A DNA stretch of 64,000 nucleotides from Candidatus Fibrimonadaceae bacterium (GTDB lineage Bacteria > Fibrobacterota > Fibrobacteria > Fibrobacterales > Fibrobacteraceae), in NCBI GenBank assembly GCA_031281265.1, contig JAITFO010000092.1, positions 17,132-81,131 of the forward strand, given 5' to 3'. The position numbers were made by a program, and so were the translations under genes. Below are positions 1-64,000 of this stretch, one piece after another (position 1 is the first letter of the stretch; every line of letters starts with the position of its first letter). The notes under the pieces were generated by a model that worked only from the letters and a program-made list of their open reading frames with translations, had not been told where the DNA came from and searched no databases.

Positions 1-582
1 TTGGATTTTGAACACCGCGAAATAATATCTTCCGGTTCTTTGCTTGCCTTGTTAAACGAAAACATAGGATTAAAGGAGGCTTATTATCTAGGTGGAGAAG
101 GTGGCAGATCTTTTATGGAGGATGCAAAGATTGAAATTGTGGAAAATCCATCTGACCCTATAGTTATTTTGTGCGGAATAAAACCAACGCAATCGGAGAT
201 GGATAAGGCCATAAAAATTTTATCGAATAAAAATTCAAAGGTATTGGTGCTGAACCCTGATGTTTACGCACCAGACCAAAACGGCGAAAAAATTCCTGTT
301 ACAGGTTCTATAGCCAACACCCTAAAAGAAAAAACCGGTTGCAACCTTCTATTTTGCGGAAAGCCATTCCCTTTGATTTTTGAAATTGCGCTCCGCAGCC
401 TTATACCCAGCACCGAAAGCGTTGTGATGCTCGGCGACACACTTGGAACAGACATTGCGGGGGCAAATATAGCGGGTATAGATTCTGCTTTGGTGCTTGG
501 CAGGAATGTCAAGGAAGACGAACTCAGGGATGATATCTATGAACTGGGAATTAGCCCAACTTATATTTTGAATGGCTTTTGA
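1..582 (+). CDS. HAD-superfamily subfamily IIA (NagD-like) hydrolase, probably 5'-truncated by the window edge
   Basis: The ORF runs from base 1. The C-terminal 'VVMLGDTLGTDIAGANIAGIDSALVLGRNV' matches the GD..TD motif IV region of HAD-IIA hydrolases. Confidence 0.6.
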   Translation: MDFEHREIISSGSLLALLNENIGLKEAYYLGGEGGRSFMEDAKIEIVENPSDPIVILCGIKPTQSEMDKAIKILSNKNSKVLVLNPDVYAPDQNGEKIPVTGSIANTLKEKTGCNLLFCGKPFPLIFEIALRSLIPSTESVVMLGDTLGTDIAGANIAGIDSALVLGRNVKEDELRDDIYELGISPTYILNGF

Positions 583-585
583 ACT

Positions 586-3171
586 ATGCCTCAAACAACT
601 ATAAAGCGAAAAAAAACTAGAGTAAAAAATAAAACCGCAGCGGTCACTGCGAAAGCGATGGAAGGCAGCAGCAAAACTGAATTCATAGTTCTATTCATCT
701 TTTTATCGCTGTTGGTAGTAGTTTCCGCAATGTCTTTGATAGGTGGCTTTGGCCCTTATGCAGAAAAATTGGCAACTCTTGAGGTGACTTTTTTTGGCCC
801 CACTCCGCTGATTTTATTGCTCGCCTCCTGCGTATCTCTAATAATCTGGCTTTTTTTGAACAAGATACTTACCCCTCCCAGGGAGAGCAAAATTCCATTT
901 GGGCATTACGCTCTTGGCTTTATGCTGCTCTACGTGTTTTTCAGCATAATCCTCGCCATAATGATGCCGGATACCTTGAAAGCCATTCCGCTTAAATTTG
1001 AAAAAGCATCGAGTGAATACGCTGGCTTTATAGGTTTGTTTTTGGCAAAAGAAGCTATCCCTCCGGTTTTTGGGCAAGACACAGGCGGACTTTTGTTCTG
1101 CTCCGGGCTTGGTATTTTGATGACATCTTTTTGTTTTGGGCTAAGACCAAGGCACCTGCTTGAAATAATAAAAAGAATAAAACTCGGAATACAAACTCTC
1201 TTTTTCAATTTGGATTTTTCAAAAGAACCGCCAAGAGTCACAACGTTTATCAGACGGGCGGAAACGGGTGATTATGTTGCTGTTAGGCTTGGCGAGGTTA
1301 AACCCGCAAAAGGCTCGCCTTTTGGGAAGCAGCAAGAAGCTCCCTTAGTTGCTCCAACTATGCCGGGTAAACTTGCAAAAGAAGAAACCTCTTTAGATGC
1401 AATAGAGAAAATAAAAAAAGAGTTATCCCTTGCCGCAGATTCCGGAGACCAACGCGAAATACGCCGCTTGCGCGACGAGCTTGCCGAATACAAACGCATA
1501 GAGGAAATGAACAAATGGGAAGAAGTAAAAGGAAACGAATTAAAGATAGAAGGATTGCTTGGGAAGAAGGAAGAGAAGCCAAAAGATAACGGTAGTAATG
1601 GAGAGTTGAGAATGGAGAGTGGAGAATATATTGAAAAAAATAATTCTCAATTATCAATTCTCAACTCTCAATTAACCAAGAGTGAAGAAAATAAAGTTCA
1701 ATACGAAGAATATCGCATTCCGTTCCCTGCGGAAATTTTGGCCCCTGTGCCAGACCAAACCGTAGATTACTCGGAGCAAGAACTCCACGAAATAGGCATG
1801 GATATAGAATCCAAGCTGGACAATTTCAAGGTTAAGGGCAAGGTTACAGGCATTATGACTGGCCCTGTTGTGATACGCTTTGAAATAGAACCTGGCCCCG
1901 GTATAAAGGTCTCCAGATTCGAAAGCCTGGCAGATGACTTAGCTCTGTTGCTCAAAACCGCTTCCGTAAGGGTTATATCTTCTATACCTGGCAAATCCGC
2001 CGTTGGCATAGAAATCCCAAACCGAAAACCGCAAACTGTTTTTTGCAGAGAAATTCTGGAATCATCAAAATTCACCAAAGACCCAAAAAAACTTCAGGTG
2101 GTGTTAGGCAAAGATATAATGGGGGATGCTTATGTGACGGATTTGACCAAAGCACCGCACTTGCTCATAGCGGGGCAAACAGGTGCGGGAAAATCCGTTT
2201 GCATAAATGTTCTTTTGGCAAGCCTTCTGTTCAGCAAAACGCCTGATGAAGTTCGACTTATTCTAGTTGACCCAAAGGTTGTGGAGCTTGCAATGTACAG
2301 AGACATCCCGCATCTTTTGCATCCCGTTATAACATCGCCGGAGATTGCTGTGCAAGCCCTGAAATGGCTCTGCGTGGAAATGGACAGACGCTACGGGGTT
2401 TTGGCAAATGCAAAAGTTCGCAACATAGAGGGTTTTAATGATAAGTTTAAAAAATTGGAACTTGGCGAAGAGGTTCCCGAAGAAGACCGCAAACTTATGC
2501 CATTTATAGTTGTTATAATTGACGAGTTGGCAGATTTAATGATGACCGCTGGCAAAGAGATAGAAACCAGCATTGCTCGCATAGCGCAAAAAGCGAGAGC
2601 GGTTGGCATCCATTTGGTTTTGGCAACTCAAAGACCATCTGTAAATGTGATAACCGGAGTGATAAAGGCAAACCTGCCTTCTAGAATGAGCTTTAAAGTG
2701 GCTTCTTATATAGACTCAAAAACCATTTTGGATGGAGTGGGTGCAGAGAAGCTACTCGGAAAAGGCGATATGCTATTCCGCTCAAATGACAATCCCGAAT
2801 TGGTACGTATTCATGGCGCTTTTCTAAAAGATTCGGAGGTGGAGGCTCTTGCCAATGCCTGTTCAAATCAAAATGTGAACTACGAACGCGTTGAAACCTT
2901 TGAGGTTGGAGACTCGATGAGCGGCGAAGACATGGGCTTTACGCCAGTTAAAAGCAAAGACCCATTGTTTTGGGAAGCCGCACGCTTGGGCTTGGAAGCG
3001 GGAGAGCTTTCTATAAGTACCTTGCAGAGAAGGTTGAGCATAGGGTTTGCACGTGCCGGAAAAATAATGGATCAGCTAACGGCAGAAGGCATTTGCGGCA
3101 AACCAAACGGCAGCAAGCCGAGAAAAATGCTCATGGACGAAGAGATGATAAATAATCTTGAAAGAAGATAA
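586..3171 (+). CDS. ftsK: DNA translocase FtsK/SpoIIIE
   Basis: 861 aa with N-terminal TM helices and a charged linker. Walker A 'GQTGAGKSV', Walker B 'VVIIDELADLMM', and a C-terminal gamma winged helix 'STLQRRLSIGFARAGKIMDQL'. Confidence 0.95.
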   Translation: MPQTTIKRKKTRVKNKTAAVTAKAMEGSSKTEFIVLFIFLSLLVVVSAMSLIGGFGPYAEKLATLEVTFFGPTPLILLLASCVSLIIWLFLNKILTPPRESKIPFGHYALGFMLLYVFFSIILAIMMPDTLKAIPLKFEKASSEYAGFIGLFLAKEAIPPVFGQDTGGLLFCSGLGILMTSFCFGLRPRHLLEIIKRIKLGIQTLFFNLDFSKEPPRVTTFIRRAETGDYVAVRLGEVKPAKGSPFGKQQEAPLVAPTMPGKLAKEETSLDAIEKIKKELSLAADSGDQREIRRLRDELAEYKRIEEMNKWEEVKGNELKIEGLLGKKEEKPKDNGSNGELRMESGEYIEKNNSQLSILNSQLTKSEENKVQYEEYRIPFPAEILAPVPDQTVDYSEQELHEIGMDIESKLDNFKVKGKVTGIMTGPVVIRFEIEPGPGIKVSRFESLADDLALLLKTASVRVISSIPGKSAVGIEIPNRKPQTVFCREILESSKFTKDPKKLQVVLGKDIMGDAYVTDLTKAPHLLIAGQTGAGKSVCINVLLASLLFSKTPDEVRLILVDPKVVELAMYRDIPHLLHPVITSPEIAVQALKWLCVEMDRRYGVLANAKVRNIEGFNDKFKKLELGEEVPEEDRKLMPFIVVIIDELADLMMTAGKEIETSIARIAQKARAVGIHLVLATQRPSVNVITGVIKANLPSRMSFKVASYIDSKTILDGVGAEKLLGKGDMLFRSNDNPELVRIHGAFLKDSEVEALANACSNQNVNYERVETFEVGDSMSGEDMGFTPVKSKDPLFWEAARLGLEAGELSISTLQRRLSIGFARAGKIMDQLTAEGICGKPNGSKPRKMLMDEEMINNLERR

Positions 3172-3197
3172 TTAAAAAATCTCCATTCAAGGGGGGA
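3172..3197 (+). repeat. 26-nt sequence TTAAAAAATCTCCATTCAAGGGGGGA, copy 1; a perfect inverted copy lies at 62391..62416
   Basis: Read directly. It starts one base after the ftsK TAA stop and lies between the convergent ftsK and cpoB genes. Confidence 0.85.
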
Positions 3198-3203
3198 TAT
3201 AAA

Positions 3204-3941
3204 TTAATTCATCTTTTTTAATTCTGACTGTGCTTGCAAAGCTCTTGGGCTTTTTGGATAGAACTCTTGGACTTTGCGGAAAACCGCCCTTGCCGCCTCT
3301 GCATTTCCAACTTTCTGCAAACACATCCCTATTTGAAATTGAGCATCTGCATGCTTAAGGGACTCTCTATAAAAAAACACCTTTTCAAAAGCGGAAATTG
3401 CCTGCGCATAATTGCCAAGCTCCATTCGTGCTTCACCTACCCAATACCAAGCATCGCTTGCCCATTTGCTCTTTGGATAAAGAACCGTAACGCTCTCAAA
3501 AGCTCTTGCAGCCGCTTCGTAGTTTTTTTGCACAAATAGGTATTGAGCTTGTTCGTATTCCGCCGGCAAACCGCTAGGAACGCTAGGAACCTGCTCACGG
3601 CTTGGGTTTACCAACGGAACCTGATTTTGATTTTCCAAAAATCTGCGTAAAAATGCAACTTCTTCCCTTAAAAGAGCTATTTGCAACTGATTTTCGTCTA
3701 TTTTGGCAATCGGCATAATGGAAAAAGTGCTATCCACTATATCTATCTGCCTTGATATGAAATCCAACTGGAACAAAGCGGAGGCTACCCGCAAGGAATC
3801 TAACCTTGCCAGGTTCAGAGCTGCCTCTGCCGTAGCTTCTACCTCATTAAGATCCTCAATAGTAACAGCCTTCTTTCTGGACGAGCAAGCTACCACAATA
3901 AACAACGCCAAAACAGCAGAAAAGTATTTCAACAATTTCAT
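3204..3941 (-). CDS. cpoB: Tol-Pal system protein YbgF/CpoB (coiled coil + TPR lipoprotein)
   Basis: Lipobox 'VVACSS'. The C-terminal 'YPKSKWASDAWYWVGEARMELGNYAQAISAFEKV...EFYPKSPRALQAQ' fits the YbgF TPR consensus. Confidence 0.85.
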   Translation of the reverse strand: MKLLKYFSAVLALFIVVACSSRKKAVTIEDLNEVEATAEAALNLARLDSLRVASALFQLDFISRQIDIVDSTFSIMPIAKIDENQLQIALLREEVAFLRRFLENQNQVPLVNPSREQVPSVPSGLPAEYEQAQYLFVQKNYEAAARAFESVTVLYPKSKWASDAWYWVGEARMELGNYAQAISAFEKVFFYRESLKHADAQFQIGMCLQKVGNAEAARAVFRKVQEFYPKSPRALQAQSELKKMN

Positions 3942-3980
3942 AATCAGGGATAATTTAGAAAATTTTCTATTTTACTTTTT

Positions 3981-5270
3981 GTGTTTTTTAAAAAAATTGC
4001 ATTTGCGTTTTTAATTTGCCTACTCCCACAGGTTGTTTTTGCCATTAACGATGGCAGTGATTTTTTGGTGATTCCGTCTGCGGAAATTTTGGGAGACAAA
4101 TCCTTTCAAATCAGGGGAACCCTTGGCCACTATGAAGTAAATTGCGCTGGTTATGGCGAGCCTATGTGCAACAAGTTCCCATTTGTGAGCTCTCTCCGTT
4201 TTGGACTTTTCAACTCTTTTGAGTTTGGAGTTCAATTTGGAAGCACCGTATCTTTTGACGTAAAAGCCAATCTCAACAAATCCTATAGCTTTGTTCCCGC
4301 TTTTGCGCTTGGAGCAAGAGCTTTTGTGCAAAGCCCTGAGGCCTATTTCTACTCCATTCCAAAAAGCGCTCGCAAAGAGCAAACAGGGGAATTTTACGGG
4401 GTTGCGCAGTGGGGTGGCGAATTGTGGAACCTCTTAGGTGGAGTTTCCGTTTTCCCCACTATGGAGGCAGATGAGGTTGCTCCTCTCTGGGGCTATGAGC
4501 AGGGGCTGGGTACACAGAAACTAAGCATAGTTTATGAGGGATTTTTCAGGCACGGGTATCCTCATCACAATATGGGTTTCTCTTTTAAACCCACAAAATC
4601 TTTACAAATTAGCGCTGGGGCAAGTGAATTTTACAGATTCTTTTTCACGGAAGACGGTGATTTTAAGTTCAGAACTAAAAATCGCAATGCAGCCACAGGT
4701 TATCGCTCACCGGGAATTTACACCTCTATTGCTATCAATGCAGGGCCTAAACCGAGCATAAGCCAAAAATCTGATATAGATAGCCTTAGAAAGCAACTCA
4801 CGGATCAAGAAACGGAGTTAGCCAATATACGCACAAGAATGGATATACTTGAAGCGGAAAAAACAAATTCGAGCACAAACCTCTTATTGCGAAGGGAATT
4901 TCAGTTAATAGTAAATGGTTATAAAGCCGATGATTTTAAACCCGATTCTCTGCTCGTAAAAGAACAGCTCTTTATGAACAGAGGGCCTATCGCAAAAAAT
5001 TTTGTTTTAAAAGAAGCTATGGATGATGCAAGCGCACCGGAAAACAGGATTACGGCAATCCGCATTATGAGCCATTTCCCGGATTCGACTTTCTTGGAAC
5101 CTTTGGGCAAAATAGTTGCAGACGGTTCAAACGAGTCCATTTCTAGAGAAGCCGCCCTTGCGCTTGGCACAATAAACACGCCTGAATCTCGTAAAATTCT
5201 CTCCACCGTTGCGAACCAAACTCAAGGAATAGTCAGGGAAACCATAGTACAAATAATGGGAACGCTGTGA
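3981..5270 (+). CDS. Secreted hypothetical protein with coiled coil and C-terminal HEAT-like repeats
   Basis: GTG start and a signal peptide 'FLICLLPQVVFA'. The C-terminal 'ITAIRIMSHFPDSTFLEPLGKIV...REAALALGTINTPESRKIL' looks like PBS-lyase/HEAT repeats. Confidence 0.5.
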   Translation: MFFKKIAFAFLICLLPQVVFAINDGSDFLVIPSAEILGDKSFQIRGTLGHYEVNCAGYGEPMCNKFPFVSSLRFGLFNSFEFGVQFGSTVSFDVKANLNKSYSFVPAFALGARAFVQSPEAYFYSIPKSARKEQTGEFYGVAQWGGELWNLLGGVSVFPTMEADEVAPLWGYEQGLGTQKLSIVYEGFFRHGYPHHNMGFSFKPTKSLQISAGASEFYRFFFTEDGDFKFRTKNRNAATGYRSPGIYTSIAINAGPKPSISQKSDIDSLRKQLTDQETELANIRTRMDILEAEKTNSSTNLLLRREFQLIVNGYKADDFKPDSLLVKEQLFMNRGPIAKNFVLKEAMDDASAPENRITAIRIMSHFPDSTFLEPLGKIVADGSNESISREAALALGTINTPESRKILSTVANQTQGIVRETIVQIMGTL

Positions 5271-6049
5271 TAAACCCTATGACTCTACAAAAGAGCTCTG
5301 ACGGAAAGGTGATTTTGGATGTCCGGCACGTGAAGCGCGATTTTAAAATGGGGACAGAAGTTGTGCACGCTCTGCGCGGTGTTAGCTTTTCGATTTTTGC
5401 GGGAGAATTTGTAACCATAATGGGAACGAGCGGCAGCGGCAAATCAACTTTGCTTTACACCCTCGGCTGCATGGACAGGCCTACGAGCGGCGAATATATT
5501 TTGGATGGCGAGCCAACTCATAAATTAAAAAGGGATTCTCTTTCGGAATTGAGAAATAGAAAAATAGGTTTTGTGTTCCAGAATTACAGCCTTTTGGCAC
5601 GCACAAGCGCTTTGGAAAATGTTGAACTACCATTGCTTTACGATTCCGAAGTTTCTTCCAAAGACAGAAGGGAACGCGCTATGGCGAGTCTTGAAAAAGT
5701 TGGGCTTTCCAACCGCAGCGGGCACTTGCCAAACCAGCTTTCCGGCGGCCAGCAACAGAGGGTTGCCATAGCAAGGGCTTTGGTGAACGACCCCGTTATG
5801 ATTTTGGCAGACGAAGCGACTGGAAATTTAGATACCCGTACCAGCTATGAGATAATGTCCATCTTTCAAAAATTGAATGAGCAGGGAAAAACCATAGTTT
5901 TTGTAACACACGAAACGGACATCGCCAATTTCAGCGAACGTACTATAAAATTAAAAGATGGACTTTTGCACAGCGACTACAAAAACGAAAACATCGCAAA
6001 CGCAGAGAAAGCACTCGCGGAATTACCAATGCCTCAAGATGAGAAGTAG
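5267..6049 (+). CDS. ABC transporter ATP-binding protein (MacB/LolD-like ATPase)
   Basis: Walker A 'GTSGSGKST', signature '[15 protein letters not shown]', Walker B '[11 protein letters not shown]'. 4-nt overlap with the upstream gene. Confidence 0.9.
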
Positions 6050-6064
6050 AATAACACAACGCGC

Positions 6065-6640
6065 TTAATCCTTCACGCAACGAACACTGTGCAAGTAGTG
6101 GTCGCTGTCGTAGTACCTGTAAACATCCTCGTCGTAGTATATGTACTGGCAGTAGGCACCGTAAGTACCGCCCGTGGCACTCCACCAGTAGCCACGGCTG
6201 CCGACACTGTTGTGCTTGCCATATATATAGCCGCGGCCGCCCGGCAGAGCCGCAAACCCCAAATCATCTGTGCCGTTGCCTGCTTTTCCTTTATTACTAT
6301 TCCAACCGCTTTTAGCTTTTAATTTAGTTCCTGCAGTAGATAAACCTCCAACAAAATTTATGAGCACATCCCATTCGTCATTGCTTGGCAAATGCCAGCC
6401 CTTTGGGCAAGCCTCCATAGTCGTTTCCCAATTATACAGCCTGCCATATTTTTCGCAGTTGGCTGGTTTGTCATCGTAGCATTCGGAACCGTTTATGTTG
6501 TAGTTCAAGTTCTCTGCCATCCAAGTTTGAGTGCCTATTGTAACAACTCTGTATTTCTTCCCGTCACGGCTGTCTGTAAGCTGCTGCCCGTAAGCGGCGA
6601 GGGCAAAGAGTAGCAAAACGAAACACATTCGTATAGCCAT
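6065..6640 (-). CDS. Fibrobacter succinogenes major paralogous domain protein (TIGR02145-type), single copy
   Basis: 'DSRDGKKYRVVTIGTQTWMAENLNY...CEKYGRLYNWETTMEACPKGWHLPSNDEWDVL...SVRCVKD'. Start set at the ATG giving the signal peptide MAIRMCFVLLLFALAAYG; the track start is an upstream GTG. Confidence 0.85.
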   Translation of the reverse strand: MAIRMCFVLLLFALAAYGQQLTDSRDGKKYRVVTIGTQTWMAENLNYNINGSECYDDKPANCEKYGRLYNWETTMEACPKGWHLPSNDEWDVLINFVGGLSTAGTKLKAKSGWNSNKGKAGNGTDDLGFAALPGGRGYIYGKHNSVGSRGYWWSATGGTYGAYCQYIYYDEDVYRYYDSDHYLHSVRCVKD

Positions 6641-6692
6641 AATGCGGGCAATGTAGAAAAACGTCAACACCTGTTTGCAAAATGTGCAAATC

Positions 6693-6724
6693 TGAATTTT
6701 TTTCGGCTTGACAAGCGTCTAAGG
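6693..6724 (+). promoter_or_regulatory. Conserved 32-nt upstream element, copy A (TGAATTTTTTTCGGCTTGACAAGCGTCTAAGG); possible ECF-type promoter
   Basis: 29/32 identical, without gaps, to 26583..26614. Both copies end 27-28 nt before an ATG that has a Shine-Dalgarno sequence. Confidence 0.4.
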
Positions 6725-6751
6725 TATTGAAATCAAATTAGGAGTTTCAGT

Positions 6752-7612
6752 ATGGAAAACGTGAAAACAAACCGCAAGCATAAAGACAGCGTGTTCACAA
6801 AGCTGTTCGGTGAAAAAAGCAACCTTTTGGAGCTGTATAACGCAGTAAGCGGAAAGAATTACCCCGAAAGCACGGAAATTGAGATAATAACGCTCTCGGA
6901 TGTTCTTTATATGGAGCAACTCAACGACATAGCTTTCGTGATAGACAATAGACTTGTAGTCTTAATTGAGCACCAATCTACGATTAACGAGAATATGCCC
7001 CTGCGGATGCTGATATACATATCTAGGGAATACGAAAAGATAACAACGAGCAAAAACCTATATAAGGAAAGGATGATAAAAATCCCCACGCCCGAGTTCA
7101 TAGTTTTATATAACGGCAAAAAAGAATTCCCAGATTTCAAGGAGATGAAGTTATCGGATTCGTTTGAGCTGAAAAATGATATTTGCTTTCTAGAGCTTGT
7201 TGTGAAAGCGTACAACATAAATAAGGGCAGGAATATAGAGATGGCAAATAAAAGCCCCACTTTGAATGGTTACGAGACATTCATAGCCGAGATAAATGAG
7301 AACTTGAAAACGATGAGCCTGCCTGCTGCAATTAAGACCGCTATAACGAGCTGCATTAGCAAAGGTATTTTAGTATATTTCCTAAGAGAGCACGGGTCGG
7401 AGATTGAGAATATGTTGCTAACAGGATGGAATATGAAGGATGCCCTTGCGGTTGCTAGAGAGGAAGGCACGGAAGATGGTATTGAGATTGGTATAGAAAA
7501 AGGCATTGGGATAGGCGTGGAAAAAGGTAGAGATGAAATTCTAAACCTCATAAAGCAAGGTTATAGTTTAGCGGACATTGAAAATATGCTTAAGGCACGG
7601 GTCGGAGAGTGA
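6752..7612 (+). CDS. Rpn/YhgA-like PD-(D/E)XK recombination-promoting nuclease (putative transposase family)
   Basis: N-terminal 'HKDSVFTKLF' and core 'VVLIEHQSTINENMPLRMLIYISREY' are typical of the family. The C-terminus has a GIEIGIEKGIGIGVEKG repeat. Confidence 0.85.
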   Translation: MENVKTNRKHKDSVFTKLFGEKSNLLELYNAVSGKNYPESTEIEIITLSDVLYMEQLNDIAFVIDNRLVVLIEHQSTINENMPLRMLIYISREYEKITTSKNLYKERMIKIPTPEFIVLYNGKKEFPDFKEMKLSDSFELKNDICFLELVVKAYNINKGRNIEMANKSPTLNGYETFIAEINENLKTMSLPAAIKTAITSCISKGILVYFLREHGSEIENMLLTGWNMKDALAVAREEGTEDGIEIGIEKGIGIGVEKGRDEILNLIKQGYSLADIENMLKARVGE

Positions 7613-7619
7613 GAACATT

Positions 7620-8912
7620 ATGCTCCTAAGGCTAATCGCATTATCTCTGTTGCTCGCTTGCGAAATTTTTGCGCAGAGGTATGAAGATTTAACCCTGCAA
7701 AATTGCATTGAGATAGCCAAGAAAAATTCTTTGAGTTTGGCTTCTGCAAAGCTCTCGGAAAAAACTGCCGAGTCCGCTTTGGGACAAGCGAGATATGCCG
7801 CTAGGCTTCCAGATTTAAGGGGGAACATTTCGCAGAGCGTAGCAGGTAGCCCACTGCTTGAAGATTCAAAAAAACGCTATGCGCTTGGTGTGGGCATAAG
7901 TTCTTCCATGCCAATTTTCACAGGAGGCAAAATATATCATTCGGTGAACAGGGCAGAACATAACAAAGAAATTGCAACGCTCAATTCAGATGCGGCGGAG
8001 AGAAATTTATCCGAACAGGTGATAAGAACCTATATACAAGTTTGGTCTTTAATAGAATCAGAAATTTCCGCGAAAGCTTCGCTGGCTCTTTCCAAAAGAT
8101 TGCTCGCAAGAGATTCCATTCTTTTAAAAGCAGGAAGCACCACTTCAATAGACATTGCTTTGGCTTTTGCCCAAGTTGCAAGCGATAGTTTAAATTTATT
8201 GCAAACGCAGAGCAATTTAACCCAAAGCTACACCGCTCTCCGCCAGCTTTTGGAAATTCCGCAAAATTCCAGTTTCTCCGTTTCGCCACCGGACTCCGCA
8301 AAATCAGAAACTACAGAAAATTATGCAACACTGCTAGAATCAGCACAGAAAAATTCCATAGATAAAAAAATAGATTCCCTTTCTGTTTTGGCGGCAAAAG
8401 AAGCGGTTGGCATTGCAAAATCCGCTTACTACCCCAGCGTATCTCTAAGCGGCTCGCTGAGTTCCGGATTTCACTGGGAAATTGACGACCCTAGATATCA
8501 AAAACAATTGAAGAACGGGCTGGGCTATTCCGCATCGCTTGGCATCAGCATTCCAATTATAGATTGGGGTGCAGCCACAGATGGAGTTTTGCAAGCGCAA
8601 GTCTCTGAAGAAAGAGCGCAGATCTCGGCTCTCAATACGCAAAAACAGCTCGAAAATACCATTGAGCAATTAGCTCTGCAAGTTGAAACTTACCGCTTGC
8701 AATGGGAAGTTTCCACCATTCAAATGGAAGCTCAAAAATTATCTTTGGAAAGGTCTGTTCATCAGCACGAATTGGGAATGCTGGATATATCTTCGCTGGT
8801 GCAGCAACAAACTATTTTCAACAGTTCGCAAGTAAAACATAACCAAGCTAAATACAGTTATCTGCTCGGAAATCTGCTTTTGGACCTATACACAGGGAAT
8901 ATTTCAAGATGA
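7620..8912 (+). CDS. TolC-family outer-membrane efflux protein
   Basis: Signal peptide MLLRLIALSLLLACEIFAQ and two repeated halves with coiled-coil/beta motifs ('LTLQNCIEIAKKNS', 'AKSAYYPSVSLSGS'). The start was moved to the ATG at 7620, because the track's TTG start overlaps the Rpn gene. Confidence 0.85.
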   Translation: MLLRLIALSLLLACEIFAQRYEDLTLQNCIEIAKKNSLSLASAKLSEKTAESALGQARYAARLPDLRGNISQSVAGSPLLEDSKKRYALGVGISSSMPIFTGGKIYHSVNRAEHNKEIATLNSDAAERNLSEQVIRTYIQVWSLIESEISAKASLALSKRLLARDSILLKAGSTTSIDIALAFAQVASDSLNLLQTQSNLTQSYTALRQLLEIPQNSSFSVSPPDSAKSETTENYATLLESAQKNSIDKKIDSLSVLAAKEAVGIAKSAYYPSVSLSGSLSSGFHWEIDDPRYQKQLKNGLGYSASLGISIPIIDWGAATDGVLQAQVSEERAQISALNTQKQLENTIEQLALQVETYRLQWEVSTIQMEAQKLSLERSVHQHELGMLDISSLVQQQTIFNSSQVKHNQAKYSYLLGNLLLDLYTGNISR

Positions 8913-9727
8913 AAAGAGATAAAATTACTTTAAGCATAATATGCTTGCTCGCTGCCTGTTCTTTTGCAGCTCCCGATAGCCTTTATATCCACGCACAAAA
9001 ATTATATAGCATGGGAAATTTTGAAGCGGCTGCAAAAACTTATGCGAGTAGTTGTCCCAAGCTAGAAGCAAAGGAAAAGAAAATTTGCCAATTCAACGAA
9101 ATCAGAGCTATGGTGGAGAGCAATAAAATAGACCTTGTGCGCGCCACAGAGGAAAAATTGTTTTCGCTGATAAGCCAAACCGAACCTAACGACACCCTTT
9201 TTGCCGAAATGAATGTAGTGGATTCCAAATTGCAAATTATGCTAAATCAACCTGCGCAAGCAATTCGCTCTTGGAACGCAGCTCAGGCAAGCGCAAGCTC
9301 GGATTATTTCCCAGAACTCTTTGTGGTTTGCCGCGACATAGTTCTCGCTTTTCCAAAAAGCGAATTTACTTCCGAAAATTGCGATAGAATTAAACCCGCA
9401 GACACAACTTTGCTCTCCCTTTCCAGAAAGAAAATAACCCCACTCAACATATCTGTTGCACCTGTAAAGGAAACCGCTACTACAACCGCAAAGGAAGAAA
9501 AATCTCCAAAATGGTTTGTGCAACTCGGGGCTTATGGAAATAAGGAAAATGCAGAAAAACTTGTCTCTGACTTTAGCAGCAAAGGGGTGCAGCTTTACGT
9601 GACGGAACTCGCAGACAGAAAACTCTTTGTGGTTCGCACAGGCCTTTTTGAAAGCGCAGACGCAGCGAAAATTTATGCAGAGCAAAAAATTGCCCCAACG
9701 CACAAAGACTATAAAATTTTCCAGTGA
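8909..9727 (+). CDS. SPOR domain-containing protein with N-terminal TPR-like region
   Basis: The C-terminal 'WFVQLGAYGNKENAEKLVSDFSSKGVQLYV...FVVRTGLFESADAAKIYAEQ' is a SPOR fold signature. ATGA overlap with tolC. Confidence 0.8.
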   Translation: MKRDKITLSIICLLAACSFAAPDSLYIHAQKLYSMGNFEAAAKTYASSCPKLEAKEKKICQFNEIRAMVESNKIDLVRATEEKLFSLISQTEPNDTLFAEMNVVDSKLQIMLNQPAQAIRSWNAAQASASSDYFPELFVVCRDIVLAFPKSEFTSENCDRIKPADTTLLSLSRKKITPLNISVAPVKETATTTAKEEKSPKWFVQLGAYGNKENAEKLVSDFSSKGVQLYVTELADRKLFVVRTGLFESADAAKIYAEQKIAPTHKDYKIFQ

Positions 9728-9737
9728 TTTCCAATAG

Positions 9738-10634
9738 CTATGTATTATAGCTGCATACCTTGTTTCGCCCTGTGTTCTTGGCTTCGTAGAGAGCTTTATC
9801 CGCCTGAGAAAAGAAATCTTCCATCGATTTCTCCAAAGTGGGAACAATAGCCGCAACGCCTATGCTTATTGTTGTAGACGGTAAATCCGGTATCACCATT
9901 TTTTGCACGGATTCGCGAATAGTTTCCAAATATTTTATTATTCCTTTGAGTTCTGTATTTGGAAACATCATAACAAATTCTTCACCACCCCAACGTGCCA
10001 CAAAATCCGCTGGTCTTCTCATCATTGAAACGAGCTGCTTTGCGAGCATACTCAAAAGAACATCTCCCTGAACATGACCGTATTTATCGTTAAAGTCTTT
10101 GAAATGGTCTATATCTGCAATGGCAAGGCTAATGCAAGTTTTATCCCTTGCGGCTCTTAACCATTCTTGCTTTATGCGATTGTCAAAGCCTCGCCTGTTA
10201 GCAATATCGGTCAAAGGGTCCAGCATACCGAGTTCTTCTATAGCTCTTATCTGGTTTACAATCATTCTTTGATTATTGACTCTAGCTTTTATTATTGAAG
10301 CCATAAAAGGTTTGCTGATGTAATCCACCGCGCCAAGAGCAAAACTTTTTTCCTCGTGTTCGGGTCTGCTGGAATCGCCTATTAAAACAACTGGTATTCG
10401 CATTGTTTCTTCGTTAGACTTTATATCTTTCAAAAACTCGTGGTAATCGTTATTGTGTATGGCAATATCTAGAATTATGAGATTTATATCTTCGTCTTTT
10501 AATAAATTAGCAGCCTCGCCTGTGGAGCCAGCCTTTTTAATATCATAATAAGGCGCAAGGATACTACCTAAAATATCCAAACTAGCACAATTATCGCTAA
10601 CTGTTAAAATGGTGAAGTCTTTGTCAAATTCCAT
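9738..10634 (-). CDS. Response regulator receiver + GGDEF diguanylate cyclase
   Basis: REC region 'INLIILDIAI...ISKPF' and GGDEF active site 'RWGGEEF' with an upstream 'DIDHFKDFNDKYGH'. Confidence 0.9.
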   Translation of the reverse strand: MEFDKDFTILTVSDNCASLDILGSILAPYYDIKKAGSTGEAANLLKDEDINLIILDIAIHNNDYHEFLKDIKSNEETMRIPVVLIGDSSRPEHEEKSFALGAVDYISKPFMASIIKARVNNQRMIVNQIRAIEELGMLDPLTDIANRRGFDNRIKQEWLRAARDKTCISLAIADIDHFKDFNDKYGHVQGDVLLSMLAKQLVSMMRRPADFVARWGGEEFVMMFPNTELKGIIKYLETIRESVQKMVIPDLPSTTISIGVAAIVPTLEKSMEDFFSQADKALYEAKNTGRNKVCSYNT

Positions 10635-10642
10635 TACTATCC

Positions 10643-12130
10643 CTATCCCAACATACTTCCAGTTTCTATCAACCTTTTGTGGAAATCAAAGGCTTTATCT
10701 AAAGTGTGGGGGGTGTGCAGTGCGGAATGTTTTATACCGTAATCCAAATACTCTTGCAGGAGTGGCTTGTAGCTTGGATGAGCGCATTTTTCAATTATCA
10801 AGCGTGCACGCTTTATTGGAGCAAGCCCGCGCAAATCGGCTAAACCCTGTTCAGACACAAAAATCATCGTATCGTGTTCAGTATGGTCAACGTGGCTCAC
10901 CATAGGAACTATCGCACTGATTTTTCCGCCTTTTGCAACGCTTGGGGTCATAAAGAAACCGAGCAAGCAGTTGCGGGCAAAATCGCCAGAGCCACCTATG
11001 CCATTCATAATTCTTGAACCGTTTACATGAGTGCTATTCACATGCCCAAAAATATCCGCTTCCAAAGCGGTATTCATTGAAATCACGCCCAGCCTGCGAA
11101 TCACTTCGGGGTTATTGGAAATTTCCTGCGGACGCAAAACAAATTTGCTCTTCCAATCTTTGGTATGTGCATTTGCCATGTATTTATCTTGCCCTGCTAA
11201 GGAATAGCTAACGGAAGCACCGCTTGCCACTATCAATTTATCCGCTTCTAAAATGTCGAATATGGAATCCTGAATGACCTCTGTATAAAGAGCCACAGGT
11301 GCTTGGGCAGGGTTTTTTGCCATAGTGCCAAGCACGGCATTCGCAACATTGCCAACGCCGCTCTGGTATGGAACATCGTTTGGCAAACGACCCTTCTTGC
11401 GTTCATGCTCCAAAAATTCCAAGATGTATGCCGCTATTGCATTGGAATCATCGTCTGGGGCGGCAAAGGGTTTTAAGTTGTCTGGCAATTTCACTTCAAC
11501 TATCGCAACTATCTTTTTAGGGTCCACCTGCACATAGTCTTTGCCTATTCTGTCCCCTGGGGAATATATAGGCACATTGCCTTTTAGCTCTGGAATAAAC
11601 ACATCATGAACACCCTTGAGGGTATCGCCGTAGTGGGTATTCAGTTCTATTATTATGCGATCTGCTATTTGCAGATAAGTTGGGGTGTTGCCACCGCAAC
11701 CCGTTAGATAAATTTTGCCATCGGGGGTAACATCGCAGGCATCAACCAACGCAAGGGTGGGCTTTGGGACAAAACCCATACGTATCATACGCGCTGAATG
11801 CGAAAGGTGCATATCTATATATTCAGTTGTACCTTTGTTTATGCTATTTCTAACGTCTGCATGGCTTTGGTATGGCAGGCGCATTTTCATTATGCCGGCA
11901 CGGGCTAAAACACCATCGCTTTCATCGCCAACGGAAGCCCCCGTATAGAAAGAAATCCCAAAATCCACGCCCTCTGCCTTGAGCTTTGTACCGCGTTCTG
12001 CAAGAGCCGGGGTTACAACCTTTGGGTAGCCGGCTCCTGTAAAACCGCTTATACCTATAATTTCTCCGTTGTTTATCAGAGCCGCTGCTTCTTGCGCAGT
12101 CATCACCTTGCTTTTAAGATCTGGATGCAT
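10643..12130 (-). CDS. Acetyl-CoA hydrolase/transferase family protein (succinyl-CoA:acetate CoA-transferase-like)
   Basis: 495 aa. 'ISGFTGAGYPK', 'GIGGSGDFARN' and the overall length match the family. Confidence 0.85.
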   Translation of the reverse strand: MHPDLKSKVMTAQEAAALINNGEIIGISGFTGAGYPKVVTPALAERGTKLKAEGVDFGISFYTGASVGDESDGVLARAGIMKMRLPYQSHADVRNSINKGTTEYIDMHLSHSARMIRMGFVPKPTLALVDACDVTPDGKIYLTGCGGNTPTYLQIADRIIIELNTHYGDTLKGVHDVFIPELKGNVPIYSPGDRIGKDYVQVDPKKIVAIVEVKLPDNLKPFAAPDDDSNAIAAYILEFLEHERKKGRLPNDVPYQSGVGNVANAVLGTMAKNPAQAPVALYTEVIQDSIFDILEADKLIVASGASVSYSLAGQDKYMANAHTKDWKSKFVLRPQEISNNPEVIRRLGVISMNTALEADIFGHVNSTHVNGSRIMNGIGGSGDFARNCLLGFFMTPSVAKGGKISAIVPMVSHVDHTEHDTMIFVSEQGLADLRGLAPIKRARLIIEKCAHPSYKPLLQEYLDYGIKHSALHTPHTLDKAFDFHKRLIETGSMLG

Positions 12131-12169
12131 AATAAACCCTTTTTAAAGTAATCAGTCGATAGAATGTAG

Positions 12170-12197
12170 AAAAAAAATGGGCAGGTAAAACCTGCCC
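12170..12197 (-). terminator. Rho-independent terminator downstream of gap
   Basis: Minus strand reads GGGCAGG-TTTTA-CCTGCCC followed by A then TTTTTTTT. Confidence 0.7.
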
Positions 12198-12221
12198 ACG
12201 ACCTAATCAATAGCTAAGCTG

Positions 12222-13286
<1,065 letters not shown>

Positions 13287-13303
13287 TTACTAAATTCCTC
13301 TTA

Positions 13304-14146
13304 ATGATTAAGGTAGCTGTTCCAAATAAAGGCGTACTGTCCGAGCCTGCGATAGAATTGTTGAAAAACTGCGGTTACAAAGCCGCTAAATCCACAAGAG
13401 CACTCAGTTCCATAGATATGGCAAACGGAATTGAGTTTTATTTTTTACGTCCTAGCGATATACCCATGTATGTTGGCAAAGGCATAATAGACGTTGGCAT
13501 AACCGGCATGGATTTTCACAAAGAGGTTCTAAGCCCAGCGGTAAAGATATTAGACCTGCCGTTTGGAGGGAGCAAACTCTGCGCAGCCGTCCCCGAACAA
13601 AGCCCCTGCCAAAAACTCACCGATCTCGCAAACCTGCGCATCGCAACCAGTTTCCCCGGCATTGTGCGCAGCTATTTTAACAATCCAAATATCCAGCTTG
13701 TGGTGCTGGAAGGCGCAGTTGAAATTTCCGTTGGGCTGGGAGTTGCAGATGCCGTTGTAGATGTGGTGGAAACAGGAACAACATTGAAGCAAGCCGGGCT
13801 TCGCATCTTAGGGGAACCGCTATTCTTGAGCAATGCCGCATTATTTGCGCACCCAAACCGCAAAGACAGCCCTGATGTTTGCAACCTTGTTAGGCGCATA
13901 GAGGGCAAGCTGGTTGCACTCAGCTATAAAATGGTGGAATACGATGTTCCAGCAAACCTATTGGAGAAGGCTTGCGCAATAACGCCGGGTTTGGAATCCC
14001 CTACCGTGGCTCCGCTCCAAAATAAAAACTGGTATTCCGTTAAAGCAATGGTAAAAAGCGAAGAGGCAAATTCCACTATGGACAAATTACGAGACTTGGG
14101 TTGTGAAGGTATTTTGCTGTTCAGTATAGAGAGCGCAAGGGTGTAG
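13304..14146 (+). CDS. hisG: ATP phosphoribosyltransferase, long form
   Basis: 'IKVAVPNKGVLSEPAIELL', 'DVVETGTTLKQAGL' and a C-terminal HisG_C regulatory domain; 280 aa. Confidence 0.9.
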   Translation: MIKVAVPNKGVLSEPAIELLKNCGYKAAKSTRALSSIDMANGIEFYFLRPSDIPMYVGKGIIDVGITGMDFHKEVLSPAVKILDLPFGGSKLCAAVPEQSPCQKLTDLANLRIATSFPGIVRSYFNNPNIQLVVLEGAVEISVGLGVADAVVDVVETGTTLKQAGLRILGEPLFLSNAALFAHPNRKDSPDVCNLVRRIEGKLVALSYKMVEYDVPANLLEKACAITPGLESPTVAPLQNKNWYSVKAMVKSEEANSTMDKLRDLGCEGILLFSIESARV

Positions 14147-14149
14147 CAC

Positions 14150-14989
14150 TTATCTCTTGCATTGGTAATACAACCCGCCAGCGTGGGATAGCATATCAAA
14201 ATCTTCGCTAACTCCTCTGAGAGTTTCCACAGCACCAATCACCAAAAAACCCTTGGGGGTAAGAACCCTAGCAAGCCTGCTATACAAGCCTTTTTTAAAT
14301 TCATCGCTAAAGTATATAGCTACATAGCGCATGAATACCAAATCAAAGTGCGGCTCTAGGGCAATGGGATTATCCTGCAAGTTGAATTTCTGAAAGTTAA
14401 CCATATCCCTAATATCTTGGTTGATGGTATGGGTCATGCCTTCTTTTGTAAAAAACTTGTTCAACTGCTCTGGGGTAATGCCTCTGTTCATGGCAACGGC
14501 ATCATATTTGCCAGCTTTAGCTTTTGCAAGGCTGGAATCCGAAATATCCGTTGCGACAATCTTCACCATATCTTTCTTTATAACATCTTGCCCCATGCAG
14601 AAATCCCGCACGGTTATAGCTAGGCTATAAGGCTCTTGGCCTGTACTGCTAGCTGCACTCCAAATTTTAATCTTATCTCTTGTGCCTGCTTTAATTTCTT
14701 TTGCAAAGCTGGGCAAGATTTTTTCCTTTAAAATGGCATAAGGATGGGCATCCCTGAACCACAGCGTCTCGTTGGTGGTCATAGCATCTAAAATTTTATC
14801 TTTTAAATCTTTACGGTTGCTGGTTTTCAAAATATAGTAGAACTCAGAGAAATCCTTGCATTTGAATTCTTCGATAAAATGAACAAGCCTATTTTCAAGT
14901 AAATATGCTTTATCTTTATTTAAGCAAATGCCACAATTTTCTTCAATGTAATCTCTCAATAGCAGAAATTCATTATCAGTAATTTTCAT
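14150..14989 (-). CDS. cheR: Protein-glutamate O-methyltransferase CheR
   Basis: N-terminal CheR helical domain 'FLLLRDYIEENCGICL...KAYLLENRL' and SAM-binding 'IWSAASSTGQEPYS'. Confidence 0.9.
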   Translation of the reverse strand: MKITDNEFLLLRDYIEENCGICLNKDKAYLLENRLVHFIEEFKCKDFSEFYYILKTSNRKDLKDKILDAMTTNETLWFRDAHPYAILKEKILPSFAKEIKAGTRDKIKIWSAASSTGQEPYSLAITVRDFCMGQDVIKKDMVKIVATDISDSSLAKAKAGKYDAVAMNRGITPEQLNKFFTKEGMTHTINQDIRDMVNFQKFNLQDNPIALEPHFDLVFMRYVAIYFSDEFKKGLYSRLARVLTPKGFLVIGAVETLRGVSEDFDMLSHAGGLYYQCKR

Positions 14990-15003
14990 GGAAATAATAA
15001 TTT

Positions 15004-15039
15004 AGAAAAATAAAAAAGCTCCGCTTTTACACGGAGCTT
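15004..15039 (-). terminator. Rho-independent terminator ending the TPR/Exb/TonB-like operon
   Basis: 8-bp stem AAGCTCCG/CGGAGCTT (15016-23 / 15032-39) followed on the minus strand by TTTTATTTTT. Confidence 0.7.
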
Positions 15040-15060
15040 AGCATAGGAGCTTAATTTTTT

Positions 15061-16005
15061 TTATTCAGCAAAGTTAAACGGAATGGTTGGCGTGGTATTG
15101 CCGCTTTTTATCTGTTTCCATTTCCATTTAGACACCTGATCCTTTATGGCATTATCAAACTCAGGATAGCCTGTGGTGCTAGATACTATGCTAATGGTTG
15201 TGATATCACCGCTGGGAGCAATGGTAAATTTAAGAGTAACCTTGCCGGTAAAGCCTGGTTTATTCTTCAAATACCTATTGTAAATGCTTTTTAAACCATT
15301 TACGCGCTGGTTCACAACAGCCATAATCTCAGCCCTTGAACGGGAGCCATCGCCGCTACCCATATCTATATCCTTTGCGCTGGGAGCTTTGATTCCGCCT
15401 TTTGATTTTGTGCCGATAGAGCCGCTACCGCCACCCATCAAACCGCCGAGCATACCGTCAAGACCGCCAGAACCGCCTTCTGCATAGCCATCGTTAAAGC
15501 CACCATCTGCGGCACCACGACGGCCGCCGAGTTCGGTTTTACCACTGGTTTGCAAGCCTGCGACATTCTGCAAAACTTTGTTTATGTCTTTGGCAAAGTT
15601 TTTGTCGTTCATCAGGTTATAAGCACTGAAATTGGACTTGGAAGATTTTGCTGTGAGCAGTTTCAACACACCACGGCTCTGTGGAGCATTGGGCTGACCT
15701 TTACCACGAGGTTTGCCACCGCCACCTTCCTTTTTACGAGGCTTTTCAGCTTTCTTCTTTTCCTCTTTTTTCTCTTCCTTCTTTTCGTCGATCTTCATAG
15801 AAGCGGACAAGTCTTCGGATTCTATGCTTTCGAATAGAATCTCGTCCACCGCTGCTTCGTACATAGATGCCAAGAAGCCGAGCAAAATTGAGAACGCCGC
15901 AAACACGCCCATAAAGCTAGCTGCACGCTTATCGCTTTCTGGAAGCATTGATGCTACAAAGGGATCTAGCTTAGGCTTTCCGCCTTTTTTAATTTCTTCA
16001 GCCAT
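15061..16005 (-). CDS. TonB-like energy-transducer protein with AgmX/PglI-type C-terminal domain
   Basis: N-terminal TM helix, a K/E-rich spacer (EEKKEEKKKAEKPRKKEGGGGKPRGKG) and a Gly-rich region. The C-terminus reads 'RSRAEIMAVVNQRVNGLKSIYNRYLKNKPGFTGKVTLKFTIAPSGDI...WKWKQI'. Confidence 0.75.
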   Translation of the reverse strand: MAEEIKKGGKPKLDPFVASMLPESDKRAASFMGVFAAFSILLGFLASMYEAAVDEILFESIESEDLSASMKIDEKKEEKKEEKKKAEKPRKKEGGGGKPRGKGQPNAPQSRGVLKLLTAKSSKSNFSAYNLMNDKNFAKDINKVLQNVAGLQTSGKTELGGRRGAADGGFNDGYAEGGSGGLDGMLGGLMGGGSGSIGTKSKGGIKAPSAKDIDMGSGDGSRSRAEIMAVVNQRVNGLKSIYNRYLKNKPGFTGKVTLKFTIAPSGDITTISIVSSTTGYPEFDNAIKDQVSKWKWKQIKSGNTTPTIPFNFAE

Positions 16006-16497
16006 TTAATCCTCCGGATTCTTCATGTTAACGGCAAACGATATATTGGAAAAGCCAGACAACCCGCAAGTTGCCATAACCTTATACATAATACCAAAAT
16101 GCGTGTTCTTGTCCAACTGAATAATCACCTTTCCGCCACCCTCGGCATCTTCGCCTCTCTGTAGCATAGCTTCTTTTTCCACCGCACGCTTTTCTTGAAG
16201 CACTTTATCCAGAGCTTCAACTAAAAGCGAATCTTGTTCAGCGACTTTTTTTGTCTCTGTTATCTGCTGCCCGTCAACGAGCACCCAATTCTGATCCACA
16301 ACCACGCCCATAGATACCTCGGTAGGCACCTTTTTGGAGGTTGAAGTGGGCAAAACCAAGTTTTCTGCAGCGGTGATCAACTGGCCTTCGGCGTCTATCT
16401 GTTTGAGCAAAAACACCAAGATAATCGTCATAACGTCCATCATGGACGTTAAAGGAACTTCTGCGCTTTCACCATATTTTCTAGCCTTTCTCGCCAT
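16006..16497 (-). CDS. exbD: ExbD/TolR biopolymer transport protein
   Basis: 'VPLTSMMDVMTIILVFLL' TM helix plus an ExbD periplasmic domain; 163 aa. Confidence 0.85.
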   Translation of the reverse strand: MARKARKYGESAEVPLTSMMDVMTIILVFLLKQIDAEGQLITAAENLVLPTSTSKKVPTEVSMGVVVDQNWVLVDGQQITETKKVAEQDSLLVEALDKVLQEKRAVEKEAMLQRGEDAEGGGKVIIQLDKNTHFGIMYKVMATCGLSGFSNISFAVNMKNPED

Positions 16498-16498
16498 T

Positions 16499-17377
16499 TT
16501 AACCTCCTTGCAACACTGCTAACTGGATTTTAGGAAATCCCGCATCGCGTGCTCTGTCCATAAGATTGATAATTTTGTCAAAAGCAGTGTCGTCATCGGC
16601 AATAACAATTATATTATCGGCATCCGGACTATCTATAAAGCGGTTGCGAATCATTATAAGGGTTTTAGCGAGTTCATCATAAGCACTGCGAGGCTTTAAA
16701 GATATTGCGGGTTTTCCGTCCACGCATATATCCTCTACACCGGGAGCGGATTGCCCACAAGCTAGCTTTCTAGAAGAACTTTCGGTAAGAGTTGCAACTA
16801 CCGCACCTGGTTTAACATCGGAAAGAGTAGTGATAAACTCATTTTCGACGTTCAAATATGCGGAATCTGTTTTGCTATAAACAGACATCTGCACTACTCC
16901 GGGGTCTTCTTCGCTAGTCCTTAGCAATGTCCATAAGCCTATGGTTTCTATGGAATACTTAAACTTTTCCGCATCCATAGTAGTGCCATCTTGGCATTTA
17001 GGTGGATTTTTTACGACTCCGTCCGCATCATATTCAAAACCACTAGGGTCATAAGTGATGGTATCGTTGTCGCTTTTGCAACGGAAAGTCCACATCTCCC
17101 TGAAAAACACCTTAGGCAAAGAACCGCCACGTGCCCAAATTTCAACATAGCCTTTAGCAAGAGCTACCGTCAAATTCAAAGCGTTGTCATCTGGCTCCGG
17201 AGGAGGCGCGGCTTCCTGAGTTGCATCAGATCTTTCGGGCATGTTGATTTCCACAATTGCCAATTTTTGAAAAGCTATCATGGTCAAAAGAACTGGAATG
17301 AGAATGGTCATAAGACTCATAATCGGAAGCATGTCCGGTTCTTTTACCTTATCGGCTTTTTTAAGATTTTTTGCCAT
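16499..17377 (-). CDS. ExbD-family protein with a roughly 150-aa periplasmic insertion
   Basis: 'MLPIMSLMTILIPVLL' TM helix and a C-terminal 'NIIVIADDDTAFDKIINLMDRARDAGFPKIQLAV' ExbD core, separated by a Cys-containing insert. Confidence 0.7.
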   Translation of the reverse strand: MAKNLKKADKVKEPDMLPIMSLMTILIPVLLTMIAFQKLAIVEINMPERSDATQEAAPPPEPDDNALNLTVALAKGYVEIWARGGSLPKVFFREMWTFRCKSDNDTITYDPSGFEYDADGVVKNPPKCQDGTTMDAEKFKYSIETIGLWTLLRTSEEDPGVVQMSVYSKTDSAYLNVENEFITTLSDVKPGAVVATLTESSSRKLACGQSAPGVEDICVDGKPAISLKPRSAYDELAKTLIMIRNRFIDSPDADNIIVIADDDTAFDKIINLMDRARDAGFPKIQLAVLQGG

Positions 17378-17389
17378 AAATAAACCTCA

Positions 17390-18022
17390 TTAGGCAAACG
17401 AGTTAATAACTTTTAAGCTCTTCTCTTCCATTTCTTGTATAACACGTTCGGAAATCATGCTCAAGAAACCTTGAATTACGAGCAGAGGAATTGCAGCGAA
17501 CAATCCAAGCAATGTTGTACCCATAGCTACAGAAATACCGTTAGCAAGAGCAGCTGGGCGTTCCGCAGCAGGTTTGTTAGCCACAGCATCAAAGGTTATG
17601 ATCAGACCGAAAATCGTTCCCGCTAGTCCAAGAAGAGTTGCAACTGAAGCTATGAGAGCTATAATTGATAAATATCTGTTTACACGAGGAGCTTCCGTTA
17701 AGAAAGTAGCATCACTTGATGCAACCATAGCCTCTTTGCCTTTATCGCGTGTTGCAAGAACAGCACCGAGAACAGCAGCAATGGGAAGCTGAGATCTGCC
17801 ACAGAAAGAAACCGCGTCTTCGTATTTTTTGTCTGCCACAAGCCTTCCATATTCCAAAAGGAATCTGTCACGACCAGAAGAGGAACGCATATAGATGTAA
17901 AGGAACCTCTCTATGGCAACTCCAAGGCCTGCCAAGCCTACGAACAAAATAACCCACATGAATTGCCAACCTGCCTGTGAAGGGTCAAATGAAGCAAGCG
18001 TGTTTTTTATGACGACATCCAT
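17390..18022 (-). CDS. exbB: MotA/TolQ/ExbB proton channel protein
   Basis: Three TM helices and the conserved 'GLAGTIFGLIITF...ISVAMGTTLLGL' region. Confidence 0.9.
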   Translation of the reverse strand: MDVVIKNTLASFDPSQAGWQFMWVILFVGLAGLGVAIERFLYIYMRSSSGRDRFLLEYGRLVADKKYEDAVSFCGRSQLPIAAVLGAVLATRDKGKEAMVASSDATFLTEAPRVNRYLSIIALIASVATLLGLAGTIFGLIITFDAVANKPAAERPAALANGISVAMGTTLLGLFAAIPLLVIQGFLSMISERVIQEMEEKSLKVINSFA

Positions 18023-18119
18023 TGTAATACTCCTATGGTTAAGTGGATGAATGAAACCTTTTTTCTCTTGGTAAATATAGATTATTTTTTAAAAAAAAAC
18101 AATCTATACTCACTTTTTT

Positions 18120-21100
18120 TTACCTTCCCCCTGGGGATGAGTCTGAATCATAAGAAGAAGCCGATGACCTTGACCTTTGTATACCCTTTAGCCTCTCCAA
18201 TTCTTTTTTGAGTTCGGCATTTTTGGCCTTTCCTTCGGTAACAATGTCTTTATAGACTTTGAACTGCTCCTGTATATCCAACTCTTCGGACTTTTCAATT
18301 TGAGTCAAACGAGCCTTTGTTTTGTTGTAATGGTCGTCCCTGAACAAGGTGTTTGGGTCAAATTCCTTTATCTGAACGCTCAATATCTCGTTTTCCCCGT
18401 CAATTTTCTTAACAAGGGCAAATAAGCTGTCTGCCCAGCGGTTTTTAATGCCATAGTGGGCGGCTGCTTTTATTCCAGCAGCGCAACGAGGCAACGCTCC
18501 TTGTTTAGCGGTTTGGCTCTTGTTCATCAATTCTTCGCGATAGGCTTCCAAATCTTCGTGAACAGCGTCCGCTGCATCTTCTTTGGCATAGCCTTCTGCA
18601 CGGAATTCCTTAAACATAGCAGCGCTATCTGGTAGCGGGGCTTCGGCAAAGGCATTGCCAACATCGTAGAAGTTCTGGCAATCACGGAAGAACATTTCAA
18701 TAAAGCCATCTTGGGCAGCCACCACGTCAGGGTTGTAATAACCTTGTTCGCGAGCCAAGTCAATGTTAACACCGAACAAAGGCCTTGCTTGCTCATAATA
18801 AGAGGGCAACTGCTGAACCACCTGAATCCTCTCAACAAAGAGTCTTTCTTTGTCCACGTTGCCTTTTTTATCCCTTACATCAATCTCTTGTTCGCGGACC
18901 TTTGTAGCAACCGTGACGAATAGTTCGGCTATGCGGTTCTTCGCTCGGAAAGTCCATTTTTCAGAAGCGTATTCAGCGGACTTAGCATAATGCTTTGTTG
19001 AGCTTTGCAAAATTGCCATCAGCTTTTTAATCATATCAAGTTTGGCTTTTTCATTACCCTTTATTACAAGCGGGTTCATAGTTGCCTTTTCAAATTCTCC
19101 GAGCATAAAGGAGGCTTCCGCAGCAAAGGCAGGGTCTGAATTGGTCAGCTGAATACCGTATTTGTCGTAGGTGGCAATGGTGTTCTTAAAGTTGAGAATT
19201 GCTTTCGCAGTATCTTTAAGCTCCATATAAGCCCTTGCGGTTCTGATATAGGCATTGATCAGCTTTTCCTTGTCTGAGGTGTAATTCTTCACGAAGTTCT
19301 CGTATTCTTTAACCGCATTTGGCCAGTCTTTGGCATTTTCGTAAGCCATAGGAATACTGTATGCAGCATCCAAAGCATAAGCACTTTTTGGATATTCCCT
19401 TATCAAATCACGGTTGCAACGAATAGCCTCTTTTACGTCTTTTATAGCATCGTAAGCTAGGCAGGCATTGTATAGCAAACCAGGGGTTCTTTCGTGTTTG
19501 GGGTATCTCTTAAACGCAATTTCGTAGGTTTGGGCAGCAAGCCTTCTGTTTGTGAGCGAATCTTTGCCCGGGATTGAATCGTAAGTTTGGGCTGCCGCAA
19601 AAATTGCATTTATAACTGCGGAATCCTGCGGGAAGTTATCCACTATGTACAGATAGGTTTTTGCAGACTCCAATCTCTTATCATCTTTTCTATACGCTCT
19701 AGCAGCACGAACTACCGCTTGAACAGCCTGAGGAGACTTGGCATACTCTCTAGGTATGCGCATCCAAGTTTCTGCCGCCTTGGTATTTTGGTTTGCGCTC
19801 TCGTAAGCCACGGCAGCATCAAACAATGCTTTGTCGGCAAAATCAAGTCTGGGGAATCTCTTTACCAAAGCTATGTACGCTTCTGCGCCAGCTTGGAATT
19901 GCCCAGCTTTAACCGCTTTCTCCGCTTTTTGGTAAAGCACAGCGGCAATTGCAGTTTCAATTTCCTTGGCAGTGGTTACAGCGTTGCTATCCCTGACTCC
20001 CAAACCTTTCTTGTCTGTGTATTGAACAAATAGCCACTCCAACTCTTTTTGAGCATCGTCAAGCTGGCCGTCCATCAACAAAGCCTGTGCCAACCTGCGG
20101 CGTATTAAAAGGGTGTGTTTGTGGTTTGGGAAATCCACGAGCAATTTGCGCAACACATCAATTGATGTTCTATATTGTTTGGCTTCGTAATGAACCAATG
20201 CCGCATCGTAAGCTATTTCAGGTGCTGCGGTATCTCTGCTGAACTTTGACATATACCTATCAACTTGAGCAAAATATGCTTTTGTCTCCGGCAAGTTATA
20301 GGCTTTAAGGGTATCGCCGTTGGCCTTATTCTTCATCGCATTTTCACGAGCTGTATTCATAGCGACCACGGCGTTATAAGCAGCATCGTTCTTGGTTATG
20401 AGATTTGGGAAGCCTTGCGGACGGCGCCCATAGCGAACGGTATCCGTGTCCACTATCCAGTTGAACATCTTAGCTTGATTTTCGTATTGCTTCAACTCGC
20501 CGTAAAGGCTAGACAAATACATGTGAATTCTATACTCGTTCCAGTCCGGCTCGCTTTTATACTTGTCTACGTAATTGTTGTAATGCTTAACAGCATTTGC
20601 GTATTCCTTCTTTGCGCCCTCGGTATCACCCATTTTGTAAAGCGAATCGGCACCTACGTGTATAAAGAGCGGTATCTCGAACATAGCATTACGAATTGCG
20701 TTGTCAGCATTTTTCATGCTCTCTTTGTTGTTGCTATTTTTTCTATACCAAGGGGAATTGCGGTCATAGCGCTTAACAAGGTCAAAGCGCTGTTTCTGAG
20801 CTAGGTCAAATTTCTGCTGTGTCCTGTAAATACCCACTATTGCCGTATCTGCAAGAGGAGCATCTATATATGTCGGGTTGATATCGAGCAAAAATCTAAA
20901 TGCCTGCAAAGCTTGTTCCAACCTATCGTGGTCTTTAGCTTTTATACCTATGCGGAAGTAAAGAGAATCCTGATAAGGAACTTTTTTTGACTTTATGAAT
21001 TTATCGGCTACTTTAATACCATCGTCCAAATCGGAGAACGAAGTTGCCATAAAGTCCATAGCTTCAACACGCAAATCTTTTATGTACTTGCCCTTGTCTG

Positions 21101-21992
21101 CGCCGTCTATATATTCCCAGAATTTTTGCGCGGCAATTTCAAACTCCGCCTGATTGTAGTAGGCTTCCGCAAGATGGAACATGGCGTATCCAGCTTCTTT
21201 TTTGTTTATAACGGCACCGCCTTTGTCAGTGATTTTTTCGTAGGCTTTTATGGCGTTTGACCATTTGGATTTGTTAAACCAATACTCACCTATACGGAGC
21301 CATGCACCCGGCGTTAAAGTGTGATTGGGATATTTTTGAACCATCCTTTCGCGGAGTTTTAAAGCCTCTTCTTCCTTGCCTCTCACTTCCAAAATGAAAG
21401 ATGACTGGAAAAGCATATTGGCTGCGCTTGGGCCATCCGGGAAAATATCAACATAATCGAGGAAAATTGGCAAAGAGCCTTCGTGAAGGTTCTTTGGCGC
21501 TTCATTTATTCTTGCACACTTTGGGCCTTTATTGTCGCGGTCGGCGCACCACTGCACAAGTTCTTCGTAAGCAGTCTGTTCCTTGGCAAAATTAAGCTCT
21601 TCCAATTTGAAAAGCTGCTGACCCCATTGCTGCAAAACAGTGGAGCAGTTGCTGTTTCTGCTCTTCACGTTTTTTTCGCGGCACTTCATGGTTTTGGAAG
21701 TCTGTTCCCATTCCTGAATGGCCTTCTCGAGCTGTTCTGCGCTAGAAACATCGCCAACGGCGGCTTGGCGATTAGCTTGGGTTTGAGCCGCTGCGCAAAC
21801 TTCTTTGGCTTTGGCTTGCTGTGCTCTAGCATCTTCTTTGCAAGAGTCGGTATTCTTTCCAGAATTTGAGAGTTTTTTACACTTCTCAACGATTTTCTTC
21901 AATTTATCTTTTTCTGAATCGCAATTGCCGGCTGCGTAAGTGACACCCGTAAGCATCACCATACACGCTAAGAAAAGAGCTCTCAAATTCAT
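18120..21992 (-). CDS. Very large secreted tetratricopeptide-repeat protein (1290 aa)
   Basis: Signal peptide, many TPR-like units of the form 'A..Y..I...YP.S..A..A', and a C-terminal coiled coil with a Ser-rich tail. Confidence 0.8.
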   Translation of the reverse strand: MNLRALFLACMVMLTGVTYAAGNCDSEKDKLKKIVEKCKKLSNSGKNTDSCKEDARAQQAKAKEVCAAAQTQANRQAAVGDVSSAEQLEKAIQEWEQTSKTMKCREKNVKSRNSNCSTVLQQWGQQLFKLEELNFAKEQTAYEELVQWCADRDNKGPKCARINEAPKNLHEGSLPIFLDYVDIFPDGPSAANMLFQSSFILEVRGKEEEALKLRERMVQKYPNHTLTPGAWLRIGEYWFNKSKWSNAIKAYEKITDKGGAVINKKEAGYAMFHLAEAYYNQAEFEIAAQKFWEYIDGADKGKYIKDLRVEAMDFMATSFSDLDDGIKVADKFIKSKKVPYQDSLYFRIGIKAKDHDRLEQALQAFRFLLDINPTYIDAPLADTAIVGIYRTQQKFDLAQKQRFDLVKRYDRNSPWYRKNSNNKESMKNADNAIRNAMFEIPLFIHVGADSLYKMGDTEGAKKEYANAVKHYNNYVDKYKSEPDWNEYRIHMYLSSLYGELKQYENQAKMFNWIVDTDTVRYGRRPQGFPNLITKNDAAYNAVVAMNTARENAMKNKANGDTLKAYNLPETKAYFAQVDRYMSKFSRDTAAPEIAYDAALVHYEAKQYRTSIDVLRKLLVDFPNHKHTLLIRRRLAQALLMDGQLDDAQKELEWLFVQYTDKKGLGVRDSNAVTTAKEIETAIAAVLYQKAEKAVKAGQFQAGAEAYIALVKRFPRLDFADKALFDAAVAYESANQNTKAAETWMRIPREYAKSPQAVQAVVRAARAYRKDDKRLESAKTYLYIVDNFPQDSAVINAIFAAAQTYDSIPGKDSLTNRRLAAQTYEIAFKRYPKHERTPGLLYNACLAYDAIKDVKEAIRCNRDLIREYPKSAYALDAAYSIPMAYENAKDWPNAVKEYENFVKNYTSDKEKLINAYIRTARAYMELKDTAKAILNFKNTIATYDKYGIQLTNSDPAFAAEASFMLGEFEKATMNPLVIKGNEKAKLDMIKKLMAILQSSTKHYAKSAEYASEKWTFRAKNRIAELFVTVATKVREQEIDVRDKKGNVDKERLFVERIQVVQQLPSYYEQARPLFGVNIDLAREQGYYNPDVVAAQDGFIEMFFRDCQNFYDVGNAFAEAPLPDSAAMFKEFRAEGYAKEDAADAVHEDLEAYREELMNKSQTAKQGALPRCAAGIKAAAHYGIKNRWADSLFALVKKIDGENEILSVQIKEFDPNTLFRDDHYNKTKARLTQIEKSEELDIQEQFKVYKDIVTEGKAKNAELKKELERLKGIQRSRSSASSYDSDSSPGGR

Positions 21993-22014
21993 AACACTGT
22001 CCTTTGTTCAAATT

Positions 22015-24324
22015 TTACAAATCATCCAAATCCAAATCATCAACCTCAAACGAGCCGTCATCCCTTTCTTTACCCTTTGGTTGCGGCATTTCGGCAAGTT
22101 TCGTAGAGACTATAGCTTTTGTAAGTCTGGCATCACCCAAAACCCTTTGCCTGCTTGCATCAAAGCGGTCGCTCTGAATAACACGCTGTTGAAAATCTGC
22201 AAAGGTTTCAATTTCGCGATTAGCCCTTTCAAAATCGGGATTTAGAGCTGCGCGTTTTTGCTCAACTCTTGGAGTGGGAAGCTGCCTTGCCAAATCCAAA
22301 GCTCTTATTTGAACGCTGTCAAAGCCCTCTTTCATATTGCCAAAAGCGGTATTCGCACTATCTTTTTGTTCTTTTGAGATAGTAGGATTTTCCGTGAGTT
22401 TTATAGCCATAGCCAAGTATTTGTCTGCTGCTCGGAAATTTTTGTCCAAATAATCGCAGTAGCCTAGAACCAAATAGGCTTCTGAAATCAAATAGGAATT
22501 AGGACGGTTCTTTATTATCCATTGGGTAAAGGGCTTTGCCTCCTTAGTTTTATGGAACTTCAAGAAGCTCCATGCAAGCGCAAGGGCTGCTTCTTCGTAG
22601 AATGGAGAATTAACATTCGTAACCTGACCGTAGTATTTAGCGGCTTGAGGCACTCCATCCTGTTCAGAGAAGAAAATGTGACCCAATTTAATTTTTGCGG
22701 CATCTTGCAAATCTTTTTCTGACTGGTTGGCTGCCTGGTAAGATAAAATATCGTTGAAAGAGCCTTTAGCCTCGTCCCATTTTTCCTGACGGCTATATGC
22801 TATGCCCATTGTATAGCGAGCGTAGAAATAGTTTGCATTACCGGGCAAAATTGAAGAAAGCATATCAATAGATTCTCTGTATTGACCCTGCTCAAATTTT
22901 ATTTGGCCAGCGACGTAGTCGGCATCAGATTTAACGTCTGATTTGGGGAAATTCTGGATTATGAACTGATGCTTTGCCATCGCATCGCTAAAACGACCTT
23001 CTTTATAGTCGATGTTCATCAACTGAAAGTGATATTTTGGAACTTGGTCAGAATTAGGATACTTATTTATAGCATCTCTATAAATTTCTTGAGCTGCCAA
23101 GTGCATACGCATATTTTCAAAGGATTTTCCTTTGTAGAATGCTGCTTGGTCAACCAAGTGGAATGTGGGATATTTGGTCTGCACTTTGCCAAACGCATAA
23201 GATGCCCCAATAAAATCGCGGTTCAGGTAAAGACGCATAGCGTAGCGGTAATCGTTTTCCGGCTCTATCTTCAAGCGGCGGTAACGGGCTTCACCAATGC
23301 TCTCTTCACGAGTGTCGCCAAAGCGAGCGGCGGCGCGAACATTCCACAAAAAGCCACGATTCTTTTTCTCTATTATATCATCGTGAGACATTTCAACATC
23401 TAAACTCAGGTAGCGGAAAAGGCTTACGTCTTTAACATTCACCGTTCCACCTATCACAGGATAACCTTCCTTTGTCCAGCGCAGTTTAGCACCTACATGA
23501 GGGGTTATAAAATAAGTTCCCGAAAAACTGGTGGCAAGCATCTTGCCTTCATTAGCTGGGTTTCCAGCAGGATCAGAGTTTTCCGTTGGCTCAGGGAAAA
23601 TATCCACAATGCTGGCTTCGGCTTTTATTTCCAAAGCGCGGTTCATGCCACGGTAGAACAGAGATACATTCAAATTAGAAGGTATTGCATAACCCGTTTT
23701 TGGATCCACGCTGGCAAAAAACGAAGGTGCCACAAAACCATAGCTGGGAGTTTCGGTGTTATCGGGGTCTGTGCTGGCGATAACCGGTTGCATCAAATTT
23801 TGAATAGCAACTCCTACTTGCAAGCTACCTAGCCTTGAATTGTTTATGGGGTTCCAGCTAATACCAAAATCACCACCTACGGTAAATTGCTTATTGTAGC
23901 CGAATTGGTCCACCTGCAAAATTGACAGGTTCACACCTATAGCAAGCCAATGAAACAGACGGTAAGCATAGCCAAATATATAGGCGTTTTCCATATAATC
24001 GCCATGGTCTAGAGGATCATTGGCAATTACCGTGGCTCCGTTTTCAAAGAAAGAGAAACCAAACGTATGGTCATAACTATAAGGAAAAACAACGGCACCA
24101 TATTCTTGCATGGCAGCTCCGCTTATGGTAGCAAAAAAGCCACCCGCAACTTCTAGCTGGTCGGCTTCCGCTATGCCAGCGGGGTTTATATACATGGAGG
24201 TTGTTCCGCCAAATTCGCCAAACCAATCATTTTGCTGATATTTGTTGGGAGAATAAAACGGTGATGCGAGCGAATAACTCGCAAAACAAAACACTAACGC
24301 AGCAGAGAGCAGTATGTATTTCAC
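22015..24324 (-). CDS. Outer-membrane beta-barrel-like N-domain fused to TPR repeats (769 aa)
   Basis: Signal peptide. The N-terminal ~320 aa has alternating beta-strand character ('MYINPAGIAEAD', 'FGYAYRLFHWLAIGVNLS'). The C-terminal half has YbgF-like TPRs ('KYPTFHLVDQAAFYKGKS', 'NFPKSDVKSDADYVAGQ'). Confidence 0.7.
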   Translation of the reverse strand: MKYILLSAALVFCFASYSLASPFYSPNKYQQNDWFGEFGGTTSMYINPAGIAEADQLEVAGGFFATISGAAMQEYGAVVFPYSYDHTFGFSFFENGATVIANDPLDHGDYMENAYIFGYAYRLFHWLAIGVNLSILQVDQFGYNKQFTVGGDFGISWNPINNSRLGSLQVGVAIQNLMQPVIASTDPDNTETPSYGFVAPSFFASVDPKTGYAIPSNLNVSLFYRGMNRALEIKAEASIVDIFPEPTENSDPAGNPANEGKMLATSFSGTYFITPHVGAKLRWTKEGYPVIGGTVNVKDVSLFRYLSLDVEMSHDDIIEKKNRGFLWNVRAAARFGDTREESIGEARYRRLKIEPENDYRYAMRLYLNRDFIGASYAFGKVQTKYPTFHLVDQAAFYKGKSFENMRMHLAAQEIYRDAINKYPNSDQVPKYHFQLMNIDYKEGRFSDAMAKHQFIIQNFPKSDVKSDADYVAGQIKFEQGQYRESIDMLSSILPGNANYFYARYTMGIAYSRQEKWDEAKGSFNDILSYQAANQSEKDLQDAAKIKLGHIFFSEQDGVPQAAKYYGQVTNVNSPFYEEAALALAWSFLKFHKTKEAKPFTQWIIKNRPNSYLISEAYLVLGYCDYLDKNFRAADKYLAMAIKLTENPTISKEQKDSANTAFGNMKEGFDSVQIRALDLARQLPTPRVEQKRAALNPDFERANREIETFADFQQRVIQSDRFDASRQRVLGDARLTKAIVSTKLAEMPQPKGKERDDGSFEVDDLDLDDL

Positions 24325-24337
24325 TTGTCAATTCTCC

Positions 24338-25999
24338 TTAATTATCCGTGCGTTGGAATTCTATGCGACGGTTTTTAGCCTTACCCGCAGCGGTATTATT
24401 GGATGCAATTGGCTGATCCTGACCTCTACCTTCATAGCTAAGGCGAGAGCTGTCCACGCCTCGGCTTATCAAGAAGTCCATAACAGCCTTTGCCCTTGCC
24501 TCTGAGAGCTTTTGATTTGCGTCTGGTCTACCAGCATTGTCTGTGTGCCCAACTATTTTAAATGTCACTTCCTGATAGGTCTTCATCATTTCTACAACAG
24601 TCATAAGATTGGCAAACGAATCATCTGTGATATCCGCTTTGCCGCTCAAGAAGTTAACACCCTCTACCACGAACACCTTCTTTGGCGGTGGCGGTGGTGG
24701 CGGTGGTTCCGGCTCAGGCTCTGGCTCCGGTTCCGGTTCCGGCCCTATTTCAGGAACAAATTCTTCGATTGTAGGATCTACCGGTTTATACACGGGCCTC
24801 TCTATAACAGCCTCTTCTTGCACACGATAAACTAAAGAAACGTCTTCTATAAGGCCTATATCCAAACGCTCGTGACCTCTTTTGATCAACGGCGATTTGG
24901 GAACTAAAAAGAAATTTGGGCTAAAAGGAGACGGATTACGGAACATCGGTTCTAGAGAGACGTTTGTTCTGTTCACTTTGATAAAACGGTTGAACGGGTA
25001 ATAATTCTTGTATATGTTGTTATATTCCATGCGGGTTTGGCCAGAAGCAGGATCTGCGAAAACTCCGTAATAGTGATTTTCCATGAATATATTGTTGAGT
25101 GCCACCACATTGGACGGCCCTTTTAGCGCAAGCCCTGAGAATCCATTGCGAAGCACAACATTCTGCTCAATTTTAGAATCCAAGGACTTTGCACCCCAAG
25201 CTAGAATACCGCTCCAGCGATTGCCGTAAACCACGTTATTCGCTATTTCTGGCAAAGTGATGAACGCAGCTATACCAGTTGCGTGGTTATCTATGACATA
25301 GTTATCGTGGATAAAAAGCATTGTATTCTCGCAGAGAATACCTTCCATGCCATTGCGGATGGTGAAATGCGATATTTCGGAACCTGTTGTTCCCATAACG
25401 GTTGGGCCTCTGCGCCCTCCATCTATTATGGTGGTCAACGGGTCTTCACCTTTTAGCACCACGCCCATAATCAGGGTTATGTTTTCGTTATAAACGCCAC
25501 GCTTAACTAAAACCGTGTCGCCATAATCCGCGTTTCCAAGAGCATCTGATATGGTTTTATAATTACCCGGAACACGGATAATTTTAGGTTCGGCTCTGCC
25601 GTAGGCAATAAAATCGCCTTTGCTGCTGCGTTCCCTAACAGTTGACTTGCTACCACCAAAATCGTCATCATCGTCTCTGGACTTGGCAGAAGCGTCTATG
25701 CCTACATCTTTAAGGGTGGATTTAAGCTCACTCTGAGAGTCTGGAAGAGTTCTTAGGCAACCTACGCTTATGCCTACAGGTGCTTTCTCTTTATCTTTTA
25801 GCCTATTTTTTGGCTGGGATTTTGCCTTTGATATAGCCTTTGGCAAATCCCGCATAAAATCTTGCGCATCAAAATCGCTTTGCCTAGAAAGACTTGTCAG
25901 CTCTTCCTTGCAATCACTGGAAAGAGAGGCAGCATAAGCCATTGGCGAAGCAAGAACAAGCAGTGCAGCACCAATAGCAATAGAAAGATGTTTTATCAT
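24338..25999 (-). CDS. Right-handed parallel beta-helix domain + PE/Pro linker + OmpA-like peptidoglycan-binding domain
   Basis: PbH1-like repeats ('ISHFTIRNGMEGIL', 'NYVIDNHATGIAA', 'NVVLRNGFSGLAL'), linker 'PEPEPEPEPEPEPPPPPPPP', and an OmpA_C signature 'GHTDNAGRPDANQKLSEARAKAV...NRRIEF'. Confidence 0.85.
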   Translation of the reverse strand: MIKHLSIAIGAALLVLASPMAYAASLSSDCKEELTSLSRQSDFDAQDFMRDLPKAISKAKSQPKNRLKDKEKAPVGISVGCLRTLPDSQSELKSTLKDVGIDASAKSRDDDDDFGGSKSTVRERSSKGDFIAYGRAEPKIIRVPGNYKTISDALGNADYGDTVLVKRGVYNENITLIMGVVLKGEDPLTTIIDGGRRGPTVMGTTGSEISHFTIRNGMEGILCENTMLFIHDNYVIDNHATGIAAFITLPEIANNVVYGNRWSGILAWGAKSLDSKIEQNVVLRNGFSGLALKGPSNVVALNNIFMENHYYGVFADPASGQTRMEYNNIYKNYYPFNRFIKVNRTNVSLEPMFRNPSPFSPNFFLVPKSPLIKRGHERLDIGLIEDVSLVYRVQEEAVIERPVYKPVDPTIEEFVPEIGPEPEPEPEPEPEPPPPPPPPKKVFVVEGVNFLSGKADITDDSFANLMTVVEMMKTYQEVTFKIVGHTDNAGRPDANQKLSEARAKAVMDFLISRGVDSSRLSYEGRGQDQPIASNNTAAGKAKNRRIEFQRTDN

Positions 26000-26017
26000 A
26001 TAAAGCCCTTGCCTCCG

Positions 26018-26197
26018 TTAGGTACTTTCCTCTTTTTTCGAGCTTCGAATTGAGGTTCTAAGCTCCTGAGCGATCTTTTTTATATTTTGCAGGTGTTTAC
26101 GAGCACGAGTCCCCGCTGTTTTGTTGCCGCCACTGAATTTGGCGTATTCCACTTTCAGCAGTTCCAGCTCTTTTTCGAGATTTTGCAAACAATCCAT
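26018..26197 (-). CDS. Histone H1-like / Hc1-family small basic DNA-binding protein (59 aa; not in the ORF track)
   Basis: My own translation is MDCLQNLEKELELLKVEYAKFSGGNKTAGTRARKHLQNIKKIAQELRTSIRSSKKEEST. The 'GNK.AGTRARK' core is the signature of Hc1-like proteins common in the FCB group. Confidence 0.75.
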   Translation of the reverse strand: MDCLQNLEKELELLKVEYAKFSGGNKTAGTRARKHLQNIKKIAQELRTSIRSSKKEEST

Positions 26198-26319
26198 AAA
26201 TTACTCCAACAAGTGTTATTAAAATAGATTTTTTTTTTTAAAAATCACACTTTTTTGTAAAAAACTTGTTTTTTTGCTTTTTTTTGCGTTTTTTGCGGGA
26301 ATTTTACTAAATTCTGCCT

Positions 26320-26529
26320 ATGGGTTCCTCCGCTAATGCGAAGTATAGCGAGGCTGTTAAACGGCTAGAGGAGATTTTGGAAAATATCGACCGGTCGAAT
26401 GTTGGGGTGGACGAATTGGCGGATTTGGTGAAAGAAGCCTCGGATTTGATAAAATTTTGCCGTTCCATACTGAAAAACACGGAGCAAAGCGTGCAGGAAT
26501 CGCTGAAAAACTTGGGTGAAGATGGCTAA
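26320..26529 (+). CDS. xseB: Exodeoxyribonuclease VII small subunit
   Basis: 69 aa. 'YSEAVKRLEEILENIDRSNVGVDELADLVKEASDLIKFCRSIL' fits the XseB helical hairpin. Confidence 0.85.
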   Translation: MGSSANAKYSEAVKRLEEILENIDRSNVGVDELADLVKEASDLIKFCRSILKNTEQSVQESLKNLGEDG

Positions 26530-26582
26530 TTTTATGGAATAATTGAGAATTATAATATATTTTTATAAAAAGAGAAGATTTT

Positions 26583-26614
26583 TGAATTTTTTTTGCCTCG
26601 ACAAGCGTCTAAGG
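26583..26614 (+). promoter_or_regulatory. Conserved 32-nt upstream element, copy B (TGAATTTTTTTTGCCTCGACAAGCGTCTAAGG)
   Basis: 29/32 identical to 6693..6724. It ends 28 nt before the ATG at 26643. Confidence 0.4.
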
Positions 26615-26642
26615 ATATATAGACTCAAAGCGAGGTAATTTT

Positions 26643-26927
26643 ATGGAGAAAATGGTGGAATTGCTGTTAAATGCAGAAAATGTGCGTATGCTGTTGCTGA
26701 TGGTGTTCGGCTATTGTGGATACGTAAAGCTTAGCACGTCTTTTGAGAGAAGGTTCAACTTCTTAGAAAAGAGAATAGATGGTGTGGAGGCGTCTATCTT
26801 GACGCTTAAAAACAACGACATCGCCCATTTGAACTACGCTATCAAAGCGTTGACTTTTACGCTTGAAAAGAATAAATTCCTTGAAAAAGAAGACAAGGAA
26901 TATGTAGATGGCGTGTTGGATGGCTAA
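26643..26927 (+). CDS. Hypothetical small single-pass membrane protein (94 aa)
   Basis: Shine-Dalgarno GAGG 8 nt upstream of the ATG, one hydrophobic helix 'MLLLMVFGYCGYV', and a coiled-coil-like tail. No recognisable family. Confidence 0.45.
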   Translation: MEKMVELLLNAENVRMLLLMVFGYCGYVKLSTSFERRFNFLEKRIDGVEASILTLKNNDIAHLNYAIKALTFTLEKNKFLEKEDKEYVDGVLDG

Positions 26928-27946
26928 CTTAGCATGTTTTTGATTATTCTATAATGGTCGCCGCCGAATTTTGAGCGGATTTTGTCTATGTCTTTTAAAG
27001 GGAACCAAAAAGCGGCACTGGCATCGTCTGCGGCTTTGAGCTTTGGAAGCTCTGGCACCTGTAGGTCAAAGAAAAAGGTGTGGGAAATCATCCTGCCGCG
27101 AGGCTCCCTGTGAGGGTCGTCAAAAACGCGGTGGTCTTTTATGCTTTTGTCCAGTTCCTTGGGGCTAAGCTCTATCCCCGTTTCTTCAATAAGCTCCCTT
27201 ATGGCGCAATGCCTTATAGGTTCATTGCTGTCCAAAAAGCCACCAGCCATAGCGTATAGACCCTTGCCGGGGAAGGCTCCCCTTTCTATCAAAAGAATAT
27301 GCTCCTTGCAGATTACAAGGGCATCTCCAGCCACAAAAATAGGGGGGTAAGGCGTGGAAGCCCATTCTTTTTTGTACTCTTCTACCAGTCTATATTCCTC
27401 TTTTAAATTTTTTGCCCATTCCTCATTTTCTTTGCTTTTGAGGTAATTATAGACCGCCAGCGGGATATGTTCTTGGGTTAAGGTGCCGCTGAACCATTCT
27501 CTGCGAATTTCCGTGGAAGAAAGCCCGCCTTCCAAGAGCGGCATCTCCACAAATTCCCATTCGGGGAATAGGTCTAGGTAGTAGGAGGTGCTGTCTTTTT
27601 TGTGGCCTATTATGCCGATGGCGTGGGCGGGAAGGGCGACCGCGGCGGTTGTAGGGGCGACCGCGAGGGTCGCCCCTACAACCGCCCGCACCCATTCGGG
27701 GTGGTTGTAATTGGAATCGTGGATGGGGATGAAGGTTATCTTTTTTTGCTCTTCGGGGGTTAGGGCGATTTTGAACATCTCCAGCCGCTCTTCGGTTGTG
27801 AAGGGGTTGCGCAGGCTGCGGCACGTTTCGTGTGAGCCTATGAAAATTATTAGGTTTTCCGTTTGCTCCAAGGCTTTGCGGATTGTGGCAAAATGCCCGT
27901 TGTGAGGGGGTTCAAAACGGCCAATGTATATTAGGTGTGTATGCAT
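26924..27946 (-). CDS. nadM: Bifunctional nicotinamide-nucleotide adenylyltransferase / Nudix hydrolase (NadM-Nudix)
   Basis: 'IYIGRFEPPHNGH' nucleotidyltransferase motif and Nudix box 'GGFLDSNEPIRHCAIRELIEETG'. The start is placed at the ATG (M8 of the track ORF), because the upstream TTG lies inside a terminator hairpin. Confidence 0.85.
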   Translation of the reverse strand: MHTHLIYIGRFEPPHNGHFATIRKALEQTENLIIFIGSHETCRSLRNPFTTEERLEMFKIALTPEEQKKITFIPIHDSNYNHPEWVRAVVGATLAVAPTTAAVALPAHAIGIIGHKKDSTSYYLDLFPEWEFVEMPLLEGGLSSTEIRREWFSGTLTQEHIPLAVYNYLKSKENEEWAKNLKEEYRLVEEYKKEWASTPYPPIFVAGDALVICKEHILLIERGAFPGKGLYAMAGGFLDSNEPIRHCAIRELIEETGIELSPKELDKSIKDHRVFDDPHREPRGRMISHTFFFDLQVPELPKLKAADDASAAFWFPLKDIDKIRSKFGGDHYRIIKNMLS

Positions 27947-27949
27947 TGT

Positions 27950-27974
27950 ATAAAAGGGCGTATGCAATACGCCC
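27950..27974 (-). terminator. Probable terminator hairpin after the GH18-like gene
   Basis: The plus-strand stems are GGGCGTAT and ATACGCCC (27956-63 / 27967-74) with a 3-nt loop. A TTTTAT run follows on the minus strand. Confidence 0.5.
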
Positions 27975-29012
27975 CTACTTCTTTTTTTTGTAATCGATTT
28001 CGGGGCGCAAAACTTGGCCTATGGTTACTAATAACGAAACTATGGGCTCTCTGTGGTCTCCGGAAATATCGAAAGCGGCAACGCCACCATAGCCATTTTC
28101 CTTAACGGCTTCGGCAACCGCTTTAATGGAGGGGATGCCGTTGAAAACTATGGTTTCTTCTTCGTTGACGGCAACTTCGCTCTTTGAAGATTCGTCAAAA
28201 GTTACACTGTAGGCATCTTTTTTGTTGAATTTGCCCATAATGTCTTTATACGGCAAAGCACCCTCGTTGCCGGAGCCTGCCCCTTCGTGGGAAGAACCCA
28301 GCCCTTTTGCCTTGTAAAATGTTTTGCCATAGAATGGAACTATGGGCATCAATTTATTTCTAGGAACGCCAGCTTTTGCAAAAGCAGACAAAATATCAAG
28401 AACCTCAGCTGTGTTTGAATTTGGTTTAACCTTGGAGTCGCTTACCGATGCCTCGTCTGTGAACCATAAGGAAAGATTCTCTATTTTGCTGAAATCCGCA
28501 CCGGAAACCGCGCTTGCCAAAGACTCAACGCCAGGGATAGCAACACTCACAGAAAAACCAGCATTTGCAATTCCCGCCGCTTGCGAAAGCAATTTTGGCA
28601 GGTCTTTTGCGTCAATTGCGCCACCATCTATCTCAAAGGAATTAACGCCGTATTGCTGCTCAAATTTTTTAGCAGCTGATGCTAAATCACTCGCAGAAAC
28701 CCCTCTAACGGCGTCTTCCGCGCCTAGGCCACCTATTGCAACCGTAAGTTTAACCTTGGCATCTTTTGCCCGTTTTACCAAGTTCAAAAAATTTTCTTTG
28801 TCCGATTCGTCTGTAAAGAGCAACTCGGAGCCACTTGGCGATAGATAGCCGTAGCGAATTTCCGTCACTAAATGGTAGCGAACGTCCGAGGGCTTGAACT
28901 GCGCATATTGCGCCCAATGCGGGAAATATGCGACTACCCTGCCTTGGGCAAAAAGCGTAGCTACGCACAACAAAACAAAAAACGGCAAAAATTTATTCAT
29001 CGCAAACCTCAT
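27975..29012 (-). CDS. GH18-like (chitinase-fold) secreted protein lacking the catalytic DxxDxDxE Glu
   Basis: 'RVVAYFPHWAQY...IRYGYLS...KLTVAIGGLGAED' resembles the GH18 TIM barrel. The position of 'DGIDIDWE' reads 'NSFEIDGG'. Confidence 0.65.
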   Translation of the reverse strand: MRFAMNKFLPFFVLLCVATLFAQGRVVAYFPHWAQYAQFKPSDVRYHLVTEIRYGYLSPSGSELLFTDESDKENFLNLVKRAKDAKVKLTVAIGGLGAEDAVRGVSASDLASAAKKFEQQYGVNSFEIDGGAIDAKDLPKLLSQAAGIANAGFSVSVAIPGVESLASAVSGADFSKIENLSLWFTDEASVSDSKVKPNSNTAEVLDILSAFAKAGVPRNKLMPIVPFYGKTFYKAKGLGSSHEGAGSGNEGALPYKDIMGKFNKKDAYSVTFDESSKSEVAVNEEETIVFNGIPSIKAVAEAVKENGYGGVAAFDISGDHREPIVSLLVTIGQVLRPEIDYKKKK

Positions 29013-29776
29013 TGTGCTACATATATCTTTTCGTCGTTTTTATCCAAGCAAAAAGTATATCTGCCATAATCATAATAAGTTCCTCGCTTCTCCGCATGCT
29101 TTTCCTGATTTTTCTCTTCACCCTTATTCCCGTTGCAGTATTTATACGGCCTGCCATCGTAACGACCAAAGAAGTGATAGTGCTGCTCGATAAGAGTTGA
29201 ATTAAAAAGAAAATTTTCTAAATAACTTCTCGCTTCTCCCACTCCAGAAACTTCTGGAATAAATTGGCACATAGTTTTAATCACCGGTAAACCAATCTTG
29301 GTCGCTTCTGAATATGCTTCCAAACTATCTTTCAATTCACCCCAACCTTCGCTCCAGCAAGTCCCTATTACGCATTGCCAGCCTATTGTGTCCATTTTAT
29401 CCGTTGCTGGGTTGTATCTTACTATTGCTTTAGAATAATTGATGTTGTTGCCATATTTTCCAAAGCATCTATCATTTTTGTCCCAACTTTGCTCCGGGCA
29501 TTGCAAATAATCCACATAAACAGTTTTTGCAAAATCTAAATCACGCAAAATATTATTAACACAATATTTTATAGAATCTTTGTCTCCTCTTTTTCCATTA
29601 AGGTCTAAAACAATTTGGCTCATAGCTACATCGTTATTTATTTCTTTATACTCTTTCCAATTAAAATCACTTGGAAAATCTGCTTTAAGGGCTTCTTCAT
29701 TATCCATCGATAAATCTGCGCAAGAGCCTAGAAACAGAACCACAACAACGCATAAAAAAACATACATATTTTTCAT
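29009..29776 (-). CDS. Cys-rich lipoprotein, function unknown (255 aa)
   Basis: Lipobox 'LFLGSCAD' and ten further Cys residues. 4-nt overlap with the downstream gene. Confidence 0.6.
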   Translation of the reverse strand: MKNMYVFLCVVVVLFLGSCADLSMDNEEALKADFPSDFNWKEYKEINNDVAMSQIVLDLNGKRGDKDSIKYCVNNILRDLDFAKTVYVDYLQCPEQSWDKNDRCFGKYGNNINYSKAIVRYNPATDKMDTIGWQCVIGTCWSEGWGELKDSLEAYSEATKIGLPVIKTMCQFIPEVSGVGEARSYLENFLFNSTLIEQHYHFFGRYDGRPYKYCNGNKGEEKNQEKHAEKRGTYYDYGRYTFCLDKNDEKIYVAQ

Positions 29777-29785
29777 AAATCCTCC

Positions 29786-31873
29786 TTAAAAACCCACAGT
29801 TACCATTCCAGACATAATTAGTTTATCCAATATAATATCTTTTGCTACTCCGCTTTCGGTATAAGAAACAGTATTTGAAAGCGAAGCACCTTGCAAAGTG
29901 AAGTTTGCCCTTTCGCTTATTTTATATTGCGGACCGCCAATAATCAAAGTCTCGCTAGTTTTATTTACATTAAAAACATCTTTTACAATTACATAGGGAC
30001 TTTCAAACTCTTTTGCCAGTTGCTGGAAACCTCCTATCAAAGAAAGCCCTTTCCATATTCCCACTTTAAACCCAGCCATTATACGGTTTGTTTGAACGTT
30101 CAAAGAGTTCAAAGAATCCAAATTGATGTTTTCCCCTTTGTTCTGTTCATAAGAACCTGTAACCACCAAAGGTATGCTTAAATCTGCTAGGCGCGCCACA
30201 TTAACTTCCAAGCCACTGCCAACACGGGTGTATTTTGCACCTTCTTCAGCAGAAAACGTTCCAAATACTCCCCTAAAGCTCACAGATTTGTTCCACGTGA
30301 ATTTTAAGTCTGCATCTCCACCGCTTCTATTTGGAGTGGCGTAGCCATTAGGGAGCGCCATATTTACGGAAGGGTCTACTAAAGAAAATTTGCTGCGCTC
30401 CAAACGGGTATAGGTTTGCTGCGTATATGCATTGCGATAGTATTGCACAAGTTTATAGTTATTATCTAAACAAGCTGCCTGATAAAGAGAAATTGAAGAA
30501 CTATTTGAACCTTTAATACATAAAGAATTGGTTGCAAGCCCTTGCTTGCCACTAACTATTGATATGGCATTAAGAGGCAGGGTGTAATAAAGAGAGTAAT
30601 ACATATTTTCCAAAGAACCTGAACGGAATTGCTCTAAATTTTGTGCTAAATCCGCATCGCTGTTCAATATGGGCAAATTGGGCAAATATGCAGGTGTAGC
30701 CGCAAGCTCTGCTTCAAAATCCTTGTCTGTTTTCAAAAAAGTTCCCGAAAATTTTGCTTCAAAAGGATTTTCGTCATAAGAAACAAAGGCTCTCGCAAGC
30801 AAGGCGGCATTGGATGTCAATTCTTCAACCATCGAAAGTTTGTATCTAGGCTTAGTACTGGTAATTTTATAATATGGGTAATAATTTGGCTTGTTAGTGC
30901 CGGGTGATGTAACAGAGGGAACTTCATCAGGTATAGCAGCAAAATCCAAAGAGCTCTCTGTTATTGCCGCATCTCTTTTATGTTGCCACCAACTCCAACT
31001 AGATAAAGCATATTCAGCATCCACTCCAAAACTCACAGGGCCTTGCAACAACTGTTTGCTATTATAGCTCAATTCAAAACTCATAACATTATTTTTTTCG
31101 TAATCCAACGCATCGGCGGTATCGACAAGAGTATTTTTAAAAGAACTGCTGAATCTGTTAAAGGTGAAAACCTCATTTACTCCAAAATATATACCCTGCG
31201 TTTCAATGCCAAAACGAGCACCGGTAGAGAACCTATCTTTGCTTGGGTCAAAGTCAAAGGATATTCTATCTGATGCATCTGCAACTTTGCGGAGCCGCAC
31301 AACTGTTCCCTGCAAAAAAATCTTGTCAAACATGCCAGCAGACATTTGGTATTCCAAATTTAAACCCTGCAAAAGCCGCCTATTTGTGCCGTCTAAATAT
31401 CTCTCTTCCATCGCTTCTCTTTTTAAATCGACAAATATCTCCGGTTCCATGATGAATTCCGGCTCCGGTAGATAAATGGTGAGCGGAGTGTAGGCAAGGC
31501 GCATTGTTCCCAAATTGAATTTCAGCTTTTTATCCAATATATTGCCATCGTAGCTCCACCACCTGACTATGGGGGAATTATTGCCCTCGCGATATGCGGA
31601 CTGCCAATCTTTGTGAAAGCGCAAATCAAAAGTAGCTTTTGTTTCGTTGCTGGGGCGAACGGAGATGTTCAATAAAAAGTCGGTAAAAGCTGAATATTCA
31701 GAGACATCTGATGTATCGTAAGAAAGGGAAGAAGACAATATGCCACCCTTAGCATGGCCGTTCACAGCAAAACCAATTACATTTTCTTCTATGCTGTCTA
31801 GCGCAGCAGAAACCTGAGCAAAAGACATGCTGCAAAGCAAACCTAAAACTACTATTGCATATCTCATATTCAC
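29786..31873 (-). CDS. Large secreted OMP-like protein, paralog C (695 aa), family unknown
   Basis: Signal peptide 'LLCSMSFAQVSA' and a C-terminal '...MVTVGF' (terminal Phe). It shares long blocks with the 753-aa neighbour. Confidence 0.65.
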   Translation of the reverse strand: MNMRYAIVVLGLLCSMSFAQVSAALDSIEENVIGFAVNGHAKGGILSSSLSYDTSDVSEYSAFTDFLLNISVRPSNETKATFDLRFHKDWQSAYREGNNSPIVRWWSYDGNILDKKLKFNLGTMRLAYTPLTIYLPEPEFIMEPEIFVDLKREAMEERYLDGTNRRLLQGLNLEYQMSAGMFDKIFLQGTVVRLRKVADASDRISFDFDPSKDRFSTGARFGIETQGIYFGVNEVFTFNRFSSSFKNTLVDTADALDYEKNNVMSFELSYNSKQLLQGPVSFGVDAEYALSSWSWWQHKRDAAITESSLDFAAIPDEVPSVTSPGTNKPNYYPYYKITSTKPRYKLSMVEELTSNAALLARAFVSYDENPFEAKFSGTFLKTDKDFEAELAATPAYLPNLPILNSDADLAQNLEQFRSGSLENMYYSLYYTLPLNAISIVSGKQGLATNSLCIKGSNSSSISLYQAACLDNNYKLVQYYRNAYTQQTYTRLERSKFSLVDPSVNMALPNGYATPNRSGGDADLKFTWNKSVSFRGVFGTFSAEEGAKYTRVGSGLEVNVARLADLSIPLVVTGSYEQNKGENINLDSLNSLNVQTNRIMAGFKVGIWKGLSLIGGFQQLAKEFESPYVIVKDVFNVNKTSETLIIGGPQYKISERANFTLQGASLSNTVSYTESGVAKDIILDKLIMSGMVTVGF

Positions 31874-31876
31874 CTC

Positions 31877-34138
31877 TTAAAATTCCACATTGATGGTTGC
31901 TTCAAGAATGTTGCGTGAAAATTCATGCCTTAACTCCTTTTTCCCAGCTTCAGTTCCATTCACCACCAAATAATTTGGCAAATTCGTTCCCAAACTTATT
32001 TCCCCATTATCATTTACAAAACCGTTCAAGTCATAAGTGTTCTCCACGCTCATAACGCCATAGTTTACAGAAAGCCAAGCGTGAGGAGCTATGGTGTAAT
32101 CAATTCCAGCCATCCATTGGTTTTGCGCCGATTTAACAACAGGCATAATAGCAAAAGTTGTTACCGGAATGGTAGGAGGGCCGCCTTTTAAATTAGACGT
32201 TTGCGCTCTTTGAACATTTGCTCCTTCTGCGTTCAAATCTGAATTTATCTTCTGATAGCCAAATGCAAAGCCAAATCTTTTGTAAAATCTCCAATAAAAA
32301 CCGACGTTTGTAAAATCGCTGTTGAATTCAACTTTGCCAAAATCTTGAAATTCCTGTTCCTTTGCGCTTTGTTTGTAGCTACCGCTAAGTTCAACTCCAA
32401 AAGCACTAACTTTTGCGCCACCGCCAAATTCCGAGTATTGCGCACTCTTTGTTCTAGCAACGGCGTTGAGTTGCCCATAGTTTGCAAATAAACCCTTAAC
32501 TTCTATCAATTCATTCCAACTAACGGTTAAAACTTCTTGATAACCCTGACGATTAGAAGTTGCAAAACCGTTTGGCAAAGCCATTTGCAAATTTAGGTCG
32601 GAAAGTTCTTCTAAAAGGGCAAGTTCGGCACGTGTTAAAACAGAAGGGTTCCAAGAGGTTTTTGCATAAGGAGAGGCATTATAGCTCCTAGTTTGGTCAT
32701 TGCTAGAAGGTTCGCCCGGAGTAAGTGAAGGGTGCATGGGCGAATGTTTGGGCGTAAAGAAGTAAAGAGCGTCAAAAGAGGAATAAAGCGGTGAATAAAC
32801 CCCATATTTGCTCAAATTAAAATCTGTGTTGGTGCAATGTCCGTTAACCCTGCAACCAACGTCTTTATCGCTGTTCAATACCCTGCGAGCAAAGAAAGAT
32901 GGAGACTGCGCTACATTGTTAAACCACCCAGAATCGTTGCGGATAAAGGAAGTGGAAAGTACCGCATTTATATCGCCTTTGTAGCCTAAATCCATCTGCA
33001 TAAGGATGGCTTTGCCATCTTCTTGCCGGCTTATACTTTCTGTGATAGTCTTGCTGGCATCACTTGGGTCTGGTACAGAAATTAAATCATAAGCATCATC
33101 TTTAGACATGGCAAGTTCAGCGGTTAAATTTGCAACCAAGGAACTATTCCCCAGCAACCCAGCAACATCCGCTCCTGCCCTGATTGCAATAATAGAGGTT
33201 TTTTGCGGCAAGGAATCCAAAGTGTTGAGCAAAAACTCTTTGTCATAAGCATTCAATGGGCAACTAGGGCAAGAATAGGATTTGGAGGTGCCTTTGTCGT
33301 CAAAAATTGACAGATAAGTTCCGCCAATCAGCAGATTTTTATCAAGGGGCAACAATTCGATGTTTGTACCTATCAAGAATTTGTCAAAACGCCCTGCCTG
33401 TGTTGCACCCGGAATACCCTCGTTGGGGAGCATATTGCCCATAGCACCGCTTGCATCCAAATAACCAGCACGGCGGAGCCTAGCCATCAAAGCCTCAACG
33501 CGCAATTCGCCAAATGGCTCACCGAGCTGAGGACGGAACTGCAAATTGAAACCCTGCAAATTTCTCTGATTGTCTTGCAATAACGCTTCTTTTTGAGCCA
33601 TTTCCCTTTTGCGAGCAAAAATAGTCGGCTCGTACATAATATCGATACCGGGCATATAAAGGGTTAAAGGTGAATAAGACTGCCGGAAATCACCCACAAC
33701 CCAATAGAAACTCTCCCCCACGTTCCCCTCGATATTCATCCAAGGAACGCTTACCGTTGTAGAAGCAGCAGCAAAATATTCCTGCGCACCCGCACCCAAG
33801 CGTAAGAGCAAATTAGCGGTGATTATATCCCACGGGCGGAATTTGAAATTCAAATCAACTTGTACAAATTCAGAAATTTCGTGGTTTGGCATTCTATTCA
33901 TATAAGAGCCTTGATAACAATTAGCAGGGGGCGTTCCTGGAGGACATACCACGCTATTTGGTCTTTCGTCTGGGGAGTCAAAATAAGAATTAAAAGAAGC
34001 ACTGCGAACGGTTCCGCTTATTTCAAGCCCTTTGCGAGCATTAATATCTTCCACTCTATTCTCTATTTGCTCAGGGTCTTCAGTTGCAAAAACCAAAGAG
34101 CAAGAGGCTAAAACGGCAAAAATCAATTTTTTATTCAT
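31877..34138 (-). CDS. Large secreted OMP-like protein, paralog B (753 aa), family unknown
   Basis: Signal peptide 'VLASCSLVFATE' and a C-terminal '...TINVEF'. 'SPLTLYMPGIDIMYEPTIFARKREMAQKEALLQDNQRNLQGFNLQF' aligns with paralog C. Confidence 0.65.
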   Translation of the reverse strand: MNKKLIFAVLASCSLVFATEDPEQIENRVEDINARKGLEISGTVRSASFNSYFDSPDERPNSVVCPPGTPPANCYQGSYMNRMPNHEISEFVQVDLNFKFRPWDIITANLLLRLGAGAQEYFAAASTTVSVPWMNIEGNVGESFYWVVGDFRQSYSPLTLYMPGIDIMYEPTIFARKREMAQKEALLQDNQRNLQGFNLQFRPQLGEPFGELRVEALMARLRRAGYLDASGAMGNMLPNEGIPGATQAGRFDKFLIGTNIELLPLDKNLLIGGTYLSIFDDKGTSKSYSCPSCPLNAYDKEFLLNTLDSLPQKTSIIAIRAGADVAGLLGNSSLVANLTAELAMSKDDAYDLISVPDPSDASKTITESISRQEDGKAILMQMDLGYKGDINAVLSTSFIRNDSGWFNNVAQSPSFFARRVLNSDKDVGCRVNGHCTNTDFNLSKYGVYSPLYSSFDALYFFTPKHSPMHPSLTPGEPSSNDQTRSYNASPYAKTSWNPSVLTRAELALLEELSDLNLQMALPNGFATSNRQGYQEVLTVSWNELIEVKGLFANYGQLNAVARTKSAQYSEFGGGAKVSAFGVELSGSYKQSAKEQEFQDFGKVEFNSDFTNVGFYWRFYKRFGFAFGYQKINSDLNAEGANVQRAQTSNLKGGPPTIPVTTFAIMPVVKSAQNQWMAGIDYTIAPHAWLSVNYGVMSVENTYDLNGFVNDNGEISLGTNLPNYLVVNGTEAGKKELRHEFSRNILEATINVEF

Positions 34139-34156
34139 ATTTCACAGCCTCGCTTA

Positions 34157-36445
34157 TTAAAACCAAACCTTTGTTTCGGCTTGAAGATAGTGAACATTCC
34201 AATCATTCTGCGGCAAATTTTCATCTTTACTGGTCAAATATCTATAGCGAAAATGCAAACCCGCACGGGCGGCAAAATCCCAATCAAAACCAAAACCAAG
34301 AGAGGTATGCAAAATATTTATAGGAGAGAGCTTATAATCATAAACATTATTACCATGTCTATATAAATCGCTATAAGACCCAGGCTTAGGAACATTTAAT
34401 GAAAGTTCGGTATAAGCCTTTTCCGCACGGAACATTTCAAAACCAAAGATTAAAATCGCATGGAGTTTAGACGTGATGGCTATTGCAGGTTCCGACTGCA
34501 CAAACCAATTCCACATAAGCACGTCGCTGTCGTATTTATCCGTGTAAGCAACTGGAAGAAAGGATTTTGAAACACCCGAAAGTGCTGTGTATAATTGCAA
34601 CATTATGTTTCTATCCGTACCAAACCAATGCCCAATATCATAACCCATATCTATGGCTATAGTGGAATTCCATTTTACACTAGAGGGCATGCAATTTGTA
34701 TTTTCCACATCTACAGGATTGTAGAAATTGAACTGGGCGCAAAGAAAGGCATCTTCAACATTTTCGTAAGCAGCAAAAGCATCCCAAGTTTCACCATAAC
34801 CACTGCGCAGGCCTCCTCTTTGGTCGCCCAGCTTGAAGGCAGGGTTGCCCTGGCTTCCGGCTAATCTATAGGTATAGCGCCTTGGATCTCCATAGCCCGA
34901 ATCTGCGTTGAAAAAAGGCTTGTGCCTAGTCCAACTGGTGGAGGTCTCCCATAAATACCGCCCTGTCAAATTATATTTGAAATTTATTATATCCGCGCCT
35001 TCTTCCACCTGTTTGTGAATGCCGTATTGCACATCAAAACGCCCTCGGTCAAATTCAGGTTCCAACTTAACATTTGCGCCAACCATATTTGGCCCATAGC
35101 GAAAAGTTCCCGCGCCAACATAAAATTGGTCTTTGCGCCAAGATGCAACTCTGTCTGGGTTTGCCATTGAATAGGGTGAGTAAAAATCTTTTGGCAAATA
35201 GATAACTTCTAAGGTTATAGGTTCCCAATGCTTATCTTGAGCTTTTACATAAAGGCCAAAATTTTTCGCAGAAGGCGAAGAACTATTATCTTTGGCGTTG
35301 TAACATCTAAGCCCGCTATTGCAAGGTGGGGTGGTGTATATAGTTGTGGTATCGTCCCAACTGAGTGCTAAATCAAAAGACAAAAAGAATTGCGGAGTTA
35401 AATTGCCTTTTAAATCTATGGAGGCAACGCGCAGATTCTCAAACTTTAAGCTGCTATCCGGATATCTAAAAACAGGAGCATAATAAACATCTGATTCGTA
35501 TATCTGTTCTGGGTTAAAATCAATTCCCATATAATTTAAACCAACGGTTAAACTGGCTTGGTCAAAATCAATTTTCTCCTTTGCCAAACGCCAGCCCAAA
35601 ACATCGCCGCGATAGTCATAAGTGCCCACCATTGCAAGCTCGCTGTTATCCCTTGTGTTAAGGCGGAGTCCGTCTCTGGTTCCAATGTCCACGCTGTTTG
35701 GCTGCGAAAGCAATAATTGCCCTTTTAAATTCCACGGCAAAGTGTGTACATCCAAAAGCATTCCGCCAAAAGAACGGTTTGTCCAAAAAGACCTGCCTCC
35801 TTCTTTCACAGGCTTAAAGCCCTTTTCTTTGTAATAGGTGCTAACAACTTTTTCCTCTTCGTATAGTTCGTATTGAGAGATAAAGCGTGGGCTGGTTTCA
35901 CGTTCATACATGGTAAGCGGGCTTTGGGTGACCCAAATAACACCACCCATAAGCAAGGTTGCACCAAACTCCCCACCGCGCATATCCATGCCAACAAGCA
36001 TATTTTCGTTTATGGAAACCCCATAAAAATCAGTGGATGGATGGAAATATTGTACCCTTTCGCCAATATTGCCAAAATTTTCGGTATTGGGGGCAAAGGC
36101 TTGCCTGTTCACAAAAAATCCGCTGAAATCAAATGGCAAATAAAGGTTGGAAAACACGGTTAAATAAGATGCTGGAGAAATAACAATAGAAGCGTTTAGA
36201 GCAGAATTGACAAAGGTGCGCATACTCTCTTCGCCCTGCAAAGTACCAGTTTTAGAGTAATCAATATGGCCAAAGCGCACGGTGAAATCGCCGGAAACAG
36301 CAACGGGAGAATCGTCTTTACCTATAACCCCAGAGCCTGCATATTCTCCGAGCGAATCCAAACGGGCCTCTACCTGAGACAGGTCGCTTTGAGCGAATGC
36401 AAAAGACGCGAAAAAGAACAAACTGAATAAAATTTTTACTCTCAT
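34157..36445 (-). CDS. Large secreted OMP-like protein, paralog A (762 aa), family unknown
   Basis: The start is set at MRVKILFSLFFFASFAFAQS; the track's N-terminal extension overlaps the upstream gene. The C-terminus is '...AETKVWF'. There is a weaker 'QSPLTMYERE' block. Confidence 0.6.
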   Translation of the reverse strand: MRVKILFSLFFFASFAFAQSDLSQVEARLDSLGEYAGSGVIGKDDSPVAVSGDFTVRFGHIDYSKTGTLQGEESMRTFVNSALNASIVISPASYLTVFSNLYLPFDFSGFFVNRQAFAPNTENFGNIGERVQYFHPSTDFYGVSINENMLVGMDMRGGEFGATLLMGGVIWVTQSPLTMYERETSPRFISQYELYEEEKVVSTYYKEKGFKPVKEGGRSFWTNRSFGGMLLDVHTLPWNLKGQLLLSQPNSVDIGTRDGLRLNTRDNSELAMVGTYDYRGDVLGWRLAKEKIDFDQASLTVGLNYMGIDFNPEQIYESDVYYAPVFRYPDSSLKFENLRVASIDLKGNLTPQFFLSFDLALSWDDTTTIYTTPPCNSGLRCYNAKDNSSSPSAKNFGLYVKAQDKHWEPITLEVIYLPKDFYSPYSMANPDRVASWRKDQFYVGAGTFRYGPNMVGANVKLEPEFDRGRFDVQYGIHKQVEEGADIINFKYNLTGRYLWETSTSWTRHKPFFNADSGYGDPRRYTYRLAGSQGNPAFKLGDQRGGLRSGYGETWDAFAAYENVEDAFLCAQFNFYNPVDVENTNCMPSSVKWNSTIAIDMGYDIGHWFGTDRNIMLQLYTALSGVSKSFLPVAYTDKYDSDVLMWNWFVQSEPAIAITSKLHAILIFGFEMFRAEKAYTELSLNVPKPGSYSDLYRHGNNVYDYKLSPINILHTSLGFGFDWDFAARAGLHFRYRYLTSKDENLPQNDWNVHYLQAETKVWF

Positions 36446-36452
36446 GCAATCC

Positions 36453-37193
36453 TCACAACATATTGCGGAAAGGATAACCTTCCGGGCCTTTGTATTCTTC
36501 GCCAACCTTTTTAATAACTATATCGTCTATCCAAACCTTGAAAGCCTGATTTTCATCTTTACGCACCTCTATTCTAAAACCCTTTAAATTAGCCCAAGAG
36601 AAAGGCATAAAAACCTCTCTCCGGTTTTTGGAATCCCAATAAACGCCCATGTTCCCGAACAGCCTAAGGGGTATGCTTATCCTTTGCCATTCCGTTGTTA
36701 TATCGCCAAAGCTCTTGGAGCCTATTTTAACCTGCAAAGATTCTCCGTTGCTTTTAACTCCATCGTCTAAAAGCACGTATTGCGCAACTTCCCCGCCTTG
36801 AGCGCCCTTAATCCAAAATTCCAAAACGCCATCTTCAAGATAGGGAGTCACATCCTTGGAACCAGCTATACATATAGCAACACCGGAATAATCACTGGCT
36901 ATCAACTCTATTTCCATGGATAAATCGCCTTCCATAGCGTATTTGTCTGTCATGAATGGTTCTGGGTTTTCACGCGGATACTGGTAGGTGTAGCCTCCAC
37001 CTCTAGGTATTCTCTCACGCATAATAACAACCAAAACGTCTTGGTCTGCGTGGAAGGGCTTAATCTCTTTTTTTAGAAACCGTTCGGAATCGCGGTTTTT
37101 GTAAGTGTCAAAGGCGGCAGAAGCATCGGTAAAAAACAAAAACAGCGCCGCTAATGAAACTGCATAAGCTAATCTGCAATTCTTAGAAATCAT
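36453..37193 (-). CDS. Secreted protein with carbohydrate-binding-module-like beta-sandwich (246 aa)
   Basis: Signal peptide. 'LEFWIKGAQGG...WQRISIPLRLF...LKGFRIEVRKDENQAFKVWIDDIVI' resembles CBM/galactose-binding-like modules. This is inference only. Confidence 0.45.
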   Translation of the reverse strand: MISKNCRLAYAVSLAALFLFFTDASAAFDTYKNRDSERFLKKEIKPFHADQDVLVVIMRERIPRGGGYTYQYPRENPEPFMTDKYAMEGDLSMEIELIASDYSGVAICIAGSKDVTPYLEDGVLEFWIKGAQGGEVAQYVLLDDGVKSNGESLQVKIGSKSFGDITTEWQRISIPLRLFGNMGVYWDSKNRREVFMPFSWANLKGFRIEVRKDENQAFKVWIDDIVIKKVGEEYKGPEGYPFRNML

Positions 37194-37236
37194 ATCTATA
37201 ATATAGAAAAAAATAGATTTTTTTTAACAAAAAAAA

Positions 37237-38484
37237 TTATTTTTTAACGATTTTCAAAACTTTTGTCTGAGAACCCTGCCTAACAAGCAAAATATAGGTT
37301 CCGCTTTTCAGGTTCAAATCGGAGACAGAACGACCAGTTCCCAATTTTTTACCCTGCAAAGAGAAGATTTCAACAGAAACATCGCCCATATCTTGCAAAT
37401 TAACGGCAAGCGGCTTTATAGGAGACGGGCCATCTTTCCACGGCGCGTTTTGATAATACGCATTCAATTTGTCGAATATGTATTGCCCCGATGGAGTCAT
37501 TTTGGTTTTGTCTGCCCAACTCTCCATATCAAATTTCTTTGCCGCACCTTGAATACCAAAAAAACAGGAACCTTCATATTTATCGTTTATCTGCCAAGCA
37601 GCAGAAGATATTTTATTTTGGTCCATAAAGCTATGCCAGTCGTCAGAATTTTGGACATTGTGCGTATCGTAATTACTATTTTGCCCGCCATCTGCGTGAA
37701 CTGTGCCATATTCGGTCACAAAAAGAGGCACGTTGCCGTTAAGCGCAGCGTTTATGTTATTCCGAAAACTGTTCAAAGGATGGGTGTGAGCATAAAAATG
37801 CAAAACATAACCCACATTTCCATCTAGCTTATTGCCTGCAACATCCTGAACTCTTTGAGACCATTGAGGCGTGCCTACGAGAATGAGGTTGCTGGAATAT
37901 GCACGTATTACAGGGATAATTTGCTCCGCATAGCTTTTTATCTCTGCCCAGTTTATTCTATCTGCGGCAGCACAGTTGGTAGTGCCATCTCTGCAAACAG
38001 GCTCATTGTAAATCTCAAAAATCACATTATCATAAGAACCGTATTTTTGCGCCATATAATCAAAAAAATCCTTTGACTGTTGGATTTCGTTATGTGCTTT
38101 ATGCGAATGCCAATCTATAATCACATAGACATCGTTTGCTATGGCTCCGTCCACTATGCGCTCTACGCCGGCACGGTTTGTGGCAGCATCTGTGCTGGTA
38201 AAAGCAGAACTAGTTGCGCCATAAGCAGCTCTCACAACCTCTGCCTTCCAGTCTTTTACCATGTGCTCCACAGCAGTGGCTGCATTAGCGGCTTGATAAA
38301 AGCGGCCGCTTTCCCAGCTTGTGTTGCTCCAGCCAAAACTCACTCCTCTAACTTGCACCGGAGTGTCACCTGTTTTTGAACCGATTATCTTGTTTCCGCT
38401 GGCTTCAAGTTTGCCGTAGTAAGAAACGGGACCCGCTACAGCAAAGGAAAGACTAAGCCAAAGAATTGCGATTAAAAATTTCAT
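37237..38484 (-). CDS. GH5 endo-beta-1,4-glucanase with T9SS-type C-terminal sorting domain
   Basis: 'VRGVSFGWSNTSW', acid/base 'IFEIYNEP' and nucleophile 'LFVTEYGT'. The C-terminus reads 'VEIFSLQGKKLGT...GTYILLVRQGSQTKVLKIVKK'. Confidence 0.9.
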   Translation of the reverse strand: MKFLIAILWLSLSFAVAGPVSYYGKLEASGNKIIGSKTGDTPVQVRGVSFGWSNTSWESGRFYQAANAATAVEHMVKDWKAEVVRAAYGATSSAFTSTDAATNRAGVERIVDGAIANDVYVIIDWHSHKAHNEIQQSKDFFDYMAQKYGSYDNVIFEIYNEPVCRDGTTNCAAADRINWAEIKSYAEQIIPVIRAYSSNLILVGTPQWSQRVQDVAGNKLDGNVGYVLHFYAHTHPLNSFRNNINAALNGNVPLFVTEYGTVHADGGQNSNYDTHNVQNSDDWHSFMDQNKISSAAWQINDKYEGSCFFGIQGAAKKFDMESWADKTKMTPSGQYIFDKLNAYYQNAPWKDGPSPIKPLAVNLQDMGDVSVEIFSLQGKKLGTGRSVSDLNLKSGTYILLVRQGSQTKVLKIVKK

Positions 38485-38573
38485 GTGTCCTCCAAATTAG
38501 TGATATCTCTTCAATATAGTTATTTCACAGCAGAGCCATACCCTCAAGCTCAAAAACCGAATTTTTATGCAAT

Positions 38574-39212
38574 TTAAGAAGATTTTAATTTTTTTAGTCT
38601 TTCAAAATCATCTACAATTGGTTTGAAATTTTTGCAAAGATATCTTGCGTTTGTTTGCAATTTTCCTTTGTAAAAGTAAGAACGTTTGTTAATTACAGAA
38701 ATGCCTATCACATTAGCTCTATTTTCATAAACTTCAAATTTTTTACCCCTTTCGGCATCTAGATAAGCTTGCAAAAATTTGCGGCAAAACCCTGGATTTT
38801 TAACAATACTTTTTTTATAGAATTTTTCCAAAAACCTAACTGCACAGTAGAGATGCCCTGTTTCATGAGCTGCGATATTACGGATATCTTCCTCAGTCGC
38901 TCCACTAGGCAATAAAATTCTAAATCTTTCTGCACTTGGAAAAAACATACACGAGCCAATTTTCACATTTGTGCCAATCATCACACCATAATCAATGTTG
39001 AAAAACTCGTGGAAAACAGGCTGTAAAGTCCTGCATTTTAATTCCACAGTTCTGATAAATGAGGAAATTGGTTGTTTCCTTACATATTTGTAAAATACTT
39101 CAAAACCTAATATCTCAGCTTTTATTAAGTTTTTTTCTTTATCGTCTTGTATGTTAAGTTTTTGAAATAGATAATCAAAATCTATATCATTAGTATTATC
39201 TTTAGGAGGCAT
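38574..39212 (-). CDS. HExxH zinc-metallopeptidase-like protein (ImmA/IrrE-like motif), 212 aa
   Basis: 'IAAHETGHLYCAV' HExxH motif in the C-terminal half; the N-terminal half is unassigned. The gene is AT-rich. Confidence 0.55.
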   Translation of the reverse strand: MPPKDNTNDIDFDYLFQKLNIQDDKEKNLIKAEILGFEVFYKYVRKQPISSFIRTVELKCRTLQPVFHEFFNIDYGVMIGTNVKIGSCMFFPSAERFRILLPSGATEEDIRNIAAHETGHLYCAVRFLEKFYKKSIVKNPGFCRKFLQAYLDAERGKKFEVYENRANVIGISVINKRSYFYKGKLQTNARYLCKNFKPIVDDFERLKKLKSS

Positions 39213-39477
39213 TTTTATTCTCTATAGCACTAAAACTTGAATAATCTCGTTTCCATACCCCCGACAGATATGCACCAATCGCAACTTCATATCTATCCTC
39301 AACACTCGGGTATCCAGAAGTGTAAGACATAACAGGATTTCCCATAGCTTTTTTTAAAAAGCTTATTCTTCGCTCTACTGGTATATTATGCCTTTTAAAC
39401 TCCCTTTCAAGCGAAGCTCTGTTAGAGCAGGCTTTTAATGTCTTTAAGGACAACTTTGGAATTGTTTTTGTGGTCAT
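39202..39477 (-). CDS. Hypothetical 91-aa protein, overlapping the start of the HExxH gene by 11 nt
   Basis: ORF only; no recognisable motif. Coupled to 38574..39212. Confidence 0.45.
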   Translation of the reverse strand: MTTKTIPKLSLKTLKACSNRASLEREFKRHNIPVERRISFLKKAMGNPVMSYTSGYPSVEDRYEVAIGAYLSGVWKRDYSSFSAIENKNAS

Positions 39478-39514
39478 AATCTATCTCCAGTGGTTAGGAA
39501 AATATAGAAAATGG

Positions 39515-41731
39515 TCAATTTACAACCCTCAACGTTTTAACTTGTGAACCTTGGCTTAAACGCAAAATATAAACACCCTTTTGCAGATTAAGGCTACCGA
39601 GCGAAACCTGCTTTGGGCCGGCGTTTTGATGCCCACTGAGCAAGCTGCCCAGCTTTTTGCCAGAAAGCGAATAGACATCCAATTTTGCAACACCGCTCTG
39701 CGCAAGATAAAGCTCTATTTTTCCAGAACCCATTGCAACCAAACCCATGCTTTTGGTGCTGCTGAATTGCTGTATAGCACTAGGAGGTGTTCCGGGTATT
39801 TCTGTTGGTGCCGTAACATCAATGTCAGAACCGTTGCCCGTTAGCTTTATGTTTGCTCTTCCTGTATTTGAATTAACAGTCCCGTCTGTTATAATCCCGA
39901 GCAACACAACAGTCCCTGTTTTGTCTGCGGCTGGAGTATAAACATATTCTTTATCGCTCACCTTTGCCAAAGTTCCGGGATACCTAGGGTCTAAATACAC
40001 GGTTACAAACGATAAATCATCTTCATCTCTATCCCTGCCATTGAACTGAGAGATTCCAATAGTAACAGGGCTTGTGTTTGGCGCGTTTCCACAGCAGGAG
40101 TTTGTTGCGCTGACATTTATTGTGGGAGCAAGGTTTTGAATATTCAAAGTAACGTTTTGAGTACTGCTCTGCGGAGGGGTCTTGCTATTTTTAACGGTAT
40201 AGGTAAGCGTGGCTTCAGTAAAAGCAGCATTGGCAAGAGCAGCGGCCGGAGTGAAAGTGATGGTATCATTCCATCTTCCAGAAACAACAACCGTTCCAAC
40301 AGAAGGCGGCGAAATAGAAACAGCCGAAAGCTCAATAGTTGAACCCGTGGGGTCAGAAGCATTTAGTTGATTAAACATGCTCAAATAGGTTTTGGCTTTG
40401 CGGCTCACGTCAATAGGGTCTCTATCCGGCAAAATTGGACCTCTGTTGGTTATTGTCACCACAACTTTGCTCTGAATGGTAATGCCACCTTGTTCCACTT
40501 TATATATAAACTTAACTTTATCCTTTGGCGCACCAGAGACTCTGTATGTAATGCTCTTGCCTGCATCTGTAATTGTAGCTGTGCCAAATGCAGGAGTGCT
40601 AACCTCTGTGATAGTTCCAGTTAAACCTAAGGTGGTTGCATTCAGCACAAGGTCTTTTCCATCATCAACGCTTGTTATAACATCTTTGCCTCTGGGATGA
40701 TTGCTTGGTATATACGAATCCCATTTCTTTTTGGTCATATAAGTTTTAAAATAGTTGCCAGAGCCTGTCAATTTACTTGCATCAAGAGATGAGGAACCCA
40801 TATTTGTGGGAAAAAAGGAAGAACCTTCGCTTAAGTTACTCGCATTCCACATGCAGTTGCTAATATTATTATCGTCCATCCAACTTGTCCACGGGTCTGT
40901 TGCCCCAGCGTTTGAAGAGCCATTGCCATCGTAATTAACCGAACCCCACTCGGAACCAAAAACCGCATTGCCTGCAGTCCTTGCATCTTGCGCACTTTTG
41001 CCTATGTTATCGCCATTTGGAAAACCATGTGAAGCCGCATAAAAATGAAAGGTAAAAGCAACATTATTATCTTTTGAACCCCAATCTGCAGCTTGCTCCT
41101 TTGGCTTTTTGGAATAATTGGGGCTGCCTATAAGCACTAAATTATTGTTGCCTGCTGCGCGGAGCGCAGTTACAATTGTATTTGCATGGGAGGTTACTTG
41201 AGTTTCGGAGGCACTAATAGGCTCGTTATACACTTCCCAAATCAAATTAGGAACGCCGGGATATTCGTTAGCCATCCACACAAAAAAATCCTTTGCGCTT
41301 TGGGTTTCGTTGTGAGCTTGGTGGGAATGCCAATCAACTATCACGTATATATCGTTTTCTATGGCTGCATCCACCACTGCCTTCATTAAACCCTTTTGAA
41401 TGTCTGGCTTAAAGTAATAGCCCCAATAATTTGTGCCAGCTTTGTTTATCTCTTCAGAACTTTCCTTAAAATAACGAATTGCCATTGCAGCGCGGATAAC
41501 GCCTATTTGCATATTATCAACAAACCAGTCCACGGTTGTGGAATTGTAGAAGGGACCACCCGAACCTTCGCTCCAATAGAGGCTTGGCCCTTTGACCATA
41601 ATTGGAATTGATGTTCCGGTTTTTTCACCGCAGATATTATTGCCACAGCGCTTAAGCGCACCAAAATGGCTAACCGGGCCTGCTAAAGCCTGAGTCGCGA
41701 ACAACAGAAATGCAAATACAAGGATTTTCAT
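39515..41731 (-). CDS. GH5 endoglucanase + Ig-like/cadherin-like repeat region + T9SS C-terminal sorting domain (738 aa)
   Basis: 'IWEVYNEP' and 'VFGSEWGS' catalytic Glu contexts, a central beta-rich repeat region ('TITDAGKSITYRV', 'TLTYTVKN'), and a C-terminal 'LDVYSLSGKKLGS...GVYILRLSQGSQVKTLRVVN'. Confidence 0.9.
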   Translation of the reverse strand: MKILVFAFLLFATQALAGPVSHFGALKRCGNNICGEKTGTSIPIMVKGPSLYWSEGSGGPFYNSTTVDWFVDNMQIGVIRAAMAIRYFKESSEEINKAGTNYWGYYFKPDIQKGLMKAVVDAAIENDIYVIVDWHSHQAHNETQSAKDFFVWMANEYPGVPNLIWEVYNEPISASETQVTSHANTIVTALRAAGNNNLVLIGSPNYSKKPKEQAADWGSKDNNVAFTFHFYAASHGFPNGDNIGKSAQDARTAGNAVFGSEWGSVNYDGNGSSNAGATDPWTSWMDDNNISNCMWNASNLSEGSSFFPTNMGSSSLDASKLTGSGNYFKTYMTKKKWDSYIPSNHPRGKDVITSVDDGKDLVLNATTLGLTGTITEVSTPAFGTATITDAGKSITYRVSGAPKDKVKFIYKVEQGGITIQSKVVVTITNRGPILPDRDPIDVSRKAKTYLSMFNQLNASDPTGSTIELSAVSISPPSVGTVVVSGRWNDTITFTPAAALANAAFTEATLTYTVKNSKTPPQSSTQNVTLNIQNLAPTINVSATNSCCGNAPNTSPVTIGISQFNGRDRDEDDLSFVTVYLDPRYPGTLAKVSDKEYVYTPAADKTGTVVLLGIITDGTVNSNTGRANIKLTGNGSDIDVTAPTEIPGTPPSAIQQFSSTKSMGLVAMGSGKIELYLAQSGVAKLDVYSLSGKKLGSLLSGHQNAGPKQVSLGSLNLQKGVYILRLSQGSQVKTLRVVN

Positions 41732-41871
41732 AGGAGCCTCACTATATGGATATATATAATATAGATTATTTTAAATTAAAATAACAAAAAACGGGTTATT
41801 TTTCAAAAAATGGCTTTTTTTGTGATTTTTCTATATTATTTTCGTATAACAACCACACTGTGAGGTGCTTT

Positions 41872-42738
41872 ATGTTAAAAAAAATAATTGCGGTTTGTGC
41901 CATAACCCTATTTTTTGCCTGCTCCGCAAAAGATGATGGCTTTGTTTACGGCGAGGATTCCAGTTCCTCAAATCAAGCGGTAGGCGGCACCAGCTCCAGC
42001 AGCATTCCTAGCAGCTACAGTTCCAGTAGCGAAGGAGACGAAGGTAATTCAAGCAGCAGCACCGTAACCATTGTTGTAATAACCAGCGAAAAACGATCAG
42101 CATTATTTGGAACCTATTACTATGGTTATGCTTTAAAGGATAGCAAACCTGAACCTATAGAAGACTTTTGGGATCCGGAGTGCCCAACCACAGCAGGAAT
42201 ACCTCCAAAAGATAATTGTCAGTTAGATTCCACAAATACAATCCTGCGAAATAGACTTACAACTAGAGACGCCCCCCTTCACTACGATTTCCCCTTTCCC
42301 AAGTATTCCGCAGCCAGAGGCTATGTTGAACTGAAAGAATATATTTTAAAAGGAGCTGGCGACCAAGCCGCTGTGGGATTAAACGTATCTGATGATGGTA
42401 AGGACATAGGGGAGTGGGGAAATCCTGCTCTGAATGGAACCGCTGCTTTTATTTACAGATACTCAGGCGCAGCACATATATTCCGCATTGTTTCCAAAAT
42501 AGATGGAGATTTTTGGTATAAAGAAGTTCCAGCAACTCCAAGCAAAGAAGGAACGGATTCAGTAACAGTGAGAATTCCAACAAGTGAACTTGCAGGCATG
42601 GGTTCTTATGCTGAAGGAACCGCCTTTGATATTTCCAAAGTAGCAAAATTCCTGTGGGTTGTGGAATATGATGCCGCAAACGTATCTAAAAACACAGGTT
42701 CGCTTAGGATAGAAAATCTAAGTGCCGAATTAGAGTAG
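41872..42738 (+). CDS. Lipoprotein with Ser-rich linker and unassigned C-terminal domain
   Basis: Lipobox 'LFFACSAK' and a linker 'SSSSNQAVGGTSSSSIPSSYSSSSEGDEGNSSSS'. The start is set at the ATG at 41872. Confidence 0.55.
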   Translation: MLKKIIAVCAITLFFACSAKDDGFVYGEDSSSSNQAVGGTSSSSIPSSYSSSSEGDEGNSSSSTVTIVVITSEKRSALFGTYYYGYALKDSKPEPIEDFWDPECPTTAGIPPKDNCQLDSTNTILRNRLTTRDAPLHYDFPFPKYSAARGYVELKEYILKGAGDQAAVGLNVSDDGKDIGEWGNPALNGTAAFIYRYSGAAHIFRIVSKIDGDFWYKEVPATPSKEGTDSVTVRIPTSELAGMGSYAEGTAFDISKVAKFLWVVEYDAANVSKNTGSLRIENLSAELE

Positions 42739-42765
42739 AGGATAAAAAAAGCCCTAGTTTATAAA

Positions 42766-42800
42766 CAAAAAAGCCCTCGCAATTTGCGAGGGCTTTTTGT
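42766..42800. terminator. Bidirectional rho-independent terminator between convergent genes
   Basis: AAAAAA-GCCCTCGC-AATTT-GCGAGGGC-TTTTTGTTT, with T-runs on both strands. Confidence 0.75.
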
Positions 42801-42822
42801 TTAAGCTTTAAGCAAACAATAA

Positions 42823-44040
42823 TTATTTAATCACTATCCTGCCGGTGTAGCCGAGCGAAGGAGCGCGAACCATGTAAATGCCGGTGGGTAAGCTAGTGAG
42901 GTTCATGGTGTTGCTGTTTGGGGTTAATGTTTGAGATTTAACCATTGCGCCCTGCAAGTTGTAAACTTGAATCACAGCTGGCTTGGCAATGGAAGCAGTA
43001 AGCACTTTGCCATTCACAGTAAGGTTCACGTTGCTTGCATTTTTAACAATAATCGGGTTCGGGTTAGATGCACCGCAGTCACCGTAAAAGCCGAACTTAT
43101 AAAGTTTAAAATTAACCGTTTTGGGTTCGTATCCTTTTAAACGGATTGCAATTTGCGCCAATTCCTTTGCAGCTTTATCCAAGTTGCCAGCAGGATTAGG
43201 TTGTCGGCTAGTATTGCCATCACACCCTGCCCAATTATCCTGCGAAAAATCACCTTGCTTGTTGGAGGTATAGCATGCTTTTTGGTCAAGAGTACCTTCC
43301 CATGACATATTTACAACCGTAGGCGTGGCTGCTGGCGCAAGATAATGGACCCAAGTGTCGTATATAGGGTCGCCATCAGGAGGTGGTGTTAAATTGTTCC
43401 AGTCAAGTTCAAGTGCCACATCGTGCCCATTGCTGCCATTTGCACTAGAGCCTGCATCGTGGTCGCTGGTATATTCTAAGCAAAAACCCCTAGAATATTG
43501 GGTCATATCTCTTTTTACAAGCACGGGAACGTGCGGGTCACTGGGAGTGCTGAGACCAACAGCCAATGATACCCCGTCTGGAGCATATTTTGAATAATCA
43601 CCCTCACCAATTGTGAATTCAACATGAAGAAAATCACCATCCAATTGGGATATGCCAGTTGCTCTATCCGTGACATCTGGACCTTCGCAAGAAGGGAAAT
43701 CCGCTCCATTTAAACTTTTTTCACCGCCCTTTAAATTTTTTACCATTACTTTATTGGTACCGCTTTTTCTGGTTTTAGAAGTACCGCATTGGTAAGTATC
43801 GGCATTAGCTTCTACACTGGGGCCATATACAGTGCCAAACCACCAACCACCCATTGTTTTGAAACATGGGTCATTAGAATCATCTTCGTGAAAATTAGCA
43901 TTAGGACCGTATTTGCAGTCAAATATCCATGGAAATGTGACCTGCCCGTGCTCTATGCCATTCCACCACAAAGGGTCTCCGGCAAAAACCATACTGGAAG
44001 CAAAAGCTATTGCTACCCCAATTTTTTGAAACTTATTCAT
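42823..44040 (-). CDS. Secreted Cys-containing protein with T9SS-type C-terminal sorting domain, function unknown
   Basis: The start is set at MNKFQKIGVAIAFASSMVFAG. The C-terminus reads 'IQVYNLQGAMVKSQ...LPTGIYMVRAPSLGYTGRIVIK'. Confidence 0.6.
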   Translation of the reverse strand: MNKFQKIGVAIAFASSMVFAGDPLWWNGIEHGQVTFPWIFDCKYGPNANFHEDDSNDPCFKTMGGWWFGTVYGPSVEANADTYQCGTSKTRKSGTNKVMVKNLKGGEKSLNGADFPSCEGPDVTDRATGISQLDGDFLHVEFTIGEGDYSKYAPDGVSLAVGLSTPSDPHVPVLVKRDMTQYSRGFCLEYTSDHDAGSSANGSNGHDVALELDWNNLTPPPDGDPIYDTWVHYLAPAATPTVVNMSWEGTLDQKACYTSNKQGDFSQDNWAGCDGNTSRQPNPAGNLDKAAKELAQIAIRLKGYEPKTVNFKLYKFGFYGDCGASNPNPIIVKNASNVNLTVNGKVLTASIAKPAVIQVYNLQGAMVKSQTLTPNSNTMNLTSLPTGIYMVRAPSLGYTGRIVIK

Positions 44041-44185
44041 AAACAAACTCCTGTAGAAAAAACCCACACTAACAATATATATAAAAATCCCAAAAGTAGA
44101 CAAAAAAATGACAAAACAGGTGGAAAAATGTGATTTTATAGGGGATAGATAAGGGCGTATGCGACCCAAGGTCTACAAAAAGTAC

Positions 44186-44608
44186 TCAAACTGTATACAT
44201 TTCCTTTTCCTTATCGGAGAATGTTTTTGACGAGCAGATAGCAAAAATTATGGATTTTATGACTTTTTCGGGAATTTCCCCAAGCACTTCCACTTTTCCT
44301 TCTGCGTAATCTTTCCTGAACTCTGTCTCGCTAAGTTCAAACAAATTGTCTCTGCTACATTGAATGCAGGATTCTTTGGTCAATTCATTCCAGTCATTGC
44401 CATTGATGCAAACCAAGGATTTCAAATCATTTCTCGCTAGTATGCGGGATTTCTCTATTTGCGAAGTCACATAGAAATATCTCAAAATGCTACCGTGCTT
44501 GAAAACTATGATTATTCGATGGTCAATATTGGAACCCGGCGGATACTTTCCTTTAAAAGATTTCCATTTTCCAACGTTAAACAAATTATCGGGAAATATG
44601 ATAGGCAT
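44186..44608 (-). CDS. Hypothetical 140-aa protein; candidate toxin partner of the Panacea-domain gene
   Basis: Overlaps the upstream DUF4065-like gene by 23 nt. It is AT-rich and has no motif I can name. Confidence 0.5.
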   Translation of the reverse strand: MPIIFPDNLFNVGKWKSFKGKYPPGSNIDHRIIIVFKHGSILRYFYVTSQIEKSRILARNDLKSLVCINGNDWNELTKESCIQCSRDNLFELSETEFRKDYAEGKVEVLGEIPEKVIKSIIFAICSSKTFSDKEKEMYTV

Positions 44609-45206
44609 TGTAATGTTCTTTTCTCAAGGAAAGATACTCCTTATCATCTTTGAACGGGTCGTTTTCCTTGCCGAAATTTGTGAAACATACGGAATCGTCA
44701 GGGTCTTCAAAGAAATCTATTTCATTCATCTGCACTCTTTTGGTCAATCCAAACAGCTCACTTTCGTGCTTTTTCCATTCAGGATAACAATGCGATATTT
44801 CGCTCAATTTTCCCCAATCGCAAGCACCGAACTCCTTTAGTGCGAAATCAATGGACTCTTTGAAACTAGCCGATAATTCATCTTCTTCTTGTTGCTCGAT
44901 TTCAACATTGTTTTTATCCATTTCTTTGATTGAGGATAAATGCTTCGCATCGGCACAGTCCAAATTTAATAAGTTGCCTCTTAATATGTCTAATGTGGAA
45001 GAAGCCACAGGACCCAGCTTCATGGCATAATAATCATCGAGTGTTGCAGTTATCCCAAAATGGCGTATATGATACCTGTCCGAAAAGAATATCATTTTCA
45101 GCAAATACACTATATTGAAGCGGTCTTGATTGCTAGACGGAGCTTTTTTCTGTATATAATACAAGGCTTGCAGTATTTTGAGAGCTGAAAATCCATTGAT
45201 TGCCAT
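44586..45206 (-). CDS. Panacea (DUF4065, SocA/GepA-like) domain protein, putative antitoxin
   Basis: 'LKILQALYYIQK', 'DDYYAMKLGPVASS' and 'WGKLSEISHCYPEWKK' fit DUF4065. The start is set at MAINGFSAL; the track extension overlaps map. Confidence 0.7.
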   Translation of the reverse strand: MAINGFSALKILQALYYIQKKAPSSNQDRFNIVYLLKMIFFSDRYHIRHFGITATLDDYYAMKLGPVASSTLDILRGNLLNLDCADAKHLSSIKEMDKNNVEIEQQEEDELSASFKESIDFALKEFGACDWGKLSEISHCYPEWKKHESELFGLTKRVQMNEIDFFEDPDDSVCFTNFGKENDPFKDDKEYLSLRKEHYNAYHISR

Positions 45207-45235
45207 ATTTATAATATAGCAAATCGCGCCCGTAC

Positions 45236-45994
45236 CTATCGTGGCAAAGTGAGAATCTCCGCGCCGTGGGGGGTTATTGCAATGGTGTGTTCCCACTGGG
45301 CGGATAGTTTGCCGTCTGTCGTCACTGCCGTCCAGCCGTCGGGGAGGGTTCTGGTTTTGTAAGAGCCTTCGTTTATCATGGGCTCAATGGTGAAAACCAT
45401 GCCCTGTTCAATTCTTGGGCCGGGCAGCATTTGGCGGTAATGCAAAACTAAGGGGTCTTCGTGAAAAGCCCTGCCAATGCCGTGACCGCAGTAGTCGCGG
45501 ACTACGCTAAAGCCGTGCTCTTCGGTTATTCCGCTTATTATTGCACCTATGTCGCTGAAACGGGCGCCGGTTTTTTCGCAGGCTTTTATGCCCTCAAAAA
45601 GGCACTGGCGGGATGTTTCTACCAGTTCGCTCGCATTTGGCTTGGGTTTGCCAACAAAAAAGGTTGCGCTTGTGTCTGCGTGGTAGCCATTTAATATAGA
45701 GGTGATGTCCACGTTTATAATATCGCCATCTTTTAGCACATAAGTACCTGGAATTCCGTGAGTTACAACTTCATTTACGCTTGTGCAAACGCTTTTTGGG
45801 TAGCCTCTGTAGCCCAAGCAGGCTGGGATTGCGCCGTTTTTGAGCGTAAACTCCTTTACAAAGTCATCAATTTCTTGCGTAGAAACACCCGCTTTGCACA
45901 TTTCGCCGCTCCTTTCGAGGGTTTCCGCTACAAGCGCGCCACAGTCTCTTATGCGTTCTATTTCTTTGGGGGTTTTAATTAGAATTTTGGACAT
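45236..45994 (-). CDS. map: Type I methionine aminopeptidase
   Basis: 'GDIINVDITS', 'CGHGIG', 'FTIEPM' and 'EHTIAIT' metal-ligand contexts; 252 aa. Confidence 0.97.
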   Translation of the reverse strand: MSKILIKTPKEIERIRDCGALVAETLERSGEMCKAGVSTQEIDDFVKEFTLKNGAIPACLGYRGYPKSVCTSVNEVVTHGIPGTYVLKDGDIINVDITSILNGYHADTSATFFVGKPKPNASELVETSRQCLFEGIKACEKTGARFSDIGAIISGITEEHGFSVVRDYCGHGIGRAFHEDPLVLHYRQMLPGPRIEQGMVFTIEPMINEGSYKTRTLPDGWTAVTTDGKLSAQWEHTIAITPHGAEILTLPR

Positions 45995-46023
45995 ACTATG
46001 TTAATTGAGAGTTGAGAGTTGAG

Positions 46024-47070
46024 TTACTCACCTCTGTTTTTTGCAGCTGTATTTTTATAAGCATTGTGGTCGGAGAGGGTTTTGCTGAAGAAATGTTCGC
46101 GGGAGCCATCGTCTTTTGCTACGAAAAATAGGTTATCGGTTTGCACCGGGAATAATGTGGCTTCTATCGCTGCGCGCCCCGGATTTGCTATGGGCCCGGG
46201 CATAAGCCCTACGAACCTGCGAGTGTTGTAAGGGTTGCTGCTCGCAAGCTGGCTTTTGTAAATTGGGCCAGTCATATTGCGGAAAATAAATCGCACGGTT
46301 GGGTCTGCGCCAAGGGGCATACCTATTCTAAAACGGTTTATGAATACGCCCGCTATGTGAACCAGTTCTTGCGAAACGGCGGCTTCTTTTTCCACAACGC
46401 TCGCCATTGTTAGCACCATGTGCCAGTCGCCAAGCTCTTTCCATATCGGGCTGTTTTTTGCTTGCATCTCGTCACGGAGATTTAAATTTGCGTGCACCAA
46501 AATTTTTATTGTGCTCTGCTCGTCTGCACCATAAGGAAAAGCGTAAGTGTCTGGGAGAAGATAGCCTTCCAAGTCTTTTGCTTTTACTCCAAGAGATTCT
46601 GTAAACGGTTGGCTGTGCATAAGGCTATCCAACCTTGCGCTATCCAGTTTAAGAGGGGAATGTGAAAAAAGACCAGCTATTTCCCAAGTTGCCTTGCCTT
46701 CTGGTATGGTTATCTTTACGCTCGCTGTTTTGCCAGAGCTTAAAAGGCTCACAATTTGCTCTATGCTTTGCCCAGTAGGAATTTGATACCAGCCCGTTTT
46801 GAAATTAACCTTGCCGGAGTGAAGGCTGCACCACCATTTGAATGAACGTGAGCTTTCTATAACGCCGTTTTTCTGCAATAGCTTGCCGATTTGCGAAGCT
46901 CCGTAACCTTTTGGAATTTCCAGCAAAAGCGGTTCTGCAAGCGGCGAAGGTTTTTGCCATTGCTTGTAAACATAAAACACGCTGCCAATCCCAAGCCCAA
47001 CAAGGGCAAAAATCAGCAGGGTAAAAAGCGCAATAAATGTTTTCATAGTCTTTTTCCGGGTAAGACACAT
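46024..47070 (-). CDS. mltG: Endolytic murein transglycosylase MltG (YceG-like)
   Basis: N-terminal TM helix, 'MASVVEKEAAVSQE' catalytic region and 'YNTRRFVGLMPGPIANPG'. The true start may be the ATG at 47046. Confidence 0.9.
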   Translation of the reverse strand: MCLTRKKTMKTFIALFTLLIFALVGLGIGSVFYVYKQWQKPSPLAEPLLLEIPKGYGASQIGKLLQKNGVIESSRSFKWWCSLHSGKVNFKTGWYQIPTGQSIEQIVSLLSSGKTASVKITIPEGKATWEIAGLFSHSPLKLDSARLDSLMHSQPFTESLGVKAKDLEGYLLPDTYAFPYGADEQSTIKILVHANLNLRDEMQAKNSPIWKELGDWHMVLTMASVVEKEAAVSQELVHIAGVFINRFRIGMPLGADPTVRFIFRNMTGPIYKSQLASSNPYNTRRFVGLMPGPIANPGRAAIEATLFPVQTDNLFFVAKDDGSREHFFSKTLSDHNAYKNTAAKNRGE

Positions 47071-47097
47071 AAGAACTAATTTAGAAATTTCGCAACG

Positions 47098-49986
47098 CTA
47101 TGGGGTGGGGTGCCGCTGCACTTTTATCTTCATTTTGTCAGGAACGCCGGAGACACTTTTCATCAGGTATTTCTCCGCACGGTCTATGTATATGTTGGGC
47201 ATGTATATTTCAAGAAACATACGGCTCATATAATCGCGCTCGCCGCCGAGCATCCCGATTAAAAATATATGGCGCAATAAAAACTCGTCCGATTCCTTTA
47301 AGTCGTAATGGTCGTTCATCAAGGGAATCAACTTTGCCGCCTCTTTATATCTTTTGTGCATTGCCAAATCCATAAATTGGGTTTCTACCCCTACAGGAAT
47401 GGGGAGTTCACCAGCCATAAGCATAGCTTTTAATTCCGCGTAAAGGGGAATGGTGTCCCTGGCTTCGGAGAAAGGAGCCTTTGCAGACCACTTGCGGTAA
47501 TCAGTCCAAAAAGCAGCCCAGTTAAAATCCTCGCCCCTGTTTTTCAAAGACAAAAGCAGATGATTTTCCAGATATAAATTTCTGGGCAAATGCGGAGCGA
47601 GGCTATCTAAAAAAGCCCTTCTGGGAGCGTAGTCCACGGAGTCCAAAAAAGCAGGCCAGCAAATATTGCAGCTGTCAAAAGCGGATACAAAACCTACAAA
47701 GGTGTTTACAAAACGCGCCCGCTCCGCCTTGTTGTCCACAAGCGGAATGTACTCGCTATTGGCTTCCACCATTCTCATCACCGGTCTGACGCTGGCGGCA
47801 TTGAATAAAAAATTCTGCTCGCCAAAAAAATACCAAGGGAGGTGAATTGTTTTAAATTCCTCAACAAGCGCAGAGTCTTCTCTGAACCTATTTATGTGTT
47901 TTTGAAACACCGGTTCATCGCTTGCAACCATTATAACATCCAGCTCTTCCGGTGCACGATAGACATTCACGTATTTAAACGATTTATCCAATGCCTTTAT
48001 TATGTGGAGCAAAAGCTCGTTGCTGAATTCGTAGAGCTGAAGCCACTGAACCAATTGCCCGCCGGGGTTTAAGTAGCGTTTTATATGGTGGTAAAACTCA
48101 ACGCTAAAAAGGCTGGAAACGCCGCTAACCCAGGGGTTTGAAGGAACGCTTACTATTAAATCGTAGGAGAGGTTTTGGGTGTGGAAGAATGTTCGCGCAT
48201 CGCCTATGTGCAGGAACATTCTGGGGTCGTCAAAACTGCGGTGGTTGTAAGGGTAAAATCCCTTTTTTGCGAGGTTCACCATTTCCTCTTCTATCTCCAC
48301 GCAATCGAGCCGCTCCAAAAGAGGGTCTGCCAAAAGATAATGCGAACCCATGCCGCTGCCAAGCCCAATCATTGCGGCTTTGTAGGGCGCGTTGCGCATT
48401 GCCATAGGTATAAAAGCGGTGGCACTTTGCGTCAACTCATCGCCGCCTATTGCTCCACTCCGGTCTTTTGCCAAGCTGGCATCCGCTTTGCCGTTGGTTT
48501 TTATATAAAAACTCTTTTCGGCTTCGTGCAGGCTTATGGTAGCCGTTTTTCCGTTGCGAACATCAACCTTTTCGTTTTCCGGCAATTCCCGGTAAAAGCG
48601 AAATATGCCGCTCGTTATTCTATCGGGGTTAAAGTCCATGAATAAACTGGGCAAAAAAGCGAAAACGCAAATAGCTATAAATGCGAAATTTTTTCTGTAA
48701 ATAGGGAAAAACCAAAAGAGAATCAGCAAGCCCAAAACCAAGTCTATGAACACGCCCGTGAGCAACGCACCTTTGAGCTGAAAAACCGGAAGCAAAAAAA
48801 GTCCCGTTGCAACCGAGCCTAAAATTGCCCCTATGGTGTTCCAGCCATAAACGCTACCTATAAATTTTTCCGAGCCTGTTCTTTTTATTAGCCAGTAAGT
48901 TAAAATAGGCAAGGTCATCCCAGCAAAAAAACTGGTTGGAACCATCCACAAAACCGCAAGCGCATATTTGAATATGCTCCAAAAAGCATAACCCGATGCG
49001 GTTTGGTTAAAAATTTGGTTGGATTCATTCATAGCTATCCAAAACGGCACGTGAAAATAAAGCGTGCAAACCGCGAAGAAAGCCATGAGAATCTGCGCAA
49101 AAGCGAGGAGTTTAAGCGGCTCAAAATTTTTAGCCAAAAGTTTTCTGCAAGCAAGCCCGCCGAGCGCAAGCCCTAAAATAAACGCAGAAAGCATCTGGTC
49201 AAAACTGTGTGAGCTGGAACCCATCAAAAGCGAAAGCAGCCTAATCCATACAATTTCGTAAACAAAGGAAGTGAGGCCTGTGAGAGCGGAAAACAACAGC
49301 CACCATTTCACATTCAGGAATTCAGAGCTTCCCGCATTTGCAGGGGCAGGTTGTTCCGGCAAAACGCCATTATCATTTTTAGCAATCCGCCAAAAAAATA
49401 TGAACAGCGTAAAATTTATGCACCCCGCTATGCGGAGCGTGTTTGCATTACCAAGCGTTGGGATTATTATGTAGCTCGCCAGCAGAATTCCAAAACAGGC
49501 ACCAAGCGAGTTTGTGAAGTAGAGGAGCGGGAGCGAGGTTTTTCCGCTATCGCCGTCTCGTCTGGAAAGCCCCGCCGCTATAAAGGGAAAGGTCATGCCC
49601 AAGAGTATTGCAACGGGGAGAGTTGAAAATGTGGCTATGCAAATTTTAATAGCTTCTGCACCGCCTGCACCAAGTGCTCTGCTCCACTCGGAATCGTAGA
49701 ATAAATTTGTGGCAAAGATGTAAAGTGGGTGGTAAAACATTCCGCCAAAGCCTATGAGAACTTCCGTTATGGCGTAAGCCAGCAAGGGCTTTTTTATGCG
49801 GACAACCAGCCTGCCAGCGAGGAAGCTACCAAGCGCAAGCCCACCCATATAGACGCAAAGCGTGAGTATTTGCCCGTAGCTGGAATGTCCTAAAAATAAT
49901 TTTAAATAACGCGCCCAAGTTCCTTCATAAATTAATCCAGAAATCCCAGAAAGAGCAAAGAGGAGATATATTACGTAGTTGGGCAT
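47098..49986 (-). CDS. Fused polytopic membrane domain + spermidine-synthase-like methyltransferase-fold protein with long C-terminal extension
   Basis: About 12 TM helices, followed by 'MIGLGSGMGSHYLL...VEIEEEMVNLAKK...DLIVSVPSNPWVSGVSSLFSVEFY'. The start is set at MPNYVIYLL (the track start is GTG). Confidence 0.8.
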   Translation of the reverse strand: MPNYVIYLLFALSGISGLIYEGTWARYLKLFLGHSSYGQILTLCVYMGGLALGSFLAGRLVVRIKKPLLAYAITEVLIGFGGMFYHPLYIFATNLFYDSEWSRALGAGGAEAIKICIATFSTLPVAILLGMTFPFIAAGLSRRDGDSGKTSLPLLYFTNSLGACFGILLASYIIIPTLGNANTLRIAGCINFTLFIFFWRIAKNDNGVLPEQPAPANAGSSEFLNVKWWLLFSALTGLTSFVYEIVWIRLLSLLMGSSSHSFDQMLSAFILGLALGGLACRKLLAKNFEPLKLLAFAQILMAFFAVCTLYFHVPFWIAMNESNQIFNQTASGYAFWSIFKYALAVLWMVPTSFFAGMTLPILTYWLIKRTGSEKFIGSVYGWNTIGAILGSVATGLFLLPVFQLKGALLTGVFIDLVLGLLILFWFFPIYRKNFAFIAICVFAFLPSLFMDFNPDRITSGIFRFYRELPENEKVDVRNGKTATISLHEAEKSFYIKTNGKADASLAKDRSGAIGGDELTQSATAFIPMAMRNAPYKAAMIGLGSGMGSHYLLADPLLERLDCVEIEEEMVNLAKKGFYPYNHRSFDDPRMFLHIGDARTFFHTQNLSYDLIVSVPSNPWVSGVSSLFSVEFYHHIKRYLNPGGQLVQWLQLYEFSNELLLHIIKALDKSFKYVNVYRAPEELDVIMVASDEPVFQKHINRFREDSALVEEFKTIHLPWYFFGEQNFLFNAASVRPVMRMVEANSEYIPLVDNKAERARFVNTFVGFVSAFDSCNICWPAFLDSVDYAPRRAFLDSLAPHLPRNLYLENHLLLSLKNRGEDFNWAAFWTDYRKWSAKAPFSEARDTIPLYAELKAMLMAGELPIPVGVETQFMDLAMHKRYKEAAKLIPLMNDHYDLKESDEFLLRHIFLIGMLGGERDYMSRMFLEIYMPNIYIDRAEKYLMKSVSGVPDKMKIKVQRHPTP

Positions 49987-50049
49987 TGGCAGTGATATAA
50001 GGTAGAAAATTTTAATTCTTCTTTTTATATCACTGTATGCGCAAAACAC

Positions 50050-50946
50050 TTATCTAGGCCATGCACCGTCTGCAAGATTGCGCGGAATAAATGCTGAGTT
50101 TGTTACGTCTGAATTTCTGAAATCGAACATTTCAAAATCTGCTAAATTATCATCGGTGTCTCTATATTTAGAGAGTAATACTCGCTCGACTATATCGTCC
50201 CCATTGTCATCGACTCCAGCGATTCTTTCCGTTGTCTTGATTCGCGCAAAGCCCTTTTGCCTGGATTGACCTTCAGCATTGGATGGCTCACAAAAACCTT
50301 CACAACCGTCAACATCTTGGTCTACATAACCTGCATCATTGCCAGAAACACCGACCATATCCATATAACCGGCAATTTTCCCAGCTCCGTCTCCTGTGAA
50401 GGGATTTTTCAAAGAAGACGGCAATTCATTTTGATTGGATGTAATTACAACTTTAATGCCTTTATTCCATTTATAGTCATAAGCATCTTCAAAATTTTGG
50501 TCAAACTTCTTATCCTTTAAATTAAGGCGACCCGTTGGGGCATCTCCGGCTGGCCCCATGTGAACTAAGAAAGAATGACGTGCCGGAATTTCGCCCTTAA
50601 GATTCAGTTTAAGCCATTTCTGCATTCTTAGGGGACTAGCCAATACAGTTGCTTGTTCCGCTTCGTCGTCACGGCAACCAGCAGTGCATGCTATTTCACG
50701 TTGCATAGTTTTGTAATGCAATGCGTATTTGCCAGTCAATGTTACTGTTTGTTCGTTTGGGTTATAAATTTCTACAAAGCTATTCGTGCCACCAGAAGTA
50801 TTATCAGTACCAAAATAGACAAAACCAACCAATAATTTTGGGGAATCGCTCTGAGTGGGGGTTACTGGATCATCGTTATCCGAAGAACATGACATCACTA
50901 AAAATGTGAATGCGGATAGTGCTAAAATGGAAAATTTTTTGAACAT
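50050..50946 (-). CDS. Lipoprotein with lamin-tail-domain (LTD)-like module
   Basis: Lipobox 'LVMSCSSD' and 'NSFVEIYNPNEQTVTLTGKYALHY', the LTD hallmark. Confidence 0.6.
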   Translation of the reverse strand: MFKKFSILALSAFTFLVMSCSSDNDDPVTPTQSDSPKLLVGFVYFGTDNTSGGTNSFVEIYNPNEQTVTLTGKYALHYKTMQREIACTAGCRDDEAEQATVLASPLRMQKWLKLNLKGEIPARHSFLVHMGPAGDAPTGRLNLKDKKFDQNFEDAYDYKWNKGIKVVITSNQNELPSSLKNPFTGDGAGKIAGYMDMVGVSGNDAGYVDQDVDGCEGFCEPSNAEGQSRQKGFARIKTTERIAGVDDNGDDIVERVLLSKYRDTDDNLADFEMFDFRNSDVTNSAFIPRNLADGAWPR

Positions 50947-51055
50947 ATTTTCTCCTGTGGTTATTTGTTAAGTAAATAAATTAAAAAGTGATTGTTAAAT
51001 GACTGTTAAAGAACCATAACGGTAAAATTTAATTATGGTTAAATTTCGGTTAAAG

Positions 51056-52465
51056 TTATCTTGCAGTTGGGCTAAAAGTAAATACATCATGAGGTTCGCT
51101 TTTATTGATGGTGTAAGTTTTTATAGTCATGCTCTTGCCATTAACATCAACTATGGAATACTCCGGTATAAAACGTTGAGAATATGTTTCAACCGATTCG
51201 GGCAAATAACTAACACCGCCTATCTCTTGATTAAAATATGGATAAGTTGTTGTTATTTCTGCGTTACGATTAACTTCGTAATACTTTCCTCCGCTTGAAG
51301 TGCTAATAGCTAAATATATGGTACCTTTGCGGTCTGTGCTAGGGCGGTTATCTTTCATAAGTTTACTCCTAACATATATGTGGTCGTGCCCACCAATCAC
51401 TAAATCCACACCTTCTGCGGTCATCATTTCCTGAAAACCAGCTTCTACAAAATTTTTTACATCAACATCTCTAGCATGTCCGGCTACGCTGTTAGTGGGT
51501 TTGTGATGATGAACAACCAGCCAGTCGTATTTTCCAGCATTTGCAGTTTTTGCCGCTTTTATGGTGTTTGTGAATTTGGTTATATAAGGGCGTGCTTCCG
51601 CTACATTTGCTGGGATTGGTGCTCCGGTGTTTAACCCAACAAAAAGAACATTGTTGTAGAGATAATAATAATTGGCGACGTTTTCAATAAATACTCCGTT
51701 GGAAGTTTTGCAACCAGATTCTGGATAACTTGCCTTCTCTTGTTCGTTAGGCAAATTAAAATGATACATAAAAGAACAAGACAAATCGTTATTGCCTATC
51801 ACAGGAGCAAAAGGATAATTGCGAAGTGGAGCCGGAGCGTAAAAAAGCGCATATTCCGTTTCCATACCGTTGTCCACTTGGTCGCCGGCACTCAAAATAA
51901 AACTCACGTTTGCTTCTACAACTTTATCAAGGGTTTCTGCCCAGCCTTCTGCCGTAGTTTTGCGAGGAATAGGATATTTGCTCATGGCATCTTGCCTACC
52001 CGTTGTAAGCTGAGGGTCTGCTATCAACGCAAATCTCAAAGGGCCCGCTGCTGGAACACTATAATTATATTTATCACTCCACACAACGCTGTCGCTGGAT
52101 AGCGAATATTTGTAACTTGTACCCGCCGTTAAACCGTTTACAGTTACCTTGTGATAAAGTTTGCCAGATACTGCCGCACCTACTTTTCCCGATGATGTTG
52201 TTGAAATTATATTATCGTTTGAGCCATAAATGCGAACGATGGATTTGTTATTGTTTTCTGCGTCATCGGAATACCAATTGAAATTTATTTCGCTAACATC
52301 AGAACCTGGCGTAAGCCCAATCATTTCAAAAGGAGCACCAACAACCGAGTGAAAAACCGGTTCATCCAATGGCTCATTATCGTTGCTCGAAAAGCACGAC
52401 AACACAAAGAACGCTAATGGCATTGAAAGCAAGAATGAGTTTTTTTTAAACATAATTTTTCCCAT
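51056..52465 (-). CDS. Secreted calcineurin-like metallophosphoesterase with purple-acid-phosphatase-type N-terminal domain
   Basis: 'FALIADPQL', 'SAGDQVDNG', 'GNNDL', 'VVHHHKP' and 'GGHDHIY' motifs. The N-terminal 'NFNWYSD...YKYSL' is an Fn3-like domain. Confidence 0.85.
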   Translation of the reverse strand: MGKIMFKKNSFLLSMPLAFFVLSCFSSNDNEPLDEPVFHSVVGAPFEMIGLTPGSDVSEINFNWYSDDAENNNKSIVRIYGSNDNIISTTSSGKVGAAVSGKLYHKVTVNGLTAGTSYKYSLSSDSVVWSDKYNYSVPAAGPLRFALIADPQLTTGRQDAMSKYPIPRKTTAEGWAETLDKVVEANVSFILSAGDQVDNGMETEYALFYAPAPLRNYPFAPVIGNNDLSCSFMYHFNLPNEQEKASYPESGCKTSNGVFIENVANYYYLYNNVLFVGLNTGAPIPANVAEARPYITKFTNTIKAAKTANAGKYDWLVVHHHKPTNSVAGHARDVDVKNFVEAGFQEMMTAEGVDLVIGGHDHIYVRSKLMKDNRPSTDRKGTIYLAISTSSGGKYYEVNRNAEITTTYPYFNQEIGGVSYLPESVETYSQRFIPEYSIVDVNGKSMTIKTYTINKSEPHDVFTFSPTAR

Positions 52466-52507
52466 TGATTATAAAACCAATACGAGCAAAAATATAAGAA
52501 ACAGTTG

Positions 52508-52546
52508 TTACAAAAAAATTACAACAAGGTTAAATAATAATTAAAC
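52508..52546. promoter_or_regulatory. Four direct hexamers with exact 11-bp phasing (TTACAA, TTACAA, TTAAAT, TTAAAC) in a divergent promoter region
   Basis: Hexamers start at 52508, 52519, 52530 and 52541. They lie between the phosphoesterase (minus) and porin (plus) genes. Confidence 0.3.
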
Positions 52547-52612
52547 TATTAAAATGTAACATTTATTTAACAAATGGATTCTAGATTATATTTTTTTAAT
52601 TAAGAAGGCTCT

Positions 52613-53860
52613 ATGATTAGGAAAAATTTTTTTATCTTTGTTTTGTCAATTTGCAGTTGGGCAATTTCTGCTGACATTTCGTTTTATGGGCGTTTGGAAT
52701 TGAACGCTGCTTATGAAAACGGCAACACAACAGGATTGTGGACAAGTACTGTTTTGCCTAAAGCCGATACTATGCAAGGCAGAACCACTCTTTCTGCCGC
52801 TCGTACAAGATTAGGTTTTAACATATCCGACACTTCAAAAAGCGAACTGGAAGCAACCGGAAGATTTGAGGCGGACTTTGCAGGTAGCAGCGATTTTGGC
52901 AACTATAACGGTTCCGACAAATTTCGCCTAAGGCAATCCTATGGCTCGGTAAAATTCAAAAATATAGGTTTAACGTTTTTAATAGGGCAAACAGACAATT
53001 TAATGGCTCCTTATGACCCTCCTTCTGTAAACCCCGGCAGCCTTGCAGGTGTGGGCAATATGGGCAACCGCGTTCCGCAAATCCGTTTAACACAAGTGCT
53101 TGGGCCTGTTGACATATCCGTTGCAGCAACACATGACAGAGTAAGAGATGGCAATGACCATCGCCCCCCTTCATCGCCCGGTGTGCAAGGCCGTTTAGGG
53201 TTAAAACTTCCAGCAGCTTGGGCTGGTGAAAAAGCAAATATTGCAACCGGCATCACTGGCCATTATGCCAAAGAAGAATCTGCAGAACAAAACGACAAGC
53301 ACCGCGAGAAAAGAGGCCCAGCATCTTGGTCGCTTGGATTAGATTTGTCATTGCCTGTTATAAGTATTCTAACTTTTACAGGAGAATTTTTTATGGGGCA
53401 GAACCTCCGCAATTATGATGCAAGCCTTGGTTTGCACCTTCTCAGCAACAAATATCCAGATGACCCAAATTACGACAACATTCTGGAACATGGCATACAA
53501 TCTATTGGTGGATGGGGAGCTATTGAAATTAAATTTCCTGCTGATTTTTCTGGCGCAACTGGCATAGGAATGGAAGTTCTTGACGATGGAAGCGTAATAA
53601 GCGTAAAGCCTGTGGCAAAACCTGGAGACGACAAACCAAAAAGCAATATGTTTGCATTCGCAAATCTTGGTTATAACTTCACGTCAACTACAAAACTTAC
53701 TTTTGAATATCTCCGCCTCGCAAGTTCTTACCCTAACAGAATAGGAGAAGAACCAATCGGTACAAGGAAAGGAGAGCCAGTGTTCGCATTGAACGGCCCA
53801 AAAGTTGATAGTGGAAACTTGAGCCGCTATGAATTGAATTTCAGATATAATTTTAAATAA
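52613..53860 (+). CDS. Outer-membrane porin (possibly phosphate-selective OprO/P-like)
   Basis: Signal peptide, 'ISFYGRLELNAAYEN', 'ARTRLGFNIS', alternating beta pattern and a C-terminal 'YELNFRYNFK'. Confidence 0.55.
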   Translation: MIRKNFFIFVLSICSWAISADISFYGRLELNAAYENGNTTGLWTSTVLPKADTMQGRTTLSAARTRLGFNISDTSKSELEATGRFEADFAGSSDFGNYNGSDKFRLRQSYGSVKFKNIGLTFLIGQTDNLMAPYDPPSVNPGSLAGVGNMGNRVPQIRLTQVLGPVDISVAATHDRVRDGNDHRPPSSPGVQGRLGLKLPAAWAGEKANIATGITGHYAKEESAEQNDKHREKRGPASWSLGLDLSLPVISILTFTGEFFMGQNLRNYDASLGLHLLSNKYPDDPNYDNILEHGIQSIGGWGAIEIKFPADFSGATGIGMEVLDDGSVISVKPVAKPGDDKPKSNMFAFANLGYNFTSTTKLTFEYLRLASSYPNRIGEEPIGTRKGEPVFALNGPKVDSGNLSRYELNFRYNFK

Positions 53861-53879
53861 TTTTTTTACTTGGGCAAGG

Positions 53880-54515
53880 CTACTTACCAACAGGCAGGTT
53901 TAGCATTGGGACTTGGGAAGCTGGTAGCTTCAACGCTTTGCTCAAGCCATCTGCATCCATAAATGCACGAACTCTGGTGATAAGCCCGGTGCCGGAGCAG
54001 AATAGGGAGATGTTCTGGGACACGATGCCCGCGTCAATAGCTCCAAATTTTTGCCTGCCTGCGTCATCCCCGCGAGGGAATTTGGAAACATCGGAAACCA
54101 GCAATATAATTATGGGCGCACTTGCAAAATCCATCTGGCTACCAGCAGCCAAGGCTCGCAAATCCCCGCTTGCCACCAAATTCAGGGAATGTTTTTGCGC
54201 ATCGTATAAATACGCGCCTGTTTTTGCAAGAACATAAACATCTACATCCTGGGCATTCATGGCAGAGGGCGCGGTGCGCTTGCCTTCGCTTTGCCTATTT
54301 ACCCCATTTGCCGCCCACAATAGCTCGGAAATCTCCGCAAGGCTCAAATCCTTTGCTTTTTGAAAATCACCGGCGGCTGCGGACTTCCTCAGGGAGAGGG
54401 ATTTTGTTATTGAAAACCCCTTGTCTAAGTTGGGTTTTGACAAATCAACTTTTTGCCCAGAAAGCTGGGCAAAAGACACAGTTGCGGCGAGGGCCAAAAG
54501 GGGGAGTATTTTCAT
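53880..54515 (-). CDS. Nitroreductase-fold family protein with N-terminal signal peptide
   Basis: 'SLRKSAAAGDF...LSLAEISELLWAANGVNR...KRTAPSAMNAQ' and 'IDAGIVSQNISLF'. Confidence 0.65.
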   Translation of the reverse strand: MKILPLLALAATVSFAQLSGQKVDLSKPNLDKGFSITKSLSLRKSAAAGDFQKAKDLSLAEISELLWAANGVNRQSEGKRTAPSAMNAQDVDVYVLAKTGAYLYDAQKHSLNLVASGDLRALAAGSQMDFASAPIIILLVSDVSKFPRGDDAGRQKFGAIDAGIVSQNISLFCSGTGLITRVRAFMDADGLSKALKLPASQVPMLNLPVGK

Positions 54516-54572
54516 GGGGGTAATATAAAAAATTGCCTGAACTATTTAGTATTTTAAAATAAGGAGAAAAAC

Positions 54573-56453
54573 ATGAGAAAAGTCGCAATAATGCTAACCA
54601 TGCTCTGCGTAGCAGCTTTTGCCACGCAAAAGGGGAAAACCGTTGCCCCACCAAAGCTCACCGGTACCGGTTTTTTCACCGACACTAGGGACAAGATAAA
54701 GTACAACACTATCAAGATTGGCGAGCAAACTTGGATGGCGGAGAATTTGAACTACGTGGACAAAGAGTATGCCAAGGAAGATAGCAAGTGCTATGGCAAC
54801 AAGCCTGCCAACTGCGCCAAATACGGCAGATTATACAATTGGGAAACGGCTATGCAAGCCTGCCCAAGTGGTTGGCATTTGCCAACTATAGAGGAATGGG
54901 ATGTCCTTACAAATTTTGCTGGCGGCCAAGACGACAACAAAGATGAAGTTGCAGAAAAGAAACTCAAAGCCCCAAAAGGCTGGGACGACAATGGCAACGG
55001 CACGGATGACCTTGGGTTTACGGCTCTGCCGGGCGGCCACGGCAGCGTCAGCGGCAACGATTCCCTTATTGGCATTGGTGGACGCTGGTGGAGCACATCG
55101 GGGCAATACCGGCGCATGAACAGCGTCTTTGAAAGCATCCCTTGGCGCAGTTCCGCAAACACCTCCTTGTTCAGTGTTCGTTGCGTGAAGGGAGAGCCAG
55201 GAGCAGAGGCAGTGGCGGCAGTAGCGGAGATATTAAAGGCAAAGGCAGAAGCGGCGGCAAAAGCGGAAGTAAGAGCAAAAGCAATGGCAGCAGCAAAAGC
55301 AAAACTTGATGCTATAAGAAAAGCCAATGGCAATACTTTCACCGACACCAGAGATAAGAAAAAGTACAACACCATAAAAATTGGCAACCAGGTTTGGCTA
55401 GCTCAAAATTTGGATTACGCAGACAAAGACAGCAAATGTTATGACAACAAGGAAGATAATTGCAAAATATACGGGCGGCTCTACACTTGGGAAGCCGCCG
55501 CTGAAGCCTGCCCTGCCGGCTGGCACTTGCCAGACGATGCTGAATGGAATAAGCTCATAACTCTTGCAGGCGGCAAAGGGGGTGCCGGAACAAAGCTCAA
55601 GGCAACGAGTGGCTGGTCAAATTATAAAGAAAGATCTGGCAACGGTACTGAAGATTACGGATTTTCCGCTATGCCGGGCGGCTACGGTACTCCAGACGTC
55701 AATTTCAAAGAAGTTGGCCAAAACGGTAGCTGGTGGAGCGCCACCGAGGGCGAGATTAGCGGAAGTGCTTACCATTATAATTTTGCAACAGACAGTTATG
55801 TAGGTAGAAGCCGTGAAAATAAATCTTATCTGTACAGCATCCGTTGCGTGCAAGGCAAATCCCCCGCAGAGGTATTAAAAGCCAACAGCGGAACTTTTGC
55901 CGATTCTCGTGATGGCAGAAAATACAAGACCATCAAAATAGGCAACCAAACTTGGATGGCAGAGAATTTGAATTACAATGTAAATGGCTCAAAATGCAAC
56001 ACTTCAGCAGGCTGCGACAAATACGGACGTCTTTACGATTGGAAGGCCGCGATGACTTCCTGCCCAAGTGACTGGCACTTGCCCACCGATTTGGAATGGG
56101 AAGTTTTGATGGCAACCGTAGGTGGTGCTGCCACCGCTGGCGAAAGATTAAAAGCAAAGGAAGGATGGAACGGCGGCGGCAATGGCGATGACGACTTCGG
56201 TTTTAAGGCATTGCCTGGTGGTAGCAGTGTCTCAAGTTACGGAGGCTCTGGCAACTTCGGCAATTTTTGGAGCGCTACCGAAAGCAAAGACAACACCAAA
56301 GCCAACTATCGGCATATTCTTAACACAAGCAAAAATGTGGTGAGCAAAGATGACCCAAAAACGCACTTATTCTCCGTCCGTTGCCTACAAGGTGAACCGG
56401 GAGCAGATGCAAAGGCGAAGATATCAAAAATAGAAGCGGAAGGGAGAAAGTAG
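54573..56453 (+). CDS. Protein with three tandem Fibrobacter succinogenes major paralogous domains separated by Ala/Lys-rich linkers
   Basis: The unit 'DxRDxxKYxTIKIGxQxWMAENLNY...YGRLYxWxxAxxxCPxxWHLP...RCVxG' occurs three times. Linker: 'AEAVAAVAEILKAKAEAAAKAEVRAKAMAAAKAKL'. Confidence 0.9.
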   Translation: MRKVAIMLTMLCVAAFATQKGKTVAPPKLTGTGFFTDTRDKIKYNTIKIGEQTWMAENLNYVDKEYAKEDSKCYGNKPANCAKYGRLYNWETAMQACPSGWHLPTIEEWDVLTNFAGGQDDNKDEVAEKKLKAPKGWDDNGNGTDDLGFTALPGGHGSVSGNDSLIGIGGRWWSTSGQYRRMNSVFESIPWRSSANTSLFSVRCVKGEPGAEAVAAVAEILKAKAEAAAKAEVRAKAMAAAKAKLDAIRKANGNTFTDTRDKKKYNTIKIGNQVWLAQNLDYADKDSKCYDNKEDNCKIYGRLYTWEAAAEACPAGWHLPDDAEWNKLITLAGGKGGAGTKLKATSGWSNYKERSGNGTEDYGFSAMPGGYGTPDVNFKEVGQNGSWWSATEGEISGSAYHYNFATDSYVGRSRENKSYLYSIRCVQGKSPAEVLKANSGTFADSRDGRKYKTIKIGNQTWMAENLNYNVNGSKCNTSAGCDKYGRLYDWKAAMTSCPSDWHLPTDLEWEVLMATVGGAATAGERLKAKEGWNGGGNGDDDFGFKALPGGSSVSSYGGSGNFGNFWSATESKDNTKANYRHILNTSKNVVSKDDPKTHLFSVRCLQGEPGADAKAKISKIEAEGRK

Positions 56454-56454
56454 G

Positions 56455-56838
56455 CTATTCCCACTTGAGCCAGCCCTTTTTCCATGAATATGCGAGGCCA
56501 ACTACCAAAACGCCAAAGAATATGCCCAAGTCCACAAATGCGAGCCAAACCGGAACGCCAAGCGTTCCGTCCACAACGCCTCGCCAATGAACAGCTATGG
56601 GAAAAAGGAACAGAGCTTCCACGTCAAACACTAGGAATATCAGGGCAAATACAACATAGCCAACCTTGAATTGCACCCTAGCATTGCCAAAAGTTTCCAT
56701 TCCGCATTCATAAGCCTTGAACTTTGCTTTTCCCTCTTTTGATGGGAAACCCAATATTTTGCCAACCAATATGGCAGCAGCAGCTATAAATGCACCTAGA
56801 AACAAAAAAATTAAGAGAATCCAATAACCGTTACCCAT
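56455..56838 (-). CDS. nuoA: NADH-quinone oxidoreductase subunit A
   Basis: 'KFKAYECGMETFGNARVQFKVGYVVFALIFLVFDVEALFLFP...YSWKKGWLKWE'. The start is set at MGNGYW, because the track extension runs into the tRNA. Confidence 0.85.
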   Translation of the reverse strand: MGNGYWILLIFLFLGAFIAAAAILVGKILGFPSKEGKAKFKAYECGMETFGNARVQFKVGYVVFALIFLVFDVEALFLFPIAVHWRGVVDGTLGVPVWLAFVDLGIFFGVLVVGLAYSWKKGWLKWE

Positions 56839-56868
56839 ATTAGATAGAAATATAGTAAATAAAAAGTA

Positions 56869-56943
56869 GGTGAATGATGGGATTTGAACCCACGACAACC
56901 GGAATCACAATCCGGTACTCTAACCAACTGAGCTACACTCACC
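56869..56943 (-). tRNA. tRNA-His (anticodon GTG) with encoded G-1, no encoded CCA
   Basis: Folded by hand. The sequence is G-1 + acceptor GTGAGTG/CATTCAC, anticodon arm CCGGA-TTGTGAT-TCCGG, T arm GTGGG-TTCAAAT-CCCAT and discriminator C. Confidence 0.9.
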
Positions 56944-56962
56944 GTATATATACTAGTATAGA

Positions 56963-57511
56963 ATGGAATATAGTAAAAAAAAAATTGAATTTTCTATTTT
57001 TCCCAAAATGGTAAGGTTCCTAATCGGTGCGTTTTTTGTTATACTCGTTTCTTGCACGCCTGTTTACAATTTAACAGACCGGAGCGGAAATGTTTTTGTA
57101 ATTGAAAGCCCAGAAGTAGAAACAAAGGGAAATTGGGAATACAGAACTGGCAATGCGATTAGAGAACTCCACGTAAACGAGATAGTTTCTCTCTCAGTCC
57201 CTAATGCGGAGCCGAAAATTTTTGACGGCAGGATATTTTACCCAGCAACGCTGACATTGGAAGATACCGTTTCTGTGCCGCCGCAAGGATTTATTTGCAT
57301 AGAAGGGGAGTTAAAAGCAGATAATGCAGGGAAAAGAATCACCATTCATCTATCGAATGTAAAGGAACTCATCCGCCAGAAGAAAGAAGAAAAGCCAAAT
57401 GCAAGCGAAACCGCAGCAGCCGAGCCTACAGCGGTTGAACCTGCGGCAGCTGAACCCAGTGAAGGAGAGCCTCAGGAAGGTGAACAGCCACAAGAAGGAA
57501 CCGGAAACTAA
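56963..57511 (+). CDS. Hypothetical membrane-anchored or lipoprotein with acidic Pro/Glu/Ala-rich tail
   Basis: 'FFVILVSCTPV' lipobox-like N-terminus and a C-terminal 'AAAEPTAVEPAAAEPSEGEPQEGEQPQEG'. Confidence 0.5.
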   Translation: MEYSKKKIEFSIFPKMVRFLIGAFFVILVSCTPVYNLTDRSGNVFVIESPEVETKGNWEYRTGNAIRELHVNEIVSLSVPNAEPKIFDGRIFYPATLTLEDTVSVPPQGFICIEGELKADNAGKRITIHLSNVKELIRQKKEEKPNASETAAAEPTAVEPAAAEPSEGEPQEGEQPQEGTGN

Positions 57512-57513
57512 AG

Positions 57514-59022
57514 ATGCACTCAGTAATTTTAACAGAACTCAGCACAAAATCGGATTTAAAAGCCATAATTGGCGCAATGTCTAACGTTTTAAAAATCGAC
57601 AAAAGGGAAGCTATTGAAAAAGCCAAAAAATTGCCGGTGACATTGGCAGCTAATTTGCCAGAAAAAGAAGCGCAATTGATGGCGGATATGTTCAGCGGCA
57701 TGGGGGCAGGCATAAGGGTAAATCCTCCGCTAGGCAAGGCTCCAGCAACGGCAGCAACCGCAGCAGCGCCGGCAACGGCAGCTACGCCAGCAGCAGCGGT
57801 ACCGCAAAGGGAACCAAGGGCATGGAAAACAGAAGTGCCAAAAAGAGGGATACCGCTTGGCTGCTTGTTTTTTATTATGCTTAGCCTAATTGGTTTTGCA
57901 ACTTATGCGAGTTTAAATTATGAGTGGATTATGGAGCAGGTTGAATTGCAACTTAAACCAAGCCCCGAAAAATCGGAAAAGCTTTTGAAAAAAGGCGAAA
58001 TGAAACAAGCGAAGAAAAGCATACAAAAACAGTTACGGGAAAAACCCAATGATACAGATCTTTTGATTTTGCAAGGGAGATATTACATAAGCGCAGCGCG
58101 CAAGAGAATGGACGACATGCATTGGAAAACTTACGACAAAGCAAATGCGCTCCCTGAGATAGATACCGCCGTGGCTATTTTCCGCAAAGCGGAATCTTTA
58201 AACCCTAGAGACGCCAACATCCCTAGGTGGATTTCAATCGCAGAGCAATTGAGAAGAGCTTTGCCAGAAGCGGAAACCGCCGCCCGCAGAGCTATTACTC
58301 TTAATCCAGAGGATGCTGATAACTGGAATCAATTGGGTTCTGTATTTATAGATGGAGAACAAATTAGCCAAGCGGAACAGGTATTTTACAGAGCATTGAA
58401 AATAAACCAAGCGAATGCCTCGACTTTGAAAAATTTGACTATTTTAAATCTCTATTACACACAAGATGCGCAAAAAGCTGCAAGTTTCTTATTCAATTAT
58501 TTGAATCAAAAAGAAGCGGCAATGGATATGGATTCTTATAATCTTCGCGTGGACTTGACAACCGAGATGATAGGAGACTTTAACCCGCCTTTGGAAAGAT
58601 TAAGCCCGCCATCACTGTCTTTTGAAGAATACGAAAGAAGGCGGAAGCAAATAGCTGACGACCCTCGGCTTAAAACCGATCCTCTGTTGCAAGAGCAACT
58701 GGGGTTGCTGTATATGTCAAAAGGCGAGAGAATTGCAGCCGAAGACTGCTTTATAAAATCCATCCACTTAAATGCAAGCATGGAGTCTTCCAGAAAAATG
58801 CTTGCCGTAATGTATTTAAAGGATAAAAATTACGAAAAGGCTCTGCAAATTATGCAATCCGCTGTGGATAACGGCGGAAAAGACTTGTTTTTTTGGAAGA
58901 ATATCGGTTTTCTGCAAAAATACTTTAAAGCAAATCCCGAAGAGGCAAATAAGGCCTTTAACCGCTACCTCGCTTACGGTGGAGACTCTTACGTGGATAG
59001 GGTGAGAAAAGAGTTCCGCTAG
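57514..59022 (+). CDS. Membrane protein with N-terminal ribosomal L7/L12 C-terminal-like domain, Ala/Thr-rich linker, TM helix and TPR repeats
   Basis: 'KSDLKAIIGAMSNVLKIDKREAIEKAKKLPVTLAANLPEKEAQLMADMFSGMGAGIRV' resembles the L7/L12 CTD. TPR-like units follow the TM helix 'LGCLFFIMLSLIGFATYA'. Confidence 0.55.
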   Translation: MHSVILTELSTKSDLKAIIGAMSNVLKIDKREAIEKAKKLPVTLAANLPEKEAQLMADMFSGMGAGIRVNPPLGKAPATAATAAAPATAATPAAAVPQREPRAWKTEVPKRGIPLGCLFFIMLSLIGFATYASLNYEWIMEQVELQLKPSPEKSEKLLKKGEMKQAKKSIQKQLREKPNDTDLLILQGRYYISAARKRMDDMHWKTYDKANALPEIDTAVAIFRKAESLNPRDANIPRWISIAEQLRRALPEAETAARRAITLNPEDADNWNQLGSVFIDGEQISQAEQVFYRALKINQANASTLKNLTILNLYYTQDAQKAASFLFNYLNQKEAAMDMDSYNLRVDLTTEMIGDFNPPLERLSPPSLSFEEYERRRKQIADDPRLKTDPLLQEQLGLLYMSKGERIAAEDCFIKSIHLNASMESSRKMLAVMYLKDKNYEKALQIMQSAVDNGGKDLFFWKNIGFLQKYFKANPEEANKAFNRYLAYGGDSYVDRVRKEFR

Positions 59023-59046
59023 TATTAGTATTACTATATTACCCTT

Positions 59047-59640
59047 ATGAGAATTAGAAAGGACGAGTTTGAGGCGATGTTAACTGTGGGTATTGCTTCT
59101 CATAGACTCGCTTTGGTTAAGGAACTGAATAATCGCGATAGATTTTATTCCAGCGAAATGTATGAACCAGAAGACGCAAACAAAGTTTACCTGCTTGAAC
59201 TTTTTGATCACCATTTTGTACTCTGCTCGGATTTGGTTTTTGATACCTCCGTAGGACGTTTTTTTTATGTGACAAAAGAAAAATTTGAATATCAAGAAGA
59301 GACTTTAAAAGAAGCACTCACAACTCTGCGCCGAACGGAACGCAGAATTTACGAGCTTTTATCGAGATTAAAATTGAGAGGTTTTTTCACAAGAAATGAA
59401 TTTATACGTAGCCTTATAGGCTTGGTACCGCAACTTGAATGGAATGATGACATTGTAACTGACCGCAAAAGCGGAAGAGTATTCATAACCATCAAGAGGA
59501 ATATTTTGCACCTTGTGTATCAAGACGGAAAAGCGAGCAATTTCTTGGATTTGGCAAAGAAAGACTTAAATCAAAAAGTTTTATCCCAATGCGCTCAGTT
59601 GATAAAAGCTTCATTTAGGTATAAAAAGGTTTTAAAGTGA
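59047..59640 (+). CDS. Hypothetical protein (197 aa), overlapping the start of the sigma-54 activator by 4 nt
   Basis: ORF only; GTGA overlap with the next gene. Confidence 0.45.
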   Translation: MRIRKDEFEAMLTVGIASHRLALVKELNNRDRFYSSEMYEPEDANKVYLLELFDHHFVLCSDLVFDTSVGRFFYVTKEKFEYQEETLKEALTTLRRTERRIYELLSRLKLRGFFTRNEFIRSLIGLVPQLEWNDDIVTDRKSGRVFITIKRNILHLVYQDGKASNFLDLAKKDLNQKVLSQCAQLIKASFRYKKVLK

Positions 59641-61013
59641 TAATTCTGCTTGCAGATTCAGATAAAAAATTCGTAAATGATGTTTTGGAGTCGTGGTCTA
59701 TAACGGAAGTCTCCATATCCGCCGTGACAAACACAGCAGACATAATTTCCGTTGCAGCGAGCGGAAACGTGTCCGTTGCTTTTTTGAATGCAGATTTTTT
59801 ATGGGTTGCGGAACTAGATGCTGTTTCTTATTTAAAAGACCACAACCCCGGCATTGAGATTTTTGTTCTGTGCGAACAAAAAAATCTGCCTGCGGCAGAG
59901 GCTTCGCTTTCGCGAGGCGCAAGCAAATATTTGCTAAAACCAATAACGGTAACCACCATTGAAAATGCGGTGAGAAAAGCACTGCAAAAACGGAGCAACA
60001 AACAAAATTATCAACTGATGGAAAGCCTGGTTCTTGAAGAACTTTTTGGCAACACTCCTGAGATGCAAAAGATATTAAAAACCATTTATAAAATAGCCCC
60101 AACCACAAGCACCGTTTTAATAACAGGCGAATCCGGGACTGGAAAAGAATTTGCTGCTAACATAATACACCGCCTTAGCAAAAGAGCGGATGAACCTTTT
60201 TTGGCGGTGAATTGTGGAGCCATTCCAGAGAATATTGTGGAAAGCGAGTTATTCGGCAGCCGTAAAGGAGCCTTCACGGGAGCGGTGGATAAAAAAGGCC
60301 TGCTCGAAGAAGCGGACGGAGGAACTGTTTTTTTAGATGAAATTGCGGAACTTTCACAAGCGGCGCAGGTTAAACTTTTGAGATTTTTGCAAAGCAGAGA
60401 GATAAGGAGAGTTGGCGAAAATGAAAATAGAACCCTTGATGTTCGCGTAATAGCCGCTACAAATCGCAATGTTCTGGAAGCGGTTAAAAATGGAACTTTC
60501 AGAGAGGATTTGTATTACCGCCTTAACACCTTTCACATAGAGTTGCCGCCGCTTCGCGAAAGGCGCGCCGTGATAAGCAACCTGATAAAGCATTTTATAA
60601 TAAAGCTCCAAAATGAAACTGGCAAAACTATAAGGCGCATAAGCCAGCCCGCTCAAATTGCTCTTAAAAGCTATGATTATCCGGGCAACATAAGGGAACT
60701 TGAAAATATAATTGAACACGCTATGGTGCTGGCAGAAAACGAAGAGATAACGCTGGAAGATTTGCCAGAAACCCTGCACCCCAGCTACGCAATTCCAGAA
60801 AGCCGTTATTTGCTCTCGCAAGCCGCAAAGACTCAAAGCGAAGATACCGAAGAACTATCCCTTGCGGAGCTGGAACGCCGGCACATAATAAAAGTGTTCG
60901 AGAAATACAAAAACGTTTCTCAAACAGCAGAAAAATTGGGTATAAGCCGCACCACGTTGTGGCGCAAGCTAGAGGAATACAAGGTGGAGCTAAACTCCCC
61001 TACTGACCACTGA
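59637..61013 (+). CDS. Sigma-54-dependent Fis-family response regulator (NtrC-like enhancer-binding protein)
   Basis: REC-like N-terminus, AAA+ 'ITGESGTGKE', 'GAFTGA' sigma-54 contact loop, 'TVFLDEI' and a C-terminal HTH 'SQTAEKLGISRTTLWRKL'. Confidence 0.92.
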   Translation: MIILLADSDKKFVNDVLESWSITEVSISAVTNTADIISVAASGNVSVAFLNADFLWVAELDAVSYLKDHNPGIEIFVLCEQKNLPAAEASLSRGASKYLLKPITVTTIENAVRKALQKRSNKQNYQLMESLVLEELFGNTPEMQKILKTIYKIAPTTSTVLITGESGTGKEFAANIIHRLSKRADEPFLAVNCGAIPENIVESELFGSRKGAFTGAVDKKGLLEEADGGTVFLDEIAELSQAAQVKLLRFLQSREIRRVGENENRTLDVRVIAATNRNVLEAVKNGTFREDLYYRLNTFHIELPPLRERRAVISNLIKHFIIKLQNETGKTIRRISQPAQIALKSYDYPGNIRELENIIEHAMVLAENEEITLEDLPETLHPSYAIPESRYLLSQAAKTQSEDTEELSLAELERRHIIKVFEKYKNVSQTAEKLGISRTTLWRKLEEYKVELNSPTDH

Positions 61014-61947
61014 CCTGCATCCAAAAGGCGCGATAGTTCTCCCTATCATTGCCTTTGCGGAATTTAATAGCAGCTTCCGGATGGGAATTGAAAGCCCCGG
61101 TTATCATCTGCGGAATTATATAGCCCCATTCCAAATTCTGTTCCTTTTGGAGAGGTATAAAACCATTTGCTATCATATCCAAAACCGGACGAACATCGAA
61201 CTTGGGATTTTTGAGGAAAGAGAGCAATAGTTCCGTGGGGCAGTTGCCCGCTCCGCGCCCCATGCCGTAAATTGAGCAGTCCAAATAATCCACATTGTTT
61301 ATTATAGCCTGGATTGTGTTTGAGAAAGCGAGCTGCTGGTTGTTATGGCCATGAAAGCCGAGCTTTTTGGTTTTAATCCACTTTTTGTAGCGCTTTGCCA
61401 GCTTGTCTATGTTTTCTTGGTAAAAATAACCAAAGCTATCCACTATGTAAATCACCTCGGTTTTGGCTTCCTTTTCTGCTTGGTCTAAGGCCTCATCCAG
61501 TTCAGGCCCGTTGTCGCGGCTTGCCGCCATTATGTTTATGGTGGTTTCGTAGCCAAGGTCGTGGAATTCATTTACCATAGCTATGCACTTGTCTATGTCG
61601 CGGGCGTAGCACGCTACACGCACCATATCGTAAGGGGATTCAGACTTGGGCTTTACTTTGCTCATGTCTGCCCTGCCTATATCTGCCATAACGGAAACCT
61701 TTGGCCCGTTTTCCACGCCTTCTTTCATCTTCCAGAGCAAGTCGTCATCGCAGAATTTCCACGGCCCGTATTCTTCCCTGCTAAACATCTCGTCTGAGTT
61801 TTTATAACCCGCTTCCATATAATCAACACCTGCGGCAGCAAGAGCCTTATAAACTTTTTGCACAAATTCAAAGGAAAATTTGTGGTTATTTATCAAACCG
61901 CCATCGCGGATTGAGCAATCTAAAACTTTAATAGATTCACGAAACAT
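61000..61947 (-). CDS. HMGL-like / pyruvate carboxyltransferase (DRE-TIM aldolase) family protein
   Basis: 'IKVLDCSIRDGG' and 'LGFHGHNNQQLAFSNT' metal-site contexts. The start is set at MFRESIKVL. The 3' end overlaps the convergent sigma-54 activator gene by 14 nt. Confidence 0.75.
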   Translation of the reverse strand: MFRESIKVLDCSIRDGGLINNHKFSFEFVQKVYKALAAAGVDYMEAGYKNSDEMFSREEYGPWKFCDDDLLWKMKEGVENGPKVSVMADIGRADMSKVKPKSESPYDMVRVACYARDIDKCIAMVNEFHDLGYETTINIMAASRDNGPELDEALDQAEKEAKTEVIYIVDSFGYFYQENIDKLAKRYKKWIKTKKLGFHGHNNQQLAFSNTIQAIINNVDYLDCSIYGMGRGAGNCPTELLLSFLKNPKFDVRPVLDMIANGFIPLQKEQNLEWGYIIPQMITGAFNSHPEAAIKFRKGNDRENYRAFWMQVSGQ

Positions 61948-61985
61948 ATTAACTCCATTCATTAATTCGGGATAAATATAGTAAA

Positions 61986-62333
61986 TTATCCCCACTCCTT
62001 GAACACAAAAAAGGCACCCAAACACACTAGGGCAAAGCCAACCACATAATTCCACTTTATGCCTGCACCCAGATAAAAAACCGAAAAGACTAAAAACACG
62101 GAAAGGGAAATTACTTCCTGAATGGTTTTAAGCTCCGCAGGCTTATAAAAACCAGAGCCTATTCTATTTGCTGGCACTTGCAAGCAGTATTCAAAAAACG
62201 CAATGCCCCAACTTATTAAAATCACAAGAGGCAAAGCGACTGTTTTATATTTCAAATGCCCGTACCAAGCAAAGGTCATAAAAACATTACTGAAAACGAG
62301 CAGGACGATTGGAGCAAAGGGATTGTTAAGCAT
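61986..62333 (-). CDS. DUF486-type DMT-superfamily small membrane protein
   Basis: 115 aa with four TM helices. 'FSNVFMTFAWYGHLKY' is typical of this family. Confidence 0.7.
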   Translation of the reverse strand: MLNNPFAPIVLLVFSNVFMTFAWYGHLKYKTVALPLVILISWGIAFFEYCLQVPANRIGSGFYKPAELKTIQEVISLSVFLVFSVFYLGAGIKWNYVVGFALVCLGAFFVFKEWG

Positions 62334-62390
62334 GGTGTATATATAGTAAATGCTGATGAACTCACTACCTTAACTTTATTCCATCAGCAT

Positions 62391-62416
62391 TCCCCCCTTG
62401 AATGGAGATTTTTTAA
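62391..62416 (-). repeat. 26-nt sequence, copy 2 (perfect reverse complement of 3172..3197)
   Basis: The plus strand reads TCCCCCCTTGAATGGAGATTTTTTAA. The copy is embedded in a local 32-nt palindrome (62400..62431) and lies 58 nt upstream of the DUF486 gene. Confidence 0.85.
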
Positions 62417-62636
62417 CAAAAATCACCATTCGTCCCCCCGTTTTTTCCGCTCGGAGAGCTAACGGGGGAAACGCCACAACGAAATTCATAGTTAATCAGT
62501 GGCTACTATAGTAATTTTTGGGACTTATATACATCTTTTACATTAGTCCCTAAACTGCATTTTTAAGTAATATACTAGCAATTTGTTAGCAATGCCATAT
62601 TTTTTCTGCAAATTCAGAAAAATTAGCGCTTACCCC

Positions 62637-62666
62637 TTGACAAAAACCTTAAAATCAATATATATT
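62637..62666 (+). promoter_or_regulatory. Sigma-70-like promoter candidate for the IS1595 transposase (TTGACA-N18-TATATT)
   Basis: Read directly, about 45 nt upstream of the ATG at 62710. Confidence 0.3.
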
Positions 62667-62709
62667 ATATTCAGTTAGCCACAAAACGATATTGCCGAGA
62701 ACTGAAGAT

Positions 62710-63636
62710 ATGCAACTATACAGCCCGAATACAGCCATAAGCATAAAAGACTTGATTAGGCTATTTCCTAACGAAGAATCTGCAAGGATATACTTAGAAA
62801 ATCAAAGGTGGAATGGGAACATAACTTGCCCAAGATGCGGAAGCGGCAAAATAGGTAGCTTCGGCAAAAAAGCAGGTCAGCATAGATGCAATTCTTGCAA
62901 AAAGCCTTTCAACGTAAAAACAGGCACTATTTTTGAAAACAGCAAAATTCCTTTAGATAAATGGTTTCTGGCTTTTTACTTGATTATGACTGCTAGAAAA
63001 GGCGTTTCTTCAATGCAAATCTCAAAAGAACTTGGAATAACGCAAAAGTCGGCTTGGTTTATGTGCCACAGAATAAGAAACGCAATGAGAAGCAAGAATT
63101 TCATTTTAAGTGGCATAGTTGAATGCGATGAAACGTATATCGGCGGCAGGCTGAAAAATAAACGTAGAGGCAAGGAATCTATGGGTCGCGGACCTGTAGG
63201 CAAAATTCCTGTCTTCGGAATGATAGAGCGGAACGGCAGGCTGTCGTCAATGGTCATTCCTGACACGACTGGAAATACATTGCAAGGCATAATCAGAGAA
63301 AGCGTTGAGCAGAATTCTACTATTTGTACAGACGAATGGAAGTCTTATATCGGATTAGGGAACGATTACAAGCACTTGACCGTAAGGCATAAAATTGGTC
63401 AATTCACAGACGGGCTTGCTAGCACTAACACTATAGAAAGCGTTTGGGCGGTTTTAAAACGCGGCTATCACGGAACTTTTCATTATATGTCGCCTAAGCA
63501 TTTGCAGCGTTATGCAGACGAATTTGATTTTAAGCACAACGAAGGGAATGTTAAATATTTGACTATGGATAGGGTGAATAGTTTAGTTGCTGGTTGCTGG
63601 GACGCTAGGCTTAGCTGGAAAAGACTAGTGGCATAA
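62710..63636 (+). mobile_element. IS1595-family transposase gene (zinc-ribbon + ISXO2-like DDE domain); IS ends not delimited
   Basis: 'RWNGNITCPRCGS...HRCNSCKKPF' zinc ribbon, 'IVECDETYIGG' hallmark and 'CTDEWKSY'. I could not identify terminal inverted repeats within the window. Confidence 0.85.
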
Positions 63637-63648
63637 ATAATAATAATA

Positions 63649-63915
63649 ATGGTATCTAATATAATTTTTGAAAAAGTTTATAAGCCTAAAGAATCCGTTC
63701 AAGCCGGAAAACCTTCTACAGAAGTGCATTCATTGCCGCCGTGCTCGGAGCCGACTTTTGAAGTGATTCAGACAGACAATCACGACCATTTCACATTAGG
63801 CATTCCGAAATGCTGCTGCTGCGAGAAAATGCTCGAAAAACTCAACATTGAGGATTGCGATATTGAAATATATAAATCGCTCAACATCGAAGACTGCGAT
63901 GTTGAAATTATATAG
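63649..63915 (+). CDS. Small Cys-rich hypothetical protein (88 aa) with a duplicated LNIEDCD(I/V)EI motif
   Basis: Contains 'KCCCCEK'. Two 30-nt repeats (63841-70, 63880-909) differ at 5 positions, 4 of them synonymous, which argues for real coding. Confidence 0.45.
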   Translation: MVSNIIFEKVYKPKESVQAGKPSTEVHSLPPCSEPTFEVIQTDNHDHFTLGIPKCCCCEKMLEKLNIEDCDIEIYKSLNIEDCDVEII

Positions 63916-64000
63916 AAAATTGAATACCATATAAAACAATGAGAATTATATATCCCTGAAAAAAACATTGAAGTCTTTGAATGTTTTGCAACCGGAGCAG

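What the first reader, a model, noticed from the sequence alone, without database searches (positions are those of the whole stretch)
27975..37193. Six-gene operon built around three paralogous giant OMP-like proteins of no family I can name, with CBM-like, Cys-rich lipoprotein and dead-GH18 partners, directly downstream of the cellulases
What the sequence shows: six minus-strand genes are packed with gaps of 7, 18, 3 and 9 nt and one 4-nt overlap. A hairpin follows at 27956-27974. The three large products (762, 753 and 695 aa) each have a signal peptide and end in an aromatic residue (…TKVWF, …INVEF, …VTVGF), like the beta-signal of outer-membrane barrels. The 753-aa and 695-aa proteins are clearly paralogous. 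'SPLTLYMPGIDIMYEPTIFARKREMAQKEALLQDNQRNLQGFNLQF' aligns with 'TPLTIYLPEPEFIMEPEIFVDLKREAMEERYLDGTNRRLLQGLNLEY', and 'MALPNGFATSNRQG' aligns with 'MALPNGYATPNRSG'. The 762-aa protein keeps only a weaker 'QSPLTMYERE' block. I see no TonB box or plug, no POTRA domain, and no SusC/SusD, LptD or FadL signatures. The partners are a secreted CBM-like beta-sandwich, a lipoprotein with 10 Cys, and a GH18-fold protein with the catalytic motif mutated. Two GH5 cellulases sit immediately upstream on the same strand. Inference: Fibrobacter degrades cellulose without cellulosomes or SusCD-type PULs, and its outer-membrane substrate-capture and uptake machinery is unresolved. This operon is a plausible candidate for an outer-membrane glycan-binding/uptake or surface-anchoring complex.
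Basis: partly seen in the sequence, partly recalled or inferred. Interest (0 to 1): 0.78.

Follow-up and report, generated by a model that had tools for sequence, protein, structure and literature searches.

The report
Fibrobacterota outer-membrane barrel–CBM30 glycan cassette
A six-gene operon in a termite-gut Fibromonadaceae genome encodes three giant outer-membrane barrels of unnamed families, a CBM30 cellulose-binding protein, a lipoprotein and a catalytically dead chitinase-like protein; it is conserved in all 75 complete loci from the 80 related genomes recovered, and is the best candidate yet for how these cellulose specialists capture and import sugar chains across the outer membrane.

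Summary
Six tightly packed minus-strand genes (27975-37193) end in a terminator hairpin. The same order, CBM30 / barrel A / barrel B1 / barrel B2 / lipoprotein / GH18-like, occurs in all 75 complete loci among 80 Fibrobacterota genomes.

- Only the 753- and 695-aa barrels are demonstrable paralogues (hhalign E 3e-40). The 762-aa barrel is a separate family that shares the fold class, one short motif and an N-terminal helix.
- The flanking cellulases are not a fixed part of the unit.
- The F. succinogenes S85 counterparts (Fisuc_1525-1530 = FSU_2007-2012) are not cellulose-induced. They are constitutive, very highly expressed, and found in outer-membrane fractions.

AlphaFold models (pLDDT 66, pTM 0.65-0.71) match only generic outer-membrane barrels. 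There is no plug, no Pfam family and no PDB relative.

New evidence: distant relatives keep a core of barrel A plus barrel B, usually with a CBM30-like protein. This core sits beside ABC sugar importers and GH9, GH20, GH10/GH3 or active GH18 genes.

Best reading (about 0.5): a TonB-independent outer-membrane complex that captures and imports glycans. It is analogous to SusCD or glycoporins but is not a member of those families. Function is inferred, not shown.

The parts
36453..37193 (-). CBM30-like secreted protein (246 aa, type I signal peptide). It is the first gene of the cassette and its most conserved component.
   Evidence: Pfam CBM30 7.5e-16, 59 bits against a cut-off of 27. PDB 1wmx/2c24 CBM30 E 3e-6. 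67-89% identity across 80 genomes. E 1e-35 to 7e-64 to the CBM30 (lipo)proteins next to distant barrel pairs.
34157..36445 (-). Barrel A (762 aa): outer-membrane beta-barrel of an unnamed family restricted to Fibrobacterota and a few remote relatives. The C-terminus is E-T-K-V-W-F.
   Evidence: No Pfam, NCBIfam or PDB hit. AlphaFold pLDDT 65.7, pTM 0.71. Foldseek matches only outer-membrane barrels, E about 1e-9, TM 0.27-0.33. Only 119 hits in 1.84 billion representatives. 100% identical to MAG protein LBC64_09500.
31877..34138 (-). Barrel B1 (753 aa): outer-membrane beta-barrel with about 22 predicted strands. It has large conserved insertions after predicted strands 5 and 13.
   Evidence: AlphaFold pLDDT 66.7, pTM 0.65, 22 long strands. 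Foldseek matches FimD, MtrB, MOMP and AlgE barrels. 29 of 54 family members give weak OMP_b-brl hits and 13 of 54 give Porin_4 hits.
29786..31873 (-). Barrel B2 (695 aa from GTG; the NCBI call is 693 aa from the ATG at 31867). It is a paralogue of B1.
   Evidence: BLASTP E 2e-25. hhalign probability 100%, E 2.7e-40. 100% identical to LBC64_09490.
29009..29776 (-). Lipoprotein (255 aa, lipobox LGSC, 10 Cys). The acidic N-terminus after the lipidated Cys is conserved, followed by a P-x-D-F motif.
   Evidence: A candidate ORF lies between B2 and GH18 in all 75 complete loci; 63 of 75 match a strict lipobox pattern and the rest show a Cys at the same position. Cys count is 9-15 in Fibromonadales and 3-9 (mostly 3-7) in Fibrobacter. 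No Pfam hit.
27975..29012 (-). GH18-fold pseudo-enzyme (345 aa, chi-lectin-like). It overlaps the lipoprotein gene by 4 nt.
   Evidence: Pfam GH18 2.2e-22. The catalytic Glu is absent here (FEIDGG) and in all 75 orthologues (DGG, DWQ, DW[MIVT]).
27956..27974 (-). Intrinsic-terminator-like hairpin that closes the operon.
   Evidence: GGGCGTAT-TGC-ATACGCCC followed by TTTTAT on the minus strand.
37237..38484 (-). GH5 cellulase with a T9SS C-terminal sorting domain, 43 nt upstream. It is a neighbour, not part of the conserved core.
   Evidence: Pfam Cellulase 1.4e-48 and TIGR04183 3.2e-7. Its presence and orientation vary between lineages.
39515..41731 (-). GH5 cellulase with Big_9/cadherin domains and a T9SS tail. 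It is a neighbour, not part of the core.

Best explanation
The six genes encode one outer-membrane complex that captures beta-glucan chains or cello-oligosaccharides at the cell surface and passes them across the outer membrane without TonB.

Proposed parts:
- Two kinds of large plug-less beta-barrels form the membrane core: type A (762 aa) and type B, duplicated here into 753- and 695-aa copies. Their long conserved loops after strands 5 and 13 line or cap the channels.
- The CBM30-like protein and the catalytically dead GH18 (a chi-lectin-like binder) are the glycan-binding subunits.
- The lipoprotein tethers or assembles them.

The products then reach periplasmic binding proteins of ABC importers. 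The complex is made constitutively at high level because these organisms live on little else.

Shown here: gene organisation, conservation, barrel fold class, CBM30 membership, loss of the GH18 catalytic residue, and genomic linkage to ABC importers and glycoside hydrolases in relatives. Taken from the literature: outer-membrane localisation and constitutive expression of the S85 counterparts.

Inferred: that the proteins form one complex, its stoichiometry, which side of the membrane the soluble subunits face, and transport itself.
For: 1. Barrels. All three have signal peptides and an invariant C-terminal Phe. The AlphaFold models have pTM 0.65 and 0.71 and match only outer-membrane barrels in the PDB with Foldseek probability 1.0. 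B-family members give OMP_b-brl and Porin_4 hits.

2. One selected unit. The order CBM30-A-B1-B2-lipoprotein-GH18 is present in all 75 complete loci of 80 species-level genomes. It also holds in a second cassette type with different flanks.

3. Binding subunits. The first gene is a true CBM30. The GH18 fold lacks its catalytic Glu in 76 of 76 sequences. Its counterpart FSU_2012 is listed as cellulose-binding protein CBP-9 (PMC3079729; PMC6851124).

4. Deep core and its context.
- Chitinispirillum (L085): A + B + CBM30 lipoprotein, beside an SBP_bac_5 ABC importer.
- Cellulosispirillum (L089): the same arrangement.
- L086: GH9, then a five-gene ABC importer, then A + B + CBM30-like lipoprotein.
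- L087: SBP_bac_1 and two permeases, then A after a 25-nt gap, then B and a CBM30/CBM11 lipoprotein.
- L088: GH20 + CBM30 + A + B.
- L090 (remote): A + B + two lipoproteins + GH10 + GH3.
- L092 (remote): GH18 with intact DIDWE + A + B + two lipoproteins.

5. Literature on S85.
- Fisuc_1526-1528 were found in outer-membrane and extracellular fractions and not in the periplasm. Fisuc_1529 was found only in the outer membrane (PMC4668043 Table S3).
- All six proteins are in the envelope proteome (PMC6851124).
- Fisuc_1525-1530 have mean rlog 10.1-11.9 with CV 1.5-2% under all conditions. The paper places Fisuc_1530, at rlog 11.65, above the 90th percentile (PMC6204037).
Against: - No experiment links any of these proteins to transport.
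- The models are of moderate confidence (mean pLDDT about 66). Barrel closure, strand number and pore occlusion could not be inspected.
- No complex prediction was possible.
- The CBM30 and GH18-like proteins have ordinary signal peptides and no known route to the cell surface.
- In S85 the proteins are slightly lower or unchanged on cellulose against glucose (-1.3 to +1.1 fold).
- The ABC importers next to distant relatives are of families that also carry peptides.
- Orthology of FSU_2008-2010 to the three barrels rests on synteny and locus numbering. It was not checked by direct sequence comparison.
Confidence: 0.5

Rival explanations
1. Adhesion or anchoring platform only. The barrels are membrane anchors that display the CBM30-like and GH18-like binders, and perhaps the lipoprotein, on the surface. 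This attaches the cell or its vesicles to cellulose, and nothing is transported.
For: FSU_2007 and FSU_2012 are reported as cellulose-binding envelope proteins. The barrels and GH18 appear in both outer-membrane and extracellular (vesicle) fractions. By general knowledge of the organism, adhesion is obligatory for cellulose degradation in Fibrobacter. Among the Foldseek hits are barrels that hold or thread partner proteins, such as MtrB and the FimD usher.
Against: Two or three barrels of at least about 22 strands are far more than an anchor needs. In distant relatives the barrel pair is operonic with inner-membrane sugar importers and with enzymes that act on soluble oligosaccharides, GH20 and GH3. 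Expression is the same on glucose as on cellulose.
Confidence: 0.2
2. Major structural or general-diffusion outer-membrane proteins of the phylum. They would be porin-like or envelope-stabilising, and the CBM30 and GH18-like partners would serve envelope or glycan-layer maintenance rather than nutrient acquisition.
For: Expression is very high, constitutive and independent of growth rate. The proteins are abundant in envelope proteomes. Some B-family members give weak Porin_4 or OMP_b-brl hits. Raut et al. linked lower GH18 'chitinase' levels to peptidoglycan turnover.
Against: General porins do not normally travel with a CBM and glycoside hydrolases. The pair recurs next to different hydrolases and importers in different lineages, which is the pattern of substrate-specific loci. 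The GH18 has no catalytic acid, so it cannot turn over peptidoglycan or chitin.
Confidence: 0.15
3. Export or surface-assembly channel. The barrels would secrete or display a polymer or proteins, for example glycoproteins, capsule or non-T9SS surface proteins, in the manner of AlgE, ushers or MtrB.
For: The best Foldseek matches include the FimD/PapC ushers, AlgE and MtrB. The CBM30-like and GH18-like proteins need some route to the surface.
Against: TM-scores are low (0.25-0.34) and equally good for importers such as TonB-dependent receptor barrels and porins. No chaperone, pilin, cytochrome, Wza or glycosyltransferase partner is conserved in the 80 loci. The adjacent transporters in relatives are importers with solute-binding proteins.
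Confidence: 0.08

Closest known systems
SusC/SusD-type polysaccharide utilisation loci of Bacteroidota (TonB-dependent transporter, SusD lipoprotein, surface glycan-binding lipoproteins and glycoside hydrolases)
   Same: The locus logic is the same: outer-membrane barrel(s), lipoprotein(s), a non-catalytic glycan binder and hydrolases. The core recurs with different hydrolase families in different loci, and the organisms belong to the FCB group. This is what the system most plausibly works like.
   Different: There is no plug domain, TonB box or TonB_dep_Rec hit, and no SusD-like lipoprotein. The core is two unrelated-looking barrels (A + B) instead of one barrel plus a SusD lid. Expression is constitutive rather than substrate-induced. 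It is not a member of this family.
Sugar-specific porins (LamB maltoporin, ScrY, chitoporin ChiP, CymA)
   Same: These are TonB-independent passive channels for oligosaccharides that feed periplasmic binding proteins of ABC importers. Chitoporin and general porins are among the Foldseek hits. The conserved loop after strand 5 recalls the porin L3 constriction loop; this is an inference from strand parity.
   Different: Those proteins are 14-18-stranded, 350-450 aa, homotrimeric or monomeric, and have no dedicated CBM or lectin partners. The barrels here are 695-762 aa with at least about 22 predicted strands, come as an obligatory A + B pair, and have no Pfam LamB or OprB hit.
Cytophaga hutchinsonii chu_1276-chu_1280 cellulose-utilisation cluster
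   Same: It is an outer-membrane protein cluster in a non-cellulosomal, contact-dependent cellulose degrader of the FCB group. It is needed for cellulose or cello-oligosaccharide use and includes a cellulose-binding surface protein (title and abstract of PMC12016534, seen).
   Different: According to that abstract, the Cytophaga cluster contains an SGBP-B-like component. No sequence relationship to it was tested here.
F. succinogenes S85 FSU_2007-FSU_2012 (Fisuc_1525-1530)
   Same: This is the same cassette by synteny: CBM30 'cellulose-binding protein', one uncharacterised protein, two 'membrane proteins', a putative lipoprotein and a GH18 'chitinase' (CBP-9).
   Different: These genes appear only as entries in proteomic and transcriptomic tables. 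In the papers searched, none treats them as a unit, models the barrels, notes that the GH18 is catalytically dead, or proposes a function for the barrels.
Chi-lectins (catalytically inactive GH18 proteins such as YKL-40 and Ym1)
   Same: They have the GH18 TIM-barrel fold with the catalytic Glu replaced, and they act as glycan binders. PDB hits include chitinase-like proteins 3/4 and Ym1.
   Different: This one is bacterial, operon-encoded with outer-membrane barrels, and reported to bind cellulose rather than chitin. That report comes from the literature and was not tested here.

Membership tests
Outer-membrane beta-barrel proteins (general class) | N-terminal signal peptide, C-terminal beta-signal ending in an aromatic residue, and a closed antiparallel barrel | tested here: met
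   Signal peptides are visible in the sequences. The terminal F is kept in 118-119 of 120 homologues per family. The AlphaFold models are strand-rich and Foldseek gives probability 1.0 to many outer-membrane barrels. Barrel closure itself could not be inspected.
TonB-dependent transporters / SusC | N-terminal plug domain (PF07715) with a TonB box, and a 22-strand TonB_dep_Rec barrel (PF00593) | tested here: not met
   No Pfam or NCBIfam hit at E <= 0.1 for the window proteins or E <= 0.05 for 147 family members. The first predicted strand starts at residue 37-48, which leaves no room for a plug of about 150 aa.
SusD-like lipoproteins | SusD/RagB TPR-like fold (PF07980, PF12771, PF14322) | tested here: not met
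   The 255-aa lipoprotein has no Pfam or NCBIfam hit. Its structure was not predicted.
Classical or sugar-specific porins (Porin_1/4, LamB, OprB) | 16-18-strand barrel of about 350-450 aa, a family HMM match, and a homotrimer | tested here: inconclusive
   The window proteins have no hit. 13 of 54 B1-family members hit Porin_4 weakly (best 9.6e-6) and 29 of 54 hit OMP_b-brl. Size and strand number (about 22 or more) do not fit. Oligomeric state cannot be tested with these tools.
CBM30 | Match to the CBM30 model above the curated cut-off, and similarity to solved CBM30 structures | tested here: met
   PF21582 scores 59 bits against a cut-off of 27. 1wmx and 2c24 match at E 3e-6. Cellulose binding of this protein was not tested; the S85 counterpart is listed as a cellulose-binding protein.
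GH18 chitinases (active enzymes) | GH18 TIM barrel and a DxxDxDxE motif with the catalytic Glu | tested here: not met
   The fold is met (PF00704, 80.5 bits). The motif reads N-S-F-E-I-D-G-G, so Glu is replaced by Gly. The Glu is absent in all 75 orthologues. The protein is therefore a pseudo-enzyme.
Chaperone-usher, AlgE or MtrB-type export barrels | Family HMM (Usher PF00577, Alginate_exp PF13372, MtrB) together with cognate partners (chaperone and pilins, alginate genes, or decahaem cytochromes) | tested here: not met
   There are no Pfam hits. No such partner genes occur in the window or in the loci whose gene calls were examined (L001-L004, L085-L092); the tblastn survey of the 80 loci used only the window's own proteins as queries. 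The Foldseek similarity is generic, with TM 0.25-0.34.
T9SS outer-membrane components, BamA, LptD and FadL | Family HMMs, including POTRA for BamA | tested here: not met
   There are no Pfam or NCBIfam hits. Only the neighbouring GH5 enzymes carry T9SS sorting tails.

The most novel reading that the evidence does not exclude
The A + B barrel pair is the core of a previously unrecognised, TonB-independent type of outer-membrane glycan-import apparatus. It would be a heteromeric two-barrel 'PUL-like' system with its own CBM30-type surface binders. It would be ancestral to Fibrobacterota, where it specialised for cellulose through B-barrel duplication and the addition of a chi-lectin. It is also present in remote form in other, still unidentified bacteria, next to xylanase and chitinase genes. 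In Fibrobacter it would be the missing outer-membrane cellodextrin gate.
Probability: 0.35. Interest if true: 0.85.

Novelty: new variant of a known kind. Interest (0 to 1): 0.74.

Why it matters
Fibrobacter and its termite-gut relatives are among the most effective cellulose degraders known. They have no cellulosome and no SusCD system. How cellulose chains or cellodextrins are held at the outer membrane and cross it has been an open question for decades.

This cassette gives a concrete candidate that is conserved across the phylum and highly expressed:
- two new barrel families;
- an unusually conserved CBM30 subunit;
- a dead GH18 lectin.

The comparative evidence yields clear predictions about complex formation, sugar-specific conductance and uptake defects.

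If the two-barrel module proves to be a general alternative to SusCD, it would add a new class of glycan importer. It would also give a new marker for finding polysaccharide-utilisation loci in genomes where SusCD searches find nothing.

Tried and rejected
1. Sequence homology of the 762-aa barrel to the other two. BLASTP and hhalign aligned only the signal peptide and N-terminal helix. None of the 119 hits to the barrel-A profile in 1.84 billion representatives is a B-family member. I therefore rejected 'three paralogues' and kept only a motif-level link.

2. Assignment to a solved or curated family. Profile searches of the PDB, Pfam and NCBIfam on the window proteins and on 147 family members gave nothing specific.

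3. Foldseek. It returned only generic barrels with low TM-scores, so no family could be inferred.

4. Cellulose-induced operon co-regulated with the cellulases. Rejected from the S85 transcriptome and proteome and from the variable cellulase positions.

5. Lipoprotein as a fragment of the large CBM30 lipoproteins of Chitinispirillales. There was no similarity.

6. Direct retrieval of the S85 sequences or names through cluster look-ups. These returned only 'hypothetical protein' entries from other Fibrobacter genomes.

7. Jun et al. 2007 (PMC2045214) is not held in the library. Its content is cited only second-hand.

8. Exact look-up of the window's own contig failed.

9. The taxon of the remote loci L086-L088, L090 and L092 could not be determined.


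Full report
**1. What is in the window**

Six minus-strand ORFs occupy 27975-37193. They encode:
- a 246-aa protein (36453-37193);
- a 762-aa protein (34157-36445, ATG start, identical to the NCBI call LBC64_09500);
- a 753-aa protein (31877-34138);
- a 695-aa protein (29786-31873; NCBI starts it two codons later, LBC64_09490);
- a 255-aa protein (29009-29776);
- a 345-aa protein (27975-29012).

The gaps are 7, 18, 3 and 9 nt, with one 4-nt overlap. A perfect 8-bp stem (GGGCGTAT/ATACGCCC) followed by TTTTAT comes straight after the last stop codon. The window derives from a Fibromonadaceae metagenome-assembled genome, presumably from termite gut. It is not Fibrobacter itself.

**2. The small partners**

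The 246-aa protein is a genuine CBM30. Pfam PF21582 scores 59 bits against a cut-off of 27, and the solved C. thermocellum CBM30 (1wmx) matches at E 3e-6. It has a type I signal peptide.

The 255-aa protein has a lipobox (LGSC) and 10 Cys.

The 345-aa protein has the full GH18 fold (80.5 bits). Its DxxDxDxE motif reads N-S-F-E-I-D-G-G, so the catalytic Glu is Gly. I extracted 75 orthologues from related genomes and none has the Glu. Fibromonadales have DGG. Fibrobacter has DWQ or DW[M/I/V/T]. This is therefore a conserved pseudo-enzyme of the chi-lectin kind, not a decayed gene.

A candidate ORF fills the lipoprotein position in all 75 loci. Sixty-three of them match a strict lipobox pattern, and the others show a Cys at the same position. 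The stretch after the Cys is acidic and ends in P-x-D-F. The high Cys count (9-15) is specific to Fibromonadales; Fibrobacter has 3-9, mostly 3-7.

**3. The three large proteins**

None matches any Pfam or NCBIfam model or any PDB sequence, even with family profiles.

The 753- and 695-aa proteins are clear paralogues. BLASTP gives E 2e-25 with 23% identity over about 630 residues. hhalign gives probability 100%, E 2.7e-40.

The 762-aa protein is not detectably related to them. BLASTP finds nothing. Profile-profile comparison aligns only the signal peptide and a short N-terminal helix. None of the 119 proteins that its family profile finds among 1.84 billion representatives belongs to the other family. 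I therefore call it barrel A, and the paralogues barrels B1 and B2.

A [ST]-P-[LF]-[TS]-x-[YWF] motif occurs exactly once at residues 125-195, just after predicted strand 5. It is present in both families and in all distant members examined except the remote barrel A of L090. My rough estimate of its chance occurrence is about 0.005 per protein. It points to very old common ancestry or to a shared functional element.

**4. Fold**

The AlphaFold2 models were built on 54- and 37-sequence alignments:
- barrel B1: mean pLDDT 66.7, pTM 0.65, with 22 long strands;
- barrel A: mean pLDDT 65.7, pTM 0.71, with roughly 24-28 strand segments.

Foldseek against the PDB returns only outer-membrane barrels of many unrelated families: FimD/PapC ushers, MtrB, AlgE, Campylobacter MOMP, TonB-dependent receptor barrels, porins and chitoporin. 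E-values are about 1e-9 to 1e-6 and TM-scores only 0.2-0.34. So the fold class is supported but no family is.

Independent sequence support:
- the C-terminal Phe is kept in 118-119 of 120 homologues per family;
- weak OMP_b-brl hits occur in 29 of 54 B1-family members and Porin_4 hits in 13 of 54.

The first strand begins at residue 37-48, so there is no plug domain.

The least confidently modelled segments are among the most conserved in sequence. These are residues 155-190 and 402-530 of B1, which include SPLTLY...EP.IF, NSDKD, KYGVYSPLYS.FDALYFFTPKHSP and MALPNGFATSNR.G. By strand parity they are extracellular loops 3 and 7. That assignment is an inference.

**5. Conservation**

A profile-guided scan of one genome per species found 121 loci that encode barrel-A relatives, and the best 80 were kept. 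All are Fibrobacterota apart from six bins with obviously wrong titles.

tblastn with the window's proteins shows the order CBM30 / A / B1 / B2 / (lipoprotein) / GH18 in every locus long enough to contain it. The lineages covered include Fibromonadales, Fibrobacter, Hallerella and environmental groups.

The CBM30-like protein is the most conserved component, at 67-89% identity. Barrel A is at 43-79%, B1 at 35-71% and B2 at 33-68%.

The GH5 cellulases are not fixed. They lie upstream in Fibromonadales and some Fibrobacter, and downstream on the other strand in others. A second cassette type (L091) is preceded by spermine-synthase-like, YceG and M24 peptidase genes. The same trio lies about 8 kb upstream in the window. 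The cellulases and a few other genes therefore look inserted between that trio and the cassette.

**6. Deeper relatives and their neighbourhoods**

This is the key new evidence. Barrel A has a small set of distant full-length relatives of 750-980 aa. They include proteins of Chitinispirillum alkaliphilum (CHISP_0849) and Cellulosispirillum alkaliphilum. In every context I could retrieve, barrel A is followed directly by a single B-type barrel. Profile E-values for those B barrels range from 1e-13 to 1e-90.

| Locus | Arrangement |
|---|---|
| L085, L089 (Chitinispirillales) | A + B + lipoprotein with two tandem CBM30-like modules; next to a five-gene SBP_bac_5 ABC importer |
| L086 | GH9; SBP_bac_5 ABC importer; then A + B + CBM30-like lipoprotein |
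| L087 | SBP_bac_1 + two permeases; A after a 25-nt gap; B; CBM30/CBM11 lipoprotein |
| L088 | GH20; CBM30; A; B |
| L090 (remote, taxon unknown) | A + B + two lipoproteins + GH10 + GH3 |
| L092 (remote, taxon unknown) | GH18 with intact DIDWE + A + B + two lipoproteins |

The ancestral unit is thus barrel A plus barrel B plus a surface-type binder. It is embedded in loci for importing and trimming oligosaccharides. In the Fibrobacteria lineage B was duplicated, the CBM30 protein lost its lipid anchor, and a separate lipoprotein and a dead GH18 were added.

**7. What is already known**

In F. succinogenes S85 the only stand-alone CBM30 protein is Fisuc_1525/FSU_2007. One of two GH18 genes is Fisuc_1530/FSU_2012, listed as 'cellulose binding', CBP-9 (PMC3079729; PMC6851124). 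By the universal synteny, Fisuc_1526-1529 / FSU_2008-2011 are the three barrels and the lipoprotein. Their annotations are 'uncharacterized protein', 'membrane protein' (twice) and 'putative lipoprotein'. This assignment is inferred and was not checked by alignment.

Published data on these genes:
- All six proteins are in the envelope proteome. Cellulose/glucose ratios lie between -1.3 and +1.1.
- Fisuc_1526-1528 were found in outer-membrane and extracellular fractions and not in the periplasm. Fisuc_1529 was found only in the outer membrane. Fisuc_1530 was in the outer membrane and medium. Fisuc_1525 was in the medium (PMC4668043 Table S3).
- Across cellulose, cellobiose and glucose chemostats, Fisuc_1525-1530 have mean rlog expression of 11.35, 11.85, 11.65, 11.87, 10.13 and 11.65, with CV 1.5-2.0%, all in the same cluster. 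The neighbours Fisuc_1524 (about 0) and Fisuc_1531 (8.5, CV 7.7%) differ. The paper places Fisuc_1530 above the 90th percentile (PMC6204037).

The cassette is therefore a separate, constitutive, very highly expressed transcription unit. None of the papers found treats it as a unit or proposes a function for the barrels.

**8. Interpretation**

The most economical reading is an outer-membrane complex for glycan capture and uptake. The barrels form TonB-independent channels. The CBM30-like and chi-lectin-like proteins bind beta-glucan chains. The lipoprotein assembles or tethers them. The products feed ABC importers.

It works like a SusCD utilisome or a glycoporin with accessory binders, but it fails every membership test for those families.

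The rivals cannot be excluded. An adhesion platform without transport, a major structural or general porin set, and an export or display channel each explain part of the evidence. Each fits the recurrent linkage to importers and to oligosaccharide-active enzymes less well.

**9. Limits**

- The models are of moderate confidence and I could not inspect their coordinates.
- No multimer prediction was available.
- The taxonomy of five distant loci is unknown.
- The S85 orthology is by synteny.
- All functional statements are inferences from context and from other people's omics tables.

Noticed in passing
window 15061-25999 (minus strand): This stretch holds a TonB C-terminal domain protein (15061-16005), ExbD (16499-17377), ExbB (17390-18022), a 1290-aa TPR/YfiO-like protein (18120-21992), a 769-aa TPR protein (22015-24324) and a 553-aa beta-helix + OmpA protein (24338-25999). 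It is the same TPR/OmpA/ExbB set that F. succinogenes papers place in the surface 'cellulolytic complex'. Only a NUDIX/cytidylyltransferase gene (26924-27967) separates it from the cassette.
   Followed up: partly
window 37237-50049: Spermine-synthase-like (47098-50049), YceG (46024-47070) and M24 peptidase (45236-45994) genes directly precede the cassette in locus L091. In the window about 8 kb lies in between. That segment holds a SocA/Panacea antitoxin-like gene (44586-45296), a T9SS-tail protein (42823-44169), two GH5 cellulases and ORFs of 292, 212 and 91 aa with no family. It looks like a secondary insertion of the cellulases.
   Followed up: partly
L033, L038, L039, L040, L042, L043: Genome records titled Alistipes onderdonkii, Senegalimassilia, Eggerthellaceae, Sodaliphilus, Oscillospiraceae and Methanomethylophilaceae archaeon carry a typical Fibrobacter cassette at 47-48% identity with full synteny. 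These bins are almost certainly mislabelled.
   Followed up: no
window 34157-36445, 31877-34138 and 29786-31873 (N-termini): Straight after the signal peptide, all three barrels have a short predicted helix with a related sequence: VEARLDSLGEY, IENRVEDINA and SALDSIEENV. The distant A and B barrels have it too. It could be a periplasmic coiled-coil or oligomerisation element.
   Followed up: no
L090:7001-15768 and L092:6486-13702: Remote barrel A + barrel B pairs (profile E 1e-13 to 1e-21) are followed by two unannotated lipoproteins. They sit next to GH10 + GH3 in L090, and next to a GH18 with an intact DIDWE motif in L092. Both contigs have about 37% GC and are of unknown taxon. This may be a wider class of non-SusCD glycan loci.
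   Followed up: partly
homologues P0033/P0177/P0299 and P0092/P0342 (locus tags LBQ87_0944x-0945x and LBQ87_0442x): One Candidatus Fibromonas MAG carries two copies of the cassette, with the second type about 50-60% identical to the window's proteins. So the cassette has duplicated within Fibromonadales. L091 shows that the second type keeps all six genes.
   Followed up: partly
L085:14429-15760, L086:12998-15352, L087:12689-15970, L089:13527-16655: In Chitinispirillales and related loci the CBM30-like partner is a lipoprotein of 443-1093 aa. It has two tandem copies of the module, at about residues 57-225 and 260-430.
   Followed up: no
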